64,000 bases of DNA. Source: an uncultured Planctomycetia bacterium (GTDB taxonomy: Bacteria; Omnitrophota; Gorgyraeia; VGKH01; JBHPFN01). Positions 1 to 64,000 of the stretch are shown here, one piece after another. Within the stretch, counting starts at the first letter, position 1. Each line of letters begins with the position of its first letter. The notes under the pieces were generated by a model. The model was not told the DNA's origin, ran no database searches, and saw only the letters and a list, made by a program, of their open reading frames with translations. The position numbers and the translations under genes are program-made. The stretch is from positions 49,512 through 113,511 of the forward strand of contig CAYOSQ010000004.1 of the NCBI GenBank assembly GCA_964406665.1. The letters run 5' to 3'.

Positions 1-616
1 GAGATTCAAAATAACTATTCTTACAATGATACGGATTATCTTCTCTCATATAATAATCATCCTCAGCTCCATAAAGAGAATCAGTAACATTGCTATCGGC
101 ATCGCGCCAATCGGATATCGAAGCAGCAATTATTTCTGCTGTTTCCGAATCTACATCAAACGACTCTAAAAAACTAGAAAAAATGGTAAAATTATTTATA
201 TTTATTGCGTTTATATTTAACTTTCTTTCTTCATCCTGCAAGCCAAAGATATAATAAGTTTCTTCTTCGTCAACTGGTAAGTTATAGCCAACAGAATAAG
301 TTCCCTCGCCAACTGAAACATCTTTAAAGATATCTTGCGCAGTAATCTCTTGGGCTATGGATATTCCGCATTCATACAACGTATCATAATCTCTGGTTTC
401 AGGGTTATTAGAGTCTTCTTGAATCCTAGCGAGAACGCTGGAAAATCCAGCTTCAGCTACATAAGAAGCCTTCATTTTATCCAAATAAAAACCAGTAAGA
501 GCTAGTTCTAGCCGCGCCATACGAGCAATACTCATAGCCAAAATAGTCAAAATTACTAAAATCCATATTGTAATTATTAATATTATACCAGATTTATCGT
601 TTTTTCTATATTTCAT
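1..616 (-). CDS. GspK-like minor pseudopilin (T2SS), 3'-truncated by the window edge; start codon at 614-616
   Basis: Hand translation of the reverse complement gives MKYRKNDKSGIILIITIWILVILTILAMSIA... with a prepilin-like N-terminus and a GspK-like body. No stop codon occurs before position 1. The gene sits directly downstream of the gspJ-like gene. Confidence 0.6.
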   Translation of the reverse strand, partial: MKYRKNDKSGIILIITIWILVILTILAMSIARMARLELALTGFYLDKMKASYVAEAGFSSVLARIQEDSNNPETRDYDTLYECGISIAQEITAQDIFKDVSVGEGTYSVGYNLPVDEEETYYIFGLQDEERKLNINAININNFTIFSSFLESFDVDSETAEIIAASISDWRDADSNVTDSLYGAEDDYYMREDNPYHCKNSYFES

Positions 617-618
617 TT

Positions 619-1356
619 CTATTCAGATAAAAAAATAGTTCCAGACGGAATAAAAACAGTTTTGCTAAAACTAACCACTTCATTAGGTTTTTTTGGATTA
701 GCAAGCATAAGGTTAATTTTTACCCCAGCGGGAAAAATATTATTTTGCTTCCAAGAATTCTCCCAGCTTATATCAGTTTCACCTTCGCGCAAACCAACGT
801 TGGCATAATTAAAACTGAGCCCCCCTGGAACCACTAAGGCTGTAAGCGTACTTTCATCTTCGCTCTTAGGCTCCTGCGACCCCAAGCTTTCAGCTAAAGA
901 TATTTCTTGTTTTACTAAATTCATCAACCTTACCTCTTCTCCTTGGAATCGAGCGATTATAGAAGAGGGCATTTCCTTTTGATAATTAACTTTTGTCTCA
1001 GATATATGAATTTGCCCCGGTTCTTTTAAAACAAAACTCACTCTTTTCAATCCAGAATTCGCTGCTATCAAAAAAGAAAATTTATTTTCATCACCTTCAA
1101 AAGCCTTAATCTCAGGATATTTATCAGAGAAATCATACGCCACAACACTCTTTATTTCTCTGGCCATTTGCTCCAATGCCAAACGTGCTTCTTGATAAAT
1201 CCTATTAGCATCCTCAGACCTGCGCCAAACAGATATTCCGCTAGAAAATGTTGAATAAAGCCCTAAAGAAATTACTGAGAAAATCGTAAGAGCGATTAAT
1301 AGCTCAACTAATGTAAATCCTGAGTTTAATAGATGTTTTTCTTTTCTCATTTTCAT
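619..1356 (-). CDS. GspJ-like minor pseudopilin
   Basis: The N-terminus has the prepilin cleavage/methylation motif GFTLVELLIALTIF. It lies in the gsp operon between the gspI-like and gspK-like genes. Confidence 0.6.
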   Translation of the reverse strand: MKMRKEKHLLNSGFTLVELLIALTIFSVISLGLYSTFSSGISVWRRSEDANRIYQEARLALEQMAREIKSVVAYDFSDKYPEIKAFEGDENKFSFLIAANSGLKRVSFVLKEPGQIHISETKVNYQKEMPSSIIARFQGEEVRLMNLVKQEISLAESLGSQEPKSEDESTLTALVVPGGLSFNYANVGLREGETDISWENSWKQNNIFPAGVKINLMLANPKKPNEVVSFSKTVFIPSGTIFLSE

Positions 1357-1748
1357 TGTTCAGATTGATTTTGAAAATATGTTACAACAGAAACTTCTCT
1401 ATTGGCACTTCCCTGTTTCCAAAAAACAGTTGCCTTAATTTCTTTTAAGCTCTCTGGTTCAAGCTGATTTTCAACAGGACTAGCCTCAATTAAATATCTG
1501 TAAAACTCATTTGGCTTAGGGAATATTCCCTCATCTACAATCCCATCTTCAATTTTTTCTTGTAGCCTTATCCCCCAAAGCTTATCTTCGAGAAGAAAAG
1601 AAGCAACAGTATATCCTTGCGTAGCAACAATAGTCCGCAGACACATGCTAAATGAACGCACTATCAGAACAAGGCTGGTAGATAGAATAACGATTACTAC
1701 TAAAACTTCGATCAAACTTAATCCTACATTCTTATTTTTCATATTCAA
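1353..1748 (-). CDS. GspI-like minor pseudopilin
   Basis: GLSLIEVLVVIVIL prepilin N-terminal motif, 131 aa, overlapping its operon neighbours. Confidence 0.55.
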   Translation of the reverse strand: MNMKNKNVGLSLIEVLVVIVILSTSLVLIVRSFSMCLRTIVATQGYTVASFLLEDKLWGIRLQEKIEDGIVDEGIFPKPNEFYRYLIEASPVENQLEPESLKEIKATVFWKQGSANREVSVVTYFQNQSEQ

Positions 1749-2211
1749 ATATTTCTATATATCCAGATTTTCCATTAGTTTTAAGCGTGTACACTTTATT
1801 ATTTTTGTTACGCAAATACAACACAACATCATCAATGCTTCCGTTAGGATAAAACATCACCTGGTATACATGTGTATCAATATCTATATTTTCCGGCAAC
1901 GTTTGAATTTTTCCGTAAGTGCTTTTTATCCTCTCGAAGCCATCCGGATTAAAAGAATCACTTGTTTCTCTTGTAATCCAATATTTTTTTCTTAGGGAAT
2001 CAAAATTTAACTTATAGCTTTTTCGCTCGATGATCGAACGTGCGCGGGCATAGCGCATATCATAAGCAAGGTTAGAAGCAGCATCGCTTAAAAGAAAATT
2101 GGAATAAACATTACGAAAATTAGGAACAGCTGCAGCCAACAAAACACCTATTATTACTATCACTACCAATAATTCAATGAGGGTAAATGCGTAATGTTTA
2201 TTTCTTTTCAA
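1732..2211 (-). CDS. GspH-like pseudopilin
   Basis: AFTLIELLVVIVIIGVLLAAA prepilin motif at the N-terminus. Confidence 0.55.
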   Translation of the reverse strand: MKRNKHYAFTLIELLVVIVIIGVLLAAAVPNFRNVYSNFLLSDAASNLAYDMRYARARSIIERKSYKLNFDSLRKKYWITRETSDSFNPDGFERIKSTYGKIQTLPENIDIDTHVYQVMFYPNGSIDDVVLYLRNKNNKVYTLKTNGKSGYIEIFEYEK

Positions 2212-2314
2212 TTAATTTATCCCCATAAAACAAAAACTAAATTCATTAAAAAAATTTACCCCGAGTAAAAAAATATGCGCTTAGCAATTATTCCCACGGG
2301 GTAAAAAATCAATA

Positions 2315-2761
2315 CTACTCAACACCAGAAGATTCTTCCCAATTAGTTACATCGTCTCCGCCACCTTCAACGCCATCGGATCCCAAAGAATACAGGTCGT
2401 AATCCTCAACATTATGAACTCCGGGTTTAGTATAAACATATGGCCTACCCCAGGGATCAATAGGGAGTTTTCTCTTTTTCAAATAAGGACCATTCCAATT
2501 GGCTGGAACCGGGGCTGATGATGGCTTAGCAATTAAAGCTTCCAATCCTTGTTCGGTTGTAGGATATGTTCCATTATCAAGCTCATATAAATCTAAGGCA
2601 ATAGAAATATTGGCCTCGATATCCGCACCAGCAGCTGCCAGGCGAGCCTGATCAGTTCTACCCACTAGACGCGGCACAGCAGTAGCTGCTAAAATAATCA
2701 ATATTACTATTACCACCATAAGTTCAATCAAAGTAAATCCTTTATTATTTTTGAAAAACAT
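2315..2761 (-). CDS. gspG: T2SS major pseudopilin GspG
   Basis: GFTLIELMVVIVIL N-terminal motif, and a C-terminal PIDPWGRPYVY sequence matching the GspG DPWGxPYxY signature. Confidence 0.75.
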   Translation of the reverse strand: MFFKNNKGFTLIELMVVIVILIILAATAVPRLVGRTDQARLAAAGADIEANISIALDLYELDNGTYPTTEQGLEALIAKPSSAPVPANWNGPYLKKRKLPIDPWGRPYVYTKPGVHNVEDYDLYSLGSDGVEGGGDDVTNWEESSGVE

Positions 2762-2775
2762 AATTTCCTCCCTTT

Positions 2776-3993
2776 TTAGCGAACCATTAAATTCATCTCA
2801 AATATCGGAAGCAACATTGCTAATACAATAAACAAAGCTACGGCACCAATTACAAGCAGCATAATCGGCTCTAGCAAAGATGTAAGAGATTTTATTTTTC
2901 TATCTATTTCCCGCTCAAAAGAATCTGCGATTTTATGCAATGTCTTCTCAAGCTGAGCCGCTTCTTCTCCAACGCTAATCATATTTATTACAACCTCCGG
3001 GAAATATTTACTTGCAGATACAGTTTTTGCCAAGCTAGACCCTTCTATTAAATCTTTCAACATCCTTTCTATATCGATGCGCAATGCCTCGTTGTCAACC
3101 ACCTGAACCACCGAACGGATAGATTGTACTATGGTTACCCCTGACTCCAGAAGAGTTCCCAAGGTCCTGGCGAAACGTGCAATTTCTATTTTTTTAACAT
3201 AATCTCCAACCACCGGAAGTTTCAATTTCATTCTATCAAATGATAATTTACCTTCTTTAGTTCTGACCTGTCTTCTAAAATAAATAAAAACTGCTAAAGT
3301 AGCTGAAGCGACAATCCACCAATAGTTTTTAAAAATATTGCTTACAGATATTAATATTTTAGTTGGAAGTGGAAGCGTTTGAGATAATTCATCAAACATT
3401 ACAACAAGTTTGGGCACGGCAAAAGAAAGTAGGCAGAAAATAGTGAGCATGCCAACAACAGCTAAAATCATAGGATAAGTCAAGCTAGCTCTTACTTTAG
3501 ATATTGTTTCATCTTGACTATCTAAAAAATCAGCCAACCTGTTTAAAATCAGATTTAATTCACCGCTTATTTCTCCCGACTTTACCATGCTTATATAAAG
3601 ATTGCTAAAAACATTGTTATGTCGAGATAATGCTTCGGAGAAAGATCCTCCTTCTTGAATGAAATTTTTTATTTCTAAGACTATACTCTTTAAGGCACGG
3701 TTTTGCGTCTGTTTAGATACAACGTTAAGGGCATTTATTATCGTCAATCCCGAATCCAGAAGATCCGCAAGCTGTCTAGTTAATATACTTAAATCCTGTC
3801 TTTTTATTTTTTCAAAAAGTCGAAAAGAAATACTGGAAGGTTTCTGTTTTACGATATTTTCTTCGGAAATATCAACAGGGAAATACCCCATTTGAGAGAT
3901 TTTATCAAGTGCGGATTCTGGATTATCGGCATCTATTGTGCCTTCGATAATATCCTGAGGTCCTTTTTTTGCCCGATAATGGAATTTTGACAT
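2776..3993 (-). CDS. gspF: T2SS inner-membrane platform protein GspF
   Basis: 405 aa with a duplicated T2SSF-like architecture and transmembrane segments. It sits between the gspG and gspE genes. Confidence 0.8.
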   Translation of the reverse strand: MSKFHYRAKKGPQDIIEGTIDADNPESALDKISQMGYFPVDISEENIVKQKPSSISFRLFEKIKRQDLSILTRQLADLLDSGLTIINALNVVSKQTQNRALKSIVLEIKNFIQEGGSFSEALSRHNNVFSNLYISMVKSGEISGELNLILNRLADFLDSQDETISKVRASLTYPMILAVVGMLTIFCLLSFAVPKLVVMFDELSQTLPLPTKILISVSNIFKNYWWIVASATLAVFIYFRRQVRTKEGKLSFDRMKLKLPVVGDYVKKIEIARFARTLGTLLESGVTIVQSIRSVVQVVDNEALRIDIERMLKDLIEGSSLAKTVSASKYFPEVVINMISVGEEAAQLEKTLHKIADSFEREIDRKIKSLTSLLEPIMLLVIGAVALFIVLAMLLPIFEMNLMVR

Positions 3994-4133
3994 ATATCTT
4001 TATGTTTGATGTTAATTCTATCATAGCAAAAAAGGGTTTTCAAGGCCAAACAAATCAAAAAAATCCAGACCGCTTCTATTAAACATCTGATAAGAAACAA
4101 CCTGGATTCACGTTTGGGTAACGCTTAAATATT

Positions 4134-4499
4134 TTAAACAGAGCTTTTTATAAACTCTATTTGAATATGCTGAATAAGCTTAATGATAAAAAGCTTATCA
4201 TCAATTACTGCATAAGAATCTCCATAGATTTTATAGAATATCTTCTCCTGTGCATTATTGTTATTGCTTACTCTGGTAACAAAAGTCTGTTTCGGTTTAA
4301 GCTTGCCTTCTTTTCTGCGACGATTGATAAAAAGCTGTAAGTCAAAGTCTGAAGTAATTTCTAAAACTTCTTTTACAACATAGATAGTTTTCTTCTCAAG
4401 CTTCTGAGAAATGCCTTGGTCTCGATATGACTCCGAAACAAAAAGCTCTCTACGTCTTTTGTTTGGCGAAACTAAATTTTTCAGTACCATCTCTCTCAT
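4134..4499 (-). CDS. hypothetical protein (121 aa) inserted between gspE and gspF
   Basis: Strong RBS (AAGGAGaaataaaATG). No recognisable motif. Preceded on its own strand by a hairpin plus U-tract terminator. Confidence 0.5.
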   Translation of the reverse strand: MREMVLKNLVSPNKRRRELFVSESYRDQGISQKLEKKTIYVVKEVLEITSDFDLQLFINRRRKEGKLKPKQTFVTRVSNNNNAQEKIFYKIYGDSYAVIDDKLFIIKLIQHIQIEFIKSSV

Positions 4500-4526
4500 T
4501 TTATTTCTCCTTGAATTTAAATCATT

Positions 4527-4557
4527 AAAAAAATCGGACCTTTTCCTTTTAGGTCCG
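4527..4557 (-). terminator. rho-independent terminator-like hairpin (CGGACC..GGTCCG followed by a U-tract on the minus strand)
   Basis: Minus-strand read is CGGACCtaaaaggaaaaGGTCCGATTTTTTT. It sits between the GC-rich non-coding region and the 121-aa ORF. Confidence 0.5.
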
Positions 4558-4564
4558 ATTAATC

Positions 4565-4985
4565 ATCAGGTAAAAAATTAACCCCTAGATTAGTTATCGG
4601 TGCGCTCTGCAATCTTAGGCTATCTTTGTTTTGCCTTTAGACCAGAAGCTTTGCCCCGCTTTCGCGGGATCCTTTTTAGGATGTCCTACAGTTTCCTGCA
4701 GTTTGCCTTTTCGGAATAAGGGTTGCTTATCTATATATTCTAAAGAAAATATAACATTTTTTTACTAAAAAACAATAGGGAAAACGCTATTTCAAGGAAG
4801 CGCTTTCTTTAGGCGAGCACACAACTTACGAACACAACCGTGTGAGTAAGTTGTAAATGCGAGCCAACCCCACACCCGGATTTCTGGGTGTGGGGTCAAT
4901 ATGCTTCTACGAGCGAAGCGAGGTGTAAGGATTAAGTAGACGGCGACGAAGTCGAGGAAACGTAAGTTTCTTAGACGAGCCAATC
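4565..4985 (-). ncRNA. candidate structured non-coding RNA or RNA element of unknown class (GC-rich, multiple strong hairpins)
   Basis: No credible ORF; the 4792..4983 ORF is non-coding in character. GC content is locally elevated against an AT-rich genome. Hairpins include CCCCACACCCnnnGGGTGTGGGG, ACAACTTAC...GTAAGTTGT and CCGCTTTCGCGGG. A downstream terminator closes the region. The strand is inferred from flanking terminators only. Confidence 0.3.
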
Positions 4986-4986
4986 C

Positions 4987-5028
4987 GTCACTAATTTATT
5001 TTAATTTTCAATTATAGAAATTAGTGAC
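4987..5028. repeat. 11-bp perfect inverted repeat (GTCACTAATTT / AAATTAGTGAC) just 3' of gspE
   Basis: Seen directly in the sequence. The ~20-nt loop makes it more likely a protein-binding or structural site than a canonical terminator. Confidence 0.5.
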
Positions 5029-5087
5029 GAGTACAAACAAAAAAATATGATGATTGATGATGAGCATAAATAGTGTTATTGCGGAAT

Positions 5088-6800
5088 CTAATCGATAAGA
5101 AGTTCTTCTTGTTGGGCAACGCGGATAACTTCTGATACTGTTGTTCGGCCCTGCCTTACTTTCTCCCAACCATCTTGAAGTAAAGTTCGCATTCCTGTTT
5201 CGATAGCCTTTTGTTTGATTTGATTTGCAGGAACTCTCTCTAATACCATACTGCGGATTTCTTCATTCATTACTAAAAATTCATATACTCCCGTCCTTCC
5301 TCTGAAGCCCGTAAACTTACATGCTTCACAACCTTTTCCTTCATAAAGCACTAAATTAGATATATCCACATTTTCAATTCCTAAATTTTTTATCATTTGT
5401 TCTTGCGGCTTGACCTCAGTCTTGCAACTTGGACAAATAAGCCTAACTAATCTCTGGGCAACAAAACAATCCACCGATGAAGAAATAAGATAAGACTCAA
5501 CACCCATATCCAAAAGACGGGCAATGGCACTTGCGGCATCATTCGTATGTAGTGTAGAAAAAACCAAATGACCGGTTAAGGCAACCCTGATAGTTATCTC
5601 TGCTGTTTCAAAATCACGTACTTCTCCAACCATCATAATATCAGGGTCATGACGTAACATAGATCTTAATCCTTGAGCAAAAGTAAGCCCAATGCGTGGA
5701 TGAATCTGTATCTGAGTTATTCCCAGAAGTTGATATTCGATAGGGTCTTCAATAGTAATAATCTTTTTCTCAGCCGTATTTATTTTTGATAGACAAGCAT
5801 AAAGCGAAGTTGTCTTTCCAGAACCAGTTGGCCCGGTTACAAATATTATGCCATGAGGTTTTTTTATCAAGGCATCCATTATCTTTAAATCTTCTTTACA
5901 TAATCCTAAATCACTTAAGCTATATAACATGGTTGGAGTTAATAACCTTATTACCACACTTTCTCCGTAAGCTGTAGGTATTACAGAAACTCTTAGATCC
6001 AAATCGTTATCACCTACTCGGACTTTTATGCGGCCGTCTTGAGGTAGGCGCCTCTCTGAAATATTAAGAGAAGACATAATTTTTATTCTGGAAATTATCG
6101 CAGACTGAAACTGTTTTATGGCAGGCGGAACCTTTGCATCATAAAGGATGCCGTCGATTCGATAACGAATCTTAAGCTGATTATCATGCGGTTCAATATG
6201 AATATCAGTTGCCCTATCTCGAAAAGCCTCGAGTAAAATTTGATTTACTAGTTTACCTACTGTAGCATCATTAGCAAGCTGTTCGATATCTTCGGTTTTA
6301 GATTTTGTAGTTGCCTCAACTCCATCTGCTGTATCCATCATCTTTTCAATTGTCTCAGCTCCAACTCCATAATACTGTCTGATTGACTCAACAATATCTT
6401 TTTCTCCTCCGATAGCTGCCTTAATTTTATACCCTAACAAAAGAGAGATATCATCTAAAACTGTAACATTAAGTGGATCAGTAACAACAATAGTCAAGAG
6501 ATCATTCTCATGCTGTATTGGCATTAATTTGTAGTGATAGGCAAATTTGGCGGGAACTTTTTTTTTTACTTCAGTGTTAACAGCTATTTCTTTAATTTTG
6601 ATATAATCAATATTTAACTGTTTAGAAAGTACCGGCAGGATATCTTCTTCAGTTGCAAAACCTAACTTGATTATTGACGTTCCTAAGAAATCACCGGTTT
6701 TTTTATGTTCCTCTACAGCAGCAACTAGTTCGTCTTCGGTGATTACTCCAGCATCCACCAGCATTCTACCAAGCAAAGTAACGGTCTTTTTCTCTACCAT
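5088..6800 (-). CDS. gspE: T2SS ATPase GspE with an N-terminal MshEN-like domain
   Basis: Walker A GPTGSGKTT, a GspE/PilB-type ATPase core, and a C-terminal CxxC...CxxC tetracysteine motif. The N-terminus (LLGRMLVDAGVITEDELVAAVEEHKKTG) resembles the MshEN c-di-GMP-binding motif. Confidence 0.85.
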   Translation of the reverse strand: MVEKKTVTLLGRMLVDAGVITEDELVAAVEEHKKTGDFLGTSIIKLGFATEEDILPVLSKQLNIDYIKIKEIAVNTEVKKKVPAKFAYHYKLMPIQHENDLLTIVVTDPLNVTVLDDISLLLGYKIKAAIGGEKDIVESIRQYYGVGAETIEKMMDTADGVEATTKSKTEDIEQLANDATVGKLVNQILLEAFRDRATDIHIEPHDNQLKIRYRIDGILYDAKVPPAIKQFQSAIISRIKIMSSLNISERRLPQDGRIKVRVGDNDLDLRVSVIPTAYGESVVIRLLTPTMLYSLSDLGLCKEDLKIMDALIKKPHGIIFVTGPTGSGKTTSLYACLSKINTAEKKIITIEDPIEYQLLGITQIQIHPRIGLTFAQGLRSMLRHDPDIMMVGEVRDFETAEITIRVALTGHLVFSTLHTNDAASAIARLLDMGVESYLISSSVDCFVAQRLVRLICPSCKTEVKPQEQMIKNLGIENVDISNLVLYEGKGCEACKFTGFRGRTGVYEFLVMNEEIRSMVLERVPANQIKQKAIETGMRTLLQDGWEKVRQGRTTVSEVIRVAQQEELLID

Positions 6801-6896
6801 GCAATCCCTTTTAATAAAAGACTCTACAGAATCAAAGCTAATTTCCGTTTTGATAAAATTATACTACAATAGCATTATTAAATCAAAAAAGCTTGG

Positions 6897-7000
6897 TGGA
6901 GGTGGCGGGAATCGTTCAAGCACGATTCCATCGTTATTTTCTCATGGAATCGAGTACTCCTTATTTTACATACTGAGTGCATATTTCCGCAACTCTCCGT
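6897..7000 (-). repeat. Repeat R1 (~100 nt); its first 18 nt (6897-6914) are identical to the 3' end of the tmRNA gene
   Basis: TGGAGGTGGCGGGAATCG is identical to 9441-9458. The rest of the element is ~80% similar to R2 (7743-7845) and not similar to ssrA. Confidence 0.6.
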
Positions 7001-7118
7001 TGAGAAATATATTACTATATTTCCGTCGGAAAGTCAACGCGCATGTTTCTTATCAAAAATATGGGGGATGACGCTAAAGCGTCATCCCCCTAATAGCAAA
7101 TGCCTCAACTCTTAAAAA

Positions 7119-7340
7119 TTACTTCTTAGAGCAAAAACATTTGCCGCATACACCAACATCTCCGCAACGGCATGCTTCTCCCTTGCAACATGCTCCCTCA
7201 CATTCACATTTACCACCTACGCAGCATGTACCATCTGAGCAGGCACACTTTGATTTCAAACAACATCCTGCCTCAACGGAAAATGCAAATCCCGAAAGCA
7301 TTAGAGATGCTATAACAAAGACAATAAGTAGTCTTTTCAT
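7119..7340 (-). CDS. secreted cysteine-rich (metallothionein-like) small protein, 73 aa
   Basis: Signal peptide MKRLLIVFVIASLMLSGFAFSVEA, then a 49-aa mature region with 16 Cys in CC/CxC/CxxC arrangements. Good RBS (AAGGAGA). Confidence 0.6.
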   Translation of the reverse strand: MKRLLIVFVIASLMLSGFAFSVEAGCCLKSKCACSDGTCCVGGKCECEGACCKGEACRCGDVGVCGKCFCSKK

Positions 7341-7399
7341 GGCTATTCTCCTTAAAATTAACTATTGTGTTTTAATTTAATTCTTAACCTAAACATCAA

Positions 7400-7702
7400 T
7401 TAGGAAAGCTTGGGTGGACGGAAGACTTGACGAGCAATATCTTTTTCGTAAGTAAAAATAAGCTGATAATAAAAACTGTCTTGTGTAATAATATTAGGAA
7501 AGGTTAAATCTGAAACAATAAATGGAATCGGCTGCCCAGATGAAGAGCATATCTGCCCGCTGCTTTCACAAGAACAATTATAGCAAGAACACTCATCTTC
7601 ACAGCATGAGATAGAAAGCTCAGCTACAGATAATCCTGTGGACCAAATCATAATAAAAGCAACTATAGCTATAATAATAAACTTTTTACCCATCGTTTTC
7701 AC
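7400..7702 (-). CDS. secreted cysteine-rich small protein, 100 aa
   Basis: Signal peptide followed by SISCCEDECSCYNCSCESSGQICSS (8 Cys). RBS AGGTGA. An extended -10 (TGTGTTATACT) lies immediately upstream on the minus strand at 7727-7737. Confidence 0.55.
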   Translation of the reverse strand: MKTMGKKFIIIAIVAFIMIWSTGLSVAELSISCCEDECSCYNCSCESSGQICSSSGQPIPFIVSDLTFPNIITQDSFYYQLIFTYEKDIARQVFRPPKLS

Positions 7703-7726
7703 CTATTCCACTTAAAGTATAACACA

Positions 7727-7737
7727 TTTATAAGAAT
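7727..7737 (-). promoter_or_regulatory. extended -10 promoter element (TGtGtTATACT) upstream of the 100-aa Cys-rich peptide gene
   Basis: Sequence motif located ~25 nt upstream of the start codon. Confidence 0.35.
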
Positions 7738-7742
7738 CTAAT

Positions 7743-7845
7743 GAAGGTGACGGTAATCGTTCGAGCGCGATTCCATCGTTATTTTCTCGCAAGGAATCGA
7801 GTACTCCCTATTTTACTTATTGAGTGCGTATTTCCGCAACTTTCG
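7743..7845 (-). repeat. Repeat R2, a second copy of the ~100-nt element with a degenerate ssrA-3'-like head (GAAGGTGACGGTAATCG)
   Basis: It aligns with R1 along the whole element. It contains the same alternative-pairing segments (CGATTCC / GGAATCG / CGATTaCC). Confidence 0.55.
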
Positions 7846-7882
7846 TCAATATACATCTCTCTAAATGATCACCTCAACCTGC

Positions 7883-9298
7883 TTACCTCTTCATCTTAAA
7901 CCAGTTAGTTGATAAAGCTATTTTTGCATCGTCAATCAATGTTTTATTTCTTAAACTGTTTTTAAGCTTACGCAGTATATATTTTGGATTCAAATATACT
8001 TCCTGATAAAACTTTCTGTAGTACTCTTCTATTGTAGGCCAAGATAACACTTGGTGGTTATAAATTTCTGACGGGGTAGAATGAAATTTAAACTTCTCCC
8101 AATCATAAGTTTTAATATTTTTTTCTCTGTCAAGTTCGTTAAACAGCTCAGTTGCCGGCAAGGGAATCGTAATATTTACTTTGGCCAGATCAAGATTAAG
8201 GCTCTTGGCAAAATTTATTGTCTGTCGCATTGTCTGCTCAGTCTCTCCCGGAAGACCGAACATAAAATATCCTACAGTTTCCAACCCTGCTTTTTTAGAC
8301 CAATCTACGGCGTTCTTTACTTGCTCTAAGGTTATTCCTTTTTTTACCCTTTTTAATATCTCTTGATTCCCTGATTCGATGCCGAAATAAACACGGTAAC
8401 AGCCTGCCTTCTTCATTTTCTGCAATAACTCAAGATCTACTCTATTAACACGAATCCCTGTAAATGTACTCCAGTCAATATTGATTTTATTCAAGATAAG
8501 TAAATCACATATTTCTTTCGCCCGCTGCATATCTGTGGTAAAGCTATCATCTACTATGAAGACTTCTTTAAAACCCAGCTTTTTAACTCTTACAAACTCT
8601 TTAAGAACTCTTTGGGGTGATTTGGTTCTAAAAGTACTGCCAAAACAATTCTTATTACAAAAAATACATTGATAAACACAGCCCCGAGACGTCTCCACCC
8701 AGGCTACGGGGTTTTTTCTAGCAACAGTGGATGCAACCCTGTATCTATTTATTTCGTAAAGACTATACTCTGGATAAGGCAAGACATCTAAGTCTTCTAT
8801 AAATTCTTTCCTTTCATTGACCACAATCTTGCCATTTTGTTTAAATGCTATTCCTTTTAAATCTGATAAATTTTTGCCTTCAACTATTTCCTGGATGACA
8901 AAATCACCTTCTCCGATAACCGCAATATCTGAGGAAGTCTCTTTTAGCGACGATTCCGGAAACGATGAAGCATGCGCACCCCCGATTACAATAATTATTT
9001 TTTCATTAATCTCTTTGATCTTCTGGGAAATTCTTGCTGCCTCTTTGATTAAAGGAGTTACAAAAGTAATCCCTACGAAATCTGGTTTAAATCTTTCTAG
9101 TATCTTGAAAAAATCTTCATCTTCGTAAATATTAAAATCGAATATCTCCACCTCGTGGCCTTTTTCCATTAAGCTTCCTGCTAAGCAAGCAAGGGCCAAC
9201 GAACAGGTCGACGGAGCGATCCCTTTTGTAATAGTCTTTTCGTAAAACCTCTCAAAGGGTAAATCTAACAGTAATATTCTTTTAGGTTTGAGCGTCAT
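7883..9298 (-). CDS. B12-binding domain radical SAM protein (class B rSAM)
   Basis: N-terminal cobalamin-binding-like domain and a CxxxCxxC motif (CVYQCIFC). It has no C-terminal SPASM-type Cys cluster. Confidence 0.75.
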   Translation of the reverse strand: MTLKPKRILLLDLPFERFYEKTITKGIAPSTCSLALACLAGSLMEKGHEVEIFDFNIYEDEDFFKILERFKPDFVGITFVTPLIKEAARISQKIKEINEKIIIVIGGAHASSFPESSLKETSSDIAVIGEGDFVIQEIVEGKNLSDLKGIAFKQNGKIVVNERKEFIEDLDVLPYPEYSLYEINRYRVASTVARKNPVAWVETSRGCVYQCIFCNKNCFGSTFRTKSPQRVLKEFVRVKKLGFKEVFIVDDSFTTDMQRAKEICDLLILNKINIDWSTFTGIRVNRVDLELLQKMKKAGCYRVYFGIESGNQEILKRVKKGITLEQVKNAVDWSKKAGLETVGYFMFGLPGETEQTMRQTINFAKSLNLDLAKVNITIPLPATELFNELDREKNIKTYDWEKFKFHSTPSEIYNHQVLSWPTIEEYYRKFYQEVYLNPKYILRKLKNSLRNKTLIDDAKIALSTNWFKMKR

Positions 9299-9440
9299 TT
9301 TATTTTCTGAATTAATACAATAGAATTACTCCTCTAAAACCAAAAGCAAAGTCCCGATTTAACTTCGAGAAAGAAGCATTTTGACGAAGAAGACTCGTTC
9401 CTGCAAAGCTCAAGACGAAAGTTCTTAAGCTAACTAAAAG

Positions 9441-9834
9441 TGGAGGTGGCGGGAATCGAACCCGCGTCCTTAGATTACGCAGCAAACGCCTCTACATGTT
9501 TAGTCTATATTCTGTTTGTCGTCTTGGCTCACTCCCATAGACAGGATTAAACCAAAACCAGCCTTTTAAATTTTCATCTTAAGCCCAAAGGCAAAACTCA
9601 AGACTATCCTGCCGTCCCCTCGCGGGGACGTGCACCAACTTAACCCGCAGGCAAGCTAAGCGATGGCCTTGTCTAATTTATGTTAGACTAGGACTTTTTC
9701 AGCCAAGATTTCCTCAGCTTCTGCAACTACGTTGTAGTCTGCATTTGTATTGTGCAAGGTGTTTAACGAGGCCTCCCTGCAACCTCGACATGCGTACACT
9801 TACCCGATAATCTAAATCGAACCCTTTCACCCCC
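9441..9834 (-). ncRNA. ssrA: tmRNA (ssrA)
   Basis: 3' end GGACGCGGGTTCGATTCCCGCCACCTCCA has a T-arm plus acceptor. 5' end GGGGGTGAAAGGGTTCGATTTAG pairs with the 3' acceptor strand. Directly downstream of smpB. A possible tag ORF reads GCA GAC TAC AAC...GTC TAA, giving (A)DYNVVAEAEEILAEKVLV (tentative). The exact 5' end is uncertain and may overlap the smpB stop codon by a few nt. Confidence 0.75.
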
Positions 9835-10279
9835 TTCTTCTTAAAGCACGTTTAACTTCTAAATCTACTTGTTTCTTTTTTAAATCTCGACGCTTATCAT
9901 ACAATCTTTTTCCCTTAACCAAAGCCAGCTCAACCTTTGCACGCCCATTTTTAAAATAAAGTTTAAGCGGCACCAGAGAAAGTCCTTTCTGCGATACTTT
10001 ATCCTCTAGGCGTTTAATTTCCTTTTTATGTAAAAGTAGCCTACGATTTCTTGTCGGCTCAAGATTAAAAAAGCTAGCTTCCAAATAAGGACTTATATGA
10101 ACATTATACAACCAAACTTCTGACGATTCAATTCTAGCAAAACTATCTTTTAAATTAGCCCGAGAATCTCTTAGAGATTTTACCTCCGGCCCCTTTAGCT
10201 CTATCCCGCATTCTAAAGACTCGATTATCGCATAATCCCTAAATGCGCTGCTATTTTTCGCGATAAGTTTCTCGCCCAT
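9827..10279 (-). CDS. smpB: SsrA-binding protein SmpB
   Basis: 150 aa with the SmpB signature region (...GIELKGPEVKSLR...LLHKKEI...) and adjacent to ssrA. Confidence 0.85.
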   Translation of the reverse strand: MGEKLIAKNSSAFRDYAIIESLECGIELKGPEVKSLRDSRANLKDSFARIESSEVWLYNVHISPYLEASFFNLEPTRNRRLLLHKKEIKRLEDKVSQKGLSLVPLKLYFKNGRAKVELALVKGKRLYDKRRDLKKKQVDLEVKRALRRRG

Positions 10280-10290
10280 TAAAAAACCCT

Positions 10291-11250
10291 TTATTTAAAA
10301 AAAGTTAAAAACTGAAAAAGCATCAAGAATATTGGTATAGTAATAATACTTCCGACATGCGTGAAAAATACCCCGTGGCTTACATATACATCTTCAATAT
10401 CATGGTGTCGAGCTATTAATGATAGTGATGTTGCCGAAGGAACCGCCAGCTCTATGAGAATAAGAAATCCCAATAATTGAGGAACCCTTACCAGCGTTAA
10501 CAAAAGCAAGGCACATAACGGTAAAATAATCAATTTAAGCGTACACACAGAAACAATAGCTTTTTTATCTATGTTCTGCAGGCTCACCTGAGCTAAATTT
10601 GCGCCGATTGCAATCATAGCAAGAAAAAGAGTCCAGCTGCCAACGGTGTGCGCGATATCTATGACAATATCAGACACATACTGCTTACAACCAAATGATA
10701 CACCAACCAAAGATATAACCGTAGCGATCACCGGCGGACTAAATAGACTACTTATCCTTAAATCCCTTAATTTACCACCGATGAGATACCGCGTTCCATA
10801 CGACCATACGATTAGATTAAACCCAATTAGAAACAAAAAGATCAGTACGAACAGCTCCCCCGCTACTTCAGAAGAAAAAAGCGTCGCAACAAGAATAAGC
10901 GGTAAGTAGCCAGAATTTTGAAACGTAACAAGGCTTACAAACTGTCTTCGCTGTGCCTGCGATTGTTTTTCTTTTCTAAAACCCAAAAAAGCTTTCGCCA
11001 CAACAAAACCAAAAAGCGTGATTGCAATACTTATAAGTGGATATATCCACCACAGAGAATACTGCTTAAAATCAAATTTACGCAGTATCTCAGAAAAGAT
11101 TAAAAGCGGCAACGTGATATAAATAATAATTGTTGCAAGCGCCCGATTTACTTTTTGATTAAGTATCTTAACCTTAGCAAAGATATAGCCAATACTTCCT
11201 AGAGCAGCAATCTTCGCCATAGCCAAAAGAACAGTCTGAAAAAATACCAT
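10291..11250 (-). CDS. AEC-family (auxin efflux carrier/Mem_trans) membrane transporter
   Basis: 319 aa polytopic membrane protein with an AEC-like N-terminus (MVFFQTVLLAMAKIAALGSIGYIF). Confidence 0.55.
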   Translation of the reverse strand: MVFFQTVLLAMAKIAALGSIGYIFAKVKILNQKVNRALATIIIYITLPLLIFSEILRKFDFKQYSLWWIYPLISIAITLFGFVVAKAFLGFRKEKQSQAQRRQFVSLVTFQNSGYLPLILVATLFSSEVAGELFVLIFLFLIGFNLIVWSYGTRYLIGGKLRDLRISSLFSPPVIATVISLVGVSFGCKQYVSDIVIDIAHTVGSWTLFLAMIAIGANLAQVSLQNIDKKAIVSVCTLKLIILPLCALLLLTLVRVPQLLGFLILIELAVPSATSLSLIARHHDIEDVYVSHGVFFTHVGSIITIPIFLMLFQFLTFFK

Positions 11251-11466
11251 AAATTTCCCCTTTACTAGTGGAGTTATTATACACTAATCCATATCCTAAG
11301 AGCAATTTATATTTAGCGATACTGAGTAAATTTTGTTTTCTAATATTTACGAATGTGTTGACCGTTCTTAAATTATACAGTATACTTTTATATCGTGAAG
11401 AAAATGCCGAAGTGGCCCCAGACGCCTTTGGCGTCAGGGACTATCCGGCGAATCTGGCAAGCTAAT

Positions 11467-11550
11467 GCCGAAGTGGTGAAACTGGCATACACGCAGCGTT
11501 CAGGGCGCTGTTCCTTTACGGGATTGTGGGTTCGACTCCCACCTTCGGCA
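11467..11550 (+). tRNA. tRNA-Leu (anticodon CAG), 84 nt with a long variable arm
   Basis: Hand-folded. Acceptor GCCGAAG/CTTCGGC, anticodon stem-loop CAGCG-TTCAGGG-CGCTG, long variable arm, T-arm GTGGG-TTCGACT-CCCAC. Similar to E. coli tRNA-Leu. Confidence 0.8.
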
Positions 11551-11626
11551 CTTAATTTACCTGTTCTCGTCAAGAAAACCTTCAACCTACCCTCCTTTTG
11601 GCAGTAGAATTGGCAGTATTTCTCCA

Positions 11627-12688
11627 TTAAAACTTTACATCCAACCCTAACTCTTTATCCATCTGCTCTACAATTCTATCGGTAGAATGCGTGTACCATT
11701 CATCGATTGTCCTCGGATCTTTGTGTCCGGTTATCTTAGCGATGTTGATAGAGCTATATCCTCTATCTTTTAGATAAGTAACAACGAAATGTCTGAGCAA
11801 ATGAGGATAATAATTGCGTGTAATACCAAGTTCTTTCATCGCTCTCTTGAGAATCTTGCGGATAGTATCTTTTCCGATGGAAATTCCTTTCAACCTGCCT
11901 TGGTCATCTTTAACTTTGCTCGGAAATAACCAACCAAAAGGACTGTAGAGCTTATGGCGCTTCAAGTAAAGGATATGCTCATTCAACACGATACAATCCA
12001 TCTTAGCCAGCTTCTTAACGCCTTCTTCTTTGTCTTTGTGCTTATATAGATATATTCGTTCATTATCCAATTCAACATCATTGATTTTGAGAGTTCTAAT
12101 TTCATTACGCCTACTTCCGAATCTCGCCATCAGATAGATATATGCGAAGTATTGAAACCTATTTGCTCTGATCCAATCCAATACTCTCATCATTTCATCT
12201 TTTGGTGGTGGTCGCTTTATCTTCTTTTCTAACTTAGGATATTTGACTTCAGAGAATGGATTCTTTACATTTCTAAAGCTGACTTTCCAAAACTCTCTCA
12301 GCAATCTAATAGAATACTTTGCTGTTGAAGGACTATAGCTCTGCAACATATGCTTCTTGAAATCCTCTCCAATCTCTTTTGTGATCCGGTGCAAAGGCAA
12401 TGCAGGATATTTCTTCTGCAAGAAAGCACTAAAGTATCTTTTAACATCGTTATATCGATCGGTTGAAGCAGGAGCGAGCGTCTTTCTGTTTACGAAAATA
12501 TCGAAACTCTCGAAGAAGGAGCTTTGCTTACTCATAGCGCACTCGCCTTCACGCTCAAGCTGTGCAGCGTATTCTTTGGCATCTTTCTTGCGTAAATAGT
12601 CTATTTTGCTGACAGTCGTTGAATGTTCTTTACCGTCAACGCGCCAACATATACGCCAACTCTTTTTTCTGTCAACTACCCAAGCCAT
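11627..12688 (-). CDS. int: tyrosine-type site-specific integrase
   Basis: 353 aa with a C-terminal catalytic region including the HLLRH...Y motif. It lies immediately next to the tRNA-Leu 3' end, in the orientation typical of island integrases. Confidence 0.85.
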   Translation of the reverse strand: MAWVVDRKKSWRICWRVDGKEHSTTVSKIDYLRKKDAKEYAAQLEREGECAMSKQSSFFESFDIFVNRKTLAPASTDRYNDVKRYFSAFLQKKYPALPLHRITKEIGEDFKKHMLQSYSPSTAKYSIRLLREFWKVSFRNVKNPFSEVKYPKLEKKIKRPPPKDEMMRVLDWIRANRFQYFAYIYLMARFGSRRNEIRTLKINDVELDNERIYLYKHKDKEEGVKKLAKMDCIVLNEHILYLKRHKLYSPFGWLFPSKVKDDQGRLKGISIGKDTIRKILKRAMKELGITRNYYPHLLRHFVVTYLKDRGYSSINIAKITGHKDPRTIDEWYTHSTDRIVEQMDKELGLDVKF

Positions 12689-12690
12689 AT

Positions 12691-12861
12691 TACTTGTGTC
12701 CGTTCTTTCTAAAGTCTTGAATTACTTTGTCAGGTTCATATCTCGGATGCTTGCCGATCATAATTGTATCGATCCTGCCTTGCCTTCTGTAGTAATCAAT
12801 AGTTGAGACAGGAATCTTGAGAAGTTTAGATAATTCGAATTTATCAACTAACTGTTTCATA
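12691..12861 (-). CDS. excisionase/AlpA-like HTH DNA-binding protein (56 aa)
   Basis: Hand-translated: MKQLVDKFELSKLLKIPVSTIDYYRRQGRIDTIMIGKHPRYEPDKVIQDFRKNGHK. It is below the ORF-track size cutoff and sits directly upstream of int. Coordinates may be off by 1-2 nt. Confidence 0.5.
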
Positions 12862-12979
12862 CTGGTCTACCTCCACTAAATACTCAGGTTTAGGATAATG
12901 CTTCTCCCATTTTTCTTTAACTGACTGCTTTGATCGTGGCGTATCAAATTCTTTAATCCGGATCGCTTCTTCGCCACGC

Positions 12980-13540
12980 TTAACGACGACCTTGCAATAC
13001 ACCGGCTTTCTCCCTGCTACGATCCCATCTACGGTAATAACCTGATTTTCTTCGCACCTTGCCATCTTTTTTGCCAAGAGGCCTGCCGAGCTTCTTGCCT
13101 TGGCTTCTCGCTCGCTGTAGGCCGGATTTGGTCCTCTCAATGATTCTCTTGCGCTCCTGCGCCGCTACCCAAGCATAGAAGGCAACCAGAACCTCTCCCA
13201 AGCCATCATCTGTAAAATCGAACATTGGCTCTTGCAGACTTTTAATACCTACCTTATTTCTTCTTATTCTTTTGATGTATCCCAAGGTATTAAACATACC
13301 TTCGCGAGAGAATCTGTCTAACGCCCATACAAGGATTAAATCAAACTTGCGCCTCTCTGCATCATGGAGCATGCGAAGAAAGTCTTTGCGATCTCCATTG
13401 CCTCCTGAAGCGTAATCAACATACTCATCAACGATTTCGCCCTGCAATGCATTTGCATAATCCCTTAGCGCTTGAAGCTGATTCTCAGGACTTTGGCTGC
13501 CGTTGTCCTTCGAAACACGACTATAAATTGCTATTTTCAT
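12980..13540 (-). CDS. serine recombinase (resolvase/invertase family)
   Basis: N-terminal catalytic domain MKIAIYSRVSKDNGSQSPENQ with the catalytic Ser. The C-terminus is basic and atypical, with no clear HTH. An ORF at 12844..13140 overlaps it in another frame. Confidence 0.7.
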   Translation of the reverse strand: MKIAIYSRVSKDNGSQSPENQLQALRDYANALQGEIVDEYVDYASGGNGDRKDFLRMLHDAERRKFDLILVWALDRFSREGMFNTLGYIKRIRRNKVGIKSLQEPMFDFTDDGLGEVLVAFYAWVAAQERKRIIERTKSGLQRARSQGKKLGRPLGKKDGKVRRKSGYYRRWDRSREKAGVLQGRR

Positions 13541-13554
13541 AATTACCTCCTTGC

Positions 13555-13761
13555 TTATGGAAATAAAGTTTTAGTATCCTGCTGCAAGATCTCAGCGACT
13601 TGCTGTCTTACAGCCGAGTTAGGAATTTCTTTGCCTGTCTCCCAATCAGAAACTGTCTTTTGCCCTACACCAAGCAGTCTACCGAGTTCCCATTGAGAAA
13701 GCCGTGCGCGCTTCCGGTACAGACTCAACATATTGTCGTATCGCTCGATTCTGTATTGCAT
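13555..13761 (-). CDS. Xre/Cro-CI family HTH transcriptional regulator (68 aa)
   Basis: HTH region LSQWELGRLLGVGQKTVSDWETG. It is divergent from the second Xre gene. Confidence 0.7.
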   Translation of the reverse strand: MQYRIERYDNMLSLYRKRARLSQWELGRLLGVGQKTVSDWETGKEIPNSAVRQQVAEILQQDTKTLFP

Positions 13762-13933
13762 CTGTTCCCTCCTTCTAATTTTATTTATTAGATTGCCAAG
13801 TTAAAAAATATATGCCCTTGCGCTTGTTCTTTCTTACCTACGAATGTAAGTATATACTACTTCAAAATAAAAGTCAAGTTTTATTTTTATCTTTTTTCTT
13901 GTATATGTAAGTAAGTATTGGTAAACTACTTCT

Positions 13934-14248
13934 ATGAGAACATCAAAATACCCAAAGAAAGCTGTAACGATCGGACAAAAGATTCGCAAAGCAAGGATGG
14001 ATCGGAAAAAAGATAAAGACCTGCTCGATGTTGCGAATAAAGTTGGCATAACCGAAAGCTATTTATCGCGGATTGAAGCAGATAAGAATTTGCCCTCAAT
14101 GGATGTTGCAGCGAAACTTGTCGAAGAACTCGGAATAAAGAAAGACGATATCATTCCTGAACTAATGCAAATTAAAATTGCTACCCTCTCAAAATCAACA
14201 GTCCACATCAACGCAAAGCATATCACTTTCAAAAAACCACGCGTCTAA
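13934..14248 (+). CDS. Xre family HTH transcriptional regulator (104 aa)
   Basis: HTH region LLDVANKVGITESYLSRIEADKNLPSMD. It forms a divergent pair with 13555..13761 across an intergenic region carrying TGTAAGTA repeats. Confidence 0.7.
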   Translation: MRTSKYPKKAVTIGQKIRKARMDRKKDKDLLDVANKVGITESYLSRIEADKNLPSMDVAAKLVEELGIKKDDIIPELMQIKIATLSKSTVHINAKHITFKKPRV

Positions 14249-14296
14249 AAGTTTACATCTTGCCAAACAGCCAAAACAGAGATAAAATAAGTCTTA

Positions 14297-14566
14297 ATGA
14301 AAACTCTCGTAGAAGGTGTCGATTTCGTCTACTTCTCCCCCTACCCTGCCTGCAAAGAGCCCTACAAAGTCGATCCCAAGGAAGTAAATCCGGTTTTCAA
14401 AGATATTTTGCATAAAGCATGGCTTGAGGCGGAAGCTCAGCTTCCCTCATGGGAGTTTCCTGAATACGATGTACCAATTTTACAGAAAAAGATCTTACAA
14501 GAACAATATGGGATCAGCTTGCGGACTGTTCATGAGCTAAATCCTGAGATGCCGGTAGGATATTAA
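14297..14566 (+). CDS. hypothetical protein (89 aa)
   Basis: Element cargo. No recognisable motif. Confidence 0.4.
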   Translation: MKTLVEGVDFVYFSPYPACKEPYKVDPKEVNPVFKDILHKAWLEAEAQLPSWEFPEYDVPILQKKILQEQYGISLRTVHELNPEMPVGY

Positions 14567-14576
14567 GGAGTCTTGC

Positions 14577-15005
14577 TTGAATATTAAATTCTTTAAAGCG
14601 TGTAATACCTGTAAGGCACGATATCTCCTATATCATCTCAAATCAGATTGTTTATTTGCCCAAGGAGTATTAAAACAGTTAGACGAAGTCAGTGAGAAAA
14701 CTGGACAAGAAATTGTTGACTCGACAAAAGATATGGATGCAAAGGCAACTTTTTTAGAATGGAGCAGATGGAAAAGTGCGCCATTCATAGTAATCACTTC
14801 AGCGTTTGCAATAGGAGTCCCCTTGCTTTGGGTGCAAAAACTTGAAGCGGTAGCTTGGATTCTTATAGTATTTTCAGTTATTTCCTTTATGCTTTACGCC
14901 ATCTTTCTTTCACAAGGTGGCTTCGACCAACTATATAAGCTACTCATTGTTAATGATATATCAAAAAGGGTAAATCCAACTAAACAAAATAAAAATGATG
15001 GCTGA
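14577..15005 (+). CDS. hypothetical membrane protein (142 aa, 2 predicted TM)
   Basis: N-terminal Cys-containing region and two hydrophobic helices. Confidence 0.45.
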   Translation: MNIKFFKACNTCKARYLLYHLKSDCLFAQGVLKQLDEVSEKTGQEIVDSTKDMDAKATFLEWSRWKSAPFIVITSAFAIGVPLLWVQKLEAVAWILIVFSVISFMLYAIFLSQGGFDQLYKLLIVNDISKRVNPTKQNKNDG

Positions 15006-15282
15006 GAGTATTTTATTTCTTTGGGGTCTTTATTATTTTGTCTGCAAGGTCGATTATAAACGCTTTAAAGATACTTGGGTAAATCTTCTTAAAGGCATAG
15101 GGTTTTTGTTGTGCGGAAAAGTAATGGGAATCTTCATGACTTCTCTCTATGCAGGTGGTGCGGATAGCTATAGGGTAGATATGGTTTTCGGCTTGCCATT
15201 ACTTATATGGACTATTGTAAAAGTAGCAAAGCTATTCAATGAAAGAGATGAGTTAAAAAGAAGTCGCAATAAGGAGAAATAA
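14995..15282 (+). CDS. hypothetical small membrane protein (95 aa)
   Basis: Hydrophobic segments; overlaps its neighbours in an operon-like arrangement. Confidence 0.4.
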   Translation: MMAESILFLWGLYYFVCKVDYKRFKDTWVNLLKGIGFLLCGKVMGIFMTSLYAGGADSYRVDMVFGLPLLIWTIVKVAKLFNERDELKRSRNKEK

Positions 15283-15283
15283 A

Positions 15284-15778
15284 ATGAGAAAACTATTACT
15301 TGTTTTAATGTGTTTGATGTTGGCTGGGTGTGCGAGTGGTCAAGTCGTAAAACTTTCGCCTGATACTTATATAATTTCACGCACCAGCTCAGCAGGAGCA
15401 TTCACGAATATGGCTCGGTTAAAAACCAGAGTTATTCAGGATGCAAATGATTTTGCCGAGAAACAAGACAAGGTTGCTATCCCCCTATCATACGATTGGC
15501 ATCGACCAGCTCAAGGATTTCCTACGGTTGAATATCAATTTAGGGTAGTAGATAAGGATGATCCTGAGGCAAAGCGAGCACATTTAGTCCCAAGACCTGA
15601 TATTACAATTCAAAGAGATGATTCAATTGATGCAGATATAGATATTGATATGAAAGATGTGACCGAAGAAAGCTCTGATCTTTATACAGAGTTAATGAAG
15701 TTAGATGATTTGAGAGCACGAGGTATTCTAACCGATAAGGAATTTCAAATCCAAAAAGAGAAATTGCTTAATAGATAA
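15284..15778 (+). CDS. lipoprotein with a C-terminal SHOCT-like domain
   Basis: Lipobox LMLAGCASG. The C-terminus LMKLDDLRARGILTDKEFQIQKEKLLNR matches the SHOCT short C-terminal motif. Confidence 0.55.
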   Translation: MRKLLLVLMCLMLAGCASGQVVKLSPDTYIISRTSSAGAFTNMARLKTRVIQDANDFAEKQDKVAIPLSYDWHRPAQGFPTVEYQFRVVDKDDPEAKRAHLVPRPDITIQRDDSIDADIDIDMKDVTEESSDLYTELMKLDDLRARGILTDKEFQIQKEKLLNR

Positions 15779-15789
15779 GGAGAAATGAA

Positions 15790-15960
15790 ATGAAAAAAGA
15801 AACGCTTTTACAGATTATATTATTGCTGGTAGTAAGCGGTATAATCTTTGTTATTGTCTACCCCAAATATGATATTGCCTGCACATATGGAACCTGCTTT
15901 AAGCTAAACAAATTTACTGGTAACTCAACCTATTACTTGCAAGGCGAGTGGCATAAATAA
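15790..15960 (+). CDS. small membrane protein (56 aa, below ORF-track cutoff)
   Basis: Hand-translated: MKKETLLQIILLLVVSGIIFVIVYPKYDIACTYGTCFKLNKFTGNSTYYLQGEWHK. Confidence 0.35.
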   Translation: MKKETLLQIILLLVVSGIIFVIVYPKYDIACTYGTCFKLNKFTGNSTYYLQGEWHK

Positions 15961-16106
15961 AATGCCAAGAGGCGTAAGAAACGATGAGCTTTGGGAAGCT
16001 TATAAGAAAACATTTGGCTGTGGTGATAAGGGCTTAACTTTCATCGTTGTTTTTATACTACTGCTTGGATTTATTTTAGTTGTTTTATTATAAGAAAGGA
16101 GTAATT

Positions 16107-16451
16107 ATGAAGTTATTAGTTGTTTTAATCTGTGTGTTGTTGATTGGACTTGCTGTTGCATTTGCTCAAAATCCTGTTATTGAAACCAGAAAATACTTAA
16201 ATCAAGAAACAGAAAGAATACACGAGAAAGCGAAGGGAATAGCAGAAGAATTAAAAAAGCAGATGGTTCCAATAGTAATAAGCACACAAGAAATTTCAGC
16301 AGGCGAGGTAATACAAGCAGAAATGCTTGAAACAGTAATGATTCATAAAAAGATTGAAGGAAGTTTTACTGCTCCTGAACAGGTTATAGGAAAACGAGCC
16401 ATTGTAGATATTAAAAAAGTTGTGCCCATTGAAGCTAAAAATATAGAATAA
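16107..16451 (+). CDS. secreted hypothetical protein (the start is probably the internal ATG at 16107 rather than 16080)
   Basis: RBS AAGGAG lies upstream of MKLLVVLICVLLIGLAVAFA, a signal peptide. Confidence 0.45.
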   Translation: MKLLVVLICVLLIGLAVAFAQNPVIETRKYLNQETERIHEKAKGIAEELKKQMVPIVISTQEISAGEVIQAEMLETVMIHKKIEGSFTAPEQVIGKRAIVDIKKVVPIEAKNIE

Positions 16452-16456
16452 ATTTA

Positions 16457-16490
16457 GGGCGACAGGTGCAAACTTAAAAACCCATCGCCC
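16457..16490. terminator. hairpin between convergent genes; weak bidirectional terminator candidate
   Basis: GGGCGA...TCGCCC stem; the U-tract is weak. Confidence 0.3.
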
Positions 16491-16543
16491 CTTGTGTAGA
16501 TAGATGCCGCTACCCACACTCCTCTGGTTAGGAACCTGAGAAA

Positions 16544-17275
16544 TTAAAGTTCTTTATCTAACTCTGCTTGCACTTTCTTATCAAACTCCCTAGAAGACTT
16601 ATTAGGTGATGATGATATAACCTTCTTAGGGATTCTAATATCCTCTCTAACTGTTTTATACCTATCTACAACAGGTTGGTTTTGCCTTTCCCTACGAGCC
16701 TTTTCTTCTTTAACAGCTTCTTTCATTGTCATTTCTTTTAAGGCAGCCATATCCCATTTCTTCCGTAGCTGGTCATTGACTCTTTGTCTTCTAGCATGAA
16801 CATCTGGATGGTCACCTTTATGTAGCTTATATCCTGCCATCTTGGAATAAGATTCCATTGTCGGATGCTCATCGTGCTCTGCTTGCAATCTATCTATTTC
16901 TCTTTGATGTTCTATATCAGTTGTATCAGAATATGGTAATCCAGCCGCTGATTCAGCTTCAGCTTGTTCCTCTACTTTTTTTAAAGCAGTCTCAAGCCTA
17001 CCATTTCTACGAAGGTCTTCTCCAAGTTTACGACCAATCTCTCTTGATTGCTTATAACCCTCATAATACTTTATAAGTTTATCAGTTAATTTTTTAGGAG
17101 CAGTGCCTTCTCTAACAGCATTTACAAGACTTGGATTTTCCGCAAACTCTTTATTCAATTCATGTTCAAGCGTTGCTACCTTATCTACTATCTTCCTACT
17201 TTCTTCATTATGATTTTTTGCAAGAAGCAATATTGCTCTGGTATATTTTTGTTCTTTAGTCCAAGTCATTTGCAA
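16544..17275 (-). CDS. hypothetical coiled-coil protein (243 aa; possible TTG start, internal ATG at 17267-17269)
   Basis: Charged, heptad-like sequence. Element cargo. Confidence 0.45.
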   Translation of the reverse strand: MQMTWTKEQKYTRAILLLAKNHNEESRKIVDKVATLEHELNKEFAENPSLVNAVREGTAPKKLTDKLIKYYEGYKQSREIGRKLGEDLRRNGRLETALKKVEEQAEAESAAGLPYSDTTDIEHQREIDRLQAEHDEHPTMESYSKMAGYKLHKGDHPDVHARRQRVNDQLRKKWDMAALKEMTMKEAVKEEKARRERQNQPVVDRYKTVREDIRIPKKVISSSPNKSSREFDKKVQAELDKEL

Positions 17276-17398
17276 TCACCCCAGACATCTTTCGTAGGTT
17301 CTGTATGATTTACCTTTGACAACATTTCTGCTGCATTGCTTGCCCAGCTTCTGTTATTACTTCGCTTTGGTTTTTGTTTCTTACCTTTACCTTTGCCT

Positions 17399-17821
17399 TT
17401 ACTCATCTTCAATTCTCCTTTCTACTTCTTCATTAAACTTCTCCATGGATTTTGGTGTTTTTATTTTTTTATTGAACCTTATATCATCTTCAGTTTCTTG
17501 TCGCTGGATATTCTTTTTAGCATCATATGCTTCACGAGCATCTCTTTCTTTCTTTTCTTTCTCTACCGTATCCTTCAAGTGCTTCTCTTTAAGATGCTTC
17601 ATATCTTGCTTCTGTTGTTCTTCCCTTTCCGACTGTTGTCTTTTAAAATATTCATCAACATCATCACCCTGCATAGCCTTTAAGACTTCTGCACCATCTT
17701 CCATATCGTGGGTTTCTTTGAACTTATCCAATGCTTCTTTAACATCAACTTGTTTTTCTTCAGGAGTTGATTCAGGTGAGACCTCTTTTCCTTCATCTTC
17801 CATCTTAATTCCCTCCTTCAA
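17399..17821 (-). CDS. hypothetical highly charged (E/K/D-rich) protein, 140 aa
   Basis: Extreme charge bias; roughly half the residues are E, D or K. Confidence 0.4.
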   Translation of the reverse strand: MKEGIKMEDEGKEVSPESTPEEKQVDVKEALDKFKETHDMEDGAEVLKAMQGDDVDEYFKRQQSEREEQQKQDMKHLKEKHLKDTVEKEKKERDAREAYDAKKNIQRQETEDDIRFNKKIKTPKSMEKFNEEVERRIEDE

Positions 17822-17833
17822 GGTTTTGTTTCA

Positions 17834-18043
17834 TCACGAGAACTTGCTGCCTTTGTGATGATATGAGCATATATTTGTTCCGTCAAAAACTGCTACTCCA
17901 CATTTGCCTGCATATCCTGTCTCAAATTGACACCACTTATACGGTTTCATGTCATTCGTATACTGAATCTGAGCGAACTCATTTAGATCTTCTTGAAGAT
18001 TATCATCAATTCTCCCTTCTGTTCTCGTTGTTGTTGTTTTCAT
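17834..18043 (-). CDS. hypothetical small protein with a Cys/His cluster (possible zinc ribbon)
   Basis: CQFETGYAGKCGVAVFDGTNICSYHH. Confidence 0.35.
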   Translation of the reverse strand: MKTTTTRTEGRIDDNLQEDLNEFAQIQYTNDMKPYKWCQFETGYAGKCGVAVFDGTNICSYHHKGSKFS

Positions 18044-18148
18044 GCCATTCCTCCTTCCTTTGATGAGTAAACAATCGTTCGATTGTTATGTACTGTCTTT
18101 CCTCGCGTAAAAACCTCTCGAAATAGAGGGGGAGGATTGTTTATCCAT

Positions 18149-18535
18149 TTATTTACTGTAAGTCCTCTTTTCAAGAATGACTCTTTCGACCTTTTCGAGT
18201 CTTTGCTCGATATTCTCGATCTCTCTGCTTTTTAGAACATATTCAATAATGCACTTAGAAGCTGAGAGCCGGACTTCTGCCCTTGGAGCTTTAATCAGCT
18301 CAATCAATTCGTCAACTGCCTGCGAAGCTGCCGACTTAAGCGTATTCAAGGCGCTATTAACAACAACATCGCGCTTAGACCGCAATTCCGCCTTGAATGC
18401 GTCATTCTTCAGCCACTTATGGAGAGTAGCTCTTGAGACGCTTGATCGCCTTGATGCTTCTTCAATCGAAGGAGAGGCAATTATATGAGCAATCGCCAAC
18501 AACTGCCTTCTCTTGATTTTTCTCTCTTTTTCCAT
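18149..18535 (-). CDS. HTH DNA-binding protein, possibly a terminase small subunit-like protein
   Basis: N-terminal HTH (SRRSSVSRATLHKWLKN) followed by a helical C-terminus, an organisation reminiscent of TerS proteins of phage satellites. Confidence 0.35.
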   Translation of the reverse strand: MEKERKIKRRQLLAIAHIIASPSIEEASRRSSVSRATLHKWLKNDAFKAELRSKRDVVVNSALNTLKSAASQAVDELIELIKAPRAEVRLSASKCIIEYVLKSREIENIEQRLEKVERVILEKRTYSK

Positions 18536-18559
18536 GTCATCCTCCTCAAATTGTCGATT

Positions 18560-18988
18560 TTATATCAATTCTGTCTCAATACCGGCAACACTATCAATAA
18601 TCGCCTGCATGTATTTGTCAAAATCCTTATCCTTTTTTCTGATTGTCTTAGTATCAACAGGATCGCCGATATTATATTCTTTCACTTTGCCATCAACCAT
18701 AATGGGCCGTAAGCGCATAAAAACTCGAGGTTCGTAGTCTTTTCCGTATCTCATCCTTAAACGCCTTAAAACGCCTTCTTTGTCCTGATCATCGTAGAAA
18801 CCGAGTTCCGGTGGCGCGTCTTGCAACCTTATCGTGCTTTCAACCTTCTTCAACCGTTTTCCTACAGACACAAAATACCTCCTTTTGTTTAGCCAATAAT
18901 CATGTTGCGGAAATCGTACACTCTTTATATATATGTGTACGATTGTACGATAATGATACAACCAACATCCACAGAGAGAAGCATTCAA
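18560..18988 (-). CDS. hypothetical protein (142 aa)
   Basis: Element cargo. No motif recognised. Confidence 0.35.
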   Translation of the reverse strand: MNASLCGCWLYHYRTIVHIYIKSVRFPQHDYWLNKRRYFVSVGKRLKKVESTIRLQDAPPELGFYDDQDKEGVLRRLRMRYGKDYEPRVFMRLRPIMVDGKVKEYNIGDPVDTKTIRKKDKDFDKYMQAIIDSVAGIETELI

Positions 18989-19081
18989 CGAAATGCTTCT
19001 TCTCTGAGTAGGTTTTGTGAGGAATAGTACTAACTACCTCTTTTGTACGACCGTACGATGCCTTCATTTTACGAACAAATA

Positions 19082-20128
19082 TCATGCACCCTCCCCTTTT
19101 GGTACATTGTTCGTCTCATCATACAGTTCTTCTAAACTACCCTTTTTCATCAACAAATGCGTCTTTCCAGTCTTGTTTACTTCAAAAAGCGTACTGTTTC
19201 GTATCAATTCCCTCAAAGTTGTACCACTACAGAGCTTGGTTTCCTTGGCCTTCTTGATCAATTCCGGAACAGCGACCTGATCCTTATCAAACTCCTCAAA
19301 CAACATCATAAGTGTTTCCTCGGTAAACTTCTTCTCGTAGTCTGTAATAAACTCGAACCATAGCGCATCGGTGTCAATCTTAGCGATGAATGGCGCAAAA
19401 CGCGCGCTGTTGCGACTTTTCTGGCAAGATACGGTAACACTACTGCTTGCGCCCTCAAGCGTGATGTGGCAGTCTAACCACGCTTCCCACTTATAGCTAC
19501 CGGCAGCCATCTGACCACCAGACCTATAATCCTTCGTTGATTTCCTCCAATGATGAACCACAAGAATAGCTACACCGAACCGTTCTATTAAAGTATTAAG
19601 ATATGCTGTTAATTTGCTGACCTGCTCTTTCTCATTCTCATTACCGAACCACGCATTGCCTAAAGGATCGATAATCAGCACATCTACTGCTAAATCAGCT
19701 AACCACCCTTCAAGCTGTTGCCTATCGGCTTCTTCTAAGAGATCTGCCGAAGGTAGATACTTAACATAGAGGTTATCTGCCGTAATGTTGTCTTTTGCGC
19801 ACATCTTCTGGAATCTCTCCTTCAAAGCAGACTCTCCCATCTCAAGATCAAGATATAAGACCTTTGCCGGTGCAATATCAAACTTGTCCAGTAACCTGCT
19901 TTGACCGGTAGCCATTGCCAACGCGCAGTTCTGGACAAAGATACTCTTGCCGATATTCGCTTGTGCTGAGATCATTCCCTTGCCTTTCTTCGGCAGTATG
20001 CCTGAAGCATAATACTCAATAGGCGGTATATCTCTGCTCATCAATTCCGGCAGCGTCATAGGTGGAGATTCTTTTTTCTCTTGAACAATCTCTAAATCTT
20101 TCTTGATCATAGTATCTACGCCATTCAT
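19082..20128 (-). CDS. AAA_25/RepA-like RecA-fold helicase (P4-type replication helicase)
   Basis: Walker A AQANIGKS, Walker B VLIIDPLGN, and LVVHHWRKS. Confidence 0.65.
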   Translation of the reverse strand: MNGVDTMIKKDLEIVQEKKESPPMTLPELMSRDIPPIEYYASGILPKKGKGMISAQANIGKSIFVQNCALAMATGQSRLLDKFDIAPAKVLYLDLEMGESALKERFQKMCAKDNITADNLYVKYLPSADLLEEADRQQLEGWLADLAVDVLIIDPLGNAWFGNENEKEQVSKLTAYLNTLIERFGVAILVVHHWRKSTKDYRSGGQMAAGSYKWEAWLDCHITLEGASSSVTVSCQKSRNSARFAPFIAKIDTDALWFEFITDYEKKFTEETLMMLFEEFDKDQVAVPELIKKAKETKLCSGTTLRELIRNSTLFEVNKTGKTHLLMKKGSLEELYDETNNVPKGEGA

Positions 20129-20129
20129 A

Positions 20130-20684
20130 TCATCCTCCTGCCAGTTGTGCGACTGCGGTCTTGAAATCGCAATCTTTTAATAGTTGCATAAAACTGATGG
20201 CATCCCCATGAACACCGCAGCCAAAGCAATGAAACTTGTTGTTCTCATCTATCATAAACGAAGCAGTTTTCTCTCCATGGAACGGACAGAGCGCATATTG
20301 ACGCTTACCGTTCCGGCGTAGCTTCTCAAAGCTATATATACTTGTAATAGGCGTTTGCTTGGCAATCTCTTTACTGCGCTCAAGATCATATGTCTTTTGC
20401 TTATACTGCTTATTAGATAAGAGCAACTGCAGGCGCTTGAGTCTTTTAAGTTGCTTGCGTGCCTCGTTAAATCTGCAGTCTAAGATGTCTATTACCTCAA
20501 GCCAAAACCACTTGGAGAATGGATCTTTTATCACAGCGATCTTCTTAACAAATGGCTGGATTTCCTCGACATAGCTCTTTTCTTTGACAACTAACCATTC
20601 TTTGATCTTCATAGGAACAATCTCTTTTGCTTCCGGAAAGATCTTGAGTAGCTCAATATCTGTTGGATAATTAGCGTAGTACAT
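20130..20684 (-). CDS. CHC2 zinc-finger (DnaG-type zinc-binding) domain protein
   Basis: C-terminal CPFHGEKTASFMIDENNKFHCFGCGVHGDAISFMQL is the canonical primase zinc-finger. No TOPRIM domain is visible. Its stop is 1 nt from the helicase start. Confidence 0.65.
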   Translation of the reverse strand: MYYANYPTDIELLKIFPEAKEIVPMKIKEWLVVKEKSYVEEIQPFVKKIAVIKDPFSKWFWLEVIDILDCRFNEARKQLKRLKRLQLLLSNKQYKQKTYDLERSKEIAKQTPITSIYSFEKLRRNGKRQYALCPFHGEKTASFMIDENNKFHCFGCGVHGDAISFMQLLKDCDFKTAVAQLAGG

Positions 20685-20845
20685 TGAATCAACTCCTTTG
20701 GCAGTAAAATGGCAGTAAAGTATACCAGAACCTGCTCTTTTTAGCTTTTTCTACTGCAAGGAATTTTAACTACTTTGAAGAATCTATAGACGAGAGATAC
20801 AAACTGCGGTATAATTGTGAAGCGTGTTGAAAGCATGGAGTTATT

Positions 20846-20860
20846 CTCCCACCTTCGGCA
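20846..20860 (+). repeat. attR-like 15-bp direct repeat of the tRNA-Leu 3' end (CTCCCACCTTCGGCA)
   Basis: Identical to 11536-11550. It marks the distal boundary of the integrated element. Confidence 0.7.
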
Positions 20861-20884
20861 TATTTATCCTATCTGTTTCTTCGA

Positions 20885-20913
20885 TTGACAAACATCTATT
20901 ATTCCCATATAAT
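20885..20913 (+). promoter_or_regulatory. consensus sigma-70 promoter (TTGACA-17 nt-TATAAT) upstream of rpmA
   Basis: The exact consensus hexamers with a 17-nt spacer are seen in the sequence. Confidence 0.55.
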
Positions 20914-21019
20914 TAGTGCCTATGTTAAATATGCCCCCGCTTAGTTTTGCTTCTTAAAACGTAACAGCGTGGGTTAATTCGCCGGTACTAAATAACGGAC
21001 ACATTAAAGGAGGAAAATA

Positions 21020-21277
21020 ATGGCAAGACGCGGTGGAATGACTGATATTCATTACAAAGAAACAAAAGGTCTTAAAAAAAGCGGCGGTCAGCTAGTAAAA
21101 GCTGGAACAATACTTACCCGACAAGGTGAAAGATGGAAAGCAGGAATAAATGTCCGAGGAAAATCTACCTTATGTGCAGTCTGTGATGGTGAAGTATATT
21201 TTACTAAAAGACGCGGTACCTATAAGACCAAAAAAAGCTCAACTGTTATAAACGTAAAAGAAATAAAACTTACCTAG
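21020..21277 (+). CDS. rpmA: 50S ribosomal protein L27
   Basis: 85 aa with an L27-like sequence (...GGQLVKAGTILTRQGERWKAGINVRGKS...DGEVYF). Strong RBS GGAGG. Confidence 0.7.
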   Translation: MARRGGMTDIHYKETKGLKKSGGQLVKAGTILTRQGERWKAGINVRGKSTLCAVCDGEVYFTKRRGTYKTKKSSTVINVKEIKLT

Positions 21278-21286
21278 AAGTAATTT

Positions 21287-22606
21287 TTACCTTTCAGTTT
21301 CAATATTAATATAATCCTTAAATATCCTGCGGCCGGTTACTGCCTCTCTGACATAGGCCATTCTTTCAGAAACAAAAGGATGGGTTCTCCAGTAACTAAA
21401 CTGAGTAATCTTGCTGTGTTTCATTAATTTTTCTAATAAAGTAACAACACCTTCGGGATTGTAGCCGGCACGCTTACAATAAGTAACTGCAAGTTGATCT
21501 GCCAAGAACTCATCTTCTTTTGAATGCTCAAGGAATACACTGGTTATCGCAGCATTGACACCTCTGACAAAGTCAGGATTACCTGTGGAAATCATCATTA
21601 AATTCAAAAGACTATAACCTAACGCTGCCTGCAATTTCTTAATGCTATGACGGGCAACGATATGTCCAACTTCGTGGGCAATTACACCAGCAAGCTCATC
21701 ATCGTTTTCGATTACGTCAATTAACCCTTTAAATATATAAACGTATCCACCGGGTAAACTCACGGCGTTTATCTCTTCAGAATCTGATACTTTAAAATAA
21801 TAATCTATTGCCTGCCTATCACAAACAGAAACAATTTTCTGCCCGATATCTCTTACTTTATTCTGCAGCTCTACATCTTCCAATATTCCAAATTCTTCTT
21901 CAAATGCCTTAGAGACCGAACGGCCTAAACGCACTTCCCTGTCAGAACTATAAAAAAAGACGTCTTCTTTTCCTGTTGCTACGTTATACTCTGTTGCACA
22001 GCCGGAAACCATGCAAACGAAAAATAACATCAGTATACCAACACCAATCTTTTTTAACATTTTATAGAGCTTGGCCAACGGAACTCCTACAACGTTATAA
22101 AAACATCCCTCAATCCTTCGAATAAAAAGGCTGCCATAATTTTGAATATCGAAACTGCCGGCTTTATCTAGCGGAGATACTAGAGAAAAATACTTATTTA
22201 TCTCTTTATCAGTCAAAGAGTCCATATAAACCTTTGTTTTTTCATAATCAGTCAAAGTTCTCTTTTTGTCTAAGTCGATAACCGCGATTCCAGTATATAC
22301 CCATTGAGGTTTTTGGAAGAGATATTTCAAATCCTTCTTAGCATCTTTGATGTTTTTGGGCTTACCGATTATTTTATTTTTGCCAATCAAAACTACAGTA
22401 TCAAAACCGATTACGACACCTTTCTTAAATCTTTTTGCAGCTTCCTGAGCTTTTAAAAAAGCATTATCTTTAACTAATCCAGAAACAGAAGAAGTAATTT
22501 CACGTTTCTCTTTAACTTTACTTTTATAAACCTTAAACTTAAGACCGACTTCCCGTAATAATTTTACTCTCTGAGGAGATCTTGATGCAAGAATAATATT
22601 TATCAT
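21287..22606 (-). CDS. in-frame Maf-like (N-terminal ~182 aa) and M48-family zinc metallopeptidase lipoprotein (C-terminal) ORF
   Basis: The N-terminus MINIILASRSPQRVKLLREVGL is Maf-like. From Met183 there is a lipoprotein signal MLKKIGVGILMLFFVCMVSGC followed by HEVGHIVARH (HExxH). No stop codon separates the two parts. Confidence 0.6.
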   Translation of the reverse strand: MINIILASRSPQRVKLLREVGLKFKVYKSKVKEKREITSSVSGLVKDNAFLKAQEAAKRFKKGVVIGFDTVVLIGKNKIIGKPKNIKDAKKDLKYLFQKPQWVYTGIAVIDLDKKRTLTDYEKTKVYMDSLTDKEINKYFSLVSPLDKAGSFDIQNYGSLFIRRIEGCFYNVVGVPLAKLYKMLKKIGVGILMLFFVCMVSGCATEYNVATGKEDVFFYSSDREVRLGRSVSKAFEEEFGILEDVELQNKVRDIGQKIVSVCDRQAIDYYFKVSDSEEINAVSLPGGYVYIFKGLIDVIENDDELAGVIAHEVGHIVARHSIKKLQAALGYSLLNLMMISTGNPDFVRGVNAAITSVFLEHSKEDEFLADQLAVTYCKRAGYNPEGVVTLLEKLMKHSKITQFSYWRTHPFVSERMAYVREAVTGRRIFKDYINIETER

Positions 22607-23868
22607 CTATCAATACTCCCCTCTAAAGACTTAGCTGCAGACTCCCCGGCCAGAAAGCCGGTTGAAAATGCTGCCTGCATATTGTAGCCTCCAGTATTGG
22701 CATCAACATCAATAACCTCTCCACAAAAATATAGACCTTCAATTAATTTTGATTCCATTGTCCGGGGATTAATCTCTTTAGTAGAAACCCCACCCTTTGT
22801 GACTATTGCTTCTTCTATAGGTCGAGATTTTGTTATGGTTAGAGGTAAGGCCTTTAATAAGCTAGAAATCTTTTTGCGCTCTTTTGCTGTTATTTGACTT
22901 ACCTGCTTTCTCCTGTCAATTCCAGAAAGCTTAACAAAAACATCTACTAGCTTTCCTGGTAGCAATTCTTTTAAAACATTTTTATACGACTTAACTCCTA
23001 ATGCCTTGAAATCTCTAATAAGCCTACTATTTAACTTTTCAGCGGTTAATGCTGGTTTTAAATCTATGGTTAATTTTACTGGACTTTTACAATTACTAAG
23101 CAACTCCGCAACCTTCCCACTTAAAGTTAAAACCAGTGGTCCAGATAAACCAAAATGTGTAAAAAGCATCTCACCGATTTCTGAAACAATGGGTTTTTTC
23201 TCGGTCAAAAGCTTTATTTGCACATTTTTTAAACTTAATCCTGAAATATCTTTTACCCAACGCTCCTGTGTTTCTAAAGGAACTAATCCCGGTTGCAAAG
23301 GTATTATTTTATGACCTAAGCTCTCAGCTATTTTATAACCATCTCCGGTAGAACCTGTGTCAGGATAACTTAAACCCCCACAAGCCAAGATAGCTTTCTT
23401 GGCAGAAAAACTTTTTCCGTCCTCTAAAACAATTCTAAAAGAACCTTGTTTTTTTTCGATTACACTAACCCGAGAATTACATAGAATCTTAACTCCTTCT
23501 AGTCGAACCTCAAACTTTAAGGAGTTAAGTATGCTTGATGATCTATCGCTTTCAGGAAAAACGCGATTACCTCTTTCTGTTTTCAGTTTAACACCTTTAT
23601 TTTCAAAGAATGCAATTAAATCTTTATTTGATAGAGCACTAAATGCGCTTCTTAAAAACTCTCTAGTTTTGCCAAAATTTTCCAGGAAACCATCTGTATC
23701 TACGGCATTTGTTAAATTACATCTGCCCTTTCCGCTTATAAGTAGTTTTTTTCCAGGAGAATTTTTCTTCTCAAGGATAATAACTTTTTTAACTATTTGT
23801 GCAGCTCTTATAGCTGCCAAAAGGCCTGCGGGACCTCCTCCGACTATAATAATATCATATTTTTCCAT
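22603..23868 (-). CDS. NAD(P)/FAD-dependent oxidoreductase (HI0933/BaiN-like flavoprotein)
   Basis: N-terminal dinucleotide-binding motif DIIIVGGGPAGLLAA; 421 aa. Confidence 0.65.
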   Translation of the reverse strand: MEKYDIIIVGGGPAGLLAAIRAAQIVKKVIILEKKNSPGKKLLISGKGRCNLTNAVDTDGFLENFGKTREFLRSAFSALSNKDLIAFFENKGVKLKTERGNRVFPESDRSSSILNSLKFEVRLEGVKILCNSRVSVIEKKQGSFRIVLEDGKSFSAKKAILACGGLSYPDTGSTGDGYKIAESLGHKIIPLQPGLVPLETQERWVKDISGLSLKNVQIKLLTEKKPIVSEIGEMLFTHFGLSGPLVLTLSGKVAELLSNCKSPVKLTIDLKPALTAEKLNSRLIRDFKALGVKSYKNVLKELLPGKLVDVFVKLSGIDRRKQVSQITAKERKKISSLLKALPLTITKSRPIEEAIVTKGGVSTKEINPRTMESKLIEGLYFCGEVIDVDANTGGYNMQAAFSTGFLAGESAAKSLEGSIDR

Positions 23869-23893
23869 AAGAATAAATTTGAATGCCGAATGG

Positions 23894-24535
23894 CTAAATC
23901 AGGAAATCTGAAGCTTTGAAAATTGAAACAAGTGGACAACGCAGTTTTGTTAAGCGTTCTTCTGCTCCTTCTTGACGATCAACTAAAGCAATAGCCTTTT
24001 TAACTTTTATCCCTTTTCTTCGCAATACTTTTAAAGCATCGACTATTGAACCACCAGAAGTTGCAACATCATCAACGACTATAACTTTTGAGCCTTTTTT
24101 TAGAATTGGACCTTCAATTTGTTTCTTTCTACCGTGCTTTTTAGAAGCTTTTCGGATCAAAAAAGTATTCATTGGTTTTTTCTCTAAAAAGCTCAATGCA
24201 GCAATTGCACCTATTATCGGGTCTGCCCCAATAGTGGGTCCCCCGATTGCTTGAATCTTATCTTTTTTAATATTATCCAATATCAACTTGGCAGAAAGAT
24301 AGGCACCTTCTCCAGATAAAGTAATAAGGCGTCCGTCGATATAATAGCTACTCTCTTTACCTGAAGAAAGAATTATCTTTTTCTTAAAAAAAGCATTTTT
24401 CTTAAGCAAATAAAGCAGCCTGCTCTTATTTTTATCTGATTTATTTCGTCTCATTAGAGTAAAATTGTACTCTCTATTGGCTATTCTGTCAATTACTTTG
24501 ACACGTTCGGTCATTATATTGAATATCAAGGACAA
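23894..24535 (-). CDS. pyrE: orotate phosphoribosyltransferase
   Basis: PRTase motif VIVVDDVATSGGS and an OPRT-like N-terminal region (FKFG..ILSSGKESSYYID). The true start may be internal. Confidence 0.65.
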   Translation of the reverse strand: MSLIFNIMTERVKVIDRIANREYNFTLMRRNKSDKNKSRLLYLLKKNAFFKKKIILSSGKESSYYIDGRLITLSGEGAYLSAKLILDNIKKDKIQAIGGPTIGADPIIGAIAALSFLEKKPMNTFLIRKASKKHGRKKQIEGPILKKGSKVIVVDDVATSGGSIVDALKVLRRKGIKVKKAIALVDRQEGAEERLTKLRCPLVSIFKASDFLI

Positions 24536-24647
24536 TCAGTGTCAACCCTTAAGAAAAAAAATCTAGATAATCTCGTCGACACTTCGAGATTACCATTGCT
24601 CTATGAAGGGTTTGACAATTCACTACTAAAATGATAATATAACCTCA

Positions 24648-25379
24648 ATGTTGAAAAAGATATTTTCATCTTTCCTGGATATCATTTATCCTAAAAATTG
24701 TCTGCTCTGCAAAAAGGCCCTAGAAGATAATTCTTCAAGTCTAACTGTTTGCGGAGCTTGTTTGGAAAAAAGCGAGAAAAACGTTCCTCCTTTCTGTATG
24801 AAATGCGGTATACAACTTAAAGGAAACGAAACTACACATAATATATGCAAAAAATGCCAAGATAAACCCCTTAGTTTTTCCCGTGGTTGGAGTGTTTTTC
24901 GATATCAAGGCGTAATAAAAAGATTATTGCACCTATTTAAATACAAGAATAAAACTTCTCTTAGAAAAGTCTTTGGAGAAATTTTATCTGATTTTGTTTA
25001 CTCTTACAATATACCAATTGATAACTTTGACTTGGCGGTTCCTGTACCTATGCATAATGTTAGATTGCGAGAGAGAGAATACAATCAAGCAGATTTACTG
25101 GCAGAAGAACTTGCAAAACGCTTTAACTTAAAACTATCAAAAAATAACTTAAGACGCGTGCGTAACACAAAACCTCAAATTAAGCTAAATGCAAGTTCAA
25201 GATGGCAAAATCTCCAAGGTGCCTTTGCAGTTAAGAACAAAAATGAATTCGAAAATAAAAATATCCTTCTACTTGATGATCTGTTTACTACCGGCGCAAC
25301 CACTTCTGCCGCAACAGAAGCACTGAAATCTGCCGGAGCACATGATGTTTCTGTGTTAACTTTAGCTATTGCAAAATGA
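24648..25379 (+). CDS. comF: ComF family protein (double zinc ribbon plus phosphoribosyltransferase domain)
   Basis: N-terminal CxxC...CxxC, and a C-terminal LLLDDLFTTGATTSAA PRTase motif. Confidence 0.7.
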   Translation: MLKKIFSSFLDIIYPKNCLLCKKALEDNSSSLTVCGACLEKSEKNVPPFCMKCGIQLKGNETTHNICKKCQDKPLSFSRGWSVFRYQGVIKRLLHLFKYKNKTSLRKVFGEILSDFVYSYNIPIDNFDLAVPVPMHNVRLREREYNQADLLAEELAKRFNLKLSKNNLRRVRNTKPQIKLNASSRWQNLQGAFAVKNKNEFENKNILLLDDLFTTGATTSAATEALKSAGAHDVSVLTLAIAK

Positions 25380-26464
25380 AAATATTAAGAAGCTATATAT
25401 TAAGAGAAGCCATTGGTCCATTTCTACTTTCGCTAGCTACGCTTACTTCCATACTTCTTCTGGGAAATCTCGTTCGCTTAGCTGAGATGGTAATCAACAA
25501 AGGTGTTAATCTAGTTTCTGTCTCAAAACTTTTCTTATATTTAATCCCCTCTCTTCTTCCCTACACAATGCCTCTTGCCTGCTTAGCGGGAACCCTTATG
25601 GCATTTAGCAGATTATCATCGGATAATGAAATCATTGCTATACGTGCTAGCGGATTAAACATCTTCAAAATAATATCTCCTTTGCTTATAATTGGTATCA
25701 TTTTAAGCCTGGGACTAATAGTTATGCATGACGTGGTAATTCCCCGTGCACATTATGAAACAAGAAAACTAGCAAAAGATATAGGTGTTAAAAATCCTGC
25801 GGCTGCGCTTGAGGCCGGTAGATTTATTAATTCTTTCAAAAGTCATATTCTCTTCATTTACCGAATTGAAGGCAATACACTTTATAACGTAAGGATTTAT
25901 CAACCTCAAGGAGAAGGAAAGCCCACACGCACAATTGTTGCAAAAAAGGGGGAATTTGTCTCTTTGCCTGAAAAAAATGCAATTAAGCTTAAACTTATTG
26001 ATGGGATTTCCGATGAACCGGATATAAAAAACCCGAGTAATTTTTATAAATTGAATTTCAAAAATTATTTTATCACTCTAGATCTTTCTGAAATGGATAA
26101 TAAAGCTGTTTCAAAAAAACCGGTCGACATGACTCTAAAAGAGCTAAAAAATGAGATGAAACATAAACCTTTATCACTGGCAACAGCCCCTTTTATTACA
26201 ATATTTCATAGAAAAGTAGCTATGTCTTTTTCTGTTTTAATTTTTATTCTTCTAGGAAGCACTGTCGCAATTATTGTTAGAAGAAGAGAAAAAGCTGCTA
26301 ATTTCGGATTAGCATTCCTTATATTTGCCTTTTACTATCTTTTTACCATGGGTTTCGAAGCTATAAGCCTTCAACTATACTTGAACCCTGCAATTGCTAT
26401 GTGGATGCCTAATGTCATTTTTGGCTCAATAGGCTTAATTCTTTTTTATAAATTATGCGCTTAA
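25376..26464 (+). CDS. LPS export ABC permease, LptF/LptG family
   Basis: YjgP/YjgQ-like topology, paired with the following paralog. Confidence 0.7.
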   Translation: MKILRSYILREAIGPFLLSLATLTSILLLGNLVRLAEMVINKGVNLVSVSKLFLYLIPSLLPYTMPLACLAGTLMAFSRLSSDNEIIAIRASGLNIFKIISPLLIIGIILSLGLIVMHDVVIPRAHYETRKLAKDIGVKNPAAALEAGRFINSFKSHILFIYRIEGNTLYNVRIYQPQGEGKPTRTIVAKKGEFVSLPEKNAIKLKLIDGISDEPDIKNPSNFYKLNFKNYFITLDLSEMDNKAVSKKPVDMTLKELKNEMKHKPLSLATAPFITIFHRKVAMSFSVLIFILLGSTVAIIVRRREKAANFGLAFLIFAFYYLFTMGFEAISLQLYLNPAIAMWMPNVIFGSIGLILFYKLCA

Positions 26465-27546
26465 TAGATAAATATATAATAAAATCTATAGTAAAATCAT
26501 TCTTAGGAATAGTAGGCGTATTCTTTTTTCTTTATATAATCATTGATATTTTCAATGCCTTGGAACAAATTATAGAGTTTAAGGTACCGCTAAAAATTTT
26601 AATTGATTACTATACGTCTTTTCTGCCCATCATTTTCATTCATACTTCTCCTGTTGCCTGTCTACTTTCAACATTATTTGTTTTATCAAAACTAAACAGC
26701 GGCAACGAAATTATTGCGCTTCGCTCTGCAGGATTAAATATCTGGCAAATAACAAAATCTACAATTTTGTTTGCCTGTATTATTAGTGCAATAATCTTAT
26801 GGGTCAACGAAAACGTTGTCCCCCAAGCAACAATGACAACCAACAGAATAAAAAATCAACACATAGAACCATACAGCGCCGAAAACAGAAAAGAAAAGAT
26901 ATACAATTTAGCTTTTTACGGACTAGAGAATAGGCTGTTTTTCATAAATTCTTTTGATCCAAAATTAAATACCCTAGAAGGTTTAACTATTCTAAAGCAT
27001 GACAGTAAGCAAAATTTGAGAAAAAAAATCTTCGCCCTACATTCTACCTGGGAAGAAGACAAATGGAAATGCGAAAAATGCCAGATTTATTATTATGATA
27101 TTCTTGATAAAGAATATGTAGATTTTTATGAAGAAAAATACCTGGATTTTCCAGAAACCCCAGAAGACCTTTTAATGCAACATCGACAGGTTTCTTTTAT
27201 GAATATAAGTCAACTTAAAGAATACATAGATAAACTAACATTCTCAGGAGCAAAATCGGTTATTCGCAACCTGAAAGTAGAACTCAATCAGAAATTTGCA
27301 TACCCCTTAAGCAACCTAATAATTGTATTAATGGGATTACCCTTTGCCCTAATGTCACGAAGAAGGAAAGCACTTACCTTTACTTCTTTAGGAATTTCTA
27401 TCGGAATAGGATTTATTTATTACGTGATTAATGCGGTTAGCATTGCTTTAGGTAAGCTGGGAGTATTCCATCCAATTATTGCTGCGTGGTTTGCCAATTT
27501 TGTGCTTTTATTTACTGCATTATATCTTATAAAGAAAGTTCATTAA
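26455..27546 (+). CDS. LPS export ABC permease, LptF/LptG family (second paralog)
   Basis: YjgP/YjgQ-like; overlaps the preceding gene. Confidence 0.7.
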   Translation: MRLIDKYIIKSIVKSFLGIVGVFFFLYIIIDIFNALEQIIEFKVPLKILIDYYTSFLPIIFIHTSPVACLLSTLFVLSKLNSGNEIIALRSAGLNIWQITKSTILFACIISAIILWVNENVVPQATMTTNRIKNQHIEPYSAENRKEKIYNLAFYGLENRLFFINSFDPKLNTLEGLTILKHDSKQNLRKKIFALHSTWEEDKWKCEKCQIYYYDILDKEYVDFYEEKYLDFPETPEDLLMQHRQVSFMNISQLKEYIDKLTFSGAKSVIRNLKVELNQKFAYPLSNLIIVLMGLPFALMSRRRKALTFTSLGISIGIGFIYYVINAVSIALGKLGVFHPIIAAWFANFVLLFTALYLIKKVH

Positions 27547-27548
27547 TA

Positions 27549-28673
27549 TTACTTAAAAATTCTATTTTGAGTTTTCCCCGCAGAACATACAATCTCATAC
27601 GGAATGGTATCTGCTAAACCGGATAATTCTTCTGCACTTATATGATGCTTACCATCCTTTCCAAATAAAGTGGCAACATCATTAATCTTAACCTTGTTCT
27701 TCTTATCAATTTCCACCATGATTTGATCCATACAAACCCTACCTACGACCTTACATCTTTTTCCGTTTATTAGAACCTTGGCTTTATTTGAAAAAGCTCT
27801 AAAATATCCGTCGTTATAACCAACGGGTAAAGTTGCAATGGTTGTCTTCTTATTCGTTATAAAACTACGCCCATAACTTATTCCCCTTCCCGGAGGAACG
27901 GTTTTTACATACATAACCTGGGTCTTAAACTTCATTGCCGGCTTTAGCTTAACCTTTCCTGTTAAGCCTTTTTTAGGATAAATACCATACAGCATCAATC
28001 CGGGACGCACTAAATCAAAATAACTATTCTTAAAACTAATTACCGCCATACTATTTGCAGCATGATACAAAGGAATATCTATTCCATTTAATTCAATATT
28101 AGATTTAAGTTTTCTAAACCTACGTATCTGACTGTTGGTAAAACTTCTATCGGTATCAGCGGAGGGAAAATGTGTATATACCCCTTCAATTCTTAAATTG
28201 GGGAGCACATATATTTCTTTAATAAAATCAAGCGCTTGCTCATACCAAATGCCTAGCCTACCCATTCCAGTATCTATCTTTACATGAACTTTGGCAGTCT
28301 TTTTTCTCTTCTTCGCATAAGAGCTTATCTTATATGCTAAAGATAAAGTAGAGATTGTTACCGTTAGATTATTATTAACAACTTCTGAGGCATACTTAAC
28401 ATCAATACTCTCAAAGATAAGAATAGGTTTTTTTATTCCTGTTTTTCTCAATTGCAGAGCCTCATTAATACAGGCTACCCCGAAATAATCAGCACCGTTT
28501 TTTGAAAGACTTCTAGAAACTTCTTTTATTCCATGTCCATAAGCATCTGATTTTACTACAGCAAGAATCTTAACCTTAGGACCTACAATGCTTTTTGCCC
28601 GCTTAAAATTATACACGATAGCCTTAAGATCGATTTCAAGCCATGTGGGACGGTATAGTAAAAAATTAATCAT
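27549..28673 (-). CDS. alr: alanine racemase
   Basis: PLP-binding motif AVVKSDAYGHG; 374 aa. Confidence 0.8.
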   Translation of the reverse strand: MINFLLYRPTWLEIDLKAIVYNFKRAKSIVGPKVKILAVVKSDAYGHGIKEVSRSLSKNGADYFGVACINEALQLRKTGIKKPILIFESIDVKYASEVVNNNLTVTISTLSLAYKISSYAKKRKKTAKVHVKIDTGMGRLGIWYEQALDFIKEIYVLPNLRIEGVYTHFPSADTDRSFTNSQIRRFRKLKSNIELNGIDIPLYHAANSMAVISFKNSYFDLVRPGLMLYGIYPKKGLTGKVKLKPAMKFKTQVMYVKTVPPGRGISYGRSFITNKKTTIATLPVGYNDGYFRAFSNKAKVLINGKRCKVVGRVCMDQIMVEIDKKNKVKINDVATLFGKDGKHHISAEELSGLADTIPYEIVCSAGKTQNRIFK

Positions 28674-28674
28674 A

Positions 28675-29358
28675 TTATTTTTTCTTTCTTATCTGACATT
28701 CTTTTGGAAAAAGATACATGGGAACTATTTTTTTAGGATCCTTTTTCTTTAATCTATTATACCTCTGTTTAGCTAATAATACCAAGTTGCCTGCTCTAGG
28801 AAACCATGAGTCGTTATCAGTAAAATTTGCTAATCTACCTAACCTTCTTTTAATATTTTTTTCATACAAACATATACCATCTCCAATAAAGGTAGTTGAA
28901 TGCTTTATTTTATTTAGAACACTATCTATTTCCTCCAATAAATAATTACTTTGTCTAATTATTTTATTATCAGAAAGCTTGTATATACATGCATAAACTT
29001 TATTCTGTTTGGCATCGATGATTGGACAAACATGTTGTTGTCTGGACATTGCATTCAACACAATAACATCTAGAGAAGGTATGCCAATAATTGGCTTTGA
29101 AAAAGCAAATGATAATCCCTTAACCGCACTTACACCAATTCTCAAACCAGTAAAAGATCCAGGCCCTAAACCTACAGCAAAAGAATCTATTGCGCCCAAT
29201 TCAACCTTGGTTCTCTTAAGCAAATTCTTAATGCTAGGTATTAGCAAATTAGAAGCTTGCCCTTTAAGATTAATATTATATTCACCAACTATCTTTTCGT
29301 TATCTAGAATAGCGACACTTAAATTACTAGTTGAAGTTTCAACGCCTAATATTTTCAT
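28675..29358 (-). CDS. tsaB: tRNA t6A biosynthesis protein TsaB
   Basis: YeaZ-like fold; operon with tsaE. Confidence 0.7.
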   Translation of the reverse strand: MKILGVETSTSNLSVAILDNEKIVGEYNINLKGQASNLLIPSIKNLLKRTKVELGAIDSFAVGLGPGSFTGLRIGVSAVKGLSFAFSKPIIGIPSLDVIVLNAMSRQQHVCPIIDAKQNKVYACIYKLSDNKIIRQSNYLLEEIDSVLNKIKHSTTFIGDGICLYEKNIKRRLGRLANFTDNDSWFPRAGNLVLLAKQRYNRLKKKDPKKIVPMYLFPKECQIRKKK

Positions 29359-29804
29359 AATTTCGCCATAAATCTTTTACAAATCTTACCTTTTGGTAAA
29401 ATTTTAATGCTACGCTGATTATTGCCTTTTAACTCAAACTCTATCTTAAGATGCTCTTTTGGTAAATAATCATCCATCCTCTCAGCCCATTCTATGACTA
29501 TCACACCCCCTGAAGAGATATATTCTTGAAAACCTACATTAAAAATTTCTCTAGGATCTTTTACCCTATAAAGGTCAAAATGATAAAGTGGAAATCTACC
29601 CTTGTATTCTTTAAGAAGTACAAAAGAAGGGCTGCTAACATCATGCTTATCAATACCTAAACCGGCGGCTAAACCTTTAGTGAAAGTAGTTTTACCTGAC
29701 CCTAAAGTTCCATAAAGTGCTAATATATCATTTTTTCTTAGAGCTTTGGCAATCTTTTCCCCCAATGCTGTTGTCTGCTTAGGAGAATTAGTAATAATTT
29801 TCAT
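29355..29804 (-). CDS. tsaE: tRNA t6A biosynthesis ATPase TsaE
   Basis: P-loop GTLGSGKTTFTKG; ~150 aa. Confidence 0.75.
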   Translation of the reverse strand: MKIITNSPKQTTALGEKIAKALRKNDILALYGTLGSGKTTFTKGLAAGLGIDKHDVSSPSFVLLKEYKGRFPLYHFDLYRVKDPREIFNVGFQEYISSGGVIVIEWAERMDDYLPKEHLKIEFELKGNNQRSIKILPKGKICKRFMAKL

Positions 29805-30727
29805 CAGAAGTGCAAATAACCTTTCGGAGTAATTTCTTTTTCTATACCATTTTTTTGAACAAGCTTTATTCCTTGTATTTTTTTAGTAATTAACCCGATT
29901 TTCTTTATTGAAAAACTGGTTTTTTTGTTTTTTAATTTGCTATTAAGCTTCTTTTCTCTGGACTTTGGTAAAGTAAATAGTAATTCAAAATCTTCTCCAT
30001 CAAAAAACGCATTTTTAAGGCTACAACCATTTTTTTTAGGTATTAAAGATTCACTAATCAAAGCCCCTGCGTTGCTAGAATTAACTATACGACTTAAATC
30101 TAAAATCAATCCGTCAGAAATATCTATCATGGAACTTGGTTTAGAATTCTCAACCAACCATCTGGCTTCTTTTATTTTAGGAACAAAACTAAAATGTTTA
30201 CCAGACTTAAGTGATCCTCCAAGTGAACCAGTTACAAAAATGGAATCTCCAGGCTTAGCGGTACTACGCAAAACAACATTTTTCTTCTCAACCAAGCCAA
30301 ATAAGCAAATATTTATTATTATCTTATTAGAATGATTAGTGTCTCCTCCTACTATGCTTATGTTAAATTGCCTGGCTAACGCAACTATCCCTTTGAGTAT
30401 TTCTTCTGCAAACTTAACATTTGTTCTCTTGGGCAATCCAACAGAAATAACTGCATACTTAGGAATTCCCCCCATGGCTGCAATATCGCTAATATTACAG
30501 GCCAGGGCTTTTCTACCGATATGCTTAGGACTTAAACTTTTTTTGAAGTGAATATTTTCAATTAACATATCTGTTGTCACAAGCAAATAGTTTTCTTTAT
30601 CAAATTTCAATATGGCAGTATCATCACCTATGCCTTTGACCACAGAAGAATCAACTCGGCAAAACTTATCGATTAATTTTATAAAATCATCTTCGCCAAT
30701 ATCAGCCAACAACTTTCTTTTATTCAT
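29804..30727 (-). CDS. thiL: thiamine-monophosphate kinase
   Basis: AIR-synthase-related fold (GDDTAIL, ISDIAAMGG). Confidence 0.7.
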   Translation of the reverse strand: MNKRKLLADIGEDDFIKLIDKFCRVDSSVVKGIGDDTAILKFDKENYLLVTTDMLIENIHFKKSLSPKHIGRKALACNISDIAAMGGIPKYAVISVGLPKRTNVKFAEEILKGIVALARQFNISIVGGDTNHSNKIIINICLFGLVEKKNVVLRSTAKPGDSIFVTGSLGGSLKSGKHFSFVPKIKEARWLVENSKPSSMIDISDGLILDLSRIVNSSNAGALISESLIPKKNGCSLKNAFFDGEDFELLFTLPKSREKKLNSKLKNKKTSFSIKKIGLITKKIQGIKLVQKNGIEKEITPKGYLHF

Positions 30728-31764
30728 TACTTATTTAAGACTTTCTTTATATTCTTCTTAAAATTAGGATAAACTATTCCACGTTCAGTTATTATAGCCG
30801 AAATCAGATTATGCGAAGTAACATCAAAGGCAGGATTATACACTTGGATACGATTTCTTATTACTGGCTTATTATTAAAATGTGTTACTTCTCTGTCCTT
30901 CCTTTCTTCAATAGGAATATATTTCCCACTAGCCAATGACAAATCAAAGGTAGACGAAGGCGCAACTACATAAAATGGAATTTTGAATCTATTGGCCAAC
31001 ACTGCCAAATGATAAGTACCTATCTTATTAGCCGTATCGCCATTTGATGCAATACGGTCCGCACCAGTAAAAATTTTGTTTATTTTTTTGTTTTTCATAA
31101 GTTGAGCTACCATACTTTCACAAATAAGCGTTACATCAATTTTCTGCCTATTAAGCTCCCAGGTAGTTAACCGCGCACCTTGCAAAAGTGGTCTAGTCTC
31201 GCAGGCATAAACATTAAAAGATTTATGCTGAGCATTAGCCTTATACATAACTGCAAGCGCTGTACCATAATCTGAAGTAGCAAGTGCGCCTGCATTACAG
31301 ACAGTTAAAACAGCGTCTTTCTTACCAATTAACCTAGCTCCATAAGCACCTAAACTACGGCACATTGAACGATCCTCGTTAAATATGCTATTTGCCTCCC
31401 TAAATAAGATATTTTTTAATTCTTTAATGTTTTTATCCTTATTGTTAGAGACGGCGCTTTCCATTCTCTTAAGCGCCCAGAAAAGATTAACCGCTGTCGG
31501 ACGTGAAGTTGCTAAATATTTTGTTACACTATCTAAATGTTTTTTGAAATTAGCATAACTCTTTTGCTTAGAGTCTTTAATTCCAAGATACGTTCCGAAT
31601 GCCGCAGCTACCCCAATTGCCGGAGCGCCCCTCACCTGAAGAGTTTTGATAGCATTCCATAAGGATTTAATGTTCCTACAATAAACATAGCTTAATTTTT
31701 CTGGTAGTTTTGTCTGATCAATAATCCTAATGGAATTTTTGTGCCACTTTATCGTAGGAATCAT
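30727..31764 (-). CDS. mtnA: methylthioribose-1-phosphate isomerase (eIF-2B alpha/beta/delta family)
   Basis: The family signature is seen (...LQVRGAPAIGVAAAFG...). Confidence 0.65.
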   Translation of the reverse strand: MIPTIKWHKNSIRIIDQTKLPEKLSYVYCRNIKSLWNAIKTLQVRGAPAIGVAAAFGTYLGIKDSKQKSYANFKKHLDSVTKYLATSRPTAVNLFWALKRMESAVSNNKDKNIKELKNILFREANSIFNEDRSMCRSLGAYGARLIGKKDAVLTVCNAGALATSDYGTALAVMYKANAQHKSFNVYACETRPLLQGARLTTWELNRQKIDVTLICESMVAQLMKNKKINKIFTGADRIASNGDTANKIGTYHLAVLANRFKIPFYVVAPSSTFDLSLASGKYIPIEERKDREVTHFNNKPVIRNRIQVYNPAFDVTSHNLISAIITERGIVYPNFKKNIKKVLNK

Positions 31765-32918
31765 TTCGAAAATAAACTAGCTATTTTTCTTACTAAATTA
31801 AAAATTGGATGAAGAATCTTCGCTCCAGTATTTTTCTCAATTATAACTGCGCCTTCCGGACAAAGTTCTTTACAACACATGCATAATACGCATTTTTTGT
31901 AATCAATTTTTGCACAGCGCTTAGTTACAGTTATTGCCGAAACAGGGCAAGCTTTCTTGCAAATACCGCAACGTACACATTTATTTTCTACAACGTGAGG
32001 CCTAAATACTATTAAATGTCCTACAATACCTAAAATTGGCCCTGGCATTTTATTAATTACAGAATTTTGAGGTAACTTATAGTCAGGAACAATAACATCT
32101 TTTAATTTCTCACCCAATACTTCTATTTCATTGATTGAACTTATGCCAAGATTTCTTTTCGCAGCTTCTCTAGTCGCAAGAACATCATCCGGTGCAATTC
32201 CCATAATCGCTGCTATAATACTATCTATTGCTACAGCATCAACACCAGCTAAAACTAAACCAAGTTTACGGGCAATTCCACCCGAAGCCGGCCCATCGCC
32301 CTCTAAAGAAAGTACTCCATCAACTATAGAAAGAGTTGGTTTGATCAAAGAGTAAATATCTACTAAAAGCGGAGCAAAATCTTTTGACCTCAATCCTTTT
32401 CTGTGTAAATCTGTTTTAGATAAACCGGGGATCAAACCAAAAAGATTCTTTATAGCCCCAGTTAAAATTGTTAAATCGTGAGTCTTGAATTTCGGCAAAG
32501 ATACTATTTTATTACATTTTTCTATCCAATCAGTAAATACATAACCTTGGCGAATTATGCTTTTATCAAACTTCACAAGATTAATTTTTTCTTCTTGAGC
32601 AACTTTCTTTACACCGGTTTTTTCGTAGACATTATCAACATCCTCCGGACTACCCCATACACTTGGCCCATCACCAATAAAAAGCTCTGCATTTGTCTCT
32701 TTTAAAAGTTTGATTACTGCACGGATAAATTCGGGATGTGTATCAATACCTCTTTCGGGTTCAACTGCCGCAAGTAAATTTGGTTTGATCAAAACTTTAT
32801 CTTTTGGCTTAATAAATTTCGATATGCCACCAATTAAATCTACAGATTCCCCGATAGCTGAAAGAAGTTTTTCAGGATCGTAATTTTCACATTTTACAAT
32901 TGAAACTTTAGAACTCAT
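31761..32918 (-). CDS. DUF362 domain protein with a C-terminal 2x[4Fe-4S] ferredoxin domain
   Basis: The C-terminus has CVRCGICKKACP and CVLCMCCKELCP. Confidence 0.55.
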   Translation of the reverse strand: MSSKVSIVKCENYDPEKLLSAIGESVDLIGGISKFIKPKDKVLIKPNLLAAVEPERGIDTHPEFIRAVIKLLKETNAELFIGDGPSVWGSPEDVDNVYEKTGVKKVAQEEKINLVKFDKSIIRQGYVFTDWIEKCNKIVSLPKFKTHDLTILTGAIKNLFGLIPGLSKTDLHRKGLRSKDFAPLLVDIYSLIKPTLSIVDGVLSLEGDGPASGGIARKLGLVLAGVDAVAIDSIIAAIMGIAPDDVLATREAAKRNLGISSINEIEVLGEKLKDVIVPDYKLPQNSVINKMPGPILGIVGHLIVFRPHVVENKCVRCGICKKACPVSAITVTKRCAKIDYKKCVLCMCCKELCPEGAVIIEKNTGAKILHPIFNLVRKIASLFSK

Positions 32919-32928
32919 AAGAAAGGAT

Positions 32929-34422
32929 TTACTTCTGCTCTATTCTTGGGAATAACGGTTTGCCTTTTTTAATTTTGTCTTTACCGAACTGCGCTCTAAT
33001 AGAATCAGCTGTTGCAGGCATAAAAGGTGCTATATTTTCAGTTACAGCATTAATAACGTCTACTAAAACCACAATAAACTCTTTAAGCTCTTTCTTCCTG
33101 TCTTCTTTAAATAAAATCCAGGGCTTAGTATCCTCAACATATTTATTTGCTAAATTAATAAGCTCCCATATCGGCTCTAGTGCCGGAGAAAAATTGTATT
33201 CTCCGGATAAACCCATATAAGCTGCAATCCTTGAATCAAGATTTTTGATCGCCCCCTCTATTGCCTCTGATAAAAAGTTTGCAGTTTGTCCTTTTTCAGG
33301 AATAATTCCTTGAAAATATTTCTCAATCATCGTAAGAGTTCTATAAACAAAATTGCCTAAATCATTTGCCAGGTCGCCATTTAGCCGTTTTACAATCGCT
33401 TCTTCTGAAAAGTTTCCGTCGGCACCAAAAGGAACATCTTTAAGTAAAAAATAGCGGTATACATCTATGCCGTATTTCTCAATCATCGCAAGTGGAGAAA
33501 CAACGTTTCCAATAGATTTAGACATTTTGCTTTCATCTATCAACCACCATCCATGTGCCAAAATCGTTCTTGGCGGCTCGATATTTAATGCATGTAGCAT
33601 AATAGGCCAATAAACAGCATGCTGCCTTAGAATATCTTTTCCTATCATATGCACATCGGCAGGCCACCACTGAGATTTATAATTAGCCTTATCATCAAAA
33701 CTTCCCACAGCGCTTATATAATTTATTAAAGCATCAAACCAGACATAAGTAACATGCTGCGGACTAAAAGTAAGCGGTATTCCCCAGTTTAAACGCTCTT
33801 TAGGTCGGGAAACACACAAATCAGTTAACTTGTTTAATTTCAAAAAGCTTAGAACTTCTTCTCTGCGACTTGCAGGCTTAATAAATTCATCATGCTTGTT
33901 AATATAATCAATTAACCAATCCTGGTGCTTAGATAGGCTGAAGAAATAATTCTTTTCGGTAATTTTCTCAAGTGGCCTCTTACAATCGGGGCAATTCTGA
34001 TCTTGTGTTTGAGTTTCAGGCCAAAAAGTTTCACAGGGGGTGCAATACCAGCCGGTATAAGTTCCTTCTTTTAGCTCACCTTTTTCTTTTAATATCTCTA
34101 ATACCCTCTGAACAAACCTTACGTGTCTTTCTTCAGTAGTGCGAATAAAATCATCGTTAGAAATATTCAATTTATTCCATAAGCCCTTAAATACCGAAAC
34201 TGCTTCATCAGCAAACTGTATAGGCTCCTGCCCCTTAGCTTCAGCAGCCTGCTGAATCTTCTGACCGTGCTCATCTGTGCCGGTTAAAAAATGAACCTTA
34301 CAATCCTTATTTCTGTAGTATCTTGCAAGGCAATCAACTGCAATATTAGTATATGAATGACCTATATGCGGCGAAGCATTTACATAATAAAGCGGTGTTG
34401 TTATGTAAAATTTTTCTCTCAT
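32929..34422 (-). CDS. metG: methionine--tRNA ligase
   Basis: HIGH (HIGHSYT) and KMSKS motifs, plus CxxC zinc knuckles. Confidence 0.85.
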   Translation of the reverse strand: MREKFYITTPLYYVNASPHIGHSYTNIAVDCLARYYRNKDCKVHFLTGTDEHGQKIQQAAEAKGQEPIQFADEAVSVFKGLWNKLNISNDDFIRTTEERHVRFVQRVLEILKEKGELKEGTYTGWYCTPCETFWPETQTQDQNCPDCKRPLEKITEKNYFFSLSKHQDWLIDYINKHDEFIKPASRREEVLSFLKLNKLTDLCVSRPKERLNWGIPLTFSPQHVTYVWFDALINYISAVGSFDDKANYKSQWWPADVHMIGKDILRQHAVYWPIMLHALNIEPPRTILAHGWWLIDESKMSKSIGNVVSPLAMIEKYGIDVYRYFLLKDVPFGADGNFSEEAIVKRLNGDLANDLGNFVYRTLTMIEKYFQGIIPEKGQTANFLSEAIEGAIKNLDSRIAAYMGLSGEYNFSPALEPIWELINLANKYVEDTKPWILFKEDRKKELKEFIVVLVDVINAVTENIAPFMPATADSIRAQFGKDKIKKGKPLFPRIEQK

Positions 34423-35204
34423 TTAAATTTTACCTCTACATGCTTACCCTGAGAACCGACTTCAGCAATAACTGAACGCTTAAGGATATTCACACTTATA
34501 ACTTTTGCTTTACCATCGGGAGTATTAATTTTATCTCCTTCTTTTGGCAACTCTTTAGAAAAAGCCTTATAAGTCTTAAATTCATATGAGAGACAACACA
34601 TAAGCCTGCCGCATACACCAGAAATCTTAGGAGGATTTAATGGTAGTCCCTGCTCCTTTGCCATGCGTATTGTAACTGGTTCAAAATCTTTCAAGAATTT
34701 TGCACAGCACAACGACCTCCCGCAACAGCCGAAACCCCCGAATAGCTTTGCCTCGTCCCTAACGCCAATTTGCCTTAGTTCAATCCTAGCTCTGAAAATC
34801 TTAGCCAAATCCTTTACAAGTGCGCGAAAATCAATTCTTCCTTGTGCTGTAAAATAGAATATAATTTTAGTTCTATCAAATGAATACTCTGCATCCACAA
34901 GTTTCATATCTAACTTATGTTCCTCAATCTTTTTTAAACAAGTACTAATAACTTCTTTTATCTTTATTTTATTATCCTTGATGTGCTTTAAGTCATTAGC
35001 TGATGCAACGCGAACAATCTTTCTTAAGGGCTCATCGGGTTTCTCGTCAGGCAATGGTTCAGGATCTGAAATTACCTGTCCGTAATCTTGACCTCTTTCC
35101 GCTTCAACTATGACATAATCATTAATCTTAAGAGTAAAACCTTCAGGATTAAAAAACTCAACCGCACCTGATTCTCTTAATCTAATCTGTATTATTTTTT
35201 CCAT
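34419..35204 (-). CDS. ricT: PSP1-domain protein (RicT/YaaT-like)
   Basis: Cys-rich PSP1 C-terminal domain. Conserved position downstream of holB and tmk. Confidence 0.65.
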   Translation of the reverse strand: MEKIIQIRLRESGAVEFFNPEGFTLKINDYVIVEAERGQDYGQVISDPEPLPDEKPDEPLRKIVRVASANDLKHIKDNKIKIKEVISTCLKKIEEHKLDMKLVDAEYSFDRTKIIFYFTAQGRIDFRALVKDLAKIFRARIELRQIGVRDEAKLFGGFGCCGRSLCCAKFLKDFEPVTIRMAKEQGLPLNPPKISGVCGRLMCCLSYEFKTYKAFSKELPKEGDKINTPDGKAKVISVNILKRSVIAEVGSQGKHVEVKFK

Positions 35205-36160
35205 AATTTTTCCTTTAAATATTCCAAGAAAATTTGCTCTTTGAGATTCTTATCCAATAAACCATAGATATCCAAAACAGAATCTATTACAGATGTTAAT
35301 TCTTTTGTTGAGAATTTATCTTTTAGTTCTTGTAAATCACGGACCCTATCTGCATGCACGATATTTTCTTGTGTCACCCCTGCTTTCAATAAAATTATAT
35401 CCCTTAACCAACTTATTATAATATTTAAATCTTCTTTAATATTATCTTTTTCCCGATAGCGTGAACTGAAAACTCCCTCCTTCATATTACCAGATAGAAA
35501 ACTATCAATTATATCATTCTTCTCATCCAAAATACTCTTATTTTCACTTTTTGCTATTGCCCTACCGATTCTCCCCTCAAAAAAGCTTGCCAAATAGCTA
35601 CCAGTCTTTGAGTCAACATTATAATCTTTCTGCAAAATACTATCCAACCTATGTGAATCAATCGTAGAAAACAATATCCTTTGACACCTAGAAGAGATTG
35701 TTTTAAAAACTAACTGCAAAGATACAGAGGTAAGAATAATGATGCTGCTACCTGGCGGCTCTTCAAGGGTTTTTAGTAAACAATTGGCTGCTTCCTCTGT
35801 TAAAAATTGCGCATCAGGAATAATAAATACTTTTCTTTTTGCCTCATAAGGCTTAAGATAAATCTCCTTTTCTAATCCACGTATATGAGCAATTTTAATG
35901 GAACTACTTTCATCAACACCTATCCAACGTACATCAGGATGTATATTATCCTCGATTTTTTTACAAGCAGCACACCTGCCACAAGCTTCCTGAGAATCGC
36001 TTTGACAATTAAGAAGTTTTGCAAAAAACTTTGCGGTTGATGATTTTCCTACGCCTTCAGGACCAAGAAATAGATACGCATGAGGAATCTTGCCACTTTT
36101 AACATAATTACGCAGCAAGTTAACTACCCTATCCTGTCCTTTTAACGAAGTCATATTCAT
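35192..36160 (-). CDS. holB: DNA polymerase III delta-prime subunit
   Basis: P-loop GPEGVGKSS and a zinc module CGRCAACKK. Confidence 0.75.
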   Translation of the reverse strand: MNMTSLKGQDRVVNLLRNYVKSGKIPHAYLFLGPEGVGKSSTAKFFAKLLNCQSDSQEACGRCAACKKIEDNIHPDVRWIGVDESSSIKIAHIRGLEKEIYLKPYEAKRKVFIIPDAQFLTEEAANCLLKTLEEPPGSSIIILTSVSLQLVFKTISSRCQRILFSTIDSHRLDSILQKDYNVDSKTGSYLASFFEGRIGRAIAKSENKSILDEKNDIIDSFLSGNMKEGVFSSRYREKDNIKEDLNIIISWLRDIILLKAGVTQENIVHADRVRDLQELKDKFSTKELTSVIDSVLDIYGLLDKNLKEQIFLEYLKEKLWKK

Positions 36161-36790
36161 CTACAATAACTTATCTATAAAATCTCTAATTATGGATTGA
36201 GTTATAAATCTATTATTCTTATCAACTCTGATGACTTTAATTCTTTTAGATTCTTTTTTAGCCAAATCGAGATACCCATTTCTAACCTTAAGATGATAAC
36301 GCAAAGATCTCAGCTCTATTCTATCTTTAACCCTTCCAGCTCTGCGCAATCCTTCTTTAGTTTCAATGTCTAATAAAAAAGTAATATCCGGATTTATTCC
36401 CTCTGTAACGAAGTTACCGATTTGCTTAATAGCTCTTATGTCTAATCCGTGACCATATCCTTGATAGACGACTGTGGCATCGAGAAATCTATCGCAGATT
36501 ACAATTTTACCCTTAGCTAATGCCGGTTTTATAATTTCATCAACCAGCTGTGCACGTGCTGACATGTAAAGCATAACTTCGCAAATATCCGAGATAGACT
36601 TATTTTTAGGATTTAATAAGATCTTTCTGACTTTCTCGCTAATATAAGTACTTCCCGGTTCACGTAATTCAACCACAGAGTAGCGCTTCTGCCTTAAATA
36701 ACTATGCAACATTTTTGCCTGGGTACTCTTACCAGAGCCTTCAGAACCTTCAAATGTTATGAACATACCTTTTATATTTTTCTTCGCCAC
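36161..36790 (-). CDS. tmk: thymidylate kinase
   Basis: FITFEGSEGSGKST P-loop; 209 aa. Confidence 0.8.
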   Translation of the reverse strand: MAKKNIKGMFITFEGSEGSGKSTQAKMLHSYLRQKRYSVVELREPGSTYISEKVRKILLNPKNKSISDICEVMLYMSARAQLVDEIIKPALAKGKIVICDRFLDATVVYQGYGHGLDIRAIKQIGNFVTEGINPDITFLLDIETKEGLRRAGRVKDRIELRSLRYHLKVRNGYLDLAKKESKRIKVIRVDKNNRFITQSIIRDFIDKLL

Positions 36791-38181
36791 GTAGTGCCGT
36801 CCTTTGCATCCTCTAAGATAATGCCTTTTTTATCGAGCTTTTCCCTAATTTCATCCGCTTCTTTGTATTTCTTTTCTTTTTTCAGAGCATTCCGAGCAGA
36901 AATATACCACTGAATCTTATCATCAGAAATCTCAGAAGACGCTTCTTTTATAAAAGTTAAGCCAAAAATATCAGCTATTTCTTTTATTATGCTCATAGCG
37001 TAACTCAATTTTAAGTCCTTGTATCGATCATTACCATCAAAAGTAATATGGCATTTGTTTACCATGTTATATAAAACAGCTAAAGCCTTAGGTGTATTAA
37101 AATCATCATCCATACACTTAATGAATTCGTCCCTAAATTGTCCAATCGCGCCAGTGTCACCATTAATCTTTTCACTCACATCTCTTGTCCCATATTTTCT
37201 ATCTAATTTTGTCATTAAAATATTGATCCGCTCATAAGCTTTTTTTGTTTCTTCCATCTTTTCTTTATTAAAATCAATTGGTTGAGAATAATGAGAGGAC
37301 AAGAAAAATAATTTTATAATGTTGGGGTCATACTTTTTAAGGACATCTTTAATTGTTACAAAATTTCCCAACGACTTTGCCATTTTTTGGCCGTTGATGG
37401 TAAGCAATCCGTGGTGTATCCAATATTTTACAAACGGCTTTCCTGTTTTTGCCTCAGACTGGGCAATTTCATTCTCATGATGAGGAAAGATGAGATCTCG
37501 CCCTCCTGCATGAATATCAAACGTATCCCCTAAATAACGCATGCTCATTGCAGAGCATTCAATATGCCATCCTGGCCTTCCTTTTCCCCAAGGGCTATCC
37601 CAAAAAGGTTCGTCTTCTTTTGAATTTTTCCAAAGAGCAAAATCTAAAGGGTTTTCTTTTTTCTCATTAGTCTCAATACGCGAACCGGCCTGTATCTGCT
37701 CTAAACTTTGATGAGAAAGCTTACCGTATTCTTTAAATTTTCTTACCCTAAAATACACATCGCCTTCTTTTTCATAGGCATAATCTTCTTTCAATAATTT
37801 CTTGATATGTTCTTTAATTTCTTCAATATGTTTTGTTGCTCTCGGCTCCTTATCCGCCTCCCCTATTCCCAACGCTTGAATATCTTCCTTATAGCTTTTG
37901 ATATACTTTTCTGCTACCTCGGCTGTGCTTTTGCCTTGTTCGCGTGCTTTATTAATAATTTTATCGTCTATATCAGTAACGTTGCGTATAAATTTGACTT
38001 TGAAACCTCGATAAGCAAGATATTTTTTGATGTAATCAAAAATAAATAAACTACGCGCATGACCAAGATGACAATGATCATACACGGTAACACCGCAAGA
38101 ATACATTCCTACCTTATCTTTTTTAATAGGTTTAAAATCTTCCTTCTTTTGAGTTAAGGAATTATGTATACGTATTGTCAT
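36772..38181 (-). CDS. cysS: cysteine--tRNA ligase
   Basis: HLGHARS (HIGH-type) and KMAKSLGN (KMSKS-type) motifs. Confidence 0.85.
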   Translation of the reverse strand: MTIRIHNSLTQKKEDFKPIKKDKVGMYSCGVTVYDHCHLGHARSLFIFDYIKKYLAYRGFKVKFIRNVTDIDDKIINKAREQGKSTAEVAEKYIKSYKEDIQALGIGEADKEPRATKHIEEIKEHIKKLLKEDYAYEKEGDVYFRVRKFKEYGKLSHQSLEQIQAGSRIETNEKKENPLDFALWKNSKEDEPFWDSPWGKGRPGWHIECSAMSMRYLGDTFDIHAGGRDLIFPHHENEIAQSEAKTGKPFVKYWIHHGLLTINGQKMAKSLGNFVTIKDVLKKYDPNIIKLFFLSSHYSQPIDFNKEKMEETKKAYERINILMTKLDRKYGTRDVSEKINGDTGAIGQFRDEFIKCMDDDFNTPKALAVLYNMVNKCHITFDGNDRYKDLKLSYAMSIIKEIADIFGLTFIKEASSEISDDKIQWYISARNALKKEKKYKEADEIREKLDKKGIILEDAKDGTTWRRKI

Positions 38182-38193
38182 CTGTGATTTTTA

Positions 38194-38871
38194 CTATTTC
38201 TTCTCAAGAGAGTTGACTTTTTTCTGCAATTCCTCGATTCGTTGCATAACAGGGTCTAGAATATGGGCGTGATCAAGAGTTACATCTATCTTTTTACCTT
38301 CTTGCTTAGTAATTCTACCCGGGACACCAACTACAGTTGAATTAGGAGGAACATCTTTTATCACAACAGCGTTTGCCCCTACATATGAATTATCTCCTAC
38401 TGTTATATTACCTAAAACTTTTGCACCTGTACCAATTACAACGTTGTTTCTGATGGTAGGGTGGCGCTTACCCTGCTCTTTTCCAGTTCCGCCTAAAGTA
38501 ACACCTTGAAACAAAGTTACATTATTTCCAATAATTGAAGTCTCACCAACTACTACCCCCATGCCATGATCTATAAACAAACCAGTGCCAATCTGTGCAC
38601 CCGGATGAATTTCTATTCCAGTAAAAAAACGACCTATTTGGCTAATCAACCTCGGGAAAAACGGTATTTTAAAGGATAAAAGTTTATGGGCTAACCTATA
38701 CAAAACAATTGCATGAAACCCTGAGTAAAGCAAAAGAATCTCAAAATCGTTTCGTGCGGCAGGGTCTCTATCCCTGGCAGCTTTTAATTCCCTACGGTAA
38801 AGTAACCAAACAATAACCATAATGAGAACTAAAGCAAATACTGTCATAAAGAATGAATACATGCAAATCAT
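38194..38871 (-). CDS. cysE: serine O-acetyltransferase
   Basis: Left-handed beta-helix hexapeptide repeats, with the N-terminal CysE-like region. Confidence 0.7.
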
Positions 38872-38895
38872 AATCTACCTCTTTTAATTAAATTA

Positions 38896-39375
38896 TTATT
38901 TTTTCTCTAACAAAGCAACTGCGTAAGCAGAAATTGCTTCCTGGTTTCCGATAAGCCCTAACATTTCCTGGGTCTTTGCTTTTACGTTTACGCGTTCCTT
39001 ATCTATTTGCAAGATTTCAGCTATAGATTTCTTTATCTCATCCTTAAAAGAATTTAACTTAGGACTCTGCGCAACTACTACCGTATCAATATTGCTAACC
39101 TCATAACCATTCTTTTTTATCAGGCCATCTACTTCTTTCATCAATATTGCACTTGAGATATCTTTATATTTTTTGTCGGTATCAGGAAAAAGTTCTCCGA
39201 TATCCTTTTCTCCTGCAGCACCTAAAAGTGCATCAGAAATAGCATGCAAGAGAACATCGGCGTCCGAATGACCCAAAAGTCCTTTTGTATGAGGTATCTC
39301 GAGACCGCCAATAATTAACTTTCTACCCTCAACAAGCTTATGTATATCGTAACCTATTCCAATTTTTAGATTCAT
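38896..39375 (-). CDS. ispF: 2-C-methyl-D-erythritol 2,4-cyclodiphosphate synthase
   Basis: 159 aa with the IspF motif DIHKL...HSDADV. Confidence 0.8.
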
Positions 39376-39376
39376 T

Positions 39377-40057
39377 TTATCTCAAAAGTAATTTTGCAAA
39401 TAAAAGGTCTTCCGGTGTGGTAATCTTTATATTTCTATATGAATCTTTAACTATTCTTACCTTGTATCCTAATTTCTCAACCAATAACGAATCATCACTA
39501 GGTAATTTTGATTTCTTACTTAAGTTTTTATATGCACGCTCTATTATATCTTTTCTGAAAACCTGAGGAGTGTGTACCTCCCAAAGGAAAGATCTGTCCA
39601 AAGTCCTGACTATTTCTTTCTTTTCTAAATTTACTTTCTTTATTGTTGGCTTAACCGGCACAGCTAAAATAGCACTACCAAAACGTTTTGCCTCGTTGAT
39701 GACCTTAGAAACAAATTCTTTTTCAACGAGCGGACGCGCTCCATCATGAACAAGCACTAGATCAACGTTTTTATCAATTTGGCGTAAACCGTTTTTTACA
39801 GAAAAAGCTCTTTCAACTCCTCCGGCAACAACTTTACGAACCTTGCTTAACCTATGCTTATTTACAAGATTCTCTACTTTAGAAATATCACCTCTTTGAA
39901 CCACCACAACAATTTCTTTTATATCTTTTATTTTGGAAAGAGCTATAAGCGTATGTATAAGTATTGGTTTCTTCTCTAAAGATACCAACGCCTTGGATGA
40001 TTTTCTAACAAGGCGTTTACCTTGACCTGCTGCCGGAACAATTGCAACTACTCTCAT
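39377..40057 (-). CDS. ispD: 2-C-methyl-D-erythritol 4-phosphate cytidylyltransferase
   Basis: N-terminus [11 protein letters not shown]; adjacent to ispF. Confidence 0.8.
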
Positions 40058-41037
40058 TTATGTTCTAATTTAGAAAATATCATTCTTCCAGCCTGAGTCT
40101 GCAAAACAGAAGTAACCAGAACCTTAACCTGTTGACCGAGAAGCCTACGAGCATCTTCAACAACAATCATAGTGCCATCATCTAAATAGGCTATAGCCTG
40201 ATTGTGTTCTTTGCCTTCTTTAAGAAGCCTTACTTCCATGCTTTCCCCTGGGAAAACTACAGGCTTTAAAGCATTAGCTAATTCATTTACATTTAAAATT
40301 TTTACTCCCTGCAAAGCTGCAATTCTATTTAGATTAAAATCGGTGGTAAACACTTTTGCCTCAAGCATCTTTGCTAGAATTATCAGCTTAGAATCAACGT
40401 CCCCAGAACCCGGAACATCTTCTTCGTGAATCCTTACTTCAATACCATCTTCTTTCTGAATACTTCTTAATAACTCTAAACCACGTCGACCACGCTGCCT
40501 TTTTATAGCATCGGAAGAATCAGCAACCTGCTGCAGTTCTTTTAAAACGAAACGAGGAACAACTATTTTAGATTCAAGAAATCTTGTTTTATAAATATCA
40601 ACTACTCTACCATCTATAATCGCGCTGGTATCCAGAAGCACAACTTCATCTTTCTGATCCTGTCTACGGAATCTTACATAAGGTATTATAATATTAAATT
40701 CATCCTTACCTCGTAAGGCCATAACCGCCCCTAAATAAGCAAATATTAACGTTAAAATTACCCTGCTTAAAGATAAAACAATCTGAGAAAGAGGCAATAT
40801 AGACAAAATATCACTAATAAGCTTCGCCATAATAATACCTAAAGCTAAACCAAAAACTAAACTTGATAACCCTCTTAAAGATACTCTTCTCAAGCAAACT
40901 TCTAATCCGATTAAAACAACACTTAAAACCAAACCTCCAGCTGCTCCCTGAAGCGGCAAGCTGTTCATATCGCCGACCTGAAAACCAACAACGATACTAA
41001 TAAACATAAAAAGAATACGAATAAGGTATAACGCCAT
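40054..41037 (-). CDS. PIN/TRAM domain membrane protein (YacL-like)
   Basis: N-terminal TM helices and a PIN-like core. Conserved position between radA and ispD, as in Bacillus. Confidence 0.6.
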
Positions 41038-41068
41038 AAAATATCACTCCCTTCAAAAATATAAAAAA

Positions 41069-42430
41069 TTATAAATATTCCAGGGCTTCTTTAACCCCGA
41101 TAACCGGCACAATTTCAATACCGGATCTTTTAATAAAATCTTTTGATTTTAAATTGTTTTTTGGCAAAATGCAACGTTTAAAACCAAGTTTCTCTGCCTC
41201 ATTAACCCTTATCATCGCCTGAGAAATACTGCGTACCTCAGCAGCCAATCCCACTTCACCTAAAACAGCTAAATCACCGGCAATTGCCTTATTTTTCATC
41301 GCAGACGCAATTGCTATAACAACTCCTAAATCAGCAGCGGGATCTTCAAGCGTAACTCCGCCGGCAACATTTACAAAAACATCTTTATCCCACAATTCCA
41401 AACCTAGTTTTTTCTCCAAAACGGCAACCAGTAAACTAAGCCGGTTAAAATCCATACCCTGAGCCCTACGTCTTGGTAAACCATAACTTGTCTTACTAAC
41501 CAAAGCCTGTACTTCAACTAATATCGGGCGAGTTCCCTCTAAGACAGGAATAACAACTGAGCCAGACACATGCTGTGGTCTCTCCGATAAAAAAACCTCT
41601 GAAGGATTCTTGACCTCAATCAACCCAGAGGAAGACATTTCAAATACACCGATTTCATTAGTTGAACCAAATCTATTTTTGGTAGTTCTAAGTATACGAT
41701 GAGTTAAATAGCGCTCACCTTCAAAATATAATACTGTATCAACTATATGCTCTAAAACCTTGGGTCCAGCGAATGACCCTTCTTTAGTTACATGACCGAT
41801 TATAAATAAAGAAATTCCGGAAGTCTTTGCCAGCTGAGTTAAAACTCCAGCACATTCTTTTACCTGACTAACGCTTCCCGGAGATGAAGTTAATTCAGGC
41901 CTATAAATTACCTGTATCGAGTCAATAATAACAAAATCGGGAGAAAGCTTCTTTATATATTCTACAATTACATCCAGATTTATTTCATTTACAATATAAA
42001 GATTATCGCTTTTTGCAGACTGTAGCCGATTAGCCCTTAGTTTTGTTTGCTTGACCGATTCTTCTCCGCTAACATATAAAACCTTATATCCACCGGCTGA
42101 TAATCTACAAGAAGTTTGTAGAGATAGCGTAGATTTTCCTATCCCTGGATCTCCTCCAACTAAAACCACAGAACCACGAACAATGCCATCTCCCAAAACA
42201 CGATCTAGCTCTTCTATCCCAATTTTAATGCGGGATTCTTCTTTTATGTCCACCTGAGATAACAAAACCGGAGGGGCAGAAGATGCTCTTACCTGTTCCC
42301 GAGAAGTTGTAGCTGTTGAATTAATTTCTTCGGAAAGAGAATTCCAGCTGTCACAATTAGTACACTTGCCTTGCCATTTGGGAGTTTGAGCTCCACAGCT
42401 CTGGCAGACAAAAATAGTTTTGGTTTTCAC
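41069..42430 (-). CDS. radA: DNA repair protein RadA/Sms
   Basis: N-terminal zinc finger CQSCG...CTNC, a RecA-like ATPase (GDPGIGKST), and a Lon-like C-terminus. Confidence 0.85.
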   Translation of the reverse strand: MKTKTIFVCQSCGAQTPKWQGKCTNCDSWNSLSEEINSTATTSREQVRASSAPPVLLSQVDIKEESRIKIGIEELDRVLGDGIVRGSVVLVGGDPGIGKSTLSLQTSCRLSAGGYKVLYVSGEESVKQTKLRANRLQSAKSDNLYIVNEINLDVIVEYIKKLSPDFVIIDSIQVIYRPELTSSPGSVSQVKECAGVLTQLAKTSGISLFIIGHVTKEGSFAGPKVLEHIVDTVLYFEGERYLTHRILRTTKNRFGSTNEIGVFEMSSSGLIEVKNPSEVFLSERPQHVSGSVVIPVLEGTRPILVEVQALVSKTSYGLPRRRAQGMDFNRLSLLVAVLEKKLGLELWDKDVFVNVAGGVTLEDPAADLGVVIAIASAMKNKAIAGDLAVLGEVGLAAEVRSISQAMIRVNEAEKLGFKRCILPKNNLKSKDFIKRSGIEIVPVIGVKEALEYL

Positions 42431-42436
42431 GTGTTT

Positions 42437-43117
42437 TTACTTTTTATGTATAAGCTTCCAAGGATTTTTCTTTAAATCGTCAGCTAATATTTCTAAATCT
42501 CTATAGATTGAATCATCATTTAAAAACATTCCCAAAGTACCCTTCCCTTCATCAATCTTACGCGTTATAGAGTTTAGATGCGCTAAGAATTCTTTTATAT
42601 CAGCTTGAGCTTGTTCATCGCCCATGACTTCATTGAACTCTTCTATACTGCTTTCTAATTTTGCAGCTATCTTTTTACCTAAATTAGTTAACTCCTGCGT
42701 TGCCATTGGATCTTCTCCTATAGCGATATCTCCTGGTTTAATAAATTCAGAATAATCTGATCCGGGAATAATTTCTATATACTTCTCACCTAAAAGTCCC
42801 AAGGTATTAACCCAAACCCTTGAATCCTTAGGGATTTTTAAACCGCTCTTAAGCCAAAGGGTTATTTCTACCTTTGTCTTTTGTTCATTGTGATCAAAAA
42901 ATATTACTGTATCCTTTACTGTTCCGGCATCAACACCGGCAATTCGAACAGGCGATGCAGCCTTAACTCCGTTAGCAAAACCGAATACTGCCTTCATCTC
43001 CCATCCGGGATTAAAAAAAGCCATATCACCAATTAAAAATACAAGTCCAAAAAGAAGGATAAAGCCAAAAAATACAAATACACCAACTTTCAATTCTAAT
43101 CTTTTTTCTTTAGCCAT
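42437..43117 (-). CDS. mlaD: MlaD-like MCE-domain protein
   Basis: N-terminal TM anchor and an MCE domain; adjacent to mlaF and mlaE. Confidence 0.65.
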   Translation of the reverse strand: MAKEKRLELKVGVFVFFGFILLFGLVFLIGDMAFFNPGWEMKAVFGFANGVKAASPVRIAGVDAGTVKDTVIFFDHNEQKTKVEITLWLKSGLKIPKDSRVWVNTLGLLGEKYIEIIPGSDYSEFIKPGDIAIGEDPMATQELTNLGKKIAAKLESSIEEFNEVMGDEQAQADIKEFLAHLNSITRKIDEGKGTLGMFLNDDSIYRDLEILADDLKKNPWKLIHKK

Positions 43118-43129
43118 GAGTAATACCTC

Positions 43130-43912
43130 CTAATCAACATTCATTAAATTACCAAAAACTAGGTTTTCTGCATCGGTAATCGGACCGTTTGCAGCTCCGG
43201 TAATAAACTGTCTTACTACCGGGTGAGTAGTATTTTGAATCTCAGCAGAATTTCCCTCCGCTATAACTCTTCCTCGATACAACATAGCGATTCTATCGGC
43301 GATTTTATATGCGCTGTTCATATCGTGAGTTACAACTATTGAAGTTACTTTTAATTTATCATGTAAATCTTTTATCAAATCATTTATTGCATCAGCAGCA
43401 ATGGGATCAAGCCCGGTAGTTGGTTCATCGTATAGAATAATTTTAGGACGCATACATACAGCTCGGGCTAAGGCAACACGTTTTTTCATGCCACCGCTTA
43501 TCTCTGAAGGCATTTTATCATTAATGTTTTTAAGTCCGACTAAAGCCAAGGATTCCTCAACTCTTTGCCTGATAATACTTCTATCGAGCTTGGAATATTC
43601 GTATAAAACGAAACCAACATTCTCTTCAACGGTTAAAGAATCAAAAAGTGCACCACCTTGAAAAACCATACCAATTTGCATGCGTACCTTATCCATCTCT
43701 TTTTCATCGAGCTCATTTACAATCTTATTTTCTACAGAAATTGTACCTGCATCCGGTTCTAATACGCCCACAATGTGTTTAAGCAAAACGCTTTTACCGC
43801 AACCAGACCTACCAATAATAACTTTGGTCTCCCCTTCATTAATCTCTAAGGAGCAATTATCCAAGACCCGAAACGAATGAAATGATTTGTATAATTTTTC
43901 TATCTTTATCAT
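43130..43912 (-). CDS. mlaF: ABC transporter ATP-binding protein MlaF
   Basis: Walker A GRSGCGKS, signature LSGGMKKR, Walker B ILYDEP. Confidence 0.7.
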   Translation of the reverse strand: MIKIEKLYKSFHSFRVLDNCSLEINEGETKVIIGRSGCGKSVLLKHIVGVLEPDAGTISVENKIVNELDEKEMDKVRMQIGMVFQGGALFDSLTVEENVGFVLYEYSKLDRSIIRQRVEESLALVGLKNINDKMPSEISGGMKKRVALARAVCMRPKIILYDEPTTGLDPIAADAINDLIKDLHDKLKVTSIVVTHDMNSAYKIADRIAMLYRGRVIAEGNSAEIQNTTHPVVRQFITGAANGPITDAENLVFGNLMNVD

Positions 43913-44685
43913 GACTGAAATACAAAATAAAATAATGCCGTAAAGAAAGCATCACAAATAATAATTAAAATAAACGAAGAAACAACAGAAACTGTCGTTG
44001 CTTTTCCAACGCCCTCTGCTCCACCCTGTGTCTTTAAACCCTCATAACAACCAACCAGAGCTATTATCATACCGAAAAAGACAGTTTTAATAAGTCCCGT
44101 AGAAACATCTTTAACAAGCAAAGAGTCAAATGTCATACGCATATACATCCAAGGACCAATATTCAATTTGAATACACAAATGATGAAACCGCCGATTATC
44201 CCCAATACATCAGCATAAATAGTGAGTATGGGAAGCATTATTACCAGTGCCAGAAACCGAGGAACCACCAAATACTTTATCGGACTTGTGCGCAAAGTGC
44301 GCAGAGCATCTACCTGCTCTGTAACGGTCATTGAACCAATTTCAGCGGTTATCGCAGCCCCAATCCTTCCGGCGACAATTAAAGAAGTTAAAACAGGTGC
44401 TAATTCTCTGGTTATTGAAACGGCAACAACGTTTGCAATATACATCTCTGAAGATAGTTTTTTCATCTGGTATGCCATTTGCAAAGCCATGATCATACCG
44501 ATAAACAAACCAATCAAAGAAACTATGGGAAAACTTTCAATGCCAACTCTTTTGCATTGAACCATTATTCTATCTTTATTAAACGGTCGTGCCGGTATGA
44601 GAAGAATAGTATTAATGCATAAAAGAGACATCTTCCCTATGTGCTCAACGAAGTTTACGGCCTTATCTTTTATTGCATGAAGCAA
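43909..44685 (-). CDS. mlaE: ABC transporter permease MlaE
   Basis: MlaE/YrbE-like polytopic permease. Confidence 0.7.
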   Translation of the reverse strand: MLHAIKDKAVNFVEHIGKMSLLCINTILLIPARPFNKDRIMVQCKRVGIESFPIVSLIGLFIGMIMALQMAYQMKKLSSEMYIANVVAVSITRELAPVLTSLIVAGRIGAAITAEIGSMTVTEQVDALRTLRTSPIKYLVVPRFLALVIMLPILTIYADVLGIIGGFIICVFKLNIGPWMYMRMTFDSLLVKDVSTGLIKTVFFGMIIALVGCYEGLKTQGGAEGVGKATTVSVVSSFILIIICDAFFTALFYFVFQS

Positions 44686-44697
44686 GCTTTCCTCCTT

Positions 44698-45753
44698 TTA
44701 AAACTTTAAAGTATGTTCCAAGCCTAAAATTTCTTCATCTCCTTTAAAGCGAAATTTTAGAGGCTGACTTGGAGACGGGCTAAGCTTAAGCTCTAGCTCC
44801 TCCCTATCTTCCATGTAATTTTTTTTGCGCTCAACAACCCATGTCTGCCCACCGAAAGAATCACTGTCTCCTTGATAAAATATTAAATTATGGCTTTCCG
44901 ATTCAAAGTCATTAATAGCTTCGAGGTCTATACTACCGTCTATCACATATGCAAATCCATTCTTCTCGACAATTCCGGAATCTACGATATGCATAAGAGG
45001 ATAAATTCCTGCAAAATTTATTATTGCCTTCTCAAAGTTTAACTCATCAAAATTTCCATCTTGAGCTCTTATGCGTCCCTTAATATAAAAACTTGGCGCT
45101 TTACCCTTAATATTAATCTCTCCGTCAACCAACCCGGTCATAATAAGATCTTTCTGGTAAAAGCCTAAAAAAGTTGCTAATTCATTAACATCCATATCGG
45201 TTATTACAACATCTAAATCCATTTCTTGAGGAGAAGCAAACTTTACAGTTCCATCTATTTCTATATCTCCCCAAACAAAATCTAAGATATCTATTCCAGA
45301 GTTATCCAACTTAAAGCTACCCTTCATTTCTTTTAAAGGTTTATAATTCAAAAGAGAATATTTTGCCTGTACCTTTCCTTCAATATGTGTCGGGCTTCCC
45401 TGTGAATCTCTGGCTATTTTTCCGTTCCCAACAAGCTCAGTAGAAAGATCATAATTAAGTATCTTAATATGATCCAATTCAGCATTAAGCTTGAAAGTAT
45501 CGTTAGATAAAAACTTAAATTTTACATTTAACGATTCTTGTTTATCAAAATCAAGCTGTAGTTGAAATATCTTATTTAAAAAATCAAAACTAGCATCAAG
45601 AACACAAACAACACCGGCATCAATATTGGTTAACGGAACGGGAGCTTGAACTCCCAAAAAACCGGCTGCGACATCTGCTTGTGCAAAAACATAAGAAACT
45701 GCACCTAACAAAAATACGATAAACAACAAAATTATAAATATTCTTTTACTCAT
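44698..45753 (-). CDS. secreted beta-rich hypothetical protein (351 aa)
   Basis: Signal peptide [24 protein letters not shown], followed by repetitive beta-strand-like segments. Upstream of mlaEFD. Confidence 0.5.
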
Positions 45754-48167
45754 ACAAATACCAGCTGATCCTTCTTTGACTTAACTTTAATCTTTGATCC
45801 ATCTTTATGTTTACCGGAGATTATTTCCTGCGCCAAAGGATCTTCTACAAATCTTTGAATTGTTCTTTTAAGAGGTCGGGCCCCGAAACTTGCATCAAAA
45901 CCTCTTTCTACCAAGAAATCTTTAGCATCTTGTGATAATTCCAAAGCAATGTTTTGCTCCATAAGCCTATCTTTAACTTCATTCATTTCTATATCAATAA
46001 TTTTGTACAAATCATCTTTATTCAAAGATCTAAATACAACAATATCATCAATACGGTTTAAAAACTCGGGCTTAAATGTTTTCTTTACTTCTTCCATGAG
46101 CCTTTCTTTCATATTCTGATAATCTATTTCTTCACCCTGGGCCTTAAAACCTAAAGAACCCTGCTTGCGCAGAAGATCTGCACCAACATTCGAAGTCATG
46201 ATAATTATAGTATTTCTAAAATCGACCTTCCTCCCAAAACTATCAGTCAAACGACCATCTTCAAAAACCTGAAGCAATAAATTAAATACATCGGGGTGCG
46301 CCTTTTCTATTTCGTCTAACAAAATTACAGAATAAGGTCTGCGACGGACACGCTCTGTTAGCTGGCCACCTTCTTCATAACCAACATATCCCGGAGGAGC
46401 ACCGATTAATCTTGACACATTGAACTTCTCCATATACTCTGACATATCCAGCTGTATAAGCGCTTCTTCGTTACCAAACATAAATTCAGCTAATGCTCTT
46501 GCAAGTAAAGACTTTCCTACTCCGGTTGGACCTAAGAATATAAAAGAACCTATGGGCCTTTTAGGATCTTTAATTCCTGCACGAGAACGTCGGACTGCAT
46601 GAGCTATAACATTAATCGCCTCTTCCTGCCCAACAACACGCTTATGAATATCATCTTCTATTTTTAACAATTTCTCGCTTTCTTTTCGCTCTAATCTAGC
46701 GAGAGGAATTTTTGTCCATTGCGAGATTATCTCGGCAATATTTTCTTCGCTAATTTTAGGCCAAAGCTTATCTCTTTTTTCAACCCATTCGTTCTTAGTT
46801 GTTTCCAATTCCGACCTTGCTTCCCTCTCTTGATCGCGAAGCTTTGCTGCCTTCTCAAAATCCTGACTTTTAATAAAAGCTTCTTTCTCTAATTTAAACT
46901 GTTGAACTTTCTGCTCTAACTCTTTTATATTCTCAGGCACAGTCATCTCTGCAAGCCGAGCACGTGAACCTGTTTCATCAATAATATCTATTGCTTTATC
47001 AGGCAAGAATCTACCGGTGATGTATCTATCAGAAAATTTGGCCGCGGCCTCTAATGCCTCATCGGTAAATTTTACCTTATGGTGCTGCTCGTATTTATCT
47101 CTTAAACCTTTTAAAATCTGCAAGGTCTCTTCAACAGTCGGAGGATCAACCATGATTGTCTGAAATCTTCTCTCTAAGGCAGCGTCTTTTTCAATATGTT
47201 TTCTATATTCATCTATAGTCGTTGCACCAATACACTGAATCTCACCTCTGGACAATGCAGGTTTCAAGATATTAGATGCATCTATAGCACCTTCTGCAGC
47301 TCCTGCACCCACTAAAGTATGTAGCTCATCGATAAAAATAATAACATCTTCAGAGCGCCTAATCTCATCCATTACTGCTTTAATCCTCTCTTCAAACTGA
47401 CCTCTGTATTTTGTTCCTGCGATCATTAGAGCCAAATCGAGAATTACTATTCGTTTATTTCTTAAAATTTCAGGTACATCTCCTGCTACAATTTCTTGAG
47501 CGAGCCCTTCAACAATTGCTGTCTTTCCTACTCCAGCTTCACCCAATAAAACAGGGTTATTTTTTGTCCTGCGGCTTAATATCTGGATTACACGCTCAAT
47601 TTCATTCTTTCTACCTATTACTGGATCTAATTTATTCTCTTTTGCCAGTACATTTAAATCCCTTCCGAATGCATCAAGCGCAGGAGTTTTTGTCTTTGCA
47701 GTCTGAGCTTGCGCTCCAAAACCAGGTGTGGCAGAACCCAACAAGCTCATAACTTCGTTTCTAACTTTAGTCAAATCCAGACCCATATTTAATAATACCT
47801 GGGAAGCAATACTTTCAGCTTCTTTTACTAAGCCCAACAAAAGATGTTCTGTCCCAATATAATTATGTCCTAGGGAACGAGCCTCTTCAGCAGCAAGCTC
47901 TAAAGCTTTCTTGGCTCTGGGGGTAAAAGGAATATCCCCTAATACCTGTGTTGTAGGACCAGGCTGAACTAATTTTTCAATCTCAATTCTTATATTCTCT
48001 AAACTCACTCCCAGCTTTAACAAAACAGCCGCAGCGACACCTTCACCTTCTCTGATTAAACCCAATAAGATATGTTCTGTTCCGATATAATCATGGTTAA
48101 ATCTGCGCGCTTCTTCTTTAGCTAACAATATAACTTTTCGTGCACGTTCAGTAAATCTATTAAACAT
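45750..48167 (-). CDS. clpC: ATP-dependent Clp protease ATP-binding subunit ClpC
   Basis: Duplicated Clp_N repeats, two AAA+ modules ([16 protein letters not shown]), and a UVR-like linker. Confidence 0.85.
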
Positions 48168-49222
48168 TACTTCTTACCTCCTAATTTCTCTCTTATTAAA
48201 CTTGCCCTTTTTATATCTCTTTCAGAAGTTGACAGTTTATGACCTTCAATTTTCTGAAGATGTGAAGGCTGAGTTATGATAAACAACTCATTAACCAAAC
48301 TTCTACTAATCCTCTTAACAATATCAAGATCAACCCCTAATCTAACCATAGAAAGAAGCTCAATAGTCTCTTGACTAGAAATTATGTGAGCATTTCTTAA
48401 AGTACCGAATGCCCGGTGAATCTTATCTTCAAGTACAGCTCTCTGCTGACTTAAAAGACTTTCTCGTGCCTGCTGCTCTTGTTCAATAATCTGTTTAATC
48501 AAACCTTTAATATTCTCGATAATTTCACTTTCCCCGTGTCCTAAAGAAACCTGATTAGAAATCTGGAAAAAATTTCCCAGGGCCTGCGTTCCTTCACCAT
48601 AAAGACCGCGAGAGGTAAAACTTAATTTGGCAATAGCAGCTAAAACCTTATTTATCTGTTTAGTCATAACCAATGCCGGAAGATGCAACATTACTGAACC
48701 CCGCATGCCAGTACCTGCATTGGTAGGACAAGCTGTCAAATATCCCCAATCAGGCAAAAAAGCAAAACGCAGTAATTTAGCGAGGTTATTATCTAAAGCA
48801 TCCATTACATTCCATGCCTCATTTAAATCGAATCCCGAGCGCATAACCTGAACACGTAAATGATCTTCTTCATTTATCATAATAGAGATAATCTCTTCTT
48901 CTGTCACAAGCAAAGCTTTATTATCTCCGGCAAGTGCGTGCTCATTGCTCATAAGATGTCTTTCGACAAGAAACTTCTTATCTACACCATCTAACTTACT
49001 TAGATCTAAAAATATAGATTTCTTAAGCAAATCAACTTTAGATAAAGCATTTTTTATCTTATTGAAGTTTTCTTCAGATCGCTTCTTATCCGCCCGGTTA
49101 GGAAATGGACTTTTTTCCAAATTACGTGCCAAACGAATCCTGCTAGACATAACAATATCTGAATGAGGACCGGTGCCTTTTAGCCATTCGCTTCTCTGAC
49201 CTAGAAAATCGTTGAGCTTCAT
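48167..49222 (-). CDS. mcsB: protein-arginine kinase McsB
   Basis: ATP:guanido phosphotransferase-like catalytic domain; located between mcsA and clpC. Confidence 0.75.
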
Positions 49223-49225
49223 TGT

Positions 49226-49723
49226 TTATTTCTCTCCTTTGCTTTCTAGCACTCTAATTTTGTCTCTTAGCTTAGCGGCTTCTTCAAACTCTTCATTATG
49301 AATCGCAATAGACAGTTTCATTTTCAATTCCTGCAATTCAGATTTCTCCTTCACACTCTTAGAAAGCTTCTCAGGAGCTTTTCCGGTATGTTGGCTAGAG
49401 CCATGAATTTTTTTCAAAAGAGAACTTAAATATCCTTTGAAAACGCTATAACATTCGCCACAACCTAACCTACCGTTTTTCCTAAAATCATCATAGGTCA
49501 AACCACATTCAGAGCAACCTGCCTTAACCTTACCCACTCCCTCTATCTGCTTACCAATATCGGTTAAACCGGCAAGAAGATCAGCCAAGCCAAACTGTTG
49601 TTCCATTTGAACGCTTTTTTCTTTAGCGCAATGTTCACAAATATGCAGCTCTGTCATTTGATTATCTACTATTTCTGTCAGATGAACTGTAGATGGATAT
49701 TTCCCACAAATATCACAAAGCAT
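49226..49723 (-). CDS. mcsA: McsA-like zinc-finger / UVR-domain protein
   Basis: Several CxxC zinc knuckles (CDICGK...CEHC) and a C-terminal UVR-like helix EEFEEAAKLRDKI. Confidence 0.7.
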   Translation of the reverse strand: MLCDICGKYPSTVHLTEIVDNQMTELHICEHCAKEKSVQMEQQFGLADLLAGLTDIGKQIEGVGKVKAGCSECGLTYDDFRKNGRLGCGECYSVFKGYLSSLLKKIHGSSQHTGKAPEKLSKSVKEKSELQELKMKLSIAIHNEEFEEAAKLRDKIRVLESKGEK

Positions 49724-50585
49724 ATTTTACTCCTTCAGTTTTAGTAACTTTGTGAAATGCCTCTGTAAGTTTTTTAACAATAGGACCAGGCTTACCTGAA
49801 CCAATAACCCTACCGTCAACTTTAATGACAGGAATAATCTCAGCAGCAGTACCTGTTAAGAAACACTCATCAGAAATATATACCTCGTGTCGAGTGATGA
49901 CATGTTCATGTACTGATAATTTCATTTTAGAAGCAATTTCTAAAATAGTATCCCTAGTAATGCCCCTTAGCGTACCCATACACTGCGGTGGAGTGTAAAT
50001 TTGATTTTTTCTAACGATAAAAATGTTATCCCCTGTACACTCAGTAACATAACCTAAATGATCAAGCATAATTGCTTCCTGAAAACCCGCATTGATAGCC
50101 TCAATTTTAGCTAAGATATTATTCAAATAATTAAGGGTCTTCAATTGAGGATTTAATGCCTCAGGTAAATTACGAATAGTGGGTACCGAGATTATCTCCA
50201 TACCATTCTTATAGGACTGAGGATAAAGCTTAATCTTATCAGCAATTATAATAATTGTTGCATTACCTTTACATTTACGAGGATCAAGACCTAAATCTCC
50301 GGAACCACGCGTAACAACTAATCTTACATAAGCATCGGTTAATTTATTAGTTTTTAACGTATCAATGATTGCTTTAATCATCTGCTGTTTGGTCATAGGA
50401 ATTTTCAGCATAATGGTATGGGCAGTCTCATAGAGTCTATCAACGTGTTCCTTCAGCTTAAAAACAAGCTTATTATAAGAACGAATCCCCTCAAAGACTC
50501 CATCACCATAAAGAAGACCATGGTCAAAAACAGAAATTTTTGCATCTTTCTTATCAAAAAATTTACCGTTAATATAGATTTTCAT
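49713..50585 (-). CDS. class IV aminotransferase (branched-chain amino-acid or D-amino-acid aminotransferase)
   Basis: LYGDGVFEGIRSY motif and a fold-type IV PLP enzyme. Confidence 0.65.
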   Translation of the reverse strand: MKIYINGKFFDKKDAKISVFDHGLLYGDGVFEGIRSYNKLVFKLKEHVDRLYETAHTIMLKIPMTKQQMIKAIIDTLKTNKLTDAYVRLVVTRGSGDLGLDPRKCKGNATIIIIADKIKLYPQSYKNGMEIISVPTIRNLPEALNPQLKTLNYLNNILAKIEAINAGFQEAIMLDHLGYVTECTGDNIFIVRKNQIYTPPQCMGTLRGITRDTILEIASKMKLSVHEHVITRHEVYISDECFLTGTAAEIIPVIKVDGRVIGSGKPGPIVKKLTEAFHKVTKTEGVKYAL

Positions 50586-50604
50586 TTAAGCATTTCCTCC
50601 TTAA

Positions 50605-51294
50605 CTACAGTAATTTACCGTCTTGCAATCTGATCATCCTTGAAGCTTCTTTGGCCATATTCTCATCATGCGTAACGACTACTATTGTCTTATTTCTTTT
50701 TCTATTCAATTCACCCAATAAATCAAAAACATGAGAACCTAACTTAGAATCAAGATTACCCGTTGGCTCATCGCAGAATATTATCTGCGGGTCATTAATC
50801 AGTGCGCGGGCAATCGCCAAACGTTGCTGTTCTCCTCCGGACAATTCGCTAGGTCTATGACTACCCCTATCGACCAAACCTACCAAATTAAGATATTCCT
50901 GGCCTTTTTCAAAAAACAGTTTTGTCTTTTGTCTACTTGCCCCAACACACGCAGGTAAAATAAGATTCTCTAATGCGCTAAATTCCGGTAGCAAATGATA
51001 GAACTGAAAAACAAAACCTATGCTGCGATTTCTTAAGCGCGAGCGAACCTCATCAGAAATCTTATAAAGATCAGTACCGTCAAAATTGACAGAACCCTTA
51101 GTGGGCCTATCAAGTCCTCCTAAAAGATGCAATAATGTTGATTTTCCTGCACCTGAAGGACCTACAATAGACAGCAATTCTCCTTCTTTTATATCTAAGC
51201 TAACTCCTTTCAACACAGTTAGCTCTCTTGCCTTACTATTATATATCTTATAGAGGTTTTTTGCCTCTAAAATCGTATTTTTTTTATTATTCAT
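50605..51294 (-). CDS. lolD: lipoprotein-releasing system ATP-binding protein LolD
   Basis: ABC ATPase ([17 protein letters not shown]) adjacent to a LolC/E-type permease. Confidence 0.65.
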
Positions 51295-52474
51295 ATCTTA
51301 ACGCTTCTACCGGGTCTAGCGAAGCTGCTTTGTTTGCCGGATATAGAGTTGCTAGAAAACTTATAACAATTGCAGCACCAGCAATTAACCCAATGTCTTG
51401 CCAGACCAAATCAACAGGTAAATATTTTATATAATAAATATCCTGTGGAAGTGTAATAAATTGATATTTCTTAAGCAATAAGCTTAAAGCTACCCCTAAA
51501 GACAAACCCAGAGCTGTTCCGGAAATACCAATTAAAAGTCCCTGCAAAGTAAAGATTCTACGAATACTATTTTTTGTTGCACCCATAGATTTAAGAATAC
51601 CTATATCTTTTATCTTCTGAGTAACAATTACAATTAAAGTACTTACAATATTGAATGATGCAACTAGAACAATTAAAGTTAAGATAATGAACATCGCAAT
51701 TTTCTCTAATCTAAGTGCGGCAAAGAAATTCCTGTTTATCTCAATCCAGGTTCTCACACTATAAGAATAGCCTAATTCCTTAAGAATCTCCTTTTTTACC
51801 TGTGCAGCTTTATAAATATCTTTTAAGCTAACAGCCATTCCAGTTATTGTGTCTGACATTTGAAAAACTTCCTGAGCAGTATCAATATTGGTAAAAATCA
51901 AATTCATATCATAGTCATACATTCCTGAGCCAAAAATACCTATGACTTTTAACTCTACCAAAGATTCTGTTTCCGTCGAATAAACTGTCAAACTGTCATT
52001 CACATCTAGCCACAAAGAATCAGCAAGCTCCTTACCAATTAACACTTCATTATCTTTAAGATTAAGCGAACCTCTGCTAAGAAATTTCTTAAGCTTGGTT
52101 ACCCTTACCTCTTCTTCAGGATTGATGCCGCGAAGCGATAATCCTAGGATTTTGTCTTCATATCTTAAAAAAACGTGTCCGCTTATATATGGAGAAACTG
52201 CCTCAACCTGTTCTATGTTAGTTAACTTATTTTTGACTGAAGGATATTCTTTTTCTGAACGAATACCCTCAACCAAAATATGAGAATTCGTCCCTACAAT
52301 TTTATCGCGTAAATCATTATCAAACCCTGTCATTACTCCGATAACAATAATCAAAGCCATTACTCCGACGGCAACACCTAAAATAGAAATCAAACTAATA
52401 ATAGATATAAAGCTTTCTTTTCTTCTAGTAGTCAAATATCTTAATGTTACCCAAAGTTCCCAACGATTAATCAT
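51287..52474 (-). CDS. LolC/LolE-family (FtsX-like) lipoprotein-release permease
   Basis: N-terminal TM helix, a periplasmic domain and a C-terminal FtsX-like 3-TM bundle. Confidence 0.65.
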   Translation of the reverse strand: MINRWELWVTLRYLTTRRKESFISIISLISILGVAVGVMALIIVIGVMTGFDNDLRDKIVGTNSHILVEGIRSEKEYPSVKNKLTNIEQVEAVSPYISGHVFLRYEDKILGLSLRGINPEEEVRVTKLKKFLSRGSLNLKDNEVLIGKELADSLWLDVNDSLTVYSTETESLVELKVIGIFGSGMYDYDMNLIFTNIDTAQEVFQMSDTITGMAVSLKDIYKAAQVKKEILKELGYSYSVRTWIEINRNFFAALRLEKIAMFIILTLIVLVASFNIVSTLIVIVTQKIKDIGILKSMGATKNSIRRIFTLQGLLIGISGTALGLSLGVALSLLLKKYQFITLPQDIYYIKYLPVDLVWQDIGLIAGAAIVISFLATLYPANKAASLDPVEALRYE

Positions 52475-53915
52475 TCTTCTCTTCCGGTTTTAATAACGGG
52501 AAAAATATAACTTCTCTAATAGACGGTTGATTAGCAAACAGCATTACCAGCCTATCAATACCAATACCTAAACCTCCGGCCGGAGGCATACCATATTCTA
52601 GGGCAGTTACAAAATCTTCATCAATATTTTTTAACTCTTCTTCATCAATTTCTGACAGTGCCTCTTGAAGTTTTTTCTTTTGCTCCTGCGGATCATTAAG
52701 CTCAGAATAAGCGTTGGCAACCTCCATTCCACCCATAAATAATTCAAAGCGCTCGGCAATTAGAGGGTTATTCTCCTTGGTCTTTGCCAGAGGACTCAGA
52801 AAACTAAAATAATCCGTGAAAAATATTGGCCTTGAAACTGCATCATCCTGCAGGAGGTCCTCAATGATTTTCATAATCTGTGAACGAGAAAGCTTTTGCT
52901 TCTCGACTAAATTAGGTTTCTTCTTTTTTATCTTACCCAACATAATCTCTGCGGTATCGTCAGGATTAATATCAAACTCTTTTTTAACTACATCAGCAAA
53001 AGAACATCTCTGCCAAGGCGCAGCTAAATCTATTTCCTTATCCTGATATTTAATTATTGAGCTGCCCAAGAGATCTTTAGCCAATTGACTAATAAGCTCC
53101 TCGGTTAATTTCATCATGTCTTCATAGTCAGTGTAAGCAGTATAAACCTCAAGCATAGTAAATTCAGGATTATGTCTAGTTGAGATACCTTCGTTTCTGA
53201 AACTGCGGTTTATCTCATAAACTTTGTCAAATCCACCGACTAAAAGTCTTTTTAAATACAACTCAGGAGCAATCCTTAAAAAAACATCCATATCAGTTGC
53301 ATTATGAAAACTCTTAAACGGCCTACCGGCTGCTCCTCCGGGAATATTCTGCAACATCGGTGTCTCAACCTCAAGGTATTCTCTACTATCAAAATATTTT
53401 CTTATAGCAGATATAATTTTTGAACGTAGCTTGAATATTTCTTTAACTTCTTTACTGGCGATAAGGTCTAAATATCTTTTTCTGTATCTAATCTCAACAG
53501 CCTTCAAACCATGCCACTTCTCAGGTAATGGCCTTAAAGCTTTGCTTAATAAAGTAATTTTTTTAACACCAACAGTTGCCTCTTCAGTCCTTGTTTTAAA
53601 CAGCTCTCCCGCTACTCCAATAAAATCTCCTATATCTAACTGCTTGAATATCTCCAGAGATTTTTCATCAATTTCTTTTTCTTTAATATAAAGCTGAATT
53701 TTAGCACTTGTATCTTCTAAATCTAAAAAAGACACTTTACCATGTGCTCGTTTTGCCATTATTCTACCAGCTAAAGAAACGCTACGGCCTTCCTGAAAAT
53801 CAGCTAAAACATCAGATATATCAGATGTTTTTTCAAACCGCTTTCCATAAGGATTTACACCGCTTTTTTTAAGCTGCTCAATTTTGTTAACTCTTTGATT
53901 TACAATCTCTTCCAT
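52467..53915 (-). CDS. lysS: lysine--tRNA ligase (class II)
   Basis: N-terminal OB fold and class II motifs (FRNEG, GGLGIGIDRL). Confidence 0.85.
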   Translation of the reverse strand: MEEIVNQRVNKIEQLKKSGVNPYGKRFEKTSDISDVLADFQEGRSVSLAGRIMAKRAHGKVSFLDLEDTSAKIQLYIKEKEIDEKSLEIFKQLDIGDFIGVAGELFKTRTEEATVGVKKITLLSKALRPLPEKWHGLKAVEIRYRKRYLDLIASKEVKEIFKLRSKIISAIRKYFDSREYLEVETPMLQNIPGGAAGRPFKSFHNATDMDVFLRIAPELYLKRLLVGGFDKVYEINRSFRNEGISTRHNPEFTMLEVYTAYTDYEDMMKLTEELISQLAKDLLGSSIIKYQDKEIDLAAPWQRCSFADVVKKEFDINPDDTAEIMLGKIKKKKPNLVEKQKLSRSQIMKIIEDLLQDDAVSRPIFFTDYFSFLSPLAKTKENNPLIAERFELFMGGMEVANAYSELNDPQEQKKKLQEALSEIDEEELKNIDEDFVTALEYGMPPAGGLGIGIDRLVMLFANQPSIREVIFFPLLKPEEKND

Positions 53916-54038
53916 ATCTTTCTCCTGTTAATTTTGTATTTACTAATTATAATGCAGAAACACTATACTGTCAATCAAGATTAAAGGTCAAAATAATGAT
54001 TGATGAACTACAAAATGCGGATTTCGGGAGTGACTTTA

Positions 54039-54866
54039 CTATACAGCAATAATACAAATATTGTTTTTATCTGCCATCAAAAGGCATTTATCTTGGTCTA
54101 ACAATAGTGTCTTTTCTGCTTCAATTGCAAGACAACTTACCTTGGCTCTTATTAAGCTTTTCATTGTATTAACGCCAACTACAGGAATATCAAAACGCAT
54201 ATCTTGCTGAGGTTTACTCATCTTGACTACAGTAATATCTCCGTTTCCCAGCTTTCCGGAACGCAGTATTGCCTGATCTGTGCCCTCTAAAGCTTCAATA
54301 GCTAAAATAGCTTTTTGTTTTATGCACACTGTCTGACCAATATCCAGATACCCCATTTTTTTGGCAATATCTTTACCGAAAACAATATCTTCCCACTCTG
54401 AATCAGTTGGAGACCTTTTTGTCAAAGCACCTTTAGAAGGCATGTAATCTTTTAAATAAATAGTGGAATCAATTAGCTCAATTCCAAAACCTTTTAGCTT
54501 ATCTGCTATTGCTCCAAATATTGTATCCGCTTTTTTATCCTTGATATCTTCAAGTAAACCTTTTAAATCTTCATCTACAGCAATTTTTTTGCTAAATAGA
54601 TTTTTTGGATTAACCTGCCCGGCCATAACAACCTTAGATATTTTACCAATCTTAAGCATACCTAAAAGTTTTTTCAGCTCTCCGGGCCCAACCCAGAATA
54701 ACCTATCTACATATTTCCTTAATTCCTTAGATGTATCACCCTTAATGCCAACAGCAAATATCTTAATATTTGCCTTGCGCTTAGCAGCCTGAGCAAAAAC
54801 AATAGGAAATCTTCCGTTTCCTGCAATTAAACCTAAAACATCTGAGCTTAAATTTATCTTCGACAT
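54039..54866 (-). CDS. lpxI: LpxI-family (DUF1009) UDP-2,3-diacylglucosamine hydrolase
   Basis: N-terminal GLIAGNGRFP motif typical of LpxI; overlaps lpxA. Confidence 0.6.
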   Translation of the reverse strand: MSKINLSSDVLGLIAGNGRFPIVFAQAAKRKANIKIFAVGIKGDTSKELRKYVDRLFWVGPGELKKLLGMLKIGKISKVVMAGQVNPKNLFSKKIAVDEDLKGLLEDIKDKKADTIFGAIADKLKGFGIELIDSTIYLKDYMPSKGALTKRSPTDSEWEDIVFGKDIAKKMGYLDIGQTVCIKQKAILAIEALEGTDQAILRSGKLGNGDITVVKMSKPQQDMRFDIPVVGVNTMKSLIRAKVSCLAIEAEKTLLLDQDKCLLMADKNNICIIAV

Positions 54867-55627
54867 ATGCCTCGTCGGGAGGATTTAACGAACTCTGTAA
54901 GATATGAAATCTCTTCACCTTTTGGGATTTCTTTTTCTACTTTCTCCAACGCATGAGAAATAGACAATCCAGAATTAAACAAAATCTTGAATGTTTCTTT
55001 TAAATTGTGGATGGTTTCTCGTGGAACCTTTGCTCTTTTTAAACCAACCAAGTTTAAACCATAAACTTTTGTAGGATGTCCATCACAAGTAGAAAAAGGA
55101 GGTATATCTTGAACCACTTTAGAACATCCTCCGATAATAGAAAGTTTTCCCACTCTACAAAACTGATGCACAGCTACAATCCCACCGATTACTGAATAAT
55201 CTTCTATGGTAACATATCCGGCCAATGTTCCCACATTAGCAATAATACAATTGTTTCCAATAATACAATCATGGGCAACATGAGAATACGCCATTAACAG
55301 ATTATTATTACCAATAACTGTTTTTCCGCCTTCTTCAGTTCCAGGATTAACAGTTACATATTCTCTGAAAATACTACCATCCCCAATTTCAATAAAGCTC
55401 TTTTCACCCTTGTATTTCAAATCCTGAGGAGGACTGCCGATAACCGCTCCCGTAAACAAGCGGCAATTCTTGCCTATAGAAGTATAGCCCTCAACAGCAC
55501 AGCCTTGACCAATTTCTGTACCCGAGCCAATAGTAACATTCTCTCCGATAACGGAAAAAGGCCCTACTTTTACACCTTCTGCCAACTTTGCTTTAGGATG
55601 AATTATTGATGTATTGTGGATTTCCAT
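54854..55627 (-). CDS. lpxA: acyl-ACP--UDP-GlcNAc O-acyltransferase
   Basis: Hexapeptide left-handed beta-helix with the N-terminus IHPTAIIHPKAKL. Confidence 0.75.
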   Translation of the reverse strand: MEIHNTSIIHPKAKLAEGVKVGPFSVIGENVTIGSGTEIGQGCAVEGYTSIGKNCRLFTGAVIGSPPQDLKYKGEKSFIEIGDGSIFREYVTVNPGTEEGGKTVIGNNNLLMAYSHVAHDCIIGNNCIIANVGTLAGYVTIEDYSVIGGIVAVHQFCRVGKLSIIGGCSKVVQDIPPFSTCDGHPTKVYGLNLVGLKRAKVPRETIHNLKETFKILFNSGLSISHALEKVEKEIPKGEEISYLTEFVKSSRRGICRR

Positions 55628-55675
55628 TATTTTAACATTTTATCAGATACGCAACAGGTGTCAATAATTTTGAAG

Positions 55676-56581
55676 CTACATAATAGAGAGCATCTTATCT
55701 ATCGCCTGCTTTGCTCTCATTCGAATATCGTCAGGAACTTTCACTTCTTCTTCAAACTCTTCCAGAGACCATAATACCTTCTCTACCGTAGTCATTTTCA
55801 TGTTAGGACAAGTTGCCAACTCAGTAGCAGGAAAAAATTTTTTATCCGGATTGTCTTTCTGTAATCTATAAATAAGTCCTGTTTCTGTACCAATAATAAA
55901 CTCACTATCAACAGCCGTCTTAACATGTTTGCACATCTTTCCGGTAGAAAGAGCTTCATCGGCTAAATCAATAACCTCAGGAGTACATTCAGGATGCACA
56001 ATGACTTTTGCCTTTGGGTGAGACCTTACCTGCTTTACTATATCTTCAGGTAAAATCTTCACATGTGTTGGACAATGACCATCCCAAGAAATAAGTCTTC
56101 TGCCTGTTCTTTTTGAAACAAAATCTGCCAGATATTTATCCGGTATAAAAATAATTTCTTCTGAATCCTTAAGATAATTAACTACTTCAACAGCGTTTGT
56201 TGACGTACAACAAATATCTAATTCTGCTTTTACCTCCGCAGATGTATTAACATAACCAACCACAGCTGCATTAGGATGACGACTCTTAAGCTCGCGCAGA
56301 TCCTCGGCAGTAATCATATTTGCCATAGGACAACCAGCTTTTATCTCGGGCATCAAAATTGTTTTGTCAGGACAAAGTATAGAAGCAGTCTCTGCCATAA
56401 AATGCACACCACAGAAAACAACTACTTTTGCATCTGAAGAAGCCGCTATCCTGCTTAATTCCAGAGAATCCCCCGAATAATCAGCAATATCCTGAACTTC
56501 AGGAAGCTGATAGTTGTGTGCCAAAATAATGGCATTTTTCTGTTTTTTTAGTTCTTGAATTTTCTCAATTAGCTTATCCAT
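55676..56581 (-). CDS. nadA: quinolinate synthase
   Basis: 301 aa; conserved Cys residues and the NadA fold signature. Confidence 0.8.
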   Translation of the reverse strand: MDKLIEKIQELKKQKNAIILAHNYQLPEVQDIADYSGDSLELSRIAASSDAKVVVFCGVHFMAETASILCPDKTILMPEIKAGCPMANMITAEDLRELKSRHPNAAVVGYVNTSAEVKAELDICCTSTNAVEVVNYLKDSEEIIFIPDKYLADFVSKRTGRRLISWDGHCPTHVKILPEDIVKQVRSHPKAKVIVHPECTPEVIDLADEALSTGKMCKHVKTAVDSEFIIGTETGLIYRLQKDNPDKKFFPATELATCPNMKMTTVEKVLWSLEEFEEEVKVPDDIRMRAKQAIDKMLSIM

Positions 56582-56672
56582 ATTACTGTCTATTTTACTG
56601 AAGTTTTAAGCGCTGTCAAAAGCTATTTAAAATTTATATGGGGATAAAATTTATGAAAAACGCACAGAGATA

Positions 56673-57107
56673 TTATTCCTGGGTTTCCGACTGAGGCTCT
56701 TGCTTAGACTTTTTTGCTGTTTCTTGATAAACATATTCAATAAACCTGGTCTCATCGGACTGCTTTATAGTAAAAAGCTTAACCCCCGTTTCATATCCCT
56801 GCTTTCCATCGGGCAAGCTTACTGGGATAGACCACATAACTTCACCCCTTAAATGTAAAACTTCAGGCTGATCAGGAACAACAATCTCCAACTTAAGCAT
56901 GTTTCCCGGATCAAGAGCCTTATCTGTAAGAAAACAAACTCCTTCAACGCTTAAATTCTTTGTTATTGCAGAAACATTCTCTGAAGGAGTCTGCCCCTGA
57001 TACTTTTGCTGAGCTTGAAACTTTACTTCAGTCTTTACATTAAAACGAACATATCTTCTTTTTTCACTTGATGGTTTCTGTTCCATAAAACAACCTCCAA
57101 ATATCAA
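56673..57107 (-). CDS. PilZ domain protein
   Basis: Motifs RRYVRF (RxxxR) and NLSVEG (D/NxSxxG). Confidence 0.6.
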   Translation of the reverse strand: MIFGGCFMEQKPSSEKRRYVRFNVKTEVKFQAQQKYQGQTPSENVSAITKNLSVEGVCFLTDKALDPGNMLKLEIVVPDQPEVLHLRGEVMWSIPVSLPDGKQGYETGVKLFTIKQSDETRFIEYVYQETAKKSKQEPQSETQE

Positions 57108-57111
57108 AAAA

Positions 57112-57591
57112 TCAGTAAAAAACCTTTTTCTTTAATCTATCCCAATCTTCTAATAACTTAACACAACTTTCTCGATCTACTGCCGACTTAATTCTTACCT
57201 TGCTTTTTCCTAAAATCTTCATTTTTGAGTTACTGATACTTAACTCATTAAACCCGCGCAGCTTAACATCAGCTATGGATGTACCATAGTAAATTTTGTC
57301 TATGCGAGCCCAGTGAATTGCACTAAAACACATTGGACAGGGCTCAGTAGTAGAATATAACGCACAACCAGAAAGGTCAAATGTTTTTAGTTTTTTTGAA
57401 GCAGCTCTAATAGCACTAATTTCTGCATGAGAAGTCGCATCATTTTTTAATACCGTGTTACGGTTAATAGCTAGAATCTTGCCTTTTTTTACAATACATG
57501 CTCCAAAAGGTCCACCGTGAAGTTTTTTGAAATTCTTTCTCGCCTCTTTGTTAGCAAGGGCCATATATTTAGAGTGATTTATTTTACTCAT
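57112..57591 (-). CDS. tadA: tRNA-specific adenosine deaminase (CMP/dCMP-type deaminase)
   Basis: Zinc-binding motifs HAEISAI and PCPMC. Confidence 0.75.
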   Translation of the reverse strand: MSKINHSKYMALANKEARKNFKKLHGGPFGACIVKKGKILAINRNTVLKNDATSHAEISAIRAASKKLKTFDLSGCALYSTTEPCPMCFSAIHWARIDKIYYGTSIADVKLRGFNELSISNSKMKILGKSKVRIKSAVDRESCVKLLEDWDRLKKKVFY

Positions 57592-57621
57592 TTCTAAAAA
57601 TTAAAATTAAATTATTTAAAA

Positions 57622-58128
57622 TCACTGAATCGCTGCCATGTTTATTACAATTACTGCAAACATAATCGCAGCGATTAAAACCTTTGCAATAATAGATCCT
57701 ACTCTACCCAAAACTCCTCCGGTACCAGCCTTAAATGATTTCATTAAATCCTTATGAACAACTAATTCTACGACAAGAGCACCAAGGAATATCCCCAAAA
57801 AAGTACCAAATATTAAACCTATGCCTAAAAATCCGGCACCGACAATCGCTCCGACAATCCCACCAATTAAAGCACCAAAAGCTGCTTTGTTAGATGCGCC
57901 TAACTTCTTAGCTCCCAAAATAACAAAAACATATTCGGCAGCTTCTCCGAATAAATAAAGGATCAATAAAATAATTAAATCTCTAACAGAAAGAACTAAA
58001 AAACCTGTTAGGGCAGAATATAAAAGAGCACCAATTAAAATAATAAAAGTTCCAAATGTAGTAAAGAATATCGCAGCAAAGCCTGCTAAGCTGCATACTA
58101 TTAATATTGTTAATGCTAATATTTCCAT
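57622..58128 (-). CDS. DUF456-like small membrane protein
   Basis: Gly/Ala-rich polytopic 168-aa protein. Confidence 0.5.
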   Translation of the reverse strand: MEILALTILIVCSLAGFAAIFFTTFGTFIILIGALLYSALTGFLVLSVRDLIILLILYLFGEAAEYVFVILGAKKLGASNKAAFGALIGGIVGAIVGAGFLGIGLIFGTFLGIFLGALVVELVVHKDLMKSFKAGTGGVLGRVGSIIAKVLIAAIMFAVIVINMAAIQ

Positions 58129-58232
58129 TTTTTGCCTTTTTTCTACTTATAACCTAGAAATATCTAGTCTAATTATCAAATGCTATATTAACTCTTTATC
58201 AGTATTTTAGCAAGAGCAAAGATGACCACGTT

Positions 58233-58268
58233 GACAAAAAAAGAAACGTGCTATTAAGCACGTTTCTT
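58233..58268 (-). terminator. rho-independent terminator
   Basis: A 12-bp stem AAGAAACGTGCT/AGCACGTTTCTT followed on the minus strand by TTTTTTTT. Confidence 0.65.
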
Positions 58269-58295
58269 AAAACGCCAAGCTTACTGTAATCATCC

Positions 58296-58817
58296 TTAAA
58301 AGCCAATACCGTGGCTTTCTTCTAGCTCTTCTGCTGATCTATCAAAGAATTTTCTTCTTCGGCCTTCTTTATGCTGAAAACGCTTCTGCTTATGTTCCTG
58401 CTTTAAAGTTTTTAGCTGCTCAAATTGTTCAGGAGTTAAGAATTCCTTCATCTTCAAAACGTGAGAAATCCTTAAATCTACATTTTGCGCCATTAAAGAT
58501 TTTACTTCTGCTGCAATACTGTTTATCGCGGTAACATCTGATTCAGCAGTGCTTAAAGCTTCGTGCAATTCAACATTCTTTTCTTTTGTGGCTTTATGTA
58601 TTCTCTGTTTTTTTGCTTTAAACTCACTGCCTATCCGCTTTAGCTCCTCTTGCTGCTCTGCAGTAAGACCAAGTTTACCTGTAAGCTTACCCATCATATC
58701 AGCTTTATGTGCCTGGTATCCCTTGCCTCCTACATCAGGCATCTGGGCATAAGCCGCTGGTAAAACTAAAAGTACTGCTAAAATTACAATTGCGATTATT
58801 TTACTTTTCTTTCTCAT
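58296..58817 (-). CDS. periplasmic Spy/CpxP-family (LTXXQ motif) protein
   Basis: Signal peptide, then LTAEQQEEL and LTPEQFEQL repeats. Confidence 0.6.
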   Translation of the reverse strand: MRKKSKIIAIVILAVLLVLPAAYAQMPDVGGKGYQAHKADMMGKLTGKLGLTAEQQEELKRIGSEFKAKKQRIHKATKEKNVELHEALSTAESDVTAINSIAAEVKSLMAQNVDLRISHVLKMKEFLTPEQFEQLKTLKQEHKQKRFQHKEGRRRKFFDRSAEELEESHGIGF

Positions 58818-58870
58818 TTCAATCGCCTCCTTTCACTAACTTAGACAAAACTACAATCAAAAAAGTTTCA

Positions 58871-59392
58871 TTAAAGAAAATATTCCTCTATCGCCGTTCC
58901 AAAACCTGAATCAGCAAGACCATTAAAATCTTCTAAACTATCTCCGGCTAAATAAGATAAAAAATCAGCCTGTTCATAAAGATAGTCTCCAATTAAATCA
59001 TTCTTATCAGGCAATAGCTTAATAAAAGTTACACTAATAAGCATAACAGCGACAACAGTAGCAACCGCAAATACCGACTTAGGCACAACAGTTAAATTCC
59101 GCAACTTATCTAAAACATCCTGAAGCCAAGTTTTAGATAACTGTTCTTCTTCAATGGTATCTTTAATTTCCTGCCAGATATTTTCAGGAACAGCTACCTG
59201 ATCAACCTCTTCAAAAGGCTCCTTAGCATAACGCCTAAGAGAACTCTCTAACTGACTACATTGTTTACATCTATCAAGATGTTCTTTAAGCTGAATATAC
59301 AACTCCTCGCTTGTTTCTCCGTCGATATAATTAGTAAGCAGCAAATCTTTCACTTTTTTACATTTCATTATTTTCACCTCTTTCTTGACCAT
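58871..59392 (-). CDS. anti-sigma factor with zf-HC2; the probable start is the internal MKCKK (~59368)
   Basis: CKKVKDLLLTNYIDGE...HLDRCKQC motif and a single TM helix. Downstream of the ECF sigma gene. Confidence 0.6.
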   Translation of the reverse strand: MVKKEVKIMKCKKVKDLLLTNYIDGETSEELYIQLKEHLDRCKQCSQLESSLRRYAKEPFEEVDQVAVPENIWQEIKDTIEEEQLSKTWLQDVLDKLRNLTVVPKSVFAVATVVAVMLISVTFIKLLPDKNDLIGDYLYEQADFLSYLAGDSLEDFNGLADSGFGTAIEEYFL

Positions 59393-59945
59393 AATGCAAT
59401 AAAGCCGCTCGTGCTCTTCTAAGCCGCGTACGGACTGTATTTATGTTAATTTTTAATATCTGAGAAATTTCTTTATAATTTTTTCCTTCGATTTCACGCA
59501 AAACTATACATACACGTTGCTGGGGATTAAGCATTTCTAATAAATTTTCTATTTTACTTCTCCTGCTTTCTTTCTCGATATTACCATCTACCTCTGAAGG
59601 AATACCATGAACCTTAATAATGCTTTCATAATCTGTCTTTCTTCTTAACTCCTTAGATACTTTTTTATATAAGTTTATAGCTGTATTTACTGTAATTCTA
59701 TATACCCAGGTTTTAAAAGACGATTCGAAACGGAATATTTTAAGATTCTTATATATCTTAAGAAACACGTCCTGAGTAACCTCCTGAGCATCTTCTTCGT
59801 TGCTAGTTACCCGCAAAGCAACATTATAAACAAAACCAGAAGTTACCTTATATACATGCTCAAAGGCTTCCAAATTGCCCTCAGATGCCTGCAATATAAT
59901 TTCTCTTGGAATATCTTCCATATCTTCTTCTACCTTATTAGACAA
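59358..59945 (-). CDS. ECF (sigma-70 family) RNA polymerase sigma factor
   Basis: Region 2 and region 4 motifs; 195 aa. Confidence 0.75.
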   Translation of the reverse strand: MSNKVEEDMEDIPREIILQASEGNLEAFEHVYKVTSGFVYNVALRVTSNEEDAQEVTQDVFLKIYKNLKIFRFESSFKTWVYRITVNTAINLYKKVSKELRRKTDYESIIKVHGIPSEVDGNIEKESRRSKIENLLEMLNPQQRVCIVLREIEGKNYKEISQILKININTVRTRLRRARAALLHYGQERGENNEM

Positions 59946-60109
59946 ACAAAATTATGATAAAGTTTCAATTATTTATTATATCATGCTTGGGGAAATGCAA
60001 CAATTTTGTTGGAAGCTAAAACCTTACAATAATTTATAAGCATATTAATTGACTGTTTAGTTAATTATCAGTATAATTAAATATAAATAGGATGATTTTA
60101 TAAATAAAT

Positions 60110-60616
60110 ATGAAAATCAAAAATATAGCAATATCAATATTATTTCTTGGAATACTTCTTTTAACCGAAGCCGCTTTCGCCTTTCAATTTGAAGACTATC
60201 GATGGGGAAGATCTATTGCAGAGATACGATCACTAGTAATCAAAAAAGGCAAGGTGCCTTTACGTATAAAAGAAGATAGAATCATCAAATATTTCGATAA
60301 TATTTTAGGCGAAGAATGCACTGTTACGCTAGAATTCACCCCTTCCAGTAAAGTTCTTGCTTCAATAAGAATCTTTTTCCAAGATAAGAGTATTGGAGAA
60401 GACATTAAGAATCTTCTTGCAGAGAAACACGGAGATTTTGACCAACCTAATATCTTCTTCAAAGAATATTATTGGAGAGGTAATTCAGACTATGACTCTA
60501 TAATACTAAATTACGATTATGCCGGAACAACGTTGCTTTACTTCGGAGGAGTTTTTCAAGAAAAATACGAATTAGAATTTCAGAGATTGGGAGAAAAAGA
60601 GAAGCAACGTTTCTAA
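60110..60616 (+). CDS. secreted hypothetical protein (168 aa)
   Basis: Signal peptide MKIKNIAISILFLGILLLTEAAFA. Confidence 0.45.
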   Translation: MKIKNIAISILFLGILLLTEAAFAFQFEDYRWGRSIAEIRSLVIKKGKVPLRIKEDRIIKYFDNILGEECTVTLEFTPSSKVLASIRIFFQDKSIGEDIKNLLAEKHGDFDQPNIFFKEYYWRGNSDYDSIILNYDYAGTTLLYFGGVFQEKYELEFQRLGEKEKQRF

Positions 60617-60650
60617 TACGTTAGCAAAAAATCAATAAATATGTTAATAA

Positions 60651-60680
60651 AAAGGCCCGAGATTTTCATCTCGGGCCTTT
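60651..60680. terminator. bidirectional rho-independent terminator
   Basis: AAAGGCCCGAGA / TCTCGGGCCTTT stem with T-tracts on both strands, between convergent genes. Confidence 0.65.
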
Positions 60681-60699
60681 CTTGGTTCATCGGTGTTCG

Positions 60700-60900
60700 T
60701 TATATTTTCTTAACGTTCGTTGCCTGTTCGCCTTTAGGACCTTGTGTGATATCGAACTCAACCTCTGCACCTTCGTCTAAGGTTTTATAACCATCTCCTG
60801 TTATAGCAGTATGATGTACGAATACATCATTGCCTTCTTCAGGTGTGATAAAACCATAGCCTTTTTGGTTGTTAAACCACTTTACTTTTCCTTTTGCCAT
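60700..60900 (-). CDS. cspA: cold-shock protein (CspA family)
   Basis: 66 aa with KGYGFI (RNP1) and VFVHH (RNP2) motifs. Confidence 0.9.
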
Positions 60901-61022
60901 TACTTACTACCCTCCTTCCCTCTGCTTTTATTTCATAGCAAATAACGGCCAGCCCCAACTGACTACAAGGCAATTGGAACATTCCTGACTACGTTTGGTG
61001 AATCAGGGTAGAACAATAAAAA

Positions 61023-61060
61023 CCGTCAAGGCTGATTCTTTATGCTGCCTGACGGCTTTT
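61023..61060. terminator. hairpin plus T-tract terminator candidate
   Basis: CCGTCAAGGC...GCCTGACGG followed by CTTTT on the plus strand and TTTTTATT on the minus strand. It lies between the 142-aa membrane protein gene and the cspA leader. Confidence 0.45.
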
Positions 61061-61204
61061 AAAGACATCTACTCCCCTATTTACTACTACATTTACTACT
61101 ACATCTACGTTAAAGCATACCTGAAAAATGCCATTTTGTCAACATAATTATGCAAACGGACAAATTTACCTATTTTCCGATAATTTCTGAAAATTTACTG
61201 TTTT

Positions 61205-61633
61205 TTAAGGAAGATTTTGATGAGCTTTCGTAAATAAGTCCTTCACAGAAGTCCGAAGAAGAACTATGAAATCAAATACCCCTAATACTGTACCAAAAGG
61301 GAAAAATAAACAGCTTAAACCTGAAGCAAATAAGCAAAATACATAATGGCTTCTCCTGGCAATGAAACGACCGGCTAAGATAATACATATAGAAGCGCTC
61401 CAACCTAACAAAACCATGACGCCTCCAATTACAGCAAACATCCAACCAACAAATGGTGGAGATACATTACCAGATTTATCTGTCATCGTCTCAGGAGAAA
61501 CAATCATGCTAATGCCTATAACTAAATGCATTATAGGAAAACAAGAGAAGAATATTCCCATCACCCCTACAACATAGTGAAAAGTACTTAAAAGCTTTAA
61601 GTGCTCTTGATCCTTGTTAGCTTCTTCAGGCAT
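61205..61633 (-). CDS. hypothetical polytopic membrane protein (142 aa)
   Basis: Four hydrophobic helices. Confidence 0.45.
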   Translation of the reverse strand: MPEEANKDQEHLKLLSTFHYVVGVMGIFFSCFPIMHLVIGISMIVSPETMTDKSGNVSPPFVGWMFAVIGGVMVLLGWSASICIILAGRFIARRSHYVFCLFASGLSCLFFPFGTVLGVFDFIVLLRTSVKDLFTKAHQNLP

Positions 61634-61662
61634 AACATCCTTCTTGTTAAAATTATTTTTGA

Positions 61663-64000
61663 TTATTCTGTTAAGTTAAAATAAAAAACAGCATTGCCAT
61701 AAGGAGTACGGACAGTAACAGGACCAGAGATTGCATCATCCGGAACAATGCACTTAATTAACCTATCAGACCAATATGTAATTTCGGCAAAGCCGTAATT
61801 TTCACTACCTGGCGCAGGATAGAACTGAATTTCACCCACAGCATTAGTAAATCTATTTCCAAATATTCTGATTTCAGTTCCCCTGGGTGCTGAATCAGGA
61901 ATCACCCTTGAAATTACTGGTGGTCGAATTATATGAAGTACGGATTCGTTACTATCTCCTTGGGAAGTTTGAACTTTAACCATACCATAAGTTTTTCCAT
62001 CAGATGCACTACTTGGCACATACACATGAATTAAAGTATCCGACCAAGAAATAACCGGGATAGTCACACCTTCAAATAACACCACTGAATCACCTTGTGC
62101 TTCCCCGAAATTCATTCCAGATATTGTAAAATCGCCATACTCAAGAATTGTCTCTGGATTAAGTCCGATAATATAGGGAACAGTGATAGGCTGCAGCAAA
62201 TAATCCTTGATTAATTCTGTTAAAGAAAAATTTACAGAGTGATAATTCAAAGTTGCATATTTACTAAATTTTTCCAAGAGCTGTTCAAAAGAATCTCCTG
62301 GGCTTCCATCTCCTTGAATTTCTCTTAATTTTGGTAATTCGTCATTATAGCCTGAATGATTAAGCAATCCCCACTCGGAAGGAGAATTAACAAATTTATA
62401 TGTCCAGGGAGACCAACTCCAGTGCTGTTGATTGAAAGTCTCTAAATAATATTCCCAGATACCCCTTTGGCTAAATCCATGAAACTCCCCGACTAATACA
62501 GGCACATCGTATAAGTCCTGATAAATTTCTGCTTCAGCAACTTTTTGATCAATAAAATCTATATGCGCTGTAACATCTTCATCATGTCCCCAAAGATAAT
62601 AATGGAACTGATACATTACATTTTCCCAACTTTGTTCACTAGGATTAGGTAATGTATCCCAGTCCCAAATTCCTTCCATAACAATTATATGATTATTATC
62701 TATTGCCCGAATAGCATCATAAATCCTATCGTAAAGATCCCAGAGAATCTCAGGAGTTTGCGCTCCGGTTGGTTCATTCAATAAATCATATCCACAAACT
62801 GCAGTATTATCCTGATAATGCTGGGCAATAGCTTCCCAGATTTCTATCGTTCGGTTTCTAAACTCTTCTCCTTCTGGACTATCCTCAAACAATCTATTAA
62901 GTCCAAGCTGTCCTGTATGCGCCTCAGGACTTTGACCACCCGGTGCACCATGCAAATCTAGCATAATATAAATTCCTCTATCTTCACACTCTTTAACAAT
63001 TCTATCGATTGCACTAAAATCTACTTGTCCGCTTTCATCTGCTATCCAATTACCTTCATCATCCTGCAACAATCTGAAAAATATTGGTAAACGGACAAAA
63101 TTAACCCGCATATTTTTTAGCTTATCAAAATCAATTGCTTTAGCATACTCTTGCTGATAAACAGTAAGCAGCTCATCACTTCCTTCTTGACCAAAACGAG
63201 TAGTAAGAATGTCGCGAATGGTAAAATCATCTTCGATATTAGGATCATCACCTGCGCCAATACCAGTCATCCATTTTTCTATTAAGAATAATCCTCCTAA
63301 ATTTACTCCTTGTAATATTACTTCACTACCTGTGCCATCTTCGTCTTTTAATATTGTACCAACAGTTTTCAAAAATCCTTCTCCAGGAACATAGGTCTGA
63401 GGCATGCTCCAAGAAGTAACATCAGTTACTGTACCTTTTTTGATATGTGTTATTCTTTTGCTTCTTTCACCTTCGGGAATGGCTTCTTGAAAATGTAGAT
63501 CATTTAAAATTACCTTTTTATATTCTACATTTAATCCTCTTACTCTATACCAATGTCCTTCTGTAGCATTTAAAGGATTATTGGGGTACCGTCCTTTATA
63601 AATTCTACGCCAAGGCCCTTCTTTATTTAGAGCAGATTCTACCTCATACCAATCTCCCTGAGGAATTGCGTTCCATTCAAGGAAACCATCTTTCAATCTT
63701 TCAACATCCATTACAATAGGCGTTGGAACATAAAATGCTACATCGCTCCAACTTGAAATATAGGGAACATTATTTCCAGAAGTATTTCTTTCTTCCCAGC
63801 GAACTCTATACCATAGTTTTGTAATCCTTGTTACATTGAATCTATTTCTTACACCGTCATATACTTGTAACCATGGTCCATTAGAACTAATTCTACTTTC
63901 TTCTAAGATGTATTTACCTGCTCCCTCAACTCGATCCCATGAAACTATACCCTGAGAAAGACTTTCTTCATCTATTTTAATAATTTCTCCACTGGCACGG
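61663..64000 (-). CDS. glycoside hydrolase family 5 (cellulase-like) with C-terminal IPT/TIG-like domains; the 5' end extends beyond the window
   Basis: GH5 motif LLNEP and a (beta/alpha)8-like core. The reading frame stays open upstream of the listed Met at 63711 all the way to the window edge (hand-translated ...WSDVAFYVPTPIVMDVERLK). Confidence 0.65.
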   Translation of the reverse strand, partial: RASGEIIKIDEESLSQGIVSWDRVEGAGKYILEESRISSNGPWLQVYDGVRNRFNVTRITKLWYRVRWEERNTSGNNVPYISSWSDVAFYVPTPIVMDVERLKDGFLEWNAIPQGDWYEVESALNKEGPWRRIYKGRYPNNPLNATEGHWYRVRGLNVEYKKVILNDLHFQEAIPEGERSKRITHIKKGTVTDVTSWSMPQTYVPGEGFLKTVGTILKDEDGTGSEVILQGVNLGGLFLIEKWMTGIGAGDDPNIEDDFTIRDILTTRFGQEGSDELLTVYQQEYAKAIDFDKLKNMRVNFVRLPIFFRLLQDDEGNWIADESGQVDFSAIDRIVKECEDRGIYIMLDLHGAPGGQSPEAHTGQLGLNRLFEDSPEGEEFRNRTIEIWEAIAQHYQDNTAVCGYDLLNEPTGAQTPEILWDLYDRIYDAIRAIDNNHIIVMEGIWDWDTLPNPSEQSWENVMYQFHYYLWGHDEDVTAHIDFIDQKVAEAEIYQDLYDVPVLVGEFHGFSQRGIWEYYLETFNQQHWSWSPWTYKFVNSPSEWGLLNHSGYNDELPKLREIQGDGSPGDSFEQLLEKFSKYATLNYHSVNFSLTELIKDYLLQPITVPYIIGLNPETILEYGDFTISGMNFGEAQGDSVVLFEGVTIPVISWSDTLIHVYVPSSASDGKTYGMVKVQTSQGDSNESVLHIIRPPVISRVIPDSAPRGTEIRIFGNRFTNAVGEIQFYPAPGSENYGFAEITYWSDRLIKCIVPDDAISGPVTVRTPYGNAVFYFNLTE

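Follow-up and report, generated by a model that had tools for sequence, protein, structure and literature searches.

The 2.5 kb that separate the tmRNA gene (ssrA) from gspE in this stretch of Omnitrophota DNA (64,000 nucleotides, hereafter the window) are best explained, with a probability that we put at roughly 70%, as two integrase-less islets lying head to tail, remnants of related integrative elements, and the B12-binding radical SAM (rSAM) gene of one islet and the two cysteine-rich peptide genes of the other probably do not form a working pair. An earlier reading of the sequence only had proposed a single decayed mini-island bounded by a repeat of the tmRNA 3' end. That DNA entered the ssrA 3' end through site-specific recombination is supported by the repeats, by homologous arms beside them and by a CCA at the distal end, and the idea of decay can be refined to a CIME-like accretion; the single island, on the contrary, is to be replaced by two tandem islets with a degraded att site between them. 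The feature is of an ordinary kind, and carries a small unnamed protein family.

The tmRNA gene is full length (164.7 bits against Rfam RF00023, model positions 1-374 of 374), and its 3' end is present in three copies in the same register, with 19/19, 15/19 and 19/19 positions identical. The 18-mer TGGAGGTGGCGGGAATCG, which had been noticed as a direct repeat, has exactly two matches in the 64 kb, both on one strand (at 6897-6914 and at 9441-9458), with 0 matches expected from 100 shuffles. The identity really extends to 19 nt, GTGGAGGTGGCGGGAATCG, at 6896-6914 and 9440-9458, the proximal copy being the last 19 nt of ssrA. This core takes in 5 nt of the T-loop, the 3' strands of both T-stem and acceptor, and the discriminator A with one C. 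The third, degraded copy (core B, 7741-7759) had been overlooked in the sequence-only reading. The working ssrA gene now ends in CCTCCAC followed by TTTT, so that CCA is not fully encoded in it, and the distal core copy retains an encoded CCA (CCTCCACCA). Comparison of 3' ends revealed an encoded CCA in the ssrA of three of five relatives (L102, L011 and L032). Because CCA is kept in the distal copy, as in several relatives, this copy would be the displaced original end of ssrA, and the picture is the one expected of such a displacement.

Each of the two distal core copies is followed by a homologous arm of ~105-125 nt, which had also escaped notice: 6897-7020 and 7742-7866 are identical at 103 of 123 positions in a pairwise alignment, arm B, adjoining the internal core B, being 84% identical to arm A. 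The cargo between the two arms is unrelated in sequence. The third core copy and the homologous arms therefore indicate two tandem att-bounded islets instead of one island (Table 1). The distal arm holds the motifs CGATTCC, GGAATCG and CGATTCC, i.e., direct and inverted, and the arm motifs have no further occurrence in the 64-kb window. Whether the arm has an RNA structure or one like attC was considered, and folding against shuffled sequence does not support this: on the minus strand the copies do not fold significantly better (z = -1.7 and +0.2), and on the plus strand only copy A does.

The only credible genes between the outer repeats are those of a 471-aa B12-binding/Radical_SAM protein and two small ORFs, in agreement with the previous statement that no integrase remains there. 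The proximal stretch of islet 2 carries an extended -10-like TGTTATACT, and this islet makes up a compact unit that has a promoter-like site, ribosome-binding sites and a terminator of its own. In terms of t(m)RNA-integrated genomic islands, an intact tmRNA gene lies at one boundary and a directly repeated copy of ssrA's 3' end at the other (19/19, 6896-6914), the islets contain no integrase gene, and their composition is not atypical (GC of 0.362 and 0.369 vs 0.364 for the window mean). The arrangement is not an assembly artefact, since it is found in independent assemblies from several samples; at the 8 places listed, of 19 contigs read, every contig with an identical SmpB that reaches past ssrA carries the rSAM gene, and those long enough carry both islets. 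Downstream of the rSAM stop codon, the last nucleotides also fall within the region of arm B.

Table 1. Features of the ssrA-gspE region, with positions in the window.
Feature	Position	Strand	Details	Basis
Chromosomal flank	5088..6886	-	promoter-like TTGATT-17-TATAAT (6886-6858), gspE/pilB-type ATPase (5088-6800), then gspF, gspG	
Distal att	6893..7020	-	arm A 6915-7020, core A 6896-6914 (19/19), encoded CCA 6893-6895	repeats, 3'-end comparison
Islet 2	6915..7740	-	0.83 kb: ~40-nt proximal stretch, two small genes, terminator, arm A	cores B and A
Strong intrinsic terminator	7063..7090	-	closes the two-gene unit; 12-bp stem, 9 GC pairs, then ATATTTTTGA	scan and sequence
73-aa Cys-rich protein gene	7119..7340	-		ORF and homologs adjoining 97-aa family gene
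97/100-aa protein gene	7400..7702 (from ATG: 7693)	-	exported or N-terminally anchored product	phmmer relatives, alignment
Internal att scar	7741..7866	-	core B 7741-7759 (15/19) and arm B	repeat search, pairwise alignment
Islet 1	7760..9439	-	1.68 kb: 141 non-coding nt on the proximal side, then rSAM gene and arm B	core copies 9440-9458 / 7741-7759
Class-B (B12-binding) radical SAM gene	7883..9298	-	471 aa, intact	Pfam PF02310 and PF04055
Terminator-like hairpin and T-run	9352..9370	-	directly downstream of tmRNA, within islet 1	consensus scan, pattern match only
ssrA (tmRNA)	9438..9834 (ARAGORN 9440-9834)	-	full length	ARAGORN and Rfam RF00023
smpB	9827..10279	-	immediately upstream of ssrA	NCBIfam SmpB, 196 bits vs cut-off 130

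We propose that two related elements would have recombined with the segment of the tmRNA gene from the T-loop to the 3' end, each integration swapping the gene end for the element's own copy and moving the earlier end outward. The resulting order, in tmRNA orientation, would be ssrA::core, islet 1, arm B with core B, islet 2, arm A with core A and the original CCA, and then the gspE promoter. The shared backbone would have been reduced to the arm beside each distal core, the integration genes having been lost by decay, as in cis-mobilizable elements, and the rSAM and Cys-rich peptide genes would be neighbours by accretion and probably no working pair. The inner core has 4 mismatches and the outer one is perfect, which a simple two-step history leaves unexplained; either the composite would have had to move as a single unit, or the core of one of the elements would have to be the source of the mismatches. 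Other points against accretion are that no parent element or empty site was found, that the GC content equals the window mean and that the contigs with the peptide pair but no rSAM gene are short.

Similar constructions have been described at ssrA in Dehalococcoides, where tandem islands have 20-bp repeat boundaries and some are devoid of integration modules (McMurdie et al. 2011, PMC3146451), the latter being proposed as cis-mobilizable (PMC3146451). Both cases have in common head-to-tail units downstream of ssrA, with extra conserved sequence beside each repeat. However, there are only two units here, of 0.8 and 1.7 kb instead of many kb, neither of them has an integration module, the host phylum is Omnitrophota and reductive dehalogenases are absent. 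In addition, the Dehalococcoides islands use the serine recombinase DsiB, whereas no recombinase gene is linked to the present islets. Accretion arrays at tmRNA genes, well described in Dehalococcoides, would also occur in miniature in Omnitrophota. CIMEs have lost the integration and transfer genes and kept attL and attR (Pavlovic 2004; Bellanger 2011; PMC5704250), and occur at target-gene 3' ends in tandem arrays with related elements, an internal att site lying between them (PMC5704250). Here, too, attL and attR cores lie at both ends with no recombinase or transfer genes between them, next to a tandem related element with an internal att (core B, 15/19, plus arm); the difference is that no partner element with a matching integrase was found, and any descent from an ICE or IME, as well as any mobilisation, is putative for the islets.

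The rSAM gene is indeed of class B, as had been claimed: it encodes an N-terminal B12-binding domain (PF02310, E = 1.4e-20) and a radical SAM core (PF04055, E = 7e-28) with the CxxxCxxC motif as CVYQCIFC. The promoter scan gave no Shine-Dalgarno or promoter-like site upstream of it. No NCBIfam model reaches its cut-off; the best match is HpnJ (233.1 bits vs a cut-off of 577.6), BchE gives 181.9 bits vs 481.35, and AprD4 is the second-best sequence match in the PDB. The enzyme thus falls in neither of the housekeeping subfamilies, HpnJ or BchE, that had been named as an alternative, but it is a member of an unnamed glycan-associated family. Its close homologs are 63-68% identical and cover 97-99% of the 471-aa form. 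An acquired origin is suggested because the closest named homologs belong to Nitrospirota and DPANN archaea (63-67%) and not to Omnitrophota, for which the best named match is at 48%.

Four of these homologs (P0004, P0009, P0015 and P0031) are each located just after a 237-aa GT2 inside glycan clusters. This partner is AglJ/ArnC/PpgS-like and resembles polyprenyl-phosphate sugar transferases. No GT2 or GT2 fragment was found upstream of the rSAM gene or across the whole window, and the copy in islet 1 is an orphan without its usual GT2 partner. The family may serve to modify a lipid-linked sugar in envelope-glycan pathways together with the small GT2. It shares with class-B enzymes that act on lipid-linked or free sugars, such as HpnJ and its close structural relative AprD4, the B12-binding domain and radical SAM core, and it is always paired with a glycosyltransferase gene. 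In the synthesis of hopanoid cyclitol ether, HpnJ works with the glycosyltransferase HpnI, whereas the partner of the present homologs is the GT2. We found no literature on a GT2/B12-rSAM pair; what emerges is an unnamed, widely transferred pair that Nitrospirota, CPR bacteria and DPANN archaea have in their glycan clusters. The rSAM protein also gives a generic match of 65 bits to the PADLOC candidate PDC-M51A.

Both small ORFs of islet 2 have N-terminal K/R, a hydrophobic stretch and an AxA-like signal sequence, as expected from the sequence-only reading, although the 16 and 8 cysteines counted there become 15 and 7 in our recount. The 73-aa protein, whose gene has an AAGGAG Shine-Dalgarno sequence, has a Sec-type signal peptide with cleavage near VEA/G, followed by a mature part of 49 aa with 15 Cys (31%). 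These form CC and CxC motifs, namely three CCx4CxC units and one CxCxKK; Gly, Lys and Glu are abundant in this part, and Phe is its single aromatic residue. For the 100-aa ORF, the start is most likely the ATG at 7693, giving 97 aa, because this codon has a Shine-Dalgarno sequence (AGGTGA) and its Met is invariant in the alignment. This protein shows a signal-like helix, the Cys-rich block CCEDECSCYNCSCESSGQIC, a conserved QP and, at its C-terminus, the motif R..F.PP. Modelled with AlphaFold2, the 100-aa form reached a pLDDT of 53.8, too low for use, and no more than its N-terminal helix was predicted. A phmmer search of 1.84 billion representative proteins yielded 7 relatives (E 9e-9 to 3e-4), which places the 97-aa protein in a rare unnamed family. 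The word-indexed protein search with the 73-aa peptide returned only itself, and its homologs surfaced only via read-through gene calls beside the 97-aa family. They adjoin the 97-aa family gene on L104, L105 and P0249, with 14 invariant Cys columns, and the adjacent pair of a 97-aa family gene and a 69-aa Cys-rich gene is present on L104, L105, L106 and P0249.

The composition and motifs of the 73-aa peptide, with 15 Cys in 49 residues, fit those of metallothioneins as far as can be judged from its residues. No Pfam or NCBIfam match to a metallothionein family was obtained at E <= 1 or 0.01, the PDB search gave only composition-level matches (E >= 0.049), and neither the small proteins nor the DNA of the islets had a match in PHROGs, PADLOC, plasmids or phages. 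The peptide is like SmtA/BmtA and eukaryotic metallothioneins in its Cys-rich CC/CxC composition, with Cys positions invariant among homologs, but differs in its Sec signal peptide and in having, in every case, another exported Cys-rich protein as its partner. The bacterial metallothioneins SmtA/BmtA and MymT are cytoplasmic, and we know of no exported metallothionein-like proteins in bacteria. This rare two-gene module, encoding exported and extremely Cys-rich proteins, would most likely comprise a periplasmic peptide, thiolate-rich and metallothionein-like, with a Cys-rich protein as its partner. Metal binding is a possible candidate role; if it holds, these would be exported metallothionein-like proteins. 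That the genes represent a rare Sec-exported metallothionein-like family, a periplasmic metal sponge with a Cys-rich partner, carried on an ssrA-targeting att cassette with the recombinase in trans, is a tentative combination that we consider rather unlikely.

The neighbourhood of the three genes, adjacent and co-oriented, had raised the idea of a RiPP-like module in which the B12 rSAM would modify (e.g., methylate) the Cys-rich peptides before export, and some class-B rSAMs are in fact RiPP C-methyltransferases. This is, in our opinion, most improbable, being already largely refuted by the homolog contexts: the four close rSAM homologs, which follow the GT2 in glycan clusters, have no Cys-rich peptide nearby in seven distinct contexts. 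Moreover, the peptide pair is found without the rSAM gene on L104, L105 and L106 (short contigs of 1.5-3.3 kb), and the degraded att scar lies between the rSAM and peptide genes. Pfam gave only PF02310 and PF04055 and no RRE/PqqD or SPASM domain, all RiPP rSAM models stay far below their cut-offs, and the weak matches to TIGR03975 (125 bits vs a cut-off of 281.85) and ApyD (149 vs 750) reflect shared domains. The peptides have Sec signal peptides, not leader peptides, and no protease or transporter gene accompanies them. The result is mostly a clean negative, in which an attractive rSAM and Cys-rich peptide neighbourhood would come down to two unrelated cargos from successive ssrA insertions, and it cautions against RiPP mining by adjacency alone.

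Two other explanations concern the DNA itself. The islets might be minimal cassettes that a recombinase acting in trans inserts and excises at ssrA, loosely like integron cassettes or trans-mobilised CIMEs, given that the units are compact (only ~40 and 141 nt proximally), that their cargos are co-oriented, that they share just a terminal site with direct and inverted CGATTCC motifs and that the outer cores are perfect (19/19). We think that this is quite unlikely, as there are only two units in one clonal population, no recombinase is linked to them, the arms of the nearby tRNA-Leu island are unrelated and the searches recovered the islet arm from no other organism. An integron cassette array is not indicated either, with no intI near the array and three of the four strand and copy combinations of the arm folding no better than shuffled sequence. 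Alternatively, the order could be ancestral and involve no mobile DNA, local duplications having copied the ssrA 3' end and adjoining sequence; the host-like GC, the lack of an integrase and the fixation of the arrangement in all sampled contigs would agree with it. It is nevertheless very unlikely: the repeats correspond precisely to the stretch from the T-loop to the 3' end of the tmRNA, the segment canonically used as att in t(m)RNA genes; the distal copy keeps CCA, and right after it come the T-run of the original gene and the promoter of gspE; and duplication would not yield the unrelated cargo between the duplicated ends. The rSAM homologs in Nitrospirota and DPANN archaea, closer than those of Omnitrophota, argue in the same direction.

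For the preferred reading, accretion of two islets, the locus was compared in relatives. The order tRNA-Leu / Mem_trans / smpB / ssrA is kept in Omnitrophota (L098, L011, L032, L101 and L102). Whether gspE directly follows ssrA in related genomes was a check proposed in the earlier reading. No such empty site was found: the genome-contig search with SmpB gave nothing closer than 61% identity, and the metagenome relatives at 70-81% are rearranged or have other genes in the slot. The locus is rearranged in L098, L099 and L102. On L101 (SmpB 70% identical), however, smpB-ssrA is followed by 3.1 kb of other genes and then by gspE-gspF-gspG, and the slot between ssrA and gspE is variable because different genes occupy it there.

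The search for an integrase, an integrase fragment or an arm-bearing parent element of the islets gave none in the window, IMG/VR or the metagenome scan. A 21-mer of the conserved arm block had 0 matches in IMG/VR, the 18 matches of an arm 19-mer in the metagenome scan were all seed-only chance matches with no adjoining tmRNA core, and the arms are present only in contigs of the same species. The 19-mer core itself occurs in 110 IMG/VR contigs; of the 40 that were checked, about half are tmRNA genes of phages or hosts, while no tmRNA gene is called in the other half, and none of the core-bearing contigs has the arms. The only integrases in the window are those of the tRNA-Leu island, 2 kb away. 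A tie between the islet arms and this island was also tried, and the alignment scores were at or below those of shuffled sequence. The island itself, of 9.3 kb, is marked by a direct repeat of 15 nt, its integrase lies at the tRNA end, and in relatives tRNA-Leu directly adjoins rpmA; it is an internal positive control.

An 18-nt direct repeat of the tmRNA 3' end had been reported by the sequence-only reading, and it is borne out: the 64-kb window has exactly two copies of the 18-mer, on the same strand (6897-6914 and 9441-9458), with no copies expected (100 shuffles). On reading the sequence, the identity extends to a 19-nt core (GTGGAGGTGGCGGGAATCG, or CGATTCCCGCCACCTCCAC in tmRNA orientation), which runs from the third base of the T-loop through the 3' T-stem and the acceptor strand to the discriminator A and one C. 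A full-length, minus-strand tmRNA gene (ARAGORN; Rfam RF00023, 164.7 bits, whole model) has the proximal copy as its 3' end, with smpB directly upstream of ssrA. Between the repeats lie a gene for a 471-aa B12-binding/Radical_SAM protein (rSAM; 7883-9298) and two small signal-peptide genes, whose products have 15 and 7 cysteines; the 16 and 8 counted before were each one too high. The identical arrangement is found in independent assemblies from several samples (eight places listed from 19 contigs), which excludes an assembly artefact. In the distal copy, ...CCTCCACCA AGCTTTTTTGA, CCA is encoded ahead of a T-run, and the working end of ssrA is now ...CCTCCAC TTTT; CCA is also encoded in the relatives L102, L011 and L032. 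The distal copy with its CCA would be the original ssrA end, displaced, as site-specific integration should leave it. The integrating element's own copy would replace the ssrA end and push the original to the far boundary, and the empty site would then have the tmRNA body joined to ...CCACCAAGCTTTTTTG (9459 to 6895). Unusual tags (AEAEEILAEKVLV, ASEIAEAERIVAPAFEKVLVG and similar), lacking the customary ...ALAA ending, are predicted by ARAGORN for this tmRNA (9440-9834) and for those in relatives L098, L101 and L102; they may be truly atypical, or the frames may have been mispredicted.

The sequence-only reading had proposed a decayed island. A decayed insertion at ssrA is supported, but a single island is not: a degraded core (15/19), the third in the series and absent from that reading, separates the rSAM gene from the two small genes. 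Moreover, both distal cores adjoin a long homologous arm on the island side, with 103/123 aligned positions identical and 87-89% identity over the first ~104 nt, and the window has no other copy of the conserved arm blocks CGATTCCATCGTTATTTTCTC and GGAATCGAGTACTCC. The DNA between the core copies is, arms apart, unrelated, and GC content does not set the islets apart. The degraded inner core and the duplicated arm thus show the structure to be two tandem islets in tmRNA orientation.

Features of the ssrA and tRNA-Leu islands, the former listed in tmRNA orientation
Feature	Positions	Place
ssrA with proximal core	9440-9458	first
Islet 1, rSAM gene	7760-9439	second
Arm B; core B	7742-7866; 7741-7759	third
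Islet 2, two small genes and strong terminator (7063-7090)	6915-7740	fourth
Arm A; core A	6897-7020; 6896-6914	fifth
gspE promoter-like site, then gspE		last
tRNA-Leu(cag)	11467-11551	tRNA-Leu island
Direct repeat of tRNA-Leu 3' end	11536-11550; 20846-20860	tRNA-Leu island
Tyrosine integrase	11627-12688	tRNA-Leu island
AAA_25 gene	19082-20128	tRNA-Leu island
CHC2 primase zinc-finger gene	20130-20684	tRNA-Leu island
MerR-like excisionase candidate, resolvase, HTH regulators, SHOCT protein		tRNA-Leu island

We think that two related integrative elements would have recombined with the T-loop-to-3'-end segment of ssrA, both later losing all but cargo, distal arm and cores. On this account, the simplest, the islets are relics resembling cis-mobilizable elements (CIMEs, as defined in PMC5704250), arrayed by accretion. 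The closest published case is Dehalococcoides, in which several tandem ssrA islands are inserted in the T-loop and bounded by 20-bp repeats, each repeat being flanked by additional conserved sequence; some of the islands lack integration modules and have been proposed as CIMEs (PMC3146451). The feature is best described as a fresh example of an already known kind, of modest interest for an unnamed GT2-associated rSAM family and a rare exported Cys-rich gene pair. Room should be left for minimal cassettes with a recombinase supplied in trans, a reading for which compactness is the one support found: the proximal sides are very short, about 40 and 141 nt. Set against the perfect outer cores, the inner core carries four substitutions (C-to-A once, C-to-T three times, in tmRNA orientation): the composite may have arisen earlier and then moved here as a unit, or this core may retain the variant of one of the elements.

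Searches turned up no parent element: an arm 21-mer had no match in IMG/VR, the 18 matches to an arm 19-mer across metagenomes were all seed-only chance matches with no adjoining tmRNA core, and BLAST against phages gave nothing. In IMG/VR, 110 viral contigs (examples L107-L186) contain the exact 19-nt core; a tmRNA gene, in many cases permuted, was found in 19 of the 40 checked, and the 21 with no tmRNA gene may carry the core as att fragments. The islet arms were in none of the core-sharing viral contigs checked.

By its SmpB homologs, the host is a Candidatus Omnitrophota. The closest species-level genome representative has only 61% SmpB identity, and the metagenomic relatives compared have 70-81%. 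Contigs of the same species are all at least 99.7% identical, with the islet genes in every listed contig that reaches past ssrA. Relative L101 has smpB-ssrA, then 3.1 kb holding a pilin-like gene, a CNNM/CBS gene and a 63-aa ORF, then gspE-gspF-gspG. Since it keeps ssrA...gspEFG with other content, the neighbourhood predates the islets and the content of the slot varies. Relatives L098, L099 and L102 have different genes downstream, or smpB without adjoining ssrA. A downstream repeat of the own tmRNA end was found in none of these four, nor was an empty-site relative found among the compared genome and metagenome contigs. In L099 (969-1895; SmpB 80% identical), tRNA-Leu and rpmA come after smpB, and neither ARAGORN nor Rfam detects a tmRNA gene. 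The 3' ends of tmRNA and tRNA-Leu in the window form a 26-nt inverted repeat, 77% complementary (9438-9463 and 11528-11553), which could mediate an L099-like rearrangement.

As a positive control within the window, that tRNA-Leu gene holds a 9.3-kb integrative element (within 11467-20860), bounded by a perfect 15-nt direct repeat of the tRNA 3' end, CTCCCACCTTCGGCA. In relatives L098 and L099, tRNA-Leu directly adjoins rpmA; with the island present here and missing there, this genome does acquire t(m)RNA-targeting elements. The arms of the tRNA-Leu island are unrelated to the ssrA arms. GGCAGTA-type repeats lie near both of its ends, and contig L001 departs from the window past position 16494, which makes a portion of the element strain-variable.

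As for the cargo of islet 2, the 73-aa protein had no relative by word-indexed search. Exhaustive phmmer over 1.84 billion representative proteins gave seven relatives of the 100-aa ORF (E 9e-9 to 3e-4), sharing a signal-like N-terminus, a Cys-rich block (consensus CHQxCDCCxxSCxCQxQxC), an invariant QP and a C-terminal R..F.PP. Two of the seven are TGA read-through gene calls with second halves homologous to the 73-aa peptide. Public calls (L104 837-1433, P0246, P0249) fuse both genes into 181-208-aa proteins by reading the TGA stop as Trp, an artefact of calling genes on short contigs under an alternative genetic code. On the DNA of contigs L104, L105 and L106 the two genes are separate, 43 nt apart; the 97/100-aa and 73-aa genes thus form a conserved two-gene module. 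Its neighbours are ParB-HTH/KilA-N-like (L104) and V4R-like, DUF6868 and NTPase_1 genes (L105). Neither small protein matched a Pfam, NCBIfam, PHROGs, PADLOC or PDB family, and an AlphaFold2 model (pLDDT 53.8) was unusable. Four aligned sequences of the small peptide have 14 invariant Cys columns, CCx4CxC three times and then CxCxKK, preceded by a signal cleavage site of the AF(A/S)|G type. Cysteines, set in CC/CxC motifs, make up 31% of the mature peptide, which is also rich in Gly, Lys and Glu and has one aromatic residue; from this composition we infer that a metallothionein-like thiolate peptide would fit better than a disulfide-knotted one.

The rSAM has class-B architecture (PF02310 and PF04055, motif CVYQCIFC) and reaches no curated NCBIfam family cut-off. 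It falls outside the housekeeping subfamilies named in the earlier reading: HpnJ gives 233 bits against a cut-off of 577.6 and BchE 182 against 481. The RiPP C-methyltransferase TIGR03975 gives 125 against 282, and ApyD 149 against 750. Homologs number about 2,400; Nitrospirota, DPANN archaea and unlabelled metagenomes supply the closest (63-68% identity), and among named Omnitrophota the top match reaches 48%. Wherever upstream sequence exists (four homologs, seven distinct contexts), a 237-aa GT2 directly precedes the rSAM homolog, in some contexts with overlapping stop and start codons. The clusters also hold GT1/GT2/GT9, PMT_2-type GT-C, sugar epimerases/dehydratases, MBOAT/AlgX and, in one case, STT3. 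The 237-aa partners look like polyprenyl-phosphate sugar transferases, with similarity, below curated cut-offs, to AglJ, ArnC, PpgS and dolichyl-phosphate hexose transferases. The window has no GT2 of this type, and the rSAM start has no Shine-Dalgarno and no promoter-like site in the 141-nt stretch between tmRNA and gene. We infer that this rSAM is an orphaned glycan-pathway enzyme that would act on a lipid-linked sugar.

A RiPP-like pairing of the rSAM with the Cys-rich peptides, raised by the sequence-only reading, is not supported: in other contexts the rSAM and the peptides each keep to neighbours of their own, and here an att scar separates them. None of the seven rSAM-homolog contexts contains a Cys-rich peptide gene, and no rSAM neighbours the Cys-rich pair on the available contigs (1.5-3.3 kb). 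The GT2 and B12-rSAM pair itself, for which no NCBIfam model names the rSAM family, is conserved within glycan clusters in contigs L003-L010 (e.g., L004 5291-7392), from Nitrospirota, Pacearchaeota/Nanoarchaeota and CPR bacteria, at about 65% identity across domains. The rSAM also shows a moderate match to the PADLOC candidate defence protein PDC-M51A (64.9 bits, E = 1.4e-18), probably generic class-B rSAM similarity. One family member, P0018 (813 aa), carries an intein-type LAGLIDADG domain (PF14528).

Follow-up and report, generated by a model that had tools for sequence, protein, structure and literature searches.

Direct repeats behind ssrA in an uncultivated Omnitrophota bacterium are probably junctions of two small, stacked cassettes without an integrase

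We analyzed a window of 64,000 nt from an Omnitrophota bacterium (assembly GCA_964406665.1, contig CAYOSQ010000004.1, positions 49,512-113,511), in which two direct repeats, R1 and R2, lie 3' of the tmRNA gene ssrA. The repeats are probably attR-type junctions of two tiny integrase-less cassettes that were stacked into the ssrA 3' end. What appears to be a pair of tRNA-like regulatory RNAs would most likely have been left by repeated events of site-specific insertion at the tmRNA gene. Stacked integration at ssrA is a known kind of event, and most likely we see an unusually small case of it here. Each junction would join an element-derived arm of about 85 nt to a copy of the 19 nt with which ssrA ends, and the two junctions would mark the distal ends of two cassettes that entered one after another.

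R1 (about 6894-7003) and R2 are ~105 nt long and 87-89% identical. Their alignment consists of two gap-free blocks, 6897-6943/7742-7788 (89%) and 6937-6997/7784-7844 (87%), which are offset by a 2-nt indel; no third copy was found in the 64-kb window. An initial annotation, made from the sequence of the window, had described a ~100-nt element in two copies of ~80% identity, and this is borne out by the two blocks. It had also placed R2 5' of a gene for a Cys-rich peptide with an extended -10 and R1 5' of gspE. Both placements are right. If the Cys-rich ORF is read as 97 aa, its ATG follows R2 at a distance of 48 nt (reading from the GTG at 7702 gives 100 aa); R2 also precedes a TGTTATACT motif. 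The distance from R1 to gspE is 96 nt.

The relation to ssrA is contained in a 19-nt core. The plus-strand start of R1 (6896-6914) matches the reverse complement of the ssrA 3' end (9440-9458) at 19/19 positions, and the degenerate core copy in R2 (7741-7759) matches at 15/19 (79%). Both copies are in direct orientation on the 3' side of ssrA, as displaced 3' fragments of an island target are, and 0 such matches are expected by chance. Identity to ssrA begins within the T-loop TTCGATT, at its CGATT, and this loop is flanked by the stem strands GCGGG and CCCGC; together with the anticodon loop and the 3' end, the T-loop is a canonical sublocation for the identity block of an island. The ~85 nt preceding the core are common to R1 and R2 and absent from ssrA. 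Judged by its sequence, this arm-plus-core layout is that of a displaced target-gene fragment joined to an element arm (attR type). At the other end of the array the target gene is intact, as a regenerated gene would be, with a full-length Rfam match and an ARAGORN call, and smpB (9827-10279) lies directly upstream of it. In the working ssrA, the core is followed by TTTT, and CCA is therefore not encoded there. The core in R1 continues with CA, so that ACCA is encoded; this CCA and the following AGCTTTTTT resemble the native ssrA end of the relative L013 and of the sister haplotype L110, in both of which an encoded CCA and then a T run follow ssrA. CCA is also encoded in the relative L023.

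According to the initial annotation, each repeat begins with a T-arm-like hairpin and an acceptor-like strand from the tmRNA 3' end. The 3'-end match stands, but the hairpin is not homologous to the T arm. One of its strands (CGATTCC) corresponds to the 3' half of the T-loop and the T-stem strand, its partner GGAATCG is new and not from ssrA, and the whole hairpin is shifted by 5 nt from the true T-stem GCGGG/CCCGC. R1 and R2 are the only places in the window with the inverted repeat GGAATCG-N8-CGATTCC (0 expected). Three minus-strand segments had been proposed, the middle one pairing with either flank. This holds for R1, where the segments are CGATTCCAT / ATGGAATCG / CGATTCC and the two alternative hairpins (A:B and B:C) are equal in energy, with -11.7 and -11.6 kcal/mol. 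In R2, however, the outer segments are degraded (CGATTCCTT and CGATTAC), and the hairpins reach -9.2 and -7.0. At its 5' end, R repeats the core imperfectly and in inverted form (13/15 positions plus one gap, p ~0.009); this inverted copy had been missed, and it is kept in R1, R2 and a third variant, R3, described below. The inverted core copy at each R 5' end, the promoter-like hexamers upstream and the two equal-energy hairpins are features outside the main reading.

Read on the minus strand, the array has the order ssrA-core, x, radical-SAM gene, R2 (arm and core), two Cys-rich genes, R1 (arm and core) and gspE (Table 1). Cassette A measures about 1.7 kb and cassette B about 0.85 kb.

Table 1. 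Positions of ssrA, the repeats, the cassette genes and the promoter-like sites in the window.
Feature	Position	Strand	Basis or remark
ssrA (tmRNA gene), integration target	9438..9834	-	ARAGORN; Rfam RF00023, 164.7 bits; tag peptide AEAEEILAEKVLV
Core copy O-a, CGATTCCCGCCACCTCCAC	9440..9458	-	From the working ssrA: T-loop 3' part and the 3' strands of T-stem and acceptor
Segment x, between ssrA and the radical-SAM gene	9299..9439	-	Putative ssrA-proximal arm of cassette A; same x after R3 in L006
Cassette A cargo: B12-binding radical SAM enzyme, 471 aa	7883..9298	-	Pfam PF02310 and PF04055
Promoter-like hexamers TTGAGG-18-TATATT, into R2	7848..7877	-	Aligned with those of R1, R3 and the L010 homologue
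R2: arm (7760-7849) and degenerate core (7741-7759), putative junction of cassettes A and B	7741..7849	-	15/19 to ssrA
Cassette B gene 1: 97-aa Cys-rich protein	7400..7693	-	Translation; ORFan
Cassette B gene 2: 73-aa Cys-rich protein, hydrophobic N-terminus	7119..7340	-	Translation
Strong intrinsic-terminator-like hairpin closing the cassette B genes before R1	7063..7090	-	Stem of 12 pairs (9 G-C), followed by a T run
Promoter-like hexamers TTGACT-17-TAATAT, into R1	7009..7037	-	Aligned with those of R2, R3 and the L010 homologue
R1: arm (6915-7003) and exact core (6896-6914)	6894..7003	-	Putative displaced original ssrA 3' end and cassette B arm (attR-type)
Promoter-like TTGATT-17-TATAAT (10/12) just past the R1 core, upstream of gspE	6858..6886	-	Putative native flank
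gspE/pilB-type ATPase; opens the conserved secretion/pilus cluster on the far side of the array	5088..6800	-	Gene order kept in L022

Between 6896 and 9440, the only supported ORFs are the radical-SAM gene and those of the two small Cys-rich proteins. Neither an integrase nor a remnant of one was found in this interval, nor a Phage_integrase or Resolvase domain, and its intergenic gaps are too short to conceal an integrase; thus, the array has no integrase gene inside it. The cargo of the cassettes looks foreign. Identities of the radical-SAM homologues fall from 100% straight to 68%; the closest homologues are named in their sources as Nitrospirota, DPANN archaea and Candidatus Falkowbacteria, and an Omnitrophota-named match has 48%. 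In other genomes, the radical-SAM homologues lie within glycosyltransferase clusters. The 97-aa protein has a sole match among 5.8 billion proteins, namely itself, and the 73-aa protein has 37 distant relatives of 69-81 aa. The hydrophobic N-terminal stretch of both proteins is read as a putative signal peptide, and they would thus be secreted. The G+C content of the cassettes matches that of the flanks, which counts against the proposed stacked cassettes. Segment x contains a weak terminator-like hairpin (9370-9352), and a 48-nt stretch of it (9351-9398) is 79% identical to the sequence 3' of ssrA in L013. This similarity would be unexpected if x were purely foreign and speaks against stacked cassettes. 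The same 48 nt were considered as a dispersed repeat (motif GCTTYGCAGGRAC), which was rejected, since the other matches in the window lie in apparent coding regions.

Same-population contigs switch sequence exactly at the 19-20-nt core. Contig L110 follows the window at 100% identity as far as 9440, where a different 72 nt begin; this haplotype reads ssrA-core and then CACCTTGTTTTAAGAAAAGGGCGA. Contig L006 is 100% identical from the core onward, and upstream of the core a third short R variant (R3) replaces ssrA. Its junction is TTGACAATAAAACAGTTATGTTGTAAACTGTTTCTCGACGGAGAGTTGCGGAAATACGCTCAAT-core-x, followed by the radical-SAM cassette. Three further contigs begin at the core. L110 and L003 are from one sample (JGI 3300009128), and L006 is from JGI 3300007511. 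R3 and the alternative ssrA flank were seen in these sister contigs, beyond the reach of the window on which the initial annotation was based. The two haplotypes differing exactly at the core point indirectly to turnover at this position in the population. A plain deletion between short direct repeats could also be the source of the polymorphism, which counts against stacked insertion. The contexts of the gene for the 73-aa protein revealed no additional haplotypes. R1 and R2 are invariant across the aligned same-population contigs (L001-L009, L106-L109, L111, L112, L116-L119), which therefore add no covariation information. Among recorded genes, none has exactly the GspE product of the window, and gspE of the window differs from the sister contigs at two bases.

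Every relative examined has a different ssrA-gspE interval, an interruption of synteny of the kind that marks islands. In L022, the order smpB-ssrA...gspE-gspF-gspG is kept with other genes in between; in L013, pilMN follows ssrA; and in L023 and L010 the content downstream of ssrA is different again. L010 also contains, upstream of a glycosyltransferase gene, an 88.6% identical homologue of the promoter and the first ~25 nt of the arm. This homologue has no ssrA core; at least this portion of the arm is therefore not confined to att sites. Although the arms before the three core copies are related, the sequences after them show no significant mutual similarity.

We propose that cassette B entered first and separated ssrA from its original terminus (core, CCA, T run and gspE promoter), which would be the right-hand part of R1 today. 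Cassette A would have entered later, between ssrA and B, creating R2 and supplying the current ssrA terminus, and in part of the population a third cassette may be located between ssrA and A. An empty site would read ssrA-core joined directly to CAAGCTTTTTTGATTT. Because neither cassette encodes a recombinase, we infer that a site-specific one was supplied in trans; without their own, the cassettes would behave like cis-mobilizable elements built by accretion. The GGAATCG/CGATTCC repeats and the inverted core copy of the arm are probably recombinase-binding symmetry elements, and the promoter-like hexamers at the outer arm edge may drive transcription out of the cassette. Among the three options offered by the initial annotation, att-arm remnants of two tandem integrations are thus favored over a tRNA-like RNA family and over regulatory leaders, in view of the exact core, the non-ssrA arm, the foreign or ORFan cargo, the variable interval and the core polymorphism. 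The missing integrase, the failure to find an autonomous relative in the scanned collections and the sequences after the cores, which are not detectably related, count against this reading.

A search for further copies had been proposed by the initial annotation; the collections scanned yielded no R copies outside this population. Exact and degenerate R patterns had no match in the viral collection, the metagenome contigs or the genome contigs. The metagenome collection also missed the known same-strain JGI contigs and therefore does not cover this population, which makes the negative result weak. The same pattern scans, with the same gap in the metagenomes, revealed no autonomous relative with this arm, and a pattern of the L110 tail hairpin had no match in the viral collection. 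With nhmmer profiles of R and of promoter plus arm, run on the window and 119 loci, only R1, R2, R3 and the L010 homologue were detected. In a BLAST search of phage genomes, R1 had a single match, of 38 nt and at chance level. A scan of the genome contigs for SmpB gave only distant relatives (<=61% identity), among them L045, and no close context.

Islands in tRNA and tmRNA genes were reportedly described by Williams in 2002 and 2003. In such islands, the target gene is split and regenerated by the element, and the displaced 3' fragment is found at the far end; ssrA is a favored target, and tandem arrays are common. Cis-mobilizable elements (CIMEs) and site-specific accretion were reportedly first described for ICESt1/ICESt3 of Streptococcus thermophilus. 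Like CIMEs, the cassettes at ssrA are att-flanked DNA without recombination and transfer genes, in tandem at one attachment site. However, the definition of a CIME refers to a known helper ICE with the same att sites; for the putatively CIME-like cassettes at ssrA, no helper was found. The concept has been applied to ssrA islands (PMC3146451). In Dehalococcoides, these islands lie in tandem directly 3' of single-copy ssrA, with a 20-bp repeat, an upstream conserved motif absent from ssrA and insertion in the T-loop; about half of them have no integration module and were interpreted as cis-mobilizable elements built by accretion (PMC3146451). The array described here shares with them the repeat and non-ssrA upstream motif, the T-loop insertion, the tandem position 3' of ssrA and the integrase-less units. 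It differs in its host, Omnitrophota instead of Chloroflexi, and in its dimensions. The Dehalococcoides islands are several kb or more in size and many have a serine-recombinase module (DsiB), whereas our cassettes of 0.85 and 1.7 kb have no recombinase that we could find. Further, the conserved arm is about 85 nt long, internally palindromic and starts with an inverted core copy, in contrast to a motif of 15 bp in Dehalococcoides.

In marine Prochlorococcus, newly arriving tycheposons stack at a tRNA/tmRNA gene and push older elements outward, leaving partial-tRNA scars and degenerate remnants, and cultures are heterogeneous for excision and tandem junctions (bioRxiv 10.1101/2020.12.28.424599). 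The marine streamlined genome, the successive integrations and the scars are common to both cases. However, a tycheposon encodes a tyrosine recombinase and, in most cases, a replication module; here, this build is found in the neighboring tRNA-Leu island and not in the ssrA cassettes. The Islander database deals with islands in tRNA/tmRNA genes (PMC4383910). Islands of this type are by definition found via an internal integrase gene, which the cassettes do not have. Stacked cassettes at ssrA would extend the picture of ssrA islands, accretion and tycheposons to an uncultivated marine Omnitrophota lineage. Unusual are the unit size, with one to two genes and no recombinase, the long, palindromic arm with promoter-like hexamers, and the sister contigs, which point to continuing turnover of the site in a natural population. 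Should a trans-acting recombinase and more cassettes be found, the array would amount to a compact natural platform for gene capture, located at a universally conserved gene; otherwise, it would be an ordinary set of decaying att scars.

It is unlikely that R is mainly a transcribed structured RNA which, as a 5' leader or as a small RNA whose end is tRNA-like, regulates or insulates the downstream Cys-rich gene and gspE. Such an RNA would start at the upstream promoter-like site and form a long terminal helix and two competing hairpins, and its ssrA-like end would be part of the RNA design and not a scar. Promoter-like hexamers are indeed present in the same alignment columns before R1, R2, R3 and the L010 homologue and are near consensus in L006 and L010, but such sites are as frequent in shuffled sequences (8 found, 8.9 expected from 50 shuffles of this AT-rich region). 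As RNA, R1 folds better than shuffles (z = -3.8), but R2 does not (z = -1.3). All 27 consensus pairs are kept in both repeats, with one double change from G-C to A-U, and 3 of the 14 variable columns are in paired positions; these counts come from the same two sequences from which the structure was derived. The terminal helix is present in R1 and R2 with one compensatory change. In R1, it ends with ACCA and then a U run, which begins only 7 nt past the helix; in R3, the helix is followed by ACUUUU; and R2 has no U run and a damaged B:C hairpin. The L010 leader had been considered to form the same terminal helix via a different 3' strand, which was rejected, since its minimum-energy fold is without that helix.

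Despite the alternative hairpins, R does not have the makeup of an attenuator or intrinsic terminator: no U tract directly follows the B:C switching hairpin, and no minus-strand terminator was called inside R1 or R2. Rfam gave no match on R1 or R2 at the gathering threshold and no family at E up to 10, where the sole match on R was a chance-level 13-bit RalA. This was the outcome of a check suggested by the initial annotation. ARAGORN called no tRNA or tmRNA on R. The riboswitch- or attenuator-like leader proposed in the initial annotation thus finds little support, given the missing U tract, the degraded R2 hairpins and the lack of an Rfam match, and the same is true for a tRNA-like RNA family, with neither Rfam nor ARAGORN matches and no copies outside this population. 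A structured RNA would also leave unexplained the 19/19 match to ssrA and the contigs that switch at its edge. A function of R as an RNA is weakly supported; because of the aligned hexamers at every R and the terminal helix with a compensatory change, we keep open a secondary function as RNA or single strand.

Integron attC sites and the attP of CTX phage are imperfect inverted-repeat sites of roughly 60-150 nt with bulged bases, and the units stacked there are integrase-less. We regard it as quite unlikely that the cassettes at ssrA are mobilized in this style via a folded single strand, with the ssrA 3' end being attI-like and a tyrosine recombinase coming from the host or a helper. The hairpin substrate would be R, with the inverted core copy and the core 11-70 nt apart and with bulges. 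Conservation of this inverted copy in R1, R2 and R3 is consistent with such a substrate, as are integrase-less cassettes of 0.85-1.7 kb stacked in the same direction at one fixed site. Single-stranded DNA folds modestly better than shuffles for R1 (plus strand, z = -2.8) and R3 (z = -2.3), but R2 shows no such signal. Reading both strands, we found no attC boxes (RYYYAAC ... GTTRRRY) at the ends of R1 and R2. There is no IntI-type integrase adjoining the array, no R'/R'' core boxes and no dif-like site, and the core is 19 nt of a tmRNA gene; the resemblance to attC and CTX attP would be one of layout only. The only nearby tyrosine recombinase (11627-12688) reaches 46 bits against TIGR02249, with a cut-off of 265 for integron integrases, and is part of the tRNA-Leu island. 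Further, the array has just two or three cassettes, and ordinary double-strand attP x attB recombination gives the same layout. Hardly probable, too, is an integron-like system with the ssrA 3' end as its fixed docking site, in which tiny integrase-less cassettes with a hairpin-forming site of ~50-105 nt (inverted core copy, spacer and core) and an outward promoter would be inserted and removed by a trans recombinase, possibly via a folded single strand. If this were true, the newest cassette would sit directly behind the strongly transcribed ssrA.

Very unlikely is an origin without a mobile element, in which a native promoter/terminator module with ssrA-derived sequence was duplicated locally and underwent gene conversion, the genes having been gained or rearranged otherwise: it agrees with the uniform G+C across the region, the absent integrase, the likeness of part of x to the native ssrA flank of L013 and the L010 homologue of the arm start in a non-att context, but it leaves unexplained why each repeat has at its end an ssrA core, oriented as in ssrA, why each bounds unrelated foreign or ORFan cargo, and why sister haplotypes differ exactly at the core.

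The tRNA-Leu island provides a canonical internal control in the same window. Its integrase was considered as acting on R and rejected, since the arm repeats of this island (TGGCAGTA) are absent from R. The island has a 15-bp direct repeat, an integrase adjoining the tRNA and paired arm repeats, and besides the integrase it contains a primase-like zinc ribbon (PF01807) and an AAA_25 ATPase.

All genes in the ssrA-gspE part of the window lie on the minus strand, and SmpB homologues place the host in the Omnitrophota. Several JGI and ENA metagenome assemblies contain contigs near-identical to the window. The initial annotation had described a pair of ~100-nt repeats, named R1 and R2, and this pair was borne out: the repeats are 87-89% identical over ~105 nt, with one 2-nt indel. 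Read in the direction of ssrA, each repeat ends in a copy of the 3'-terminal 19 nt of ssrA (CGATTCCCGCCACCTCCAC, the core), with a match of 19/19 in R1 and 15/19 in R2. No further core copy was found in the window, and none is expected by chance. Identity with ssrA starts within the T-loop, between TT and CGATT. The ~85 nt preceding the core (the arm) are common to R1 and R2 and do not align with ssrA. In R1, the core runs on into CCA and then AGCTTTTTT.

Features of the ssrA-gspE region and of the tRNA-Leu(CAG) island (window coordinates)
Feature	Position	Strand	Remark
smpB	10279-9827	minus	
ssrA (tmRNA)	9834-9438	minus	Rfam 164.7 bits
x	9439-9299	minus	140-nt spacer after ssrA
Radical-SAM gene	9298-7883	minus	B12-binding
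R2	7849-7741	minus	
Cys-rich protein, 97 aa	7693-7400	minus	hydrophobic N-terminus
Cys-rich protein, 73 aa	7340-7119	minus	hydrophobic N-terminus
Terminator-like hairpin	7090-7063	minus	strong
R1	7003-6894	minus	
gspE	6800-5088	minus	then gspF, gspG, pseudopilin genes onward
tRNA-Leu(CAG)	11467-11551	plus	
tRNA-Leu island	11536-20860		
Direct repeats	11536-11550 and 20846-20860		15 bp, CTCCCACCTTCGGCA
Paired arm repeats	11599/11611 and 20699/20710		TGGCAGTA, both ends
Tyrosine integrase	11627-12688	minus	adjoins tRNA
Small serine recombinase	12980-13540		
AAA_25 ATPase	19082-20128		
Protein with DnaG-type zinc ribbon	20130-20684		

R1 and R2 are probably attR-type junctions of two integrase-less mini-cassettes stacked at ssrA: cassette A, comprising x and the radical-SAM gene up to R2, and cassette B, comprising the two Cys-rich protein genes up to R1. 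Among the options raised initially, att remnants give the best reading of the ssrA-end repeats, the non-ssrA arms, the acquired-looking cargo, the variable interval and the core polymorphism. Elements integrating into tRNA or tmRNA genes as a rule show an intact target, downstream repeats of its 3' end and conserved non-target sequence before each repeat. The same layout is present here: ssrA is intact, its 3' end recurs downstream as direct repeats, and conserved non-ssrA sequence precedes each of them. It matches almost point for point the ssrA islands of Dehalococcoides, which have a 20-bp repeat closely preceded by a conserved motif that ssrA lacks, insert midway along the T-loop and form tandem arrays; many lack an integration module and were read as cis-mobilizable elements (PMC3146451). 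Stacking at tRNA/tmRNA genes is shared with tycheposons, successive elements of which leave partial-tRNA scars (bioRxiv 10.1101/2020.12.28.424599). This type of event is already known, and the window is a fresh instance of it.

The most direct evidence for the attachment-site reading comes from sister contigs within the same population, which diverge precisely at the core. Contig L110 matches the window at 100% identity over 11898-9440, up to and including the final core base, and beyond that base carries 72 unrelated nt (CA, a terminator hairpin GGGCGATTTCAAATACGAAGTCGCC and T6). In contig L006, the core and all that follows as far as the gspE start (x, the radical-SAM gene, R2, the two small genes and R1) are 100% identical to the window. 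Upstream of its core, ssrA is missing and a near-consensus promoter is followed by CGGAGAGTTGCGGAAATACGCTCAAT; this is R3, a short third R variant with the same 5' arm in which the inner ~63 nt are missing. Three more contigs start at the core, and L110 and a further sister contig, L003, derive from one sample. The simplest reading is a second haplotype with the order ssrA-core, a putative third cassette, R3-core, x, and the radical-SAM gene onward. The polymorphism is proof that core copies recombined, not that a site-specific enzyme was the agent. R3 and the alternative ssrA flank indicate that the site is active now or was so recently.

Across related loci (L022, L013, L023 and L010), the interval 3' of ssrA is variable. 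L022 (SmpB identity 70%) keeps the order smpB-ssrA...gspE-gspF-gspG, and its ssrA-gspE interval, which is free of ssrA repeats, contains a prepilin-like gene, a CNNM/CBS gene and a 63-aa ORF. After ssrA, L013 has pilMN, L023 has cold-shock and RRM genes, and L010 has GIY-YIG and glycosyltransferase genes. The GIY-YIG-domain ORFs of L010, the closest relative, are small and flank ssrA (10532-10762 and 11476-11721), one between smpB and ssrA and the other just 3' of ssrA; possibly both are homing-endonuclease-like genes that occupy this hot spot too. In L013, three strong hairpins follow ssrA in a row (10829-10960). The first takes in the encoded CCA end (CCACCATCTTTTTC...GAAAAAGATGGTGG), and a second reuses TGGTGG...CCACCA.

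The continuation of the R1 core (CCA and AGCTTTTTT) is similar to the native end of ssrA in L013 and in haplotype L110. CCA is also encoded in the ssrA of L023 and is absent from the working ssrA of the window. This fits R1 holding the displaced original ssrA terminus, the present one having come from an element. The argument is weakened because the ssrA of L010 likewise lacks an encoded CCA.

Some points fit the attachment-site reading poorly. Neither cassette contains an integrase, and no autonomous relative was found by R pattern scans of viral, metagenome and genome collections, of which the metagenome set also missed the same-strain JGI contigs. G+C content is uniform across the region. 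Moreover, 48 nt of x (9351-9398) are 79% identical to L013 sequence located 200 nt 3' of ssrA. Either x is partly native, or the cassette family carries lineage-typical sequence 3' of ssrA, which is plausible because a functional ssrA end has to come with the element. A short motif family (CTTCGYCAAARTGCTTC..., GCTTYGCAGGRAC) occurs 3' of ssrA in the window (9351-9398), L013 (11040-11087) and L010 (11262-11470), and in L013 also upstream of tRNA-Leu. The family may represent lineage-specific sequence next to stable-RNA genes, perhaps a terminator, a processing signal or an element arm. The tail hairpin of L110 is identical at 29/30 positions to the post-ssrA hairpin of L045, a distant MAG labelled Planctomycetia (SmpB 56%). 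This shared terminator hairpin, GGCGATTTCAAATACGAA(G/A)TCGCC with a T run, lies ~20 nt after ssrA (L110 2480-2510, L045 1111-1140), suggesting a horizontally shared module at the ssrA 3' end. L045 has repeat-rich DNA and a Schlafen/AlbA_2-type gene after the hairpin.

At its 5' end, every R carries the core in imperfect inverted form (GGAGAGTTGCGGAAAT; other strand GGAG-GTGGCGGGAAT; p ~0.009). This makes R a long imperfect palindrome, of which R3 is the short-loop version. Promoter-like hexamers stand in matching alignment columns upstream of R1 (TTGACT-17-TAATAT), R2 (TTGAGG-18-TATATT), R3 and a homologous segment of L010. The latter lies upstream of a glycosyltransferase gene, lacks the ssrA core and shares 88.6% identity with L006 across 88 nt. 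Since SmpB identity between these two genomes is only 81%, such non-coding conservation suggests that the promoter-plus-arm segment is horizontally mobile or strongly constrained. The palindrome and the hexamers probably represent recombinase-binding symmetry and an outward promoter. The mini unit size and the palindromic, promoter-bearing arm would also suit a cassette mechanism of integron-like or CTX-like type that uses the tmRNA gene as its docking site, which we consider improbable.

A leader or small-RNA role for R is improbable and nothing requires one, and the riboswitch/attenuator and tRNA-like options proposed initially found little support on R: Rfam gave no match at the gathering threshold and, with E relaxed to 10, just one chance-level hit of 13 bits, ARAGORN called only the true tmRNA and tRNA-Leu, no sense-strand terminator was detected within R by the promoter/terminator scan, the switching hairpin has no U tract after it, and, as read from the sequence, the acceptor-like helix has A3-U in place of G3·U and the loop lacks T-loop sequence. 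The three segments with alternative pairing are indeed present in both repeats. The alternative hairpins are equal in energy in R1 (-11.7 vs -11.6 kcal/mol) and weaker in R2 (-9.2 and -7.0 kcal/mol) because of substitutions in the outer segments. The supposed T-arm-like hairpin beside the core is not a T arm; its register is shifted by 5 nt, and CGATTCC, the T-loop/T-stem strand, is paired with a new partner, GGAATCG. A consensus fold, derived from the very two sequences used to test its pairs, kept 27/27 pairs in both repeats; one pair shows a double change from G-C to A-U, and only 3 of 14 variable columns are in paired positions. Compared with shuffles, z was -3.8 for R1 and -1.3 for R2, the latter no better than shuffles.

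The cargo of both cassettes looks acquired, judging from homology. For the radical-SAM protein, homologue identity falls from 100% straight to 68%; by source names, the best ones belong to Nitrospirota, DPANN archaea and Candidatus Falkowbacteria, and the homologue labelled Omnitrophota shows 48% identity. Elsewhere, homologues lie within glycosyltransferase clusters and never beside Cys-rich peptides. The 97-aa protein had itself as the sole match among 5.8 billion proteins, the 73-aa protein has only 37 distant relatives (69-81 aa), and neither matched Pfam or NCBIfam. Cassettes A and B thus do not form a conserved functional pair, and this speaks against R2 as an intra-operon regulator. The radical-SAM gene is solitary in the window; its 62-68% identical homologues (Nitrospirota, DPANN archaea and other phyla, by source names) are in glycosyltransferase/polysaccharide clusters, some in tandem with a paralogue. 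Its top NCBIfam similarities, HpnJ and BchE, are far under their cut-offs. The 73-aa protein is ~25% Cys with CC, CxC and CxxxC runs, and the ORFan 97-aa protein has a CCEDECSCYNCSC block. The hydrophobic N-terminal stretches of both were read by eye as putative signal peptides.

The canonical ~9.3-kb island at tRNA-Leu(CAG) is an internal control for attachment-site layout in the window. It also contains HTH regulators, and its build resembles a tycheposon or small mobilizable element. The island is absent from L013 and L023, where a Maf/M48 gene abuts the tRNA. Its integrase is unlikely to be the cassette helper because R lacks the TGGCAGTA arm repeats. At 11405-11420, ~60 nt upstream of the real tRNA-Leu, part of the tRNA-Leu 5' end is present a second time (ATGCCGAAGTGG); L013 shows a comparable copy, GCCGAAGTG, ahead of its tRNA-Leu.

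Follow-up and report, generated by a model that had tools for sequence, protein, structure and literature searches.

The closest described systems to the locus reported here are phage-inducible chromosomal islands (PICIs), above all the Javan-series satellites of Streptococcus (for example, MK448340 and MK448334), elements of ~8 to 12 kb with a terminal tyrosine integrase, HTH regulators, and their own replication genes, followed by small open reading frames (ORFs) and a TerS-family protein of ~110 to 130 aa. Capsid, tail, and lysis genes are absent. P4-like satellites are similarly built from an integrase, an AlpA-type regulator, and primase/helicase-type replication genes, at ~10 kb and beside a tRNA gene. 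An island sharing these traits, including a homologous TerS-family protein, was found in an uncultured marine Candidatus Omnitrophota bacterium, in a 64,000-nt stretch of DNA (the window). No earlier report from Omnitrophota of a phage satellite, an element spread by means of another virus's capsids, was found in the literature. Our preferred reading, at a probability of about 0.55, is that the island is a PICI-like phage satellite whose dependence on a helper we infer and whose mobility is predicted from its gene set alone.

An earlier note on this DNA proposed that the 3' end of a tRNA-Leu(CAG) gene is repeated at the far side of the island. ARAGORN placed the tRNA, and the 15-bp repeat CTCCCACCTTCGGCA has exactly two occurrences in the window (11536-11550 and 20846-20860), with a second copy expected 0 times by chance (0 of 100 dinucleotide-preserving shuffles matched). 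Within the tRNA, the repeat runs from the end of the T-loop through the 3' T-stem and 3' acceptor strand to the discriminator base; the tRNA is still intact at attL, and one repeat unit measures 9,310 bp. Beyond attR, the consensus promoter described for rpmA (21020-21277) is present as a perfect TTGACA-17-TATAAT at 20885-20913. The features are as follows.

11467-11551, plus strand: tRNA-Leu(CAG), integration target (ARAGORN; syntenic counterpart in 7 other Omnitrophota genomes)
11536-11550, plus: attL core, 15-bp exact direct repeat, the tRNA 3' end
11592-11618, plus: candidate arm-type integrase site, CTCCTTT and two tandem TGGCAGTA at 12-nt spacing, 42 bp inside attL (aligned with the block near attR)
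11627-12688, minus: tyrosine integrase, 353 aa (PF00589 Phage_integrase, 1.8e-20, and a SAM-like domain; phrog_1, 2e-38)
12690-12860, minus: MerR/HTH_17-type HTH protein, 56 aa (PF00376, 4.5e-4, and PF12728, 1.8e-3, both under the Pfam cut-off; phrog_7735 excisionase, 1e-3)
12844-13002, minus: small ORF between resolvase and xis, 52 aa in metagenome gene calls (L004, L010, L019)
12980-13540, minus: small serine recombinase, 186 aa (PF00239 Resolvase, 2.4e-34, residues 3-150; phrog_95/125)
13555-13761, minus: Xre-type HTH, 68 aa (HTH_3/HTH_31)
13762-13933, unstranded: divergent control region, promoter-like site and 27-nt imperfect direct repeat (13827-13853 and 13892-13918)
13934-14248, plus: Xre-type HTH, 104 aa (HTH_3, 2.7e-10)
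14297-16451, plus: accessory block of seven small ORFs (translations; Pfam)
16544-17275, minus: 243-aa ORFan, all-helical, 40% charged, last gene of the replication/packaging operon (L019 allele 49% identical)
17266-17412, minus: small basic ORF, ~46 aa (gene calls on L004, L010, L019; 55% identical allele in L019)
17399-17821, minus: 140-aa protein, 54% charged residues (57% identical allele with N-terminal extension in L019)
17834-18043, minus: 69-aa ORF with Cys/His cluster (translation)
18149-18535, minus: TerS homologue, 128 aa (phrog_2538, 1.9e-9)
18560-18988, minus: ORF of 103 to 142 aa (71-aa homologue, 35% identical, in the same slot in L052)
18900-19085, minus: 61-aa ORF overlapping the helicase stop codon (gene calls on L004, L010, L019)
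19082-20128, minus: AAA_25 (RepA/DnaB-like) replicative helicase, 348 aa (PF13481, 1e-27; phage primase/helicase PHROGs)
20130-20684, minus: CHC2 protein, 184 aa (PF01807, 1.4e-21, residues 106-182 only)
20692-20717, plus: candidate arm-type site, CTCCTTT and two tandem TGGCAGTA at 11-nt spacing, 129 bp inside attR
20846-20860, plus: attR core, second exact copy of the 15-bp repeat

The paired CTCCTTT/TGGCAGTA blocks in the two arms, the second of which overlaps the leader of the CHC2 gene, are candidate arm-type integrase sites; the window contains 6 copies of TGGCAGTA versus 1.26 expected, and four of the six are the two terminal pairs. [quoted passage not shown] The recombinase consists of a catalytic domain with an Arg-rich tail and lacks HTH_7. 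The 68-aa Xre is the first gene of a leftward xre-resolvase-xis-int operon, a pairing that recurs in the relative L046, and the 104-aa Xre heads the rightward accessory operon. For the proposed AlpA/Xis-like protein, a small HTH gene does lie 2 nt upstream of int, but its family scores are weak; scores and position together make it a probable excisionase or AlpA analogue.

Of special interest is the 128-aa HTH protein, which had been offered as a possible small terminase subunit. Its family is large, with 9,527 representatives, and in addition to its own phrog_2538 match, 119 of 120 members sampled from that family matched phrog_2538. Its close family aligned with the annotated TerS of Clostridium phage vB_CpeS-1181 at 98% probability (hhalign, E 1.9e-13) and with ORF19 of Streptococcus satellite Javan156 at 97 to 99%. 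The AF2 model (pLDDT 81) combines an HTH with two long helices; its best Foldseek match in the PDB was 2ao9, which PMC7672466 lists as a putative nonameric TerS. TerL lies directly downstream of family members in vB_CpeS-1181 and in Xanthomonas phage SU1, while 34 of the 35 matches of family member P0150 and 16 of the 18 of P0200 were records named "Streptococcus satellite phage Javan." Assignment as a TerS homologue is thus well supported, its function following from homology and gene context. What began as the weakest gene call ended as the strongest.

The predicted minus-strand CHC2 zinc-finger and AAA_25 helicase genes were both recovered. The CHC2 protein (44% identical to its L052 counterpart) has a DnaG-type zinc ribbon at its C terminus, and no Toprim or primase catalytic domain was detected in it. 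The helicase has 70 homologues at 41 to 67% identity, including many fusions with PrimPol, DUF3854, or DnaB_N, and has close relatives within Omnitrophota; IMG/VR held no relative of it or of TerS. Among the remaining minus-strand genes, the 69-aa ORF had no family match in Pfam or PHROGs and the 140-aa protein none in Pfam, PHROGs, or PADLOC. The 243-aa ORFan had no phage match and no homologue but itself among 5.8 billion clusters, and its all-alpha AF2 model (pLDDT 67.5) gave no fold match.

Translations of the plus-strand block also bore out the small membrane and lipoprotein genes proposed there. In order, it encodes proteins of 89 aa, 142 aa (two transmembrane [TM] segments), 95 aa (TM), 164 aa (a lipoprotein with lipobox LAGC and a SHOCT domain, 3.9e-7), 56 aa (TM), 43 aa, and 123 aa (a signal/TM segment and a CpaB/FlgA-like SAF domain, 1.2e-7; NCBIfam CpaB at 1.3e-9, below cut-off). 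PADLOC returned no match of note for the block. Consistent with the earlier view that phage structural genes are missing, neither Pfam nor PHROGs matched a large terminase, portal, capsid, tail, or lysis protein; no unannotated ORF exceeds 243 aa, and the island holds no TerL partner for its TerS.

Comparison with other genomes shows the island to be an insertion. The order Maf-M48, tRNA-Leu(CAG), membrane transporter, SmpB, tmRNA is kept in seven other Omnitrophota genomes, with island genes or an integrase at that locus in none of the seven; these relatives share only ~50% protein identity with the host. Of the empty junction sought in relatives, a site without the island was found (Maf-M48 to tRNA-Leu gaps of 43 nt in L036 and 20 nt in L038), and an rpmA/tRNA-Leu junction was not found in any. 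Both flanks of the island are housekeeping genes and none are prophage genes, which argues against its being the end of a full prophage. Within its own population, contigs from ~20 assemblies with identical flanking or island proteins were all collinear with the integrated form; the suggested search for a circular junction (attP) found none among them, nor an empty attB. One metagenome scan for junctions drew on a collection that returned not even the known attL and attR contigs. Across the ~20 assemblies, every island gene is intact, with conservation of 99.7% or more.

Counting against a satellite are the absence of any circle or empty site among the ~20 assemblies and the departure from classical PICI gene order, and no helper phage was identified for the island. 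As a satellite, the island would be kept silent by one Xre protein until a helper lifted repression; the integrase and the Xis-like protein would then recombine the two 15-bp cores into a 9.3-kb circle, possibly assisted by the TGGCAGTA blocks as arm-type sites. The helicase and zinc-ribbon proteins would replicate the circle, and the serine recombinase may resolve multimers. Island TerS would bind island DNA and recruit helper TerL, leading to packaging into helper capsids and transfer. The envelope-protein block would be cargo, and interference with the helper may fall to the charged, fast-diverging proteins of 243, 140, and 46 aa.

Related loci with the same backbone bear on whether the island is instead a fixed remnant. 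L046, adjoining tRNA-Ser, carries TerL alongside CHC2 (35% identical), AAA_25 (56%), Xre (41%, to the 104-aa protein), and a second Xre followed by a resolvase (49%), a small ORF (72 aa, in the slot of the 52-aa ORF), and an integrase; L047 also bears TerL, and in L072 a helicase of 57% identity is followed by a 74-aa protein, TerS, TerL, and large proteins. The island could descend from a small temperate phage or L046-like element that lost TerL and morphogenesis genes, the rest being inherited vertically and perhaps still able to excise but not packaged, which would fit its presence in all contigs from its population, with neither empty site nor circle. We consider this unlikely, since the island has no pseudogenes, every gene for recombination, regulation, replication, and TerS is intact, and its repeats match exactly. 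Small size also recurs in independent relatives with other integrases and targets (L048, a 7.8-kb island with a relative of the helicase and a 20-bp repeat, inserted at the 3' end of tmRNA; L052, where CHC2, helicase, and a 63% identical TerS accompany a large serine integrase), which speaks for a stable way of life as a small element and against random decay. In L019, an allele of 49 to 57% identity replaces one module, with a sharp changeover at ~16494, indicating ongoing exchange with related elements.

Somewhat more doubtful is an integrative, self-replicating plasmid-like or mobilisable island that uses no phage capsids, its 128-aa HTH protein being a regulator or partition protein. Plasmids commonly carry resolvases and AAA_25/RepA-like helicases, weak cross-matches among HTH families are many, and PF13022, which the 128-aa protein approaches (25.4 bits, under the 27.9-bit cut-off), is named a transposase HTH in Pfam. 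Yet P0150 had 0 matches in 72,556 plasmids versus 35 phage or satellite records, the helicase matched 2 plasmids versus 100 phage records, TerS family members in phages immediately precede TerL, and none of the island ORFs had a relaxase, T4SS, partition, or toxin-antitoxin domain match (Pfam, NCBIfam). Dehalococcoides IME1 elements, first thought to be satellites and later reinterpreted as a non-tailed virus (bioRxiv 10.64898/2026.09.15.751708), offer a precedent for an autonomous membrane-based or filamentous-like virus, with the seven consecutive small envelope-type proteins as its structural module. That reading is very improbable here: no pI/Zot-like assembly or extrusion ATPase and no rolling-circle Rep was found (Pfam, PHROGs), a TerS gene would have no role, and none of L046, L048, and L052 shares the membrane block, save for a weak SHOCT match.

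The satellite reading can be set against known systems. Four of the five PICI core components of de Sousa et al. 2023 (PMC10085698) are present, and the PICI-like architecture claimed earlier held for gene set; gene order differs from the classical collinear PICI, as the replication/TerS operon begins on the attR side and is read inward toward the integrase, whereas that of Javan satellites and classical PICIs runs away from it. The island also has an extra serine recombinase and no recognisable capsid-morphogenesis gene. Its host belongs to another phylum than that of the Javan satellites, the diderm Omnitrophota, and its CHC2 and AAA_25 genes are unrelated to their phrog_5609 helicase or DnaD-like organiser. 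As described in part of a 2022 report (PMC9618062), VEIMEs share with the island a marine host, an integrase, primase/helicase-type replication, an AlpA/excisionase-type HTH, no major capsid gene, and, in some groups, TerS homologues; the host groups named in that part include no Omnitrophota. VEIMEs are defined by concatemers inside virus particles, while the island, known from its genes, is likened to them by description, and its induction and transfer, beside those of PICIs, are only predicted. Homologues of P4 Psu, Delta, Sid, and Epsilon were not detected (Pfam, PHROGs), and P4 lacks the TerS and the serine recombinase present in the island. Capsid-forming PICIs (cfPICIs) are defined by TerL, portal, capsid, and head-tail genes (PMC10085698), all without a Pfam or PHROG match in the island; beside them stands TerL-bearing L046, which has its backbone in common with the island and, like it, adjoins a tRNA.

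The element is inserted at the 3′ end of tRNA-Leu(CAG), which ARAGORN placed at 11467 to 11551 on the plus strand. As the earlier note had read it, the 15-mer at the tRNA 3′ end, CTCCCACCTTCGGCA, is repeated exactly: it has two copies in the 64-kb window, at 11536 to 11550 (attL) and 20846 to 20860 (attR), was matched in none of 100 shuffles, and delimits a repeat unit of 9,310 bp. By inspection, the repeat extends from the T-loop end across the acceptor strand on the 3′ side to the discriminator base, the classical crossover region of tRNA-targeting tyrosine integrases. The recombination junctions deduced from these boundaries are as follows.

attP, as deduced: CATGGAGTTATT-CTCCCACCTTCGGCA-CTTAATTTACCTG
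attB, as deduced: GTGGGTTCGA-CTCCCACCTTCGGCA-TATTTATCCTATC

Near each end of the island, the octamer TGGCAGTA stands in two tandem copies after CTCCTTT (11592 to 11618 and 20692 to 20717, same orientation). It occurs six times in the window versus 1.26 expected, four of the six being the two terminal pairs, and these blocks are candidate arm-type integrase sites. Directly beyond attR lies a perfect TTGACA-17-TATAAT (20885 to 20913), as expected from the rpmA promoter proposed earlier, and then rpmA itself (21020 to 21277; Ribosomal_L27, 7.3e-10 by Pfam), a lone gene between attR and Maf-M48 whose 85-aa L27 product has a divergent N terminus. A separate observation concerns an unrelated metagenome contig (Ga0265297_10002458, about 840 to 1180, reverse strand), where the 3′ end of a tRNA is identical to the att core and three more copies of the same 15-mer follow within 330 nt, which looks like a series of integration scars at another tRNA.

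Relatives of the host provided a view of the site without the element. A search with the Maf-M48 fusion protein returned 19 loci at 44 to 62% identity, nearly all titled Candidatus Omnitrophota, and in 7 of the 19 the order Maf-M48 ... tRNA-Leu(CAG), membrane transporter, SmpB, tmRNA was kept. The distance from Maf-M48 to the tRNA in these seven ranged from 20 to 43 nt (L038 and L036) up to 6 kb with unrelated genes inside, and none of the seven Omnitrophota relatives carried an integrase or island protein there, so the island has been inserted 3′ of tRNA-Leu, at a place that is variable. The comparison for an empty tRNA-Leu/rpmA junction suggested earlier thus produced a tRNA-Leu site free of the island in seven genomes but no rpmA beside it; because an L27 gene was found between Maf-M48 and tRNA-Leu in none of the seven, the position of rpmA in the window is lineage specific. 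For the island's own population, a search for contigs with identical Maf-M48, L27, transporter, or CHC2 proteins gave 35 loci from about 20 metagenome assemblies. All 35 were collinear with the window in the integrated form at 99.7 to 100% identity, and neither attB nor attP was found among them. In a metagenome scan with a degenerate pattern for attL, attR, attB, and attP, the five matches were all at unrelated tRNAs, and no contig known to carry the island was among them; since the known attL and attR contigs were missing from the output, the scanned collection does not contain these samples and the scan decides neither way.

The flanks, with tmRNA, SmpB, and the transporter on one side and rpmA, Maf-M48, LptFG, and others on the other, are conserved in relatives. 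These conserved housekeeping genes rule out a full prophage that continues beyond the region, the case that the earlier note had named as refuting its reading, and a complete tailed prophage was rejected as well, with no large terminase (TerL), portal, major capsid, tail, or lysis gene inside the element or adjoining it. Several features of the flanks merit record in their own right. The Maf-M48 protein (439 aa, 21287 to 22606) joins a Maf nucleotide pyrophosphatase through a hydrophobic segment to an M48 peptidase, a fusion conserved across Omnitrophota at the identities noted for the search. The tmRNA at 9438 to 9834 was confirmed by Rfam (164.7 bits); the tag that ARAGORN predicts for it, AEAEEILAEKVLV, does not resemble those predicted for related Omnitrophota (e.g., ending PVFAH), and the tag reading frame may have been miscalled. 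A stretch of about 108 nt is repeated directly at 87 to 89% identity (6897 to 6997 and 7742 to 7844), each copy lying just upstream, in the minus-strand sense, of a minus-strand gene, one for an MshEN/T2SS-E ATPase (5088 to 6800) and the other a 100-aa open reading frame (ORF; 7400 to 7702). The repeat had no Rfam match at gathering score and may serve both genes as a leader or regulatory element.

The island genes first called from sequence alone held up when checked with Pfam, PHROGs, and NCBIfam.

11627 to 12688, minus strand: tyrosine integrase (PF00589, 1.8e-20; phrog_1, 2e-38)
2 nt upstream of the integrase gene: 56-aa MerR/HTH_17-like protein (Pfam 4.5e-4 and 1.8e-3, below cut-offs)
12980 to 13540, minus strand: serine recombinase, 186 aa, catalytic domain only (Pfam match at residues 3 to 150)
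Around a 172-bp control region: divergent Xre pair (clear Pfam matches)
Plus strand: seven small ORFs with transmembrane segments, including a lipobox-and-SHOCT protein and an SAF/CpaB-like protein
Start at 20684, minus strand, from the attR side: operon for CHC2, AAA_25, 61-aa, 103- to 142-aa, 128-aa HTH, 69-aa, 140-aa, 46-aa, and 243-aa proteins

An AlpA/Xis-like protein had been proposed beside the integrase; the 56-aa MerR/HTH_17-like protein occupies that place, but its scores are below the cut-offs and no AlpA profile matched it. No island regulator matched a Stl or AlpA profile, and the regulator present is not of a recognized AlpA/Stl type. The serine recombinase ends in an Arg-rich tail and lacks a C-terminal HTH. 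In both the window (12980 to 13761) and the tRNA-Ser element L046 (19493 to 20358), a small Xre HTH gene always stands immediately before the recombinase gene, and DNA binding may be provided in trans. The replication module consists of a CHC2 zinc ribbon (1.4e-21) and an AAA_25 helicase (1e-27), with further matches to phage primase/helicase PHROGs, and no primase catalytic domain was detected in it.

In line with the earlier reading that capsid, tail, and large terminase genes are missing, no island ORF matched large terminase, portal, capsid, tail, lysis, holin, head-tail connector, or capsid-morphogenesis families in Pfam or PHROGs. The longest unannotated ORF encodes only 243 aa, so a tailed virion could not be encoded by the island. 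For that 243-aa protein, an ORFan, searches gave no homologue, phage match, or PADLOC match, and its single-sequence AF2 model (pLDDT 67.5) had no fold match with E <1. PADLOC found no defense genes of note in the island, and no phage record matched the whole island by megablast. An ICE or IME was ruled out by the absence of relaxase, type IV secretion, and coupling protein domains from every island ORF (Pfam and NCBIfam).

The 128-aa HTH protein had been flagged earlier as a possible small terminase subunit (TerS). The PHROGs search supported this suspicion, with a match to phrog_2538, "terminase small subunit" (1.9e-9); the PF13022 score, 25.4 bits, fell under the 27.9-bit cut-off. A profile built from nine close homologues collected 9,527 cluster representatives, and of 120 sampled, 119 carried phrog_2538 and 104 carried PF13022. 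The AlphaFold model (pLDDT 81) has a three-helix HTH at residues 9 to 42 followed by long helices at 45 to 81 and 86 to 127. Its best PDB match was 2ao9 (probability 1.00, E 1.3e-3), a nine-chain protein of Bacillus cereus prophage phBC6A51 cited as a putative nonameric TerS (PMC7672466), and weaker fold matches included TerS of phages E217 and Sf6. Family members occur in satellites and phages alike. For P0150 and P0200, two members of the family, 34 of 35 and 16 of 18 phage-collection matches, respectively, were "Streptococcus satellite phage Javan," 8- to 12-kb elements in which the gene is placed after the replication genes, and hhalign linked the island family to Javan156 ORF19 at 97 to 99% probability. 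In Clostridium phage vB_CpeS-1181 and Xanthomonas phage SU1, a family member annotated as TerS lies directly upstream of TerL, and the island's close family aligned with the Clostridium TerS at 98% (hhalign, E 1.9e-13). P0150 had no match in 72,556 plasmids. On the phrog_2538 match, the modeled fold, the Javan and phage contexts, the hhalign results, and the absence of P0150 from plasmids, the 128-aa protein was accepted as a predicted TerS homologue with no TerL partner in the island. As modeled, it fits the phBC6A51-type TerS, with an N-terminal HTH, a predicted helical oligomerization region, and a gene that lies upstream of TerL in phages. Searches of IMG/VR with the TerS alignment and helicase queries returned no relatives, and the TerS-family profile run against PDB sequences found only HEAT/alphaRep repeats that matched one helical hairpin, judged a motif-level artifact.

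The AAA_25 helicase led to related elements. Its 70 homologues (41 to 67% identity, several named Omnitrophota) include stand-alone proteins and others fused to PrimPol plus PriCT_1, DUF3854, or DnaB_N, and its matches were to 100 phage records versus 2 plasmids. Five genomic contexts of relatives were examined. Beside tRNA-Ser in L046/L047, the order is CHC2, AAA_25, small ORFs, TerL (Terminase_3, phrog_2), methylase, MazG, Xre, HTH, Xre plus resolvase, small ORF, and integrase; this is the backbone of the window island plus a large terminase. In L072, a helicase 57% identical is followed by a 74-aa protein, TerS (Terminase_2), TerL, a 494-aa protein, and a 1,386-aa polyvalent protein, a phage-like layout. 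A 7.8-kb element in a tmRNA 3′ end (L048, GCA_964372915.1, CAYJRN010000017.1, 1 to 8230) carries an integrase, SpoVG-like, AAA_25 (56%), HTH_17, and NYN genes between 20-bp direct repeats, GATTCCCGGCACCTCCACCA, at 386 to 405 and 8211 to 8230, and adjoins in another genome the same SmpB/transporter/tRNA-Leu neighborhood as in the window. L052/L053 combine CHC2 (44%), a different helicase, small ORFs, TerS (63%), Xre, and a large serine integrase, and L051 has a Toprim_2 primase-helicase, then small ORFs, TerS (59%), and HTH_17. These five contexts place the window island in a mosaic set of small integrative elements, whose replication genes are common to phage-like loci and whose packaging slot holds TerS with or without TerL.

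Other details of the tRNA-Ser locus are recorded separately. In L046 (ERZ19026215 scaffold_21, 7871 to 21023), two integrase-bearing elements flank one tRNA-Ser(TGA), an HTH_17-MerR-Int element on its 5′ side and an element of at least about 12 kb (CHC2-AAA_25 ... TerL ... resolvase-Int) on its 3′ side, the latter with a large terminase and no recognizable capsid genes. The 127-aa and 141-aa proteins upstream of this TerL were tested as TerS-family members and are not homologous to the island TerS. The HTH_17-MerR-Int arrangement also abuts tRNA-Thr in L050.

Within the island's own population, contig L019 (1 to 1800, against window 16494 to 18100) is 99.97% identical up to about 16494. Past this sharp boundary, its 243-, 46-, and 140-aa proteins are different alleles, with identities of only 49 to 57%, and the 140-aa homologue is longer by 120 aa at its N terminus. 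Breaks within the island, at about 16.4, 17.5, 19.2 to 19.4, and 20.9 kb, are also found in many other contigs. The change of alleles in L019 is module exchange of the kind known from phages and satellites.

We consider the island to be a satellite resembling the phage-inducible chromosomal islands (PICIs), at a probability of roughly 0.55. The parts are present in the genome, and from them we infer each step of a life cycle: Int plus the small HTH protein would integrate and excise the element at the 15-bp core, an Xre-based switch would control it, the helicase and zinc-ribbon proteins would replicate it, and its own TerS would redirect the TerL of a helper. The helicase clade is common to phage-like loci, and the TerS family is common to streptococcal PICIs. 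More tentatively, at somewhat under even odds, the island may be the first recognized member of an Omnitrophota-specific satellite lineage mobilized by undescribed tailed Omnitrophota phages, with L072-type loci as candidates. The layout of such a lineage would begin with the replication genes and end with the integrase, and its gene set would pair the tyrosine integrase with a serine recombinase lacking an HTH, and the AAA_25 helicase with a primase remnant reduced to the zinc ribbon, next to TerS of the phBC6A51 type.

The presence of the island in every contig of its population would also suit a fixed remnant of a TerL-bearing ancestor, but its genes are intact, small relatives recur, and modules are exchanged, which make this explanation unlikely. 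A plasmid-like integrative element that makes no use of capsids is a poor fit to a TerS family distributed only in phages and satellites and to the lack of relaxase or partition genes, and we regard it as quite improbable. Dehalococcoides IME1 provides a precedent for an autonomous nontailed virus (bioRxiv 10.64898/2026.09.15.751708), which here would use the block of membrane proteins; with no assembly ATPase in the island and TerS left unexplained, the chance of this is very small.

An orphan TerS in a PICI-like satellite implies the existence of tailed phages that act as helpers in this lineage, and it offers a handle on them through a TerL partner, a helicase of the same clade, and pac or TerS specificity that matches. 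To our knowledge, almost nothing is known of the viruses and gene transfer routes of Omnitrophota, which are uncultured and ultra-small. With this element, the PICI-type strategy would reach a further phylum as well as marine water low in oxygen, and a single TerS family would serve satellites of hosts as far apart as Streptococcus and Omnitrophota. Even as only a fixed remnant, the element would illustrate cleanly how islands targeting tRNA and tmRNA genes turn over in Omnitrophota.

Comparison with known classes used the PICI core list of de Sousa et al. 2023 (PMC10085698). PICIs are site-specific islands of about 8 to 15 kb with an integrase at one end, and the island, at 9,310 bp in the tRNA-Leu 3′ end with a 15-bp repeat, agrees. 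For the AlpA, MerR, or Stl regulation module of PICIs, the candidates in the island are the clear divergent Xre pair and the subthreshold 56-aa MerR/HTH_17-like protein; the primase-replicase module is present (CHC2 and AAA_25), minus a detected primase catalytic domain, and so is the small terminase. Like PICIs, it has no tail, holin, portal, or head-tail connector genes; the capsid-morphogenesis gene, optional in PICIs and absent in SaPI-type variants, is absent by Pfam and PHROGs. The match to PICI architecture drawn earlier therefore stands for integrase, replication module, TerS, and lack of structural genes but not for gene order: PICIs run int, regulators, pri/rep, terS, the last three read away from int, whereas here the replication/TerS operon reads from the attR side toward the integrase and an accessory block separates it from the regulators. 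Capsid-forming PICIs encode their own capsid, portal, head-tail adaptor/connector, and TerL, none of which is in the island; TerL occurs only in its relatives L046 and L072. VEIMEs are defined by their recovery as concatemeric DNA inside virus particles (PMC9618062); for the island, IMG/VR contained no relative of the helicase or of TerS. For each of the capsid-forming PICI, P4-like, prophage, and ICE/IME models, a defining feature is missing. No paper linking Omnitrophota with phage satellites was found in the literature searched, and the island, a probable PICI-like satellite, carries a TerS family already known from Streptococcus.
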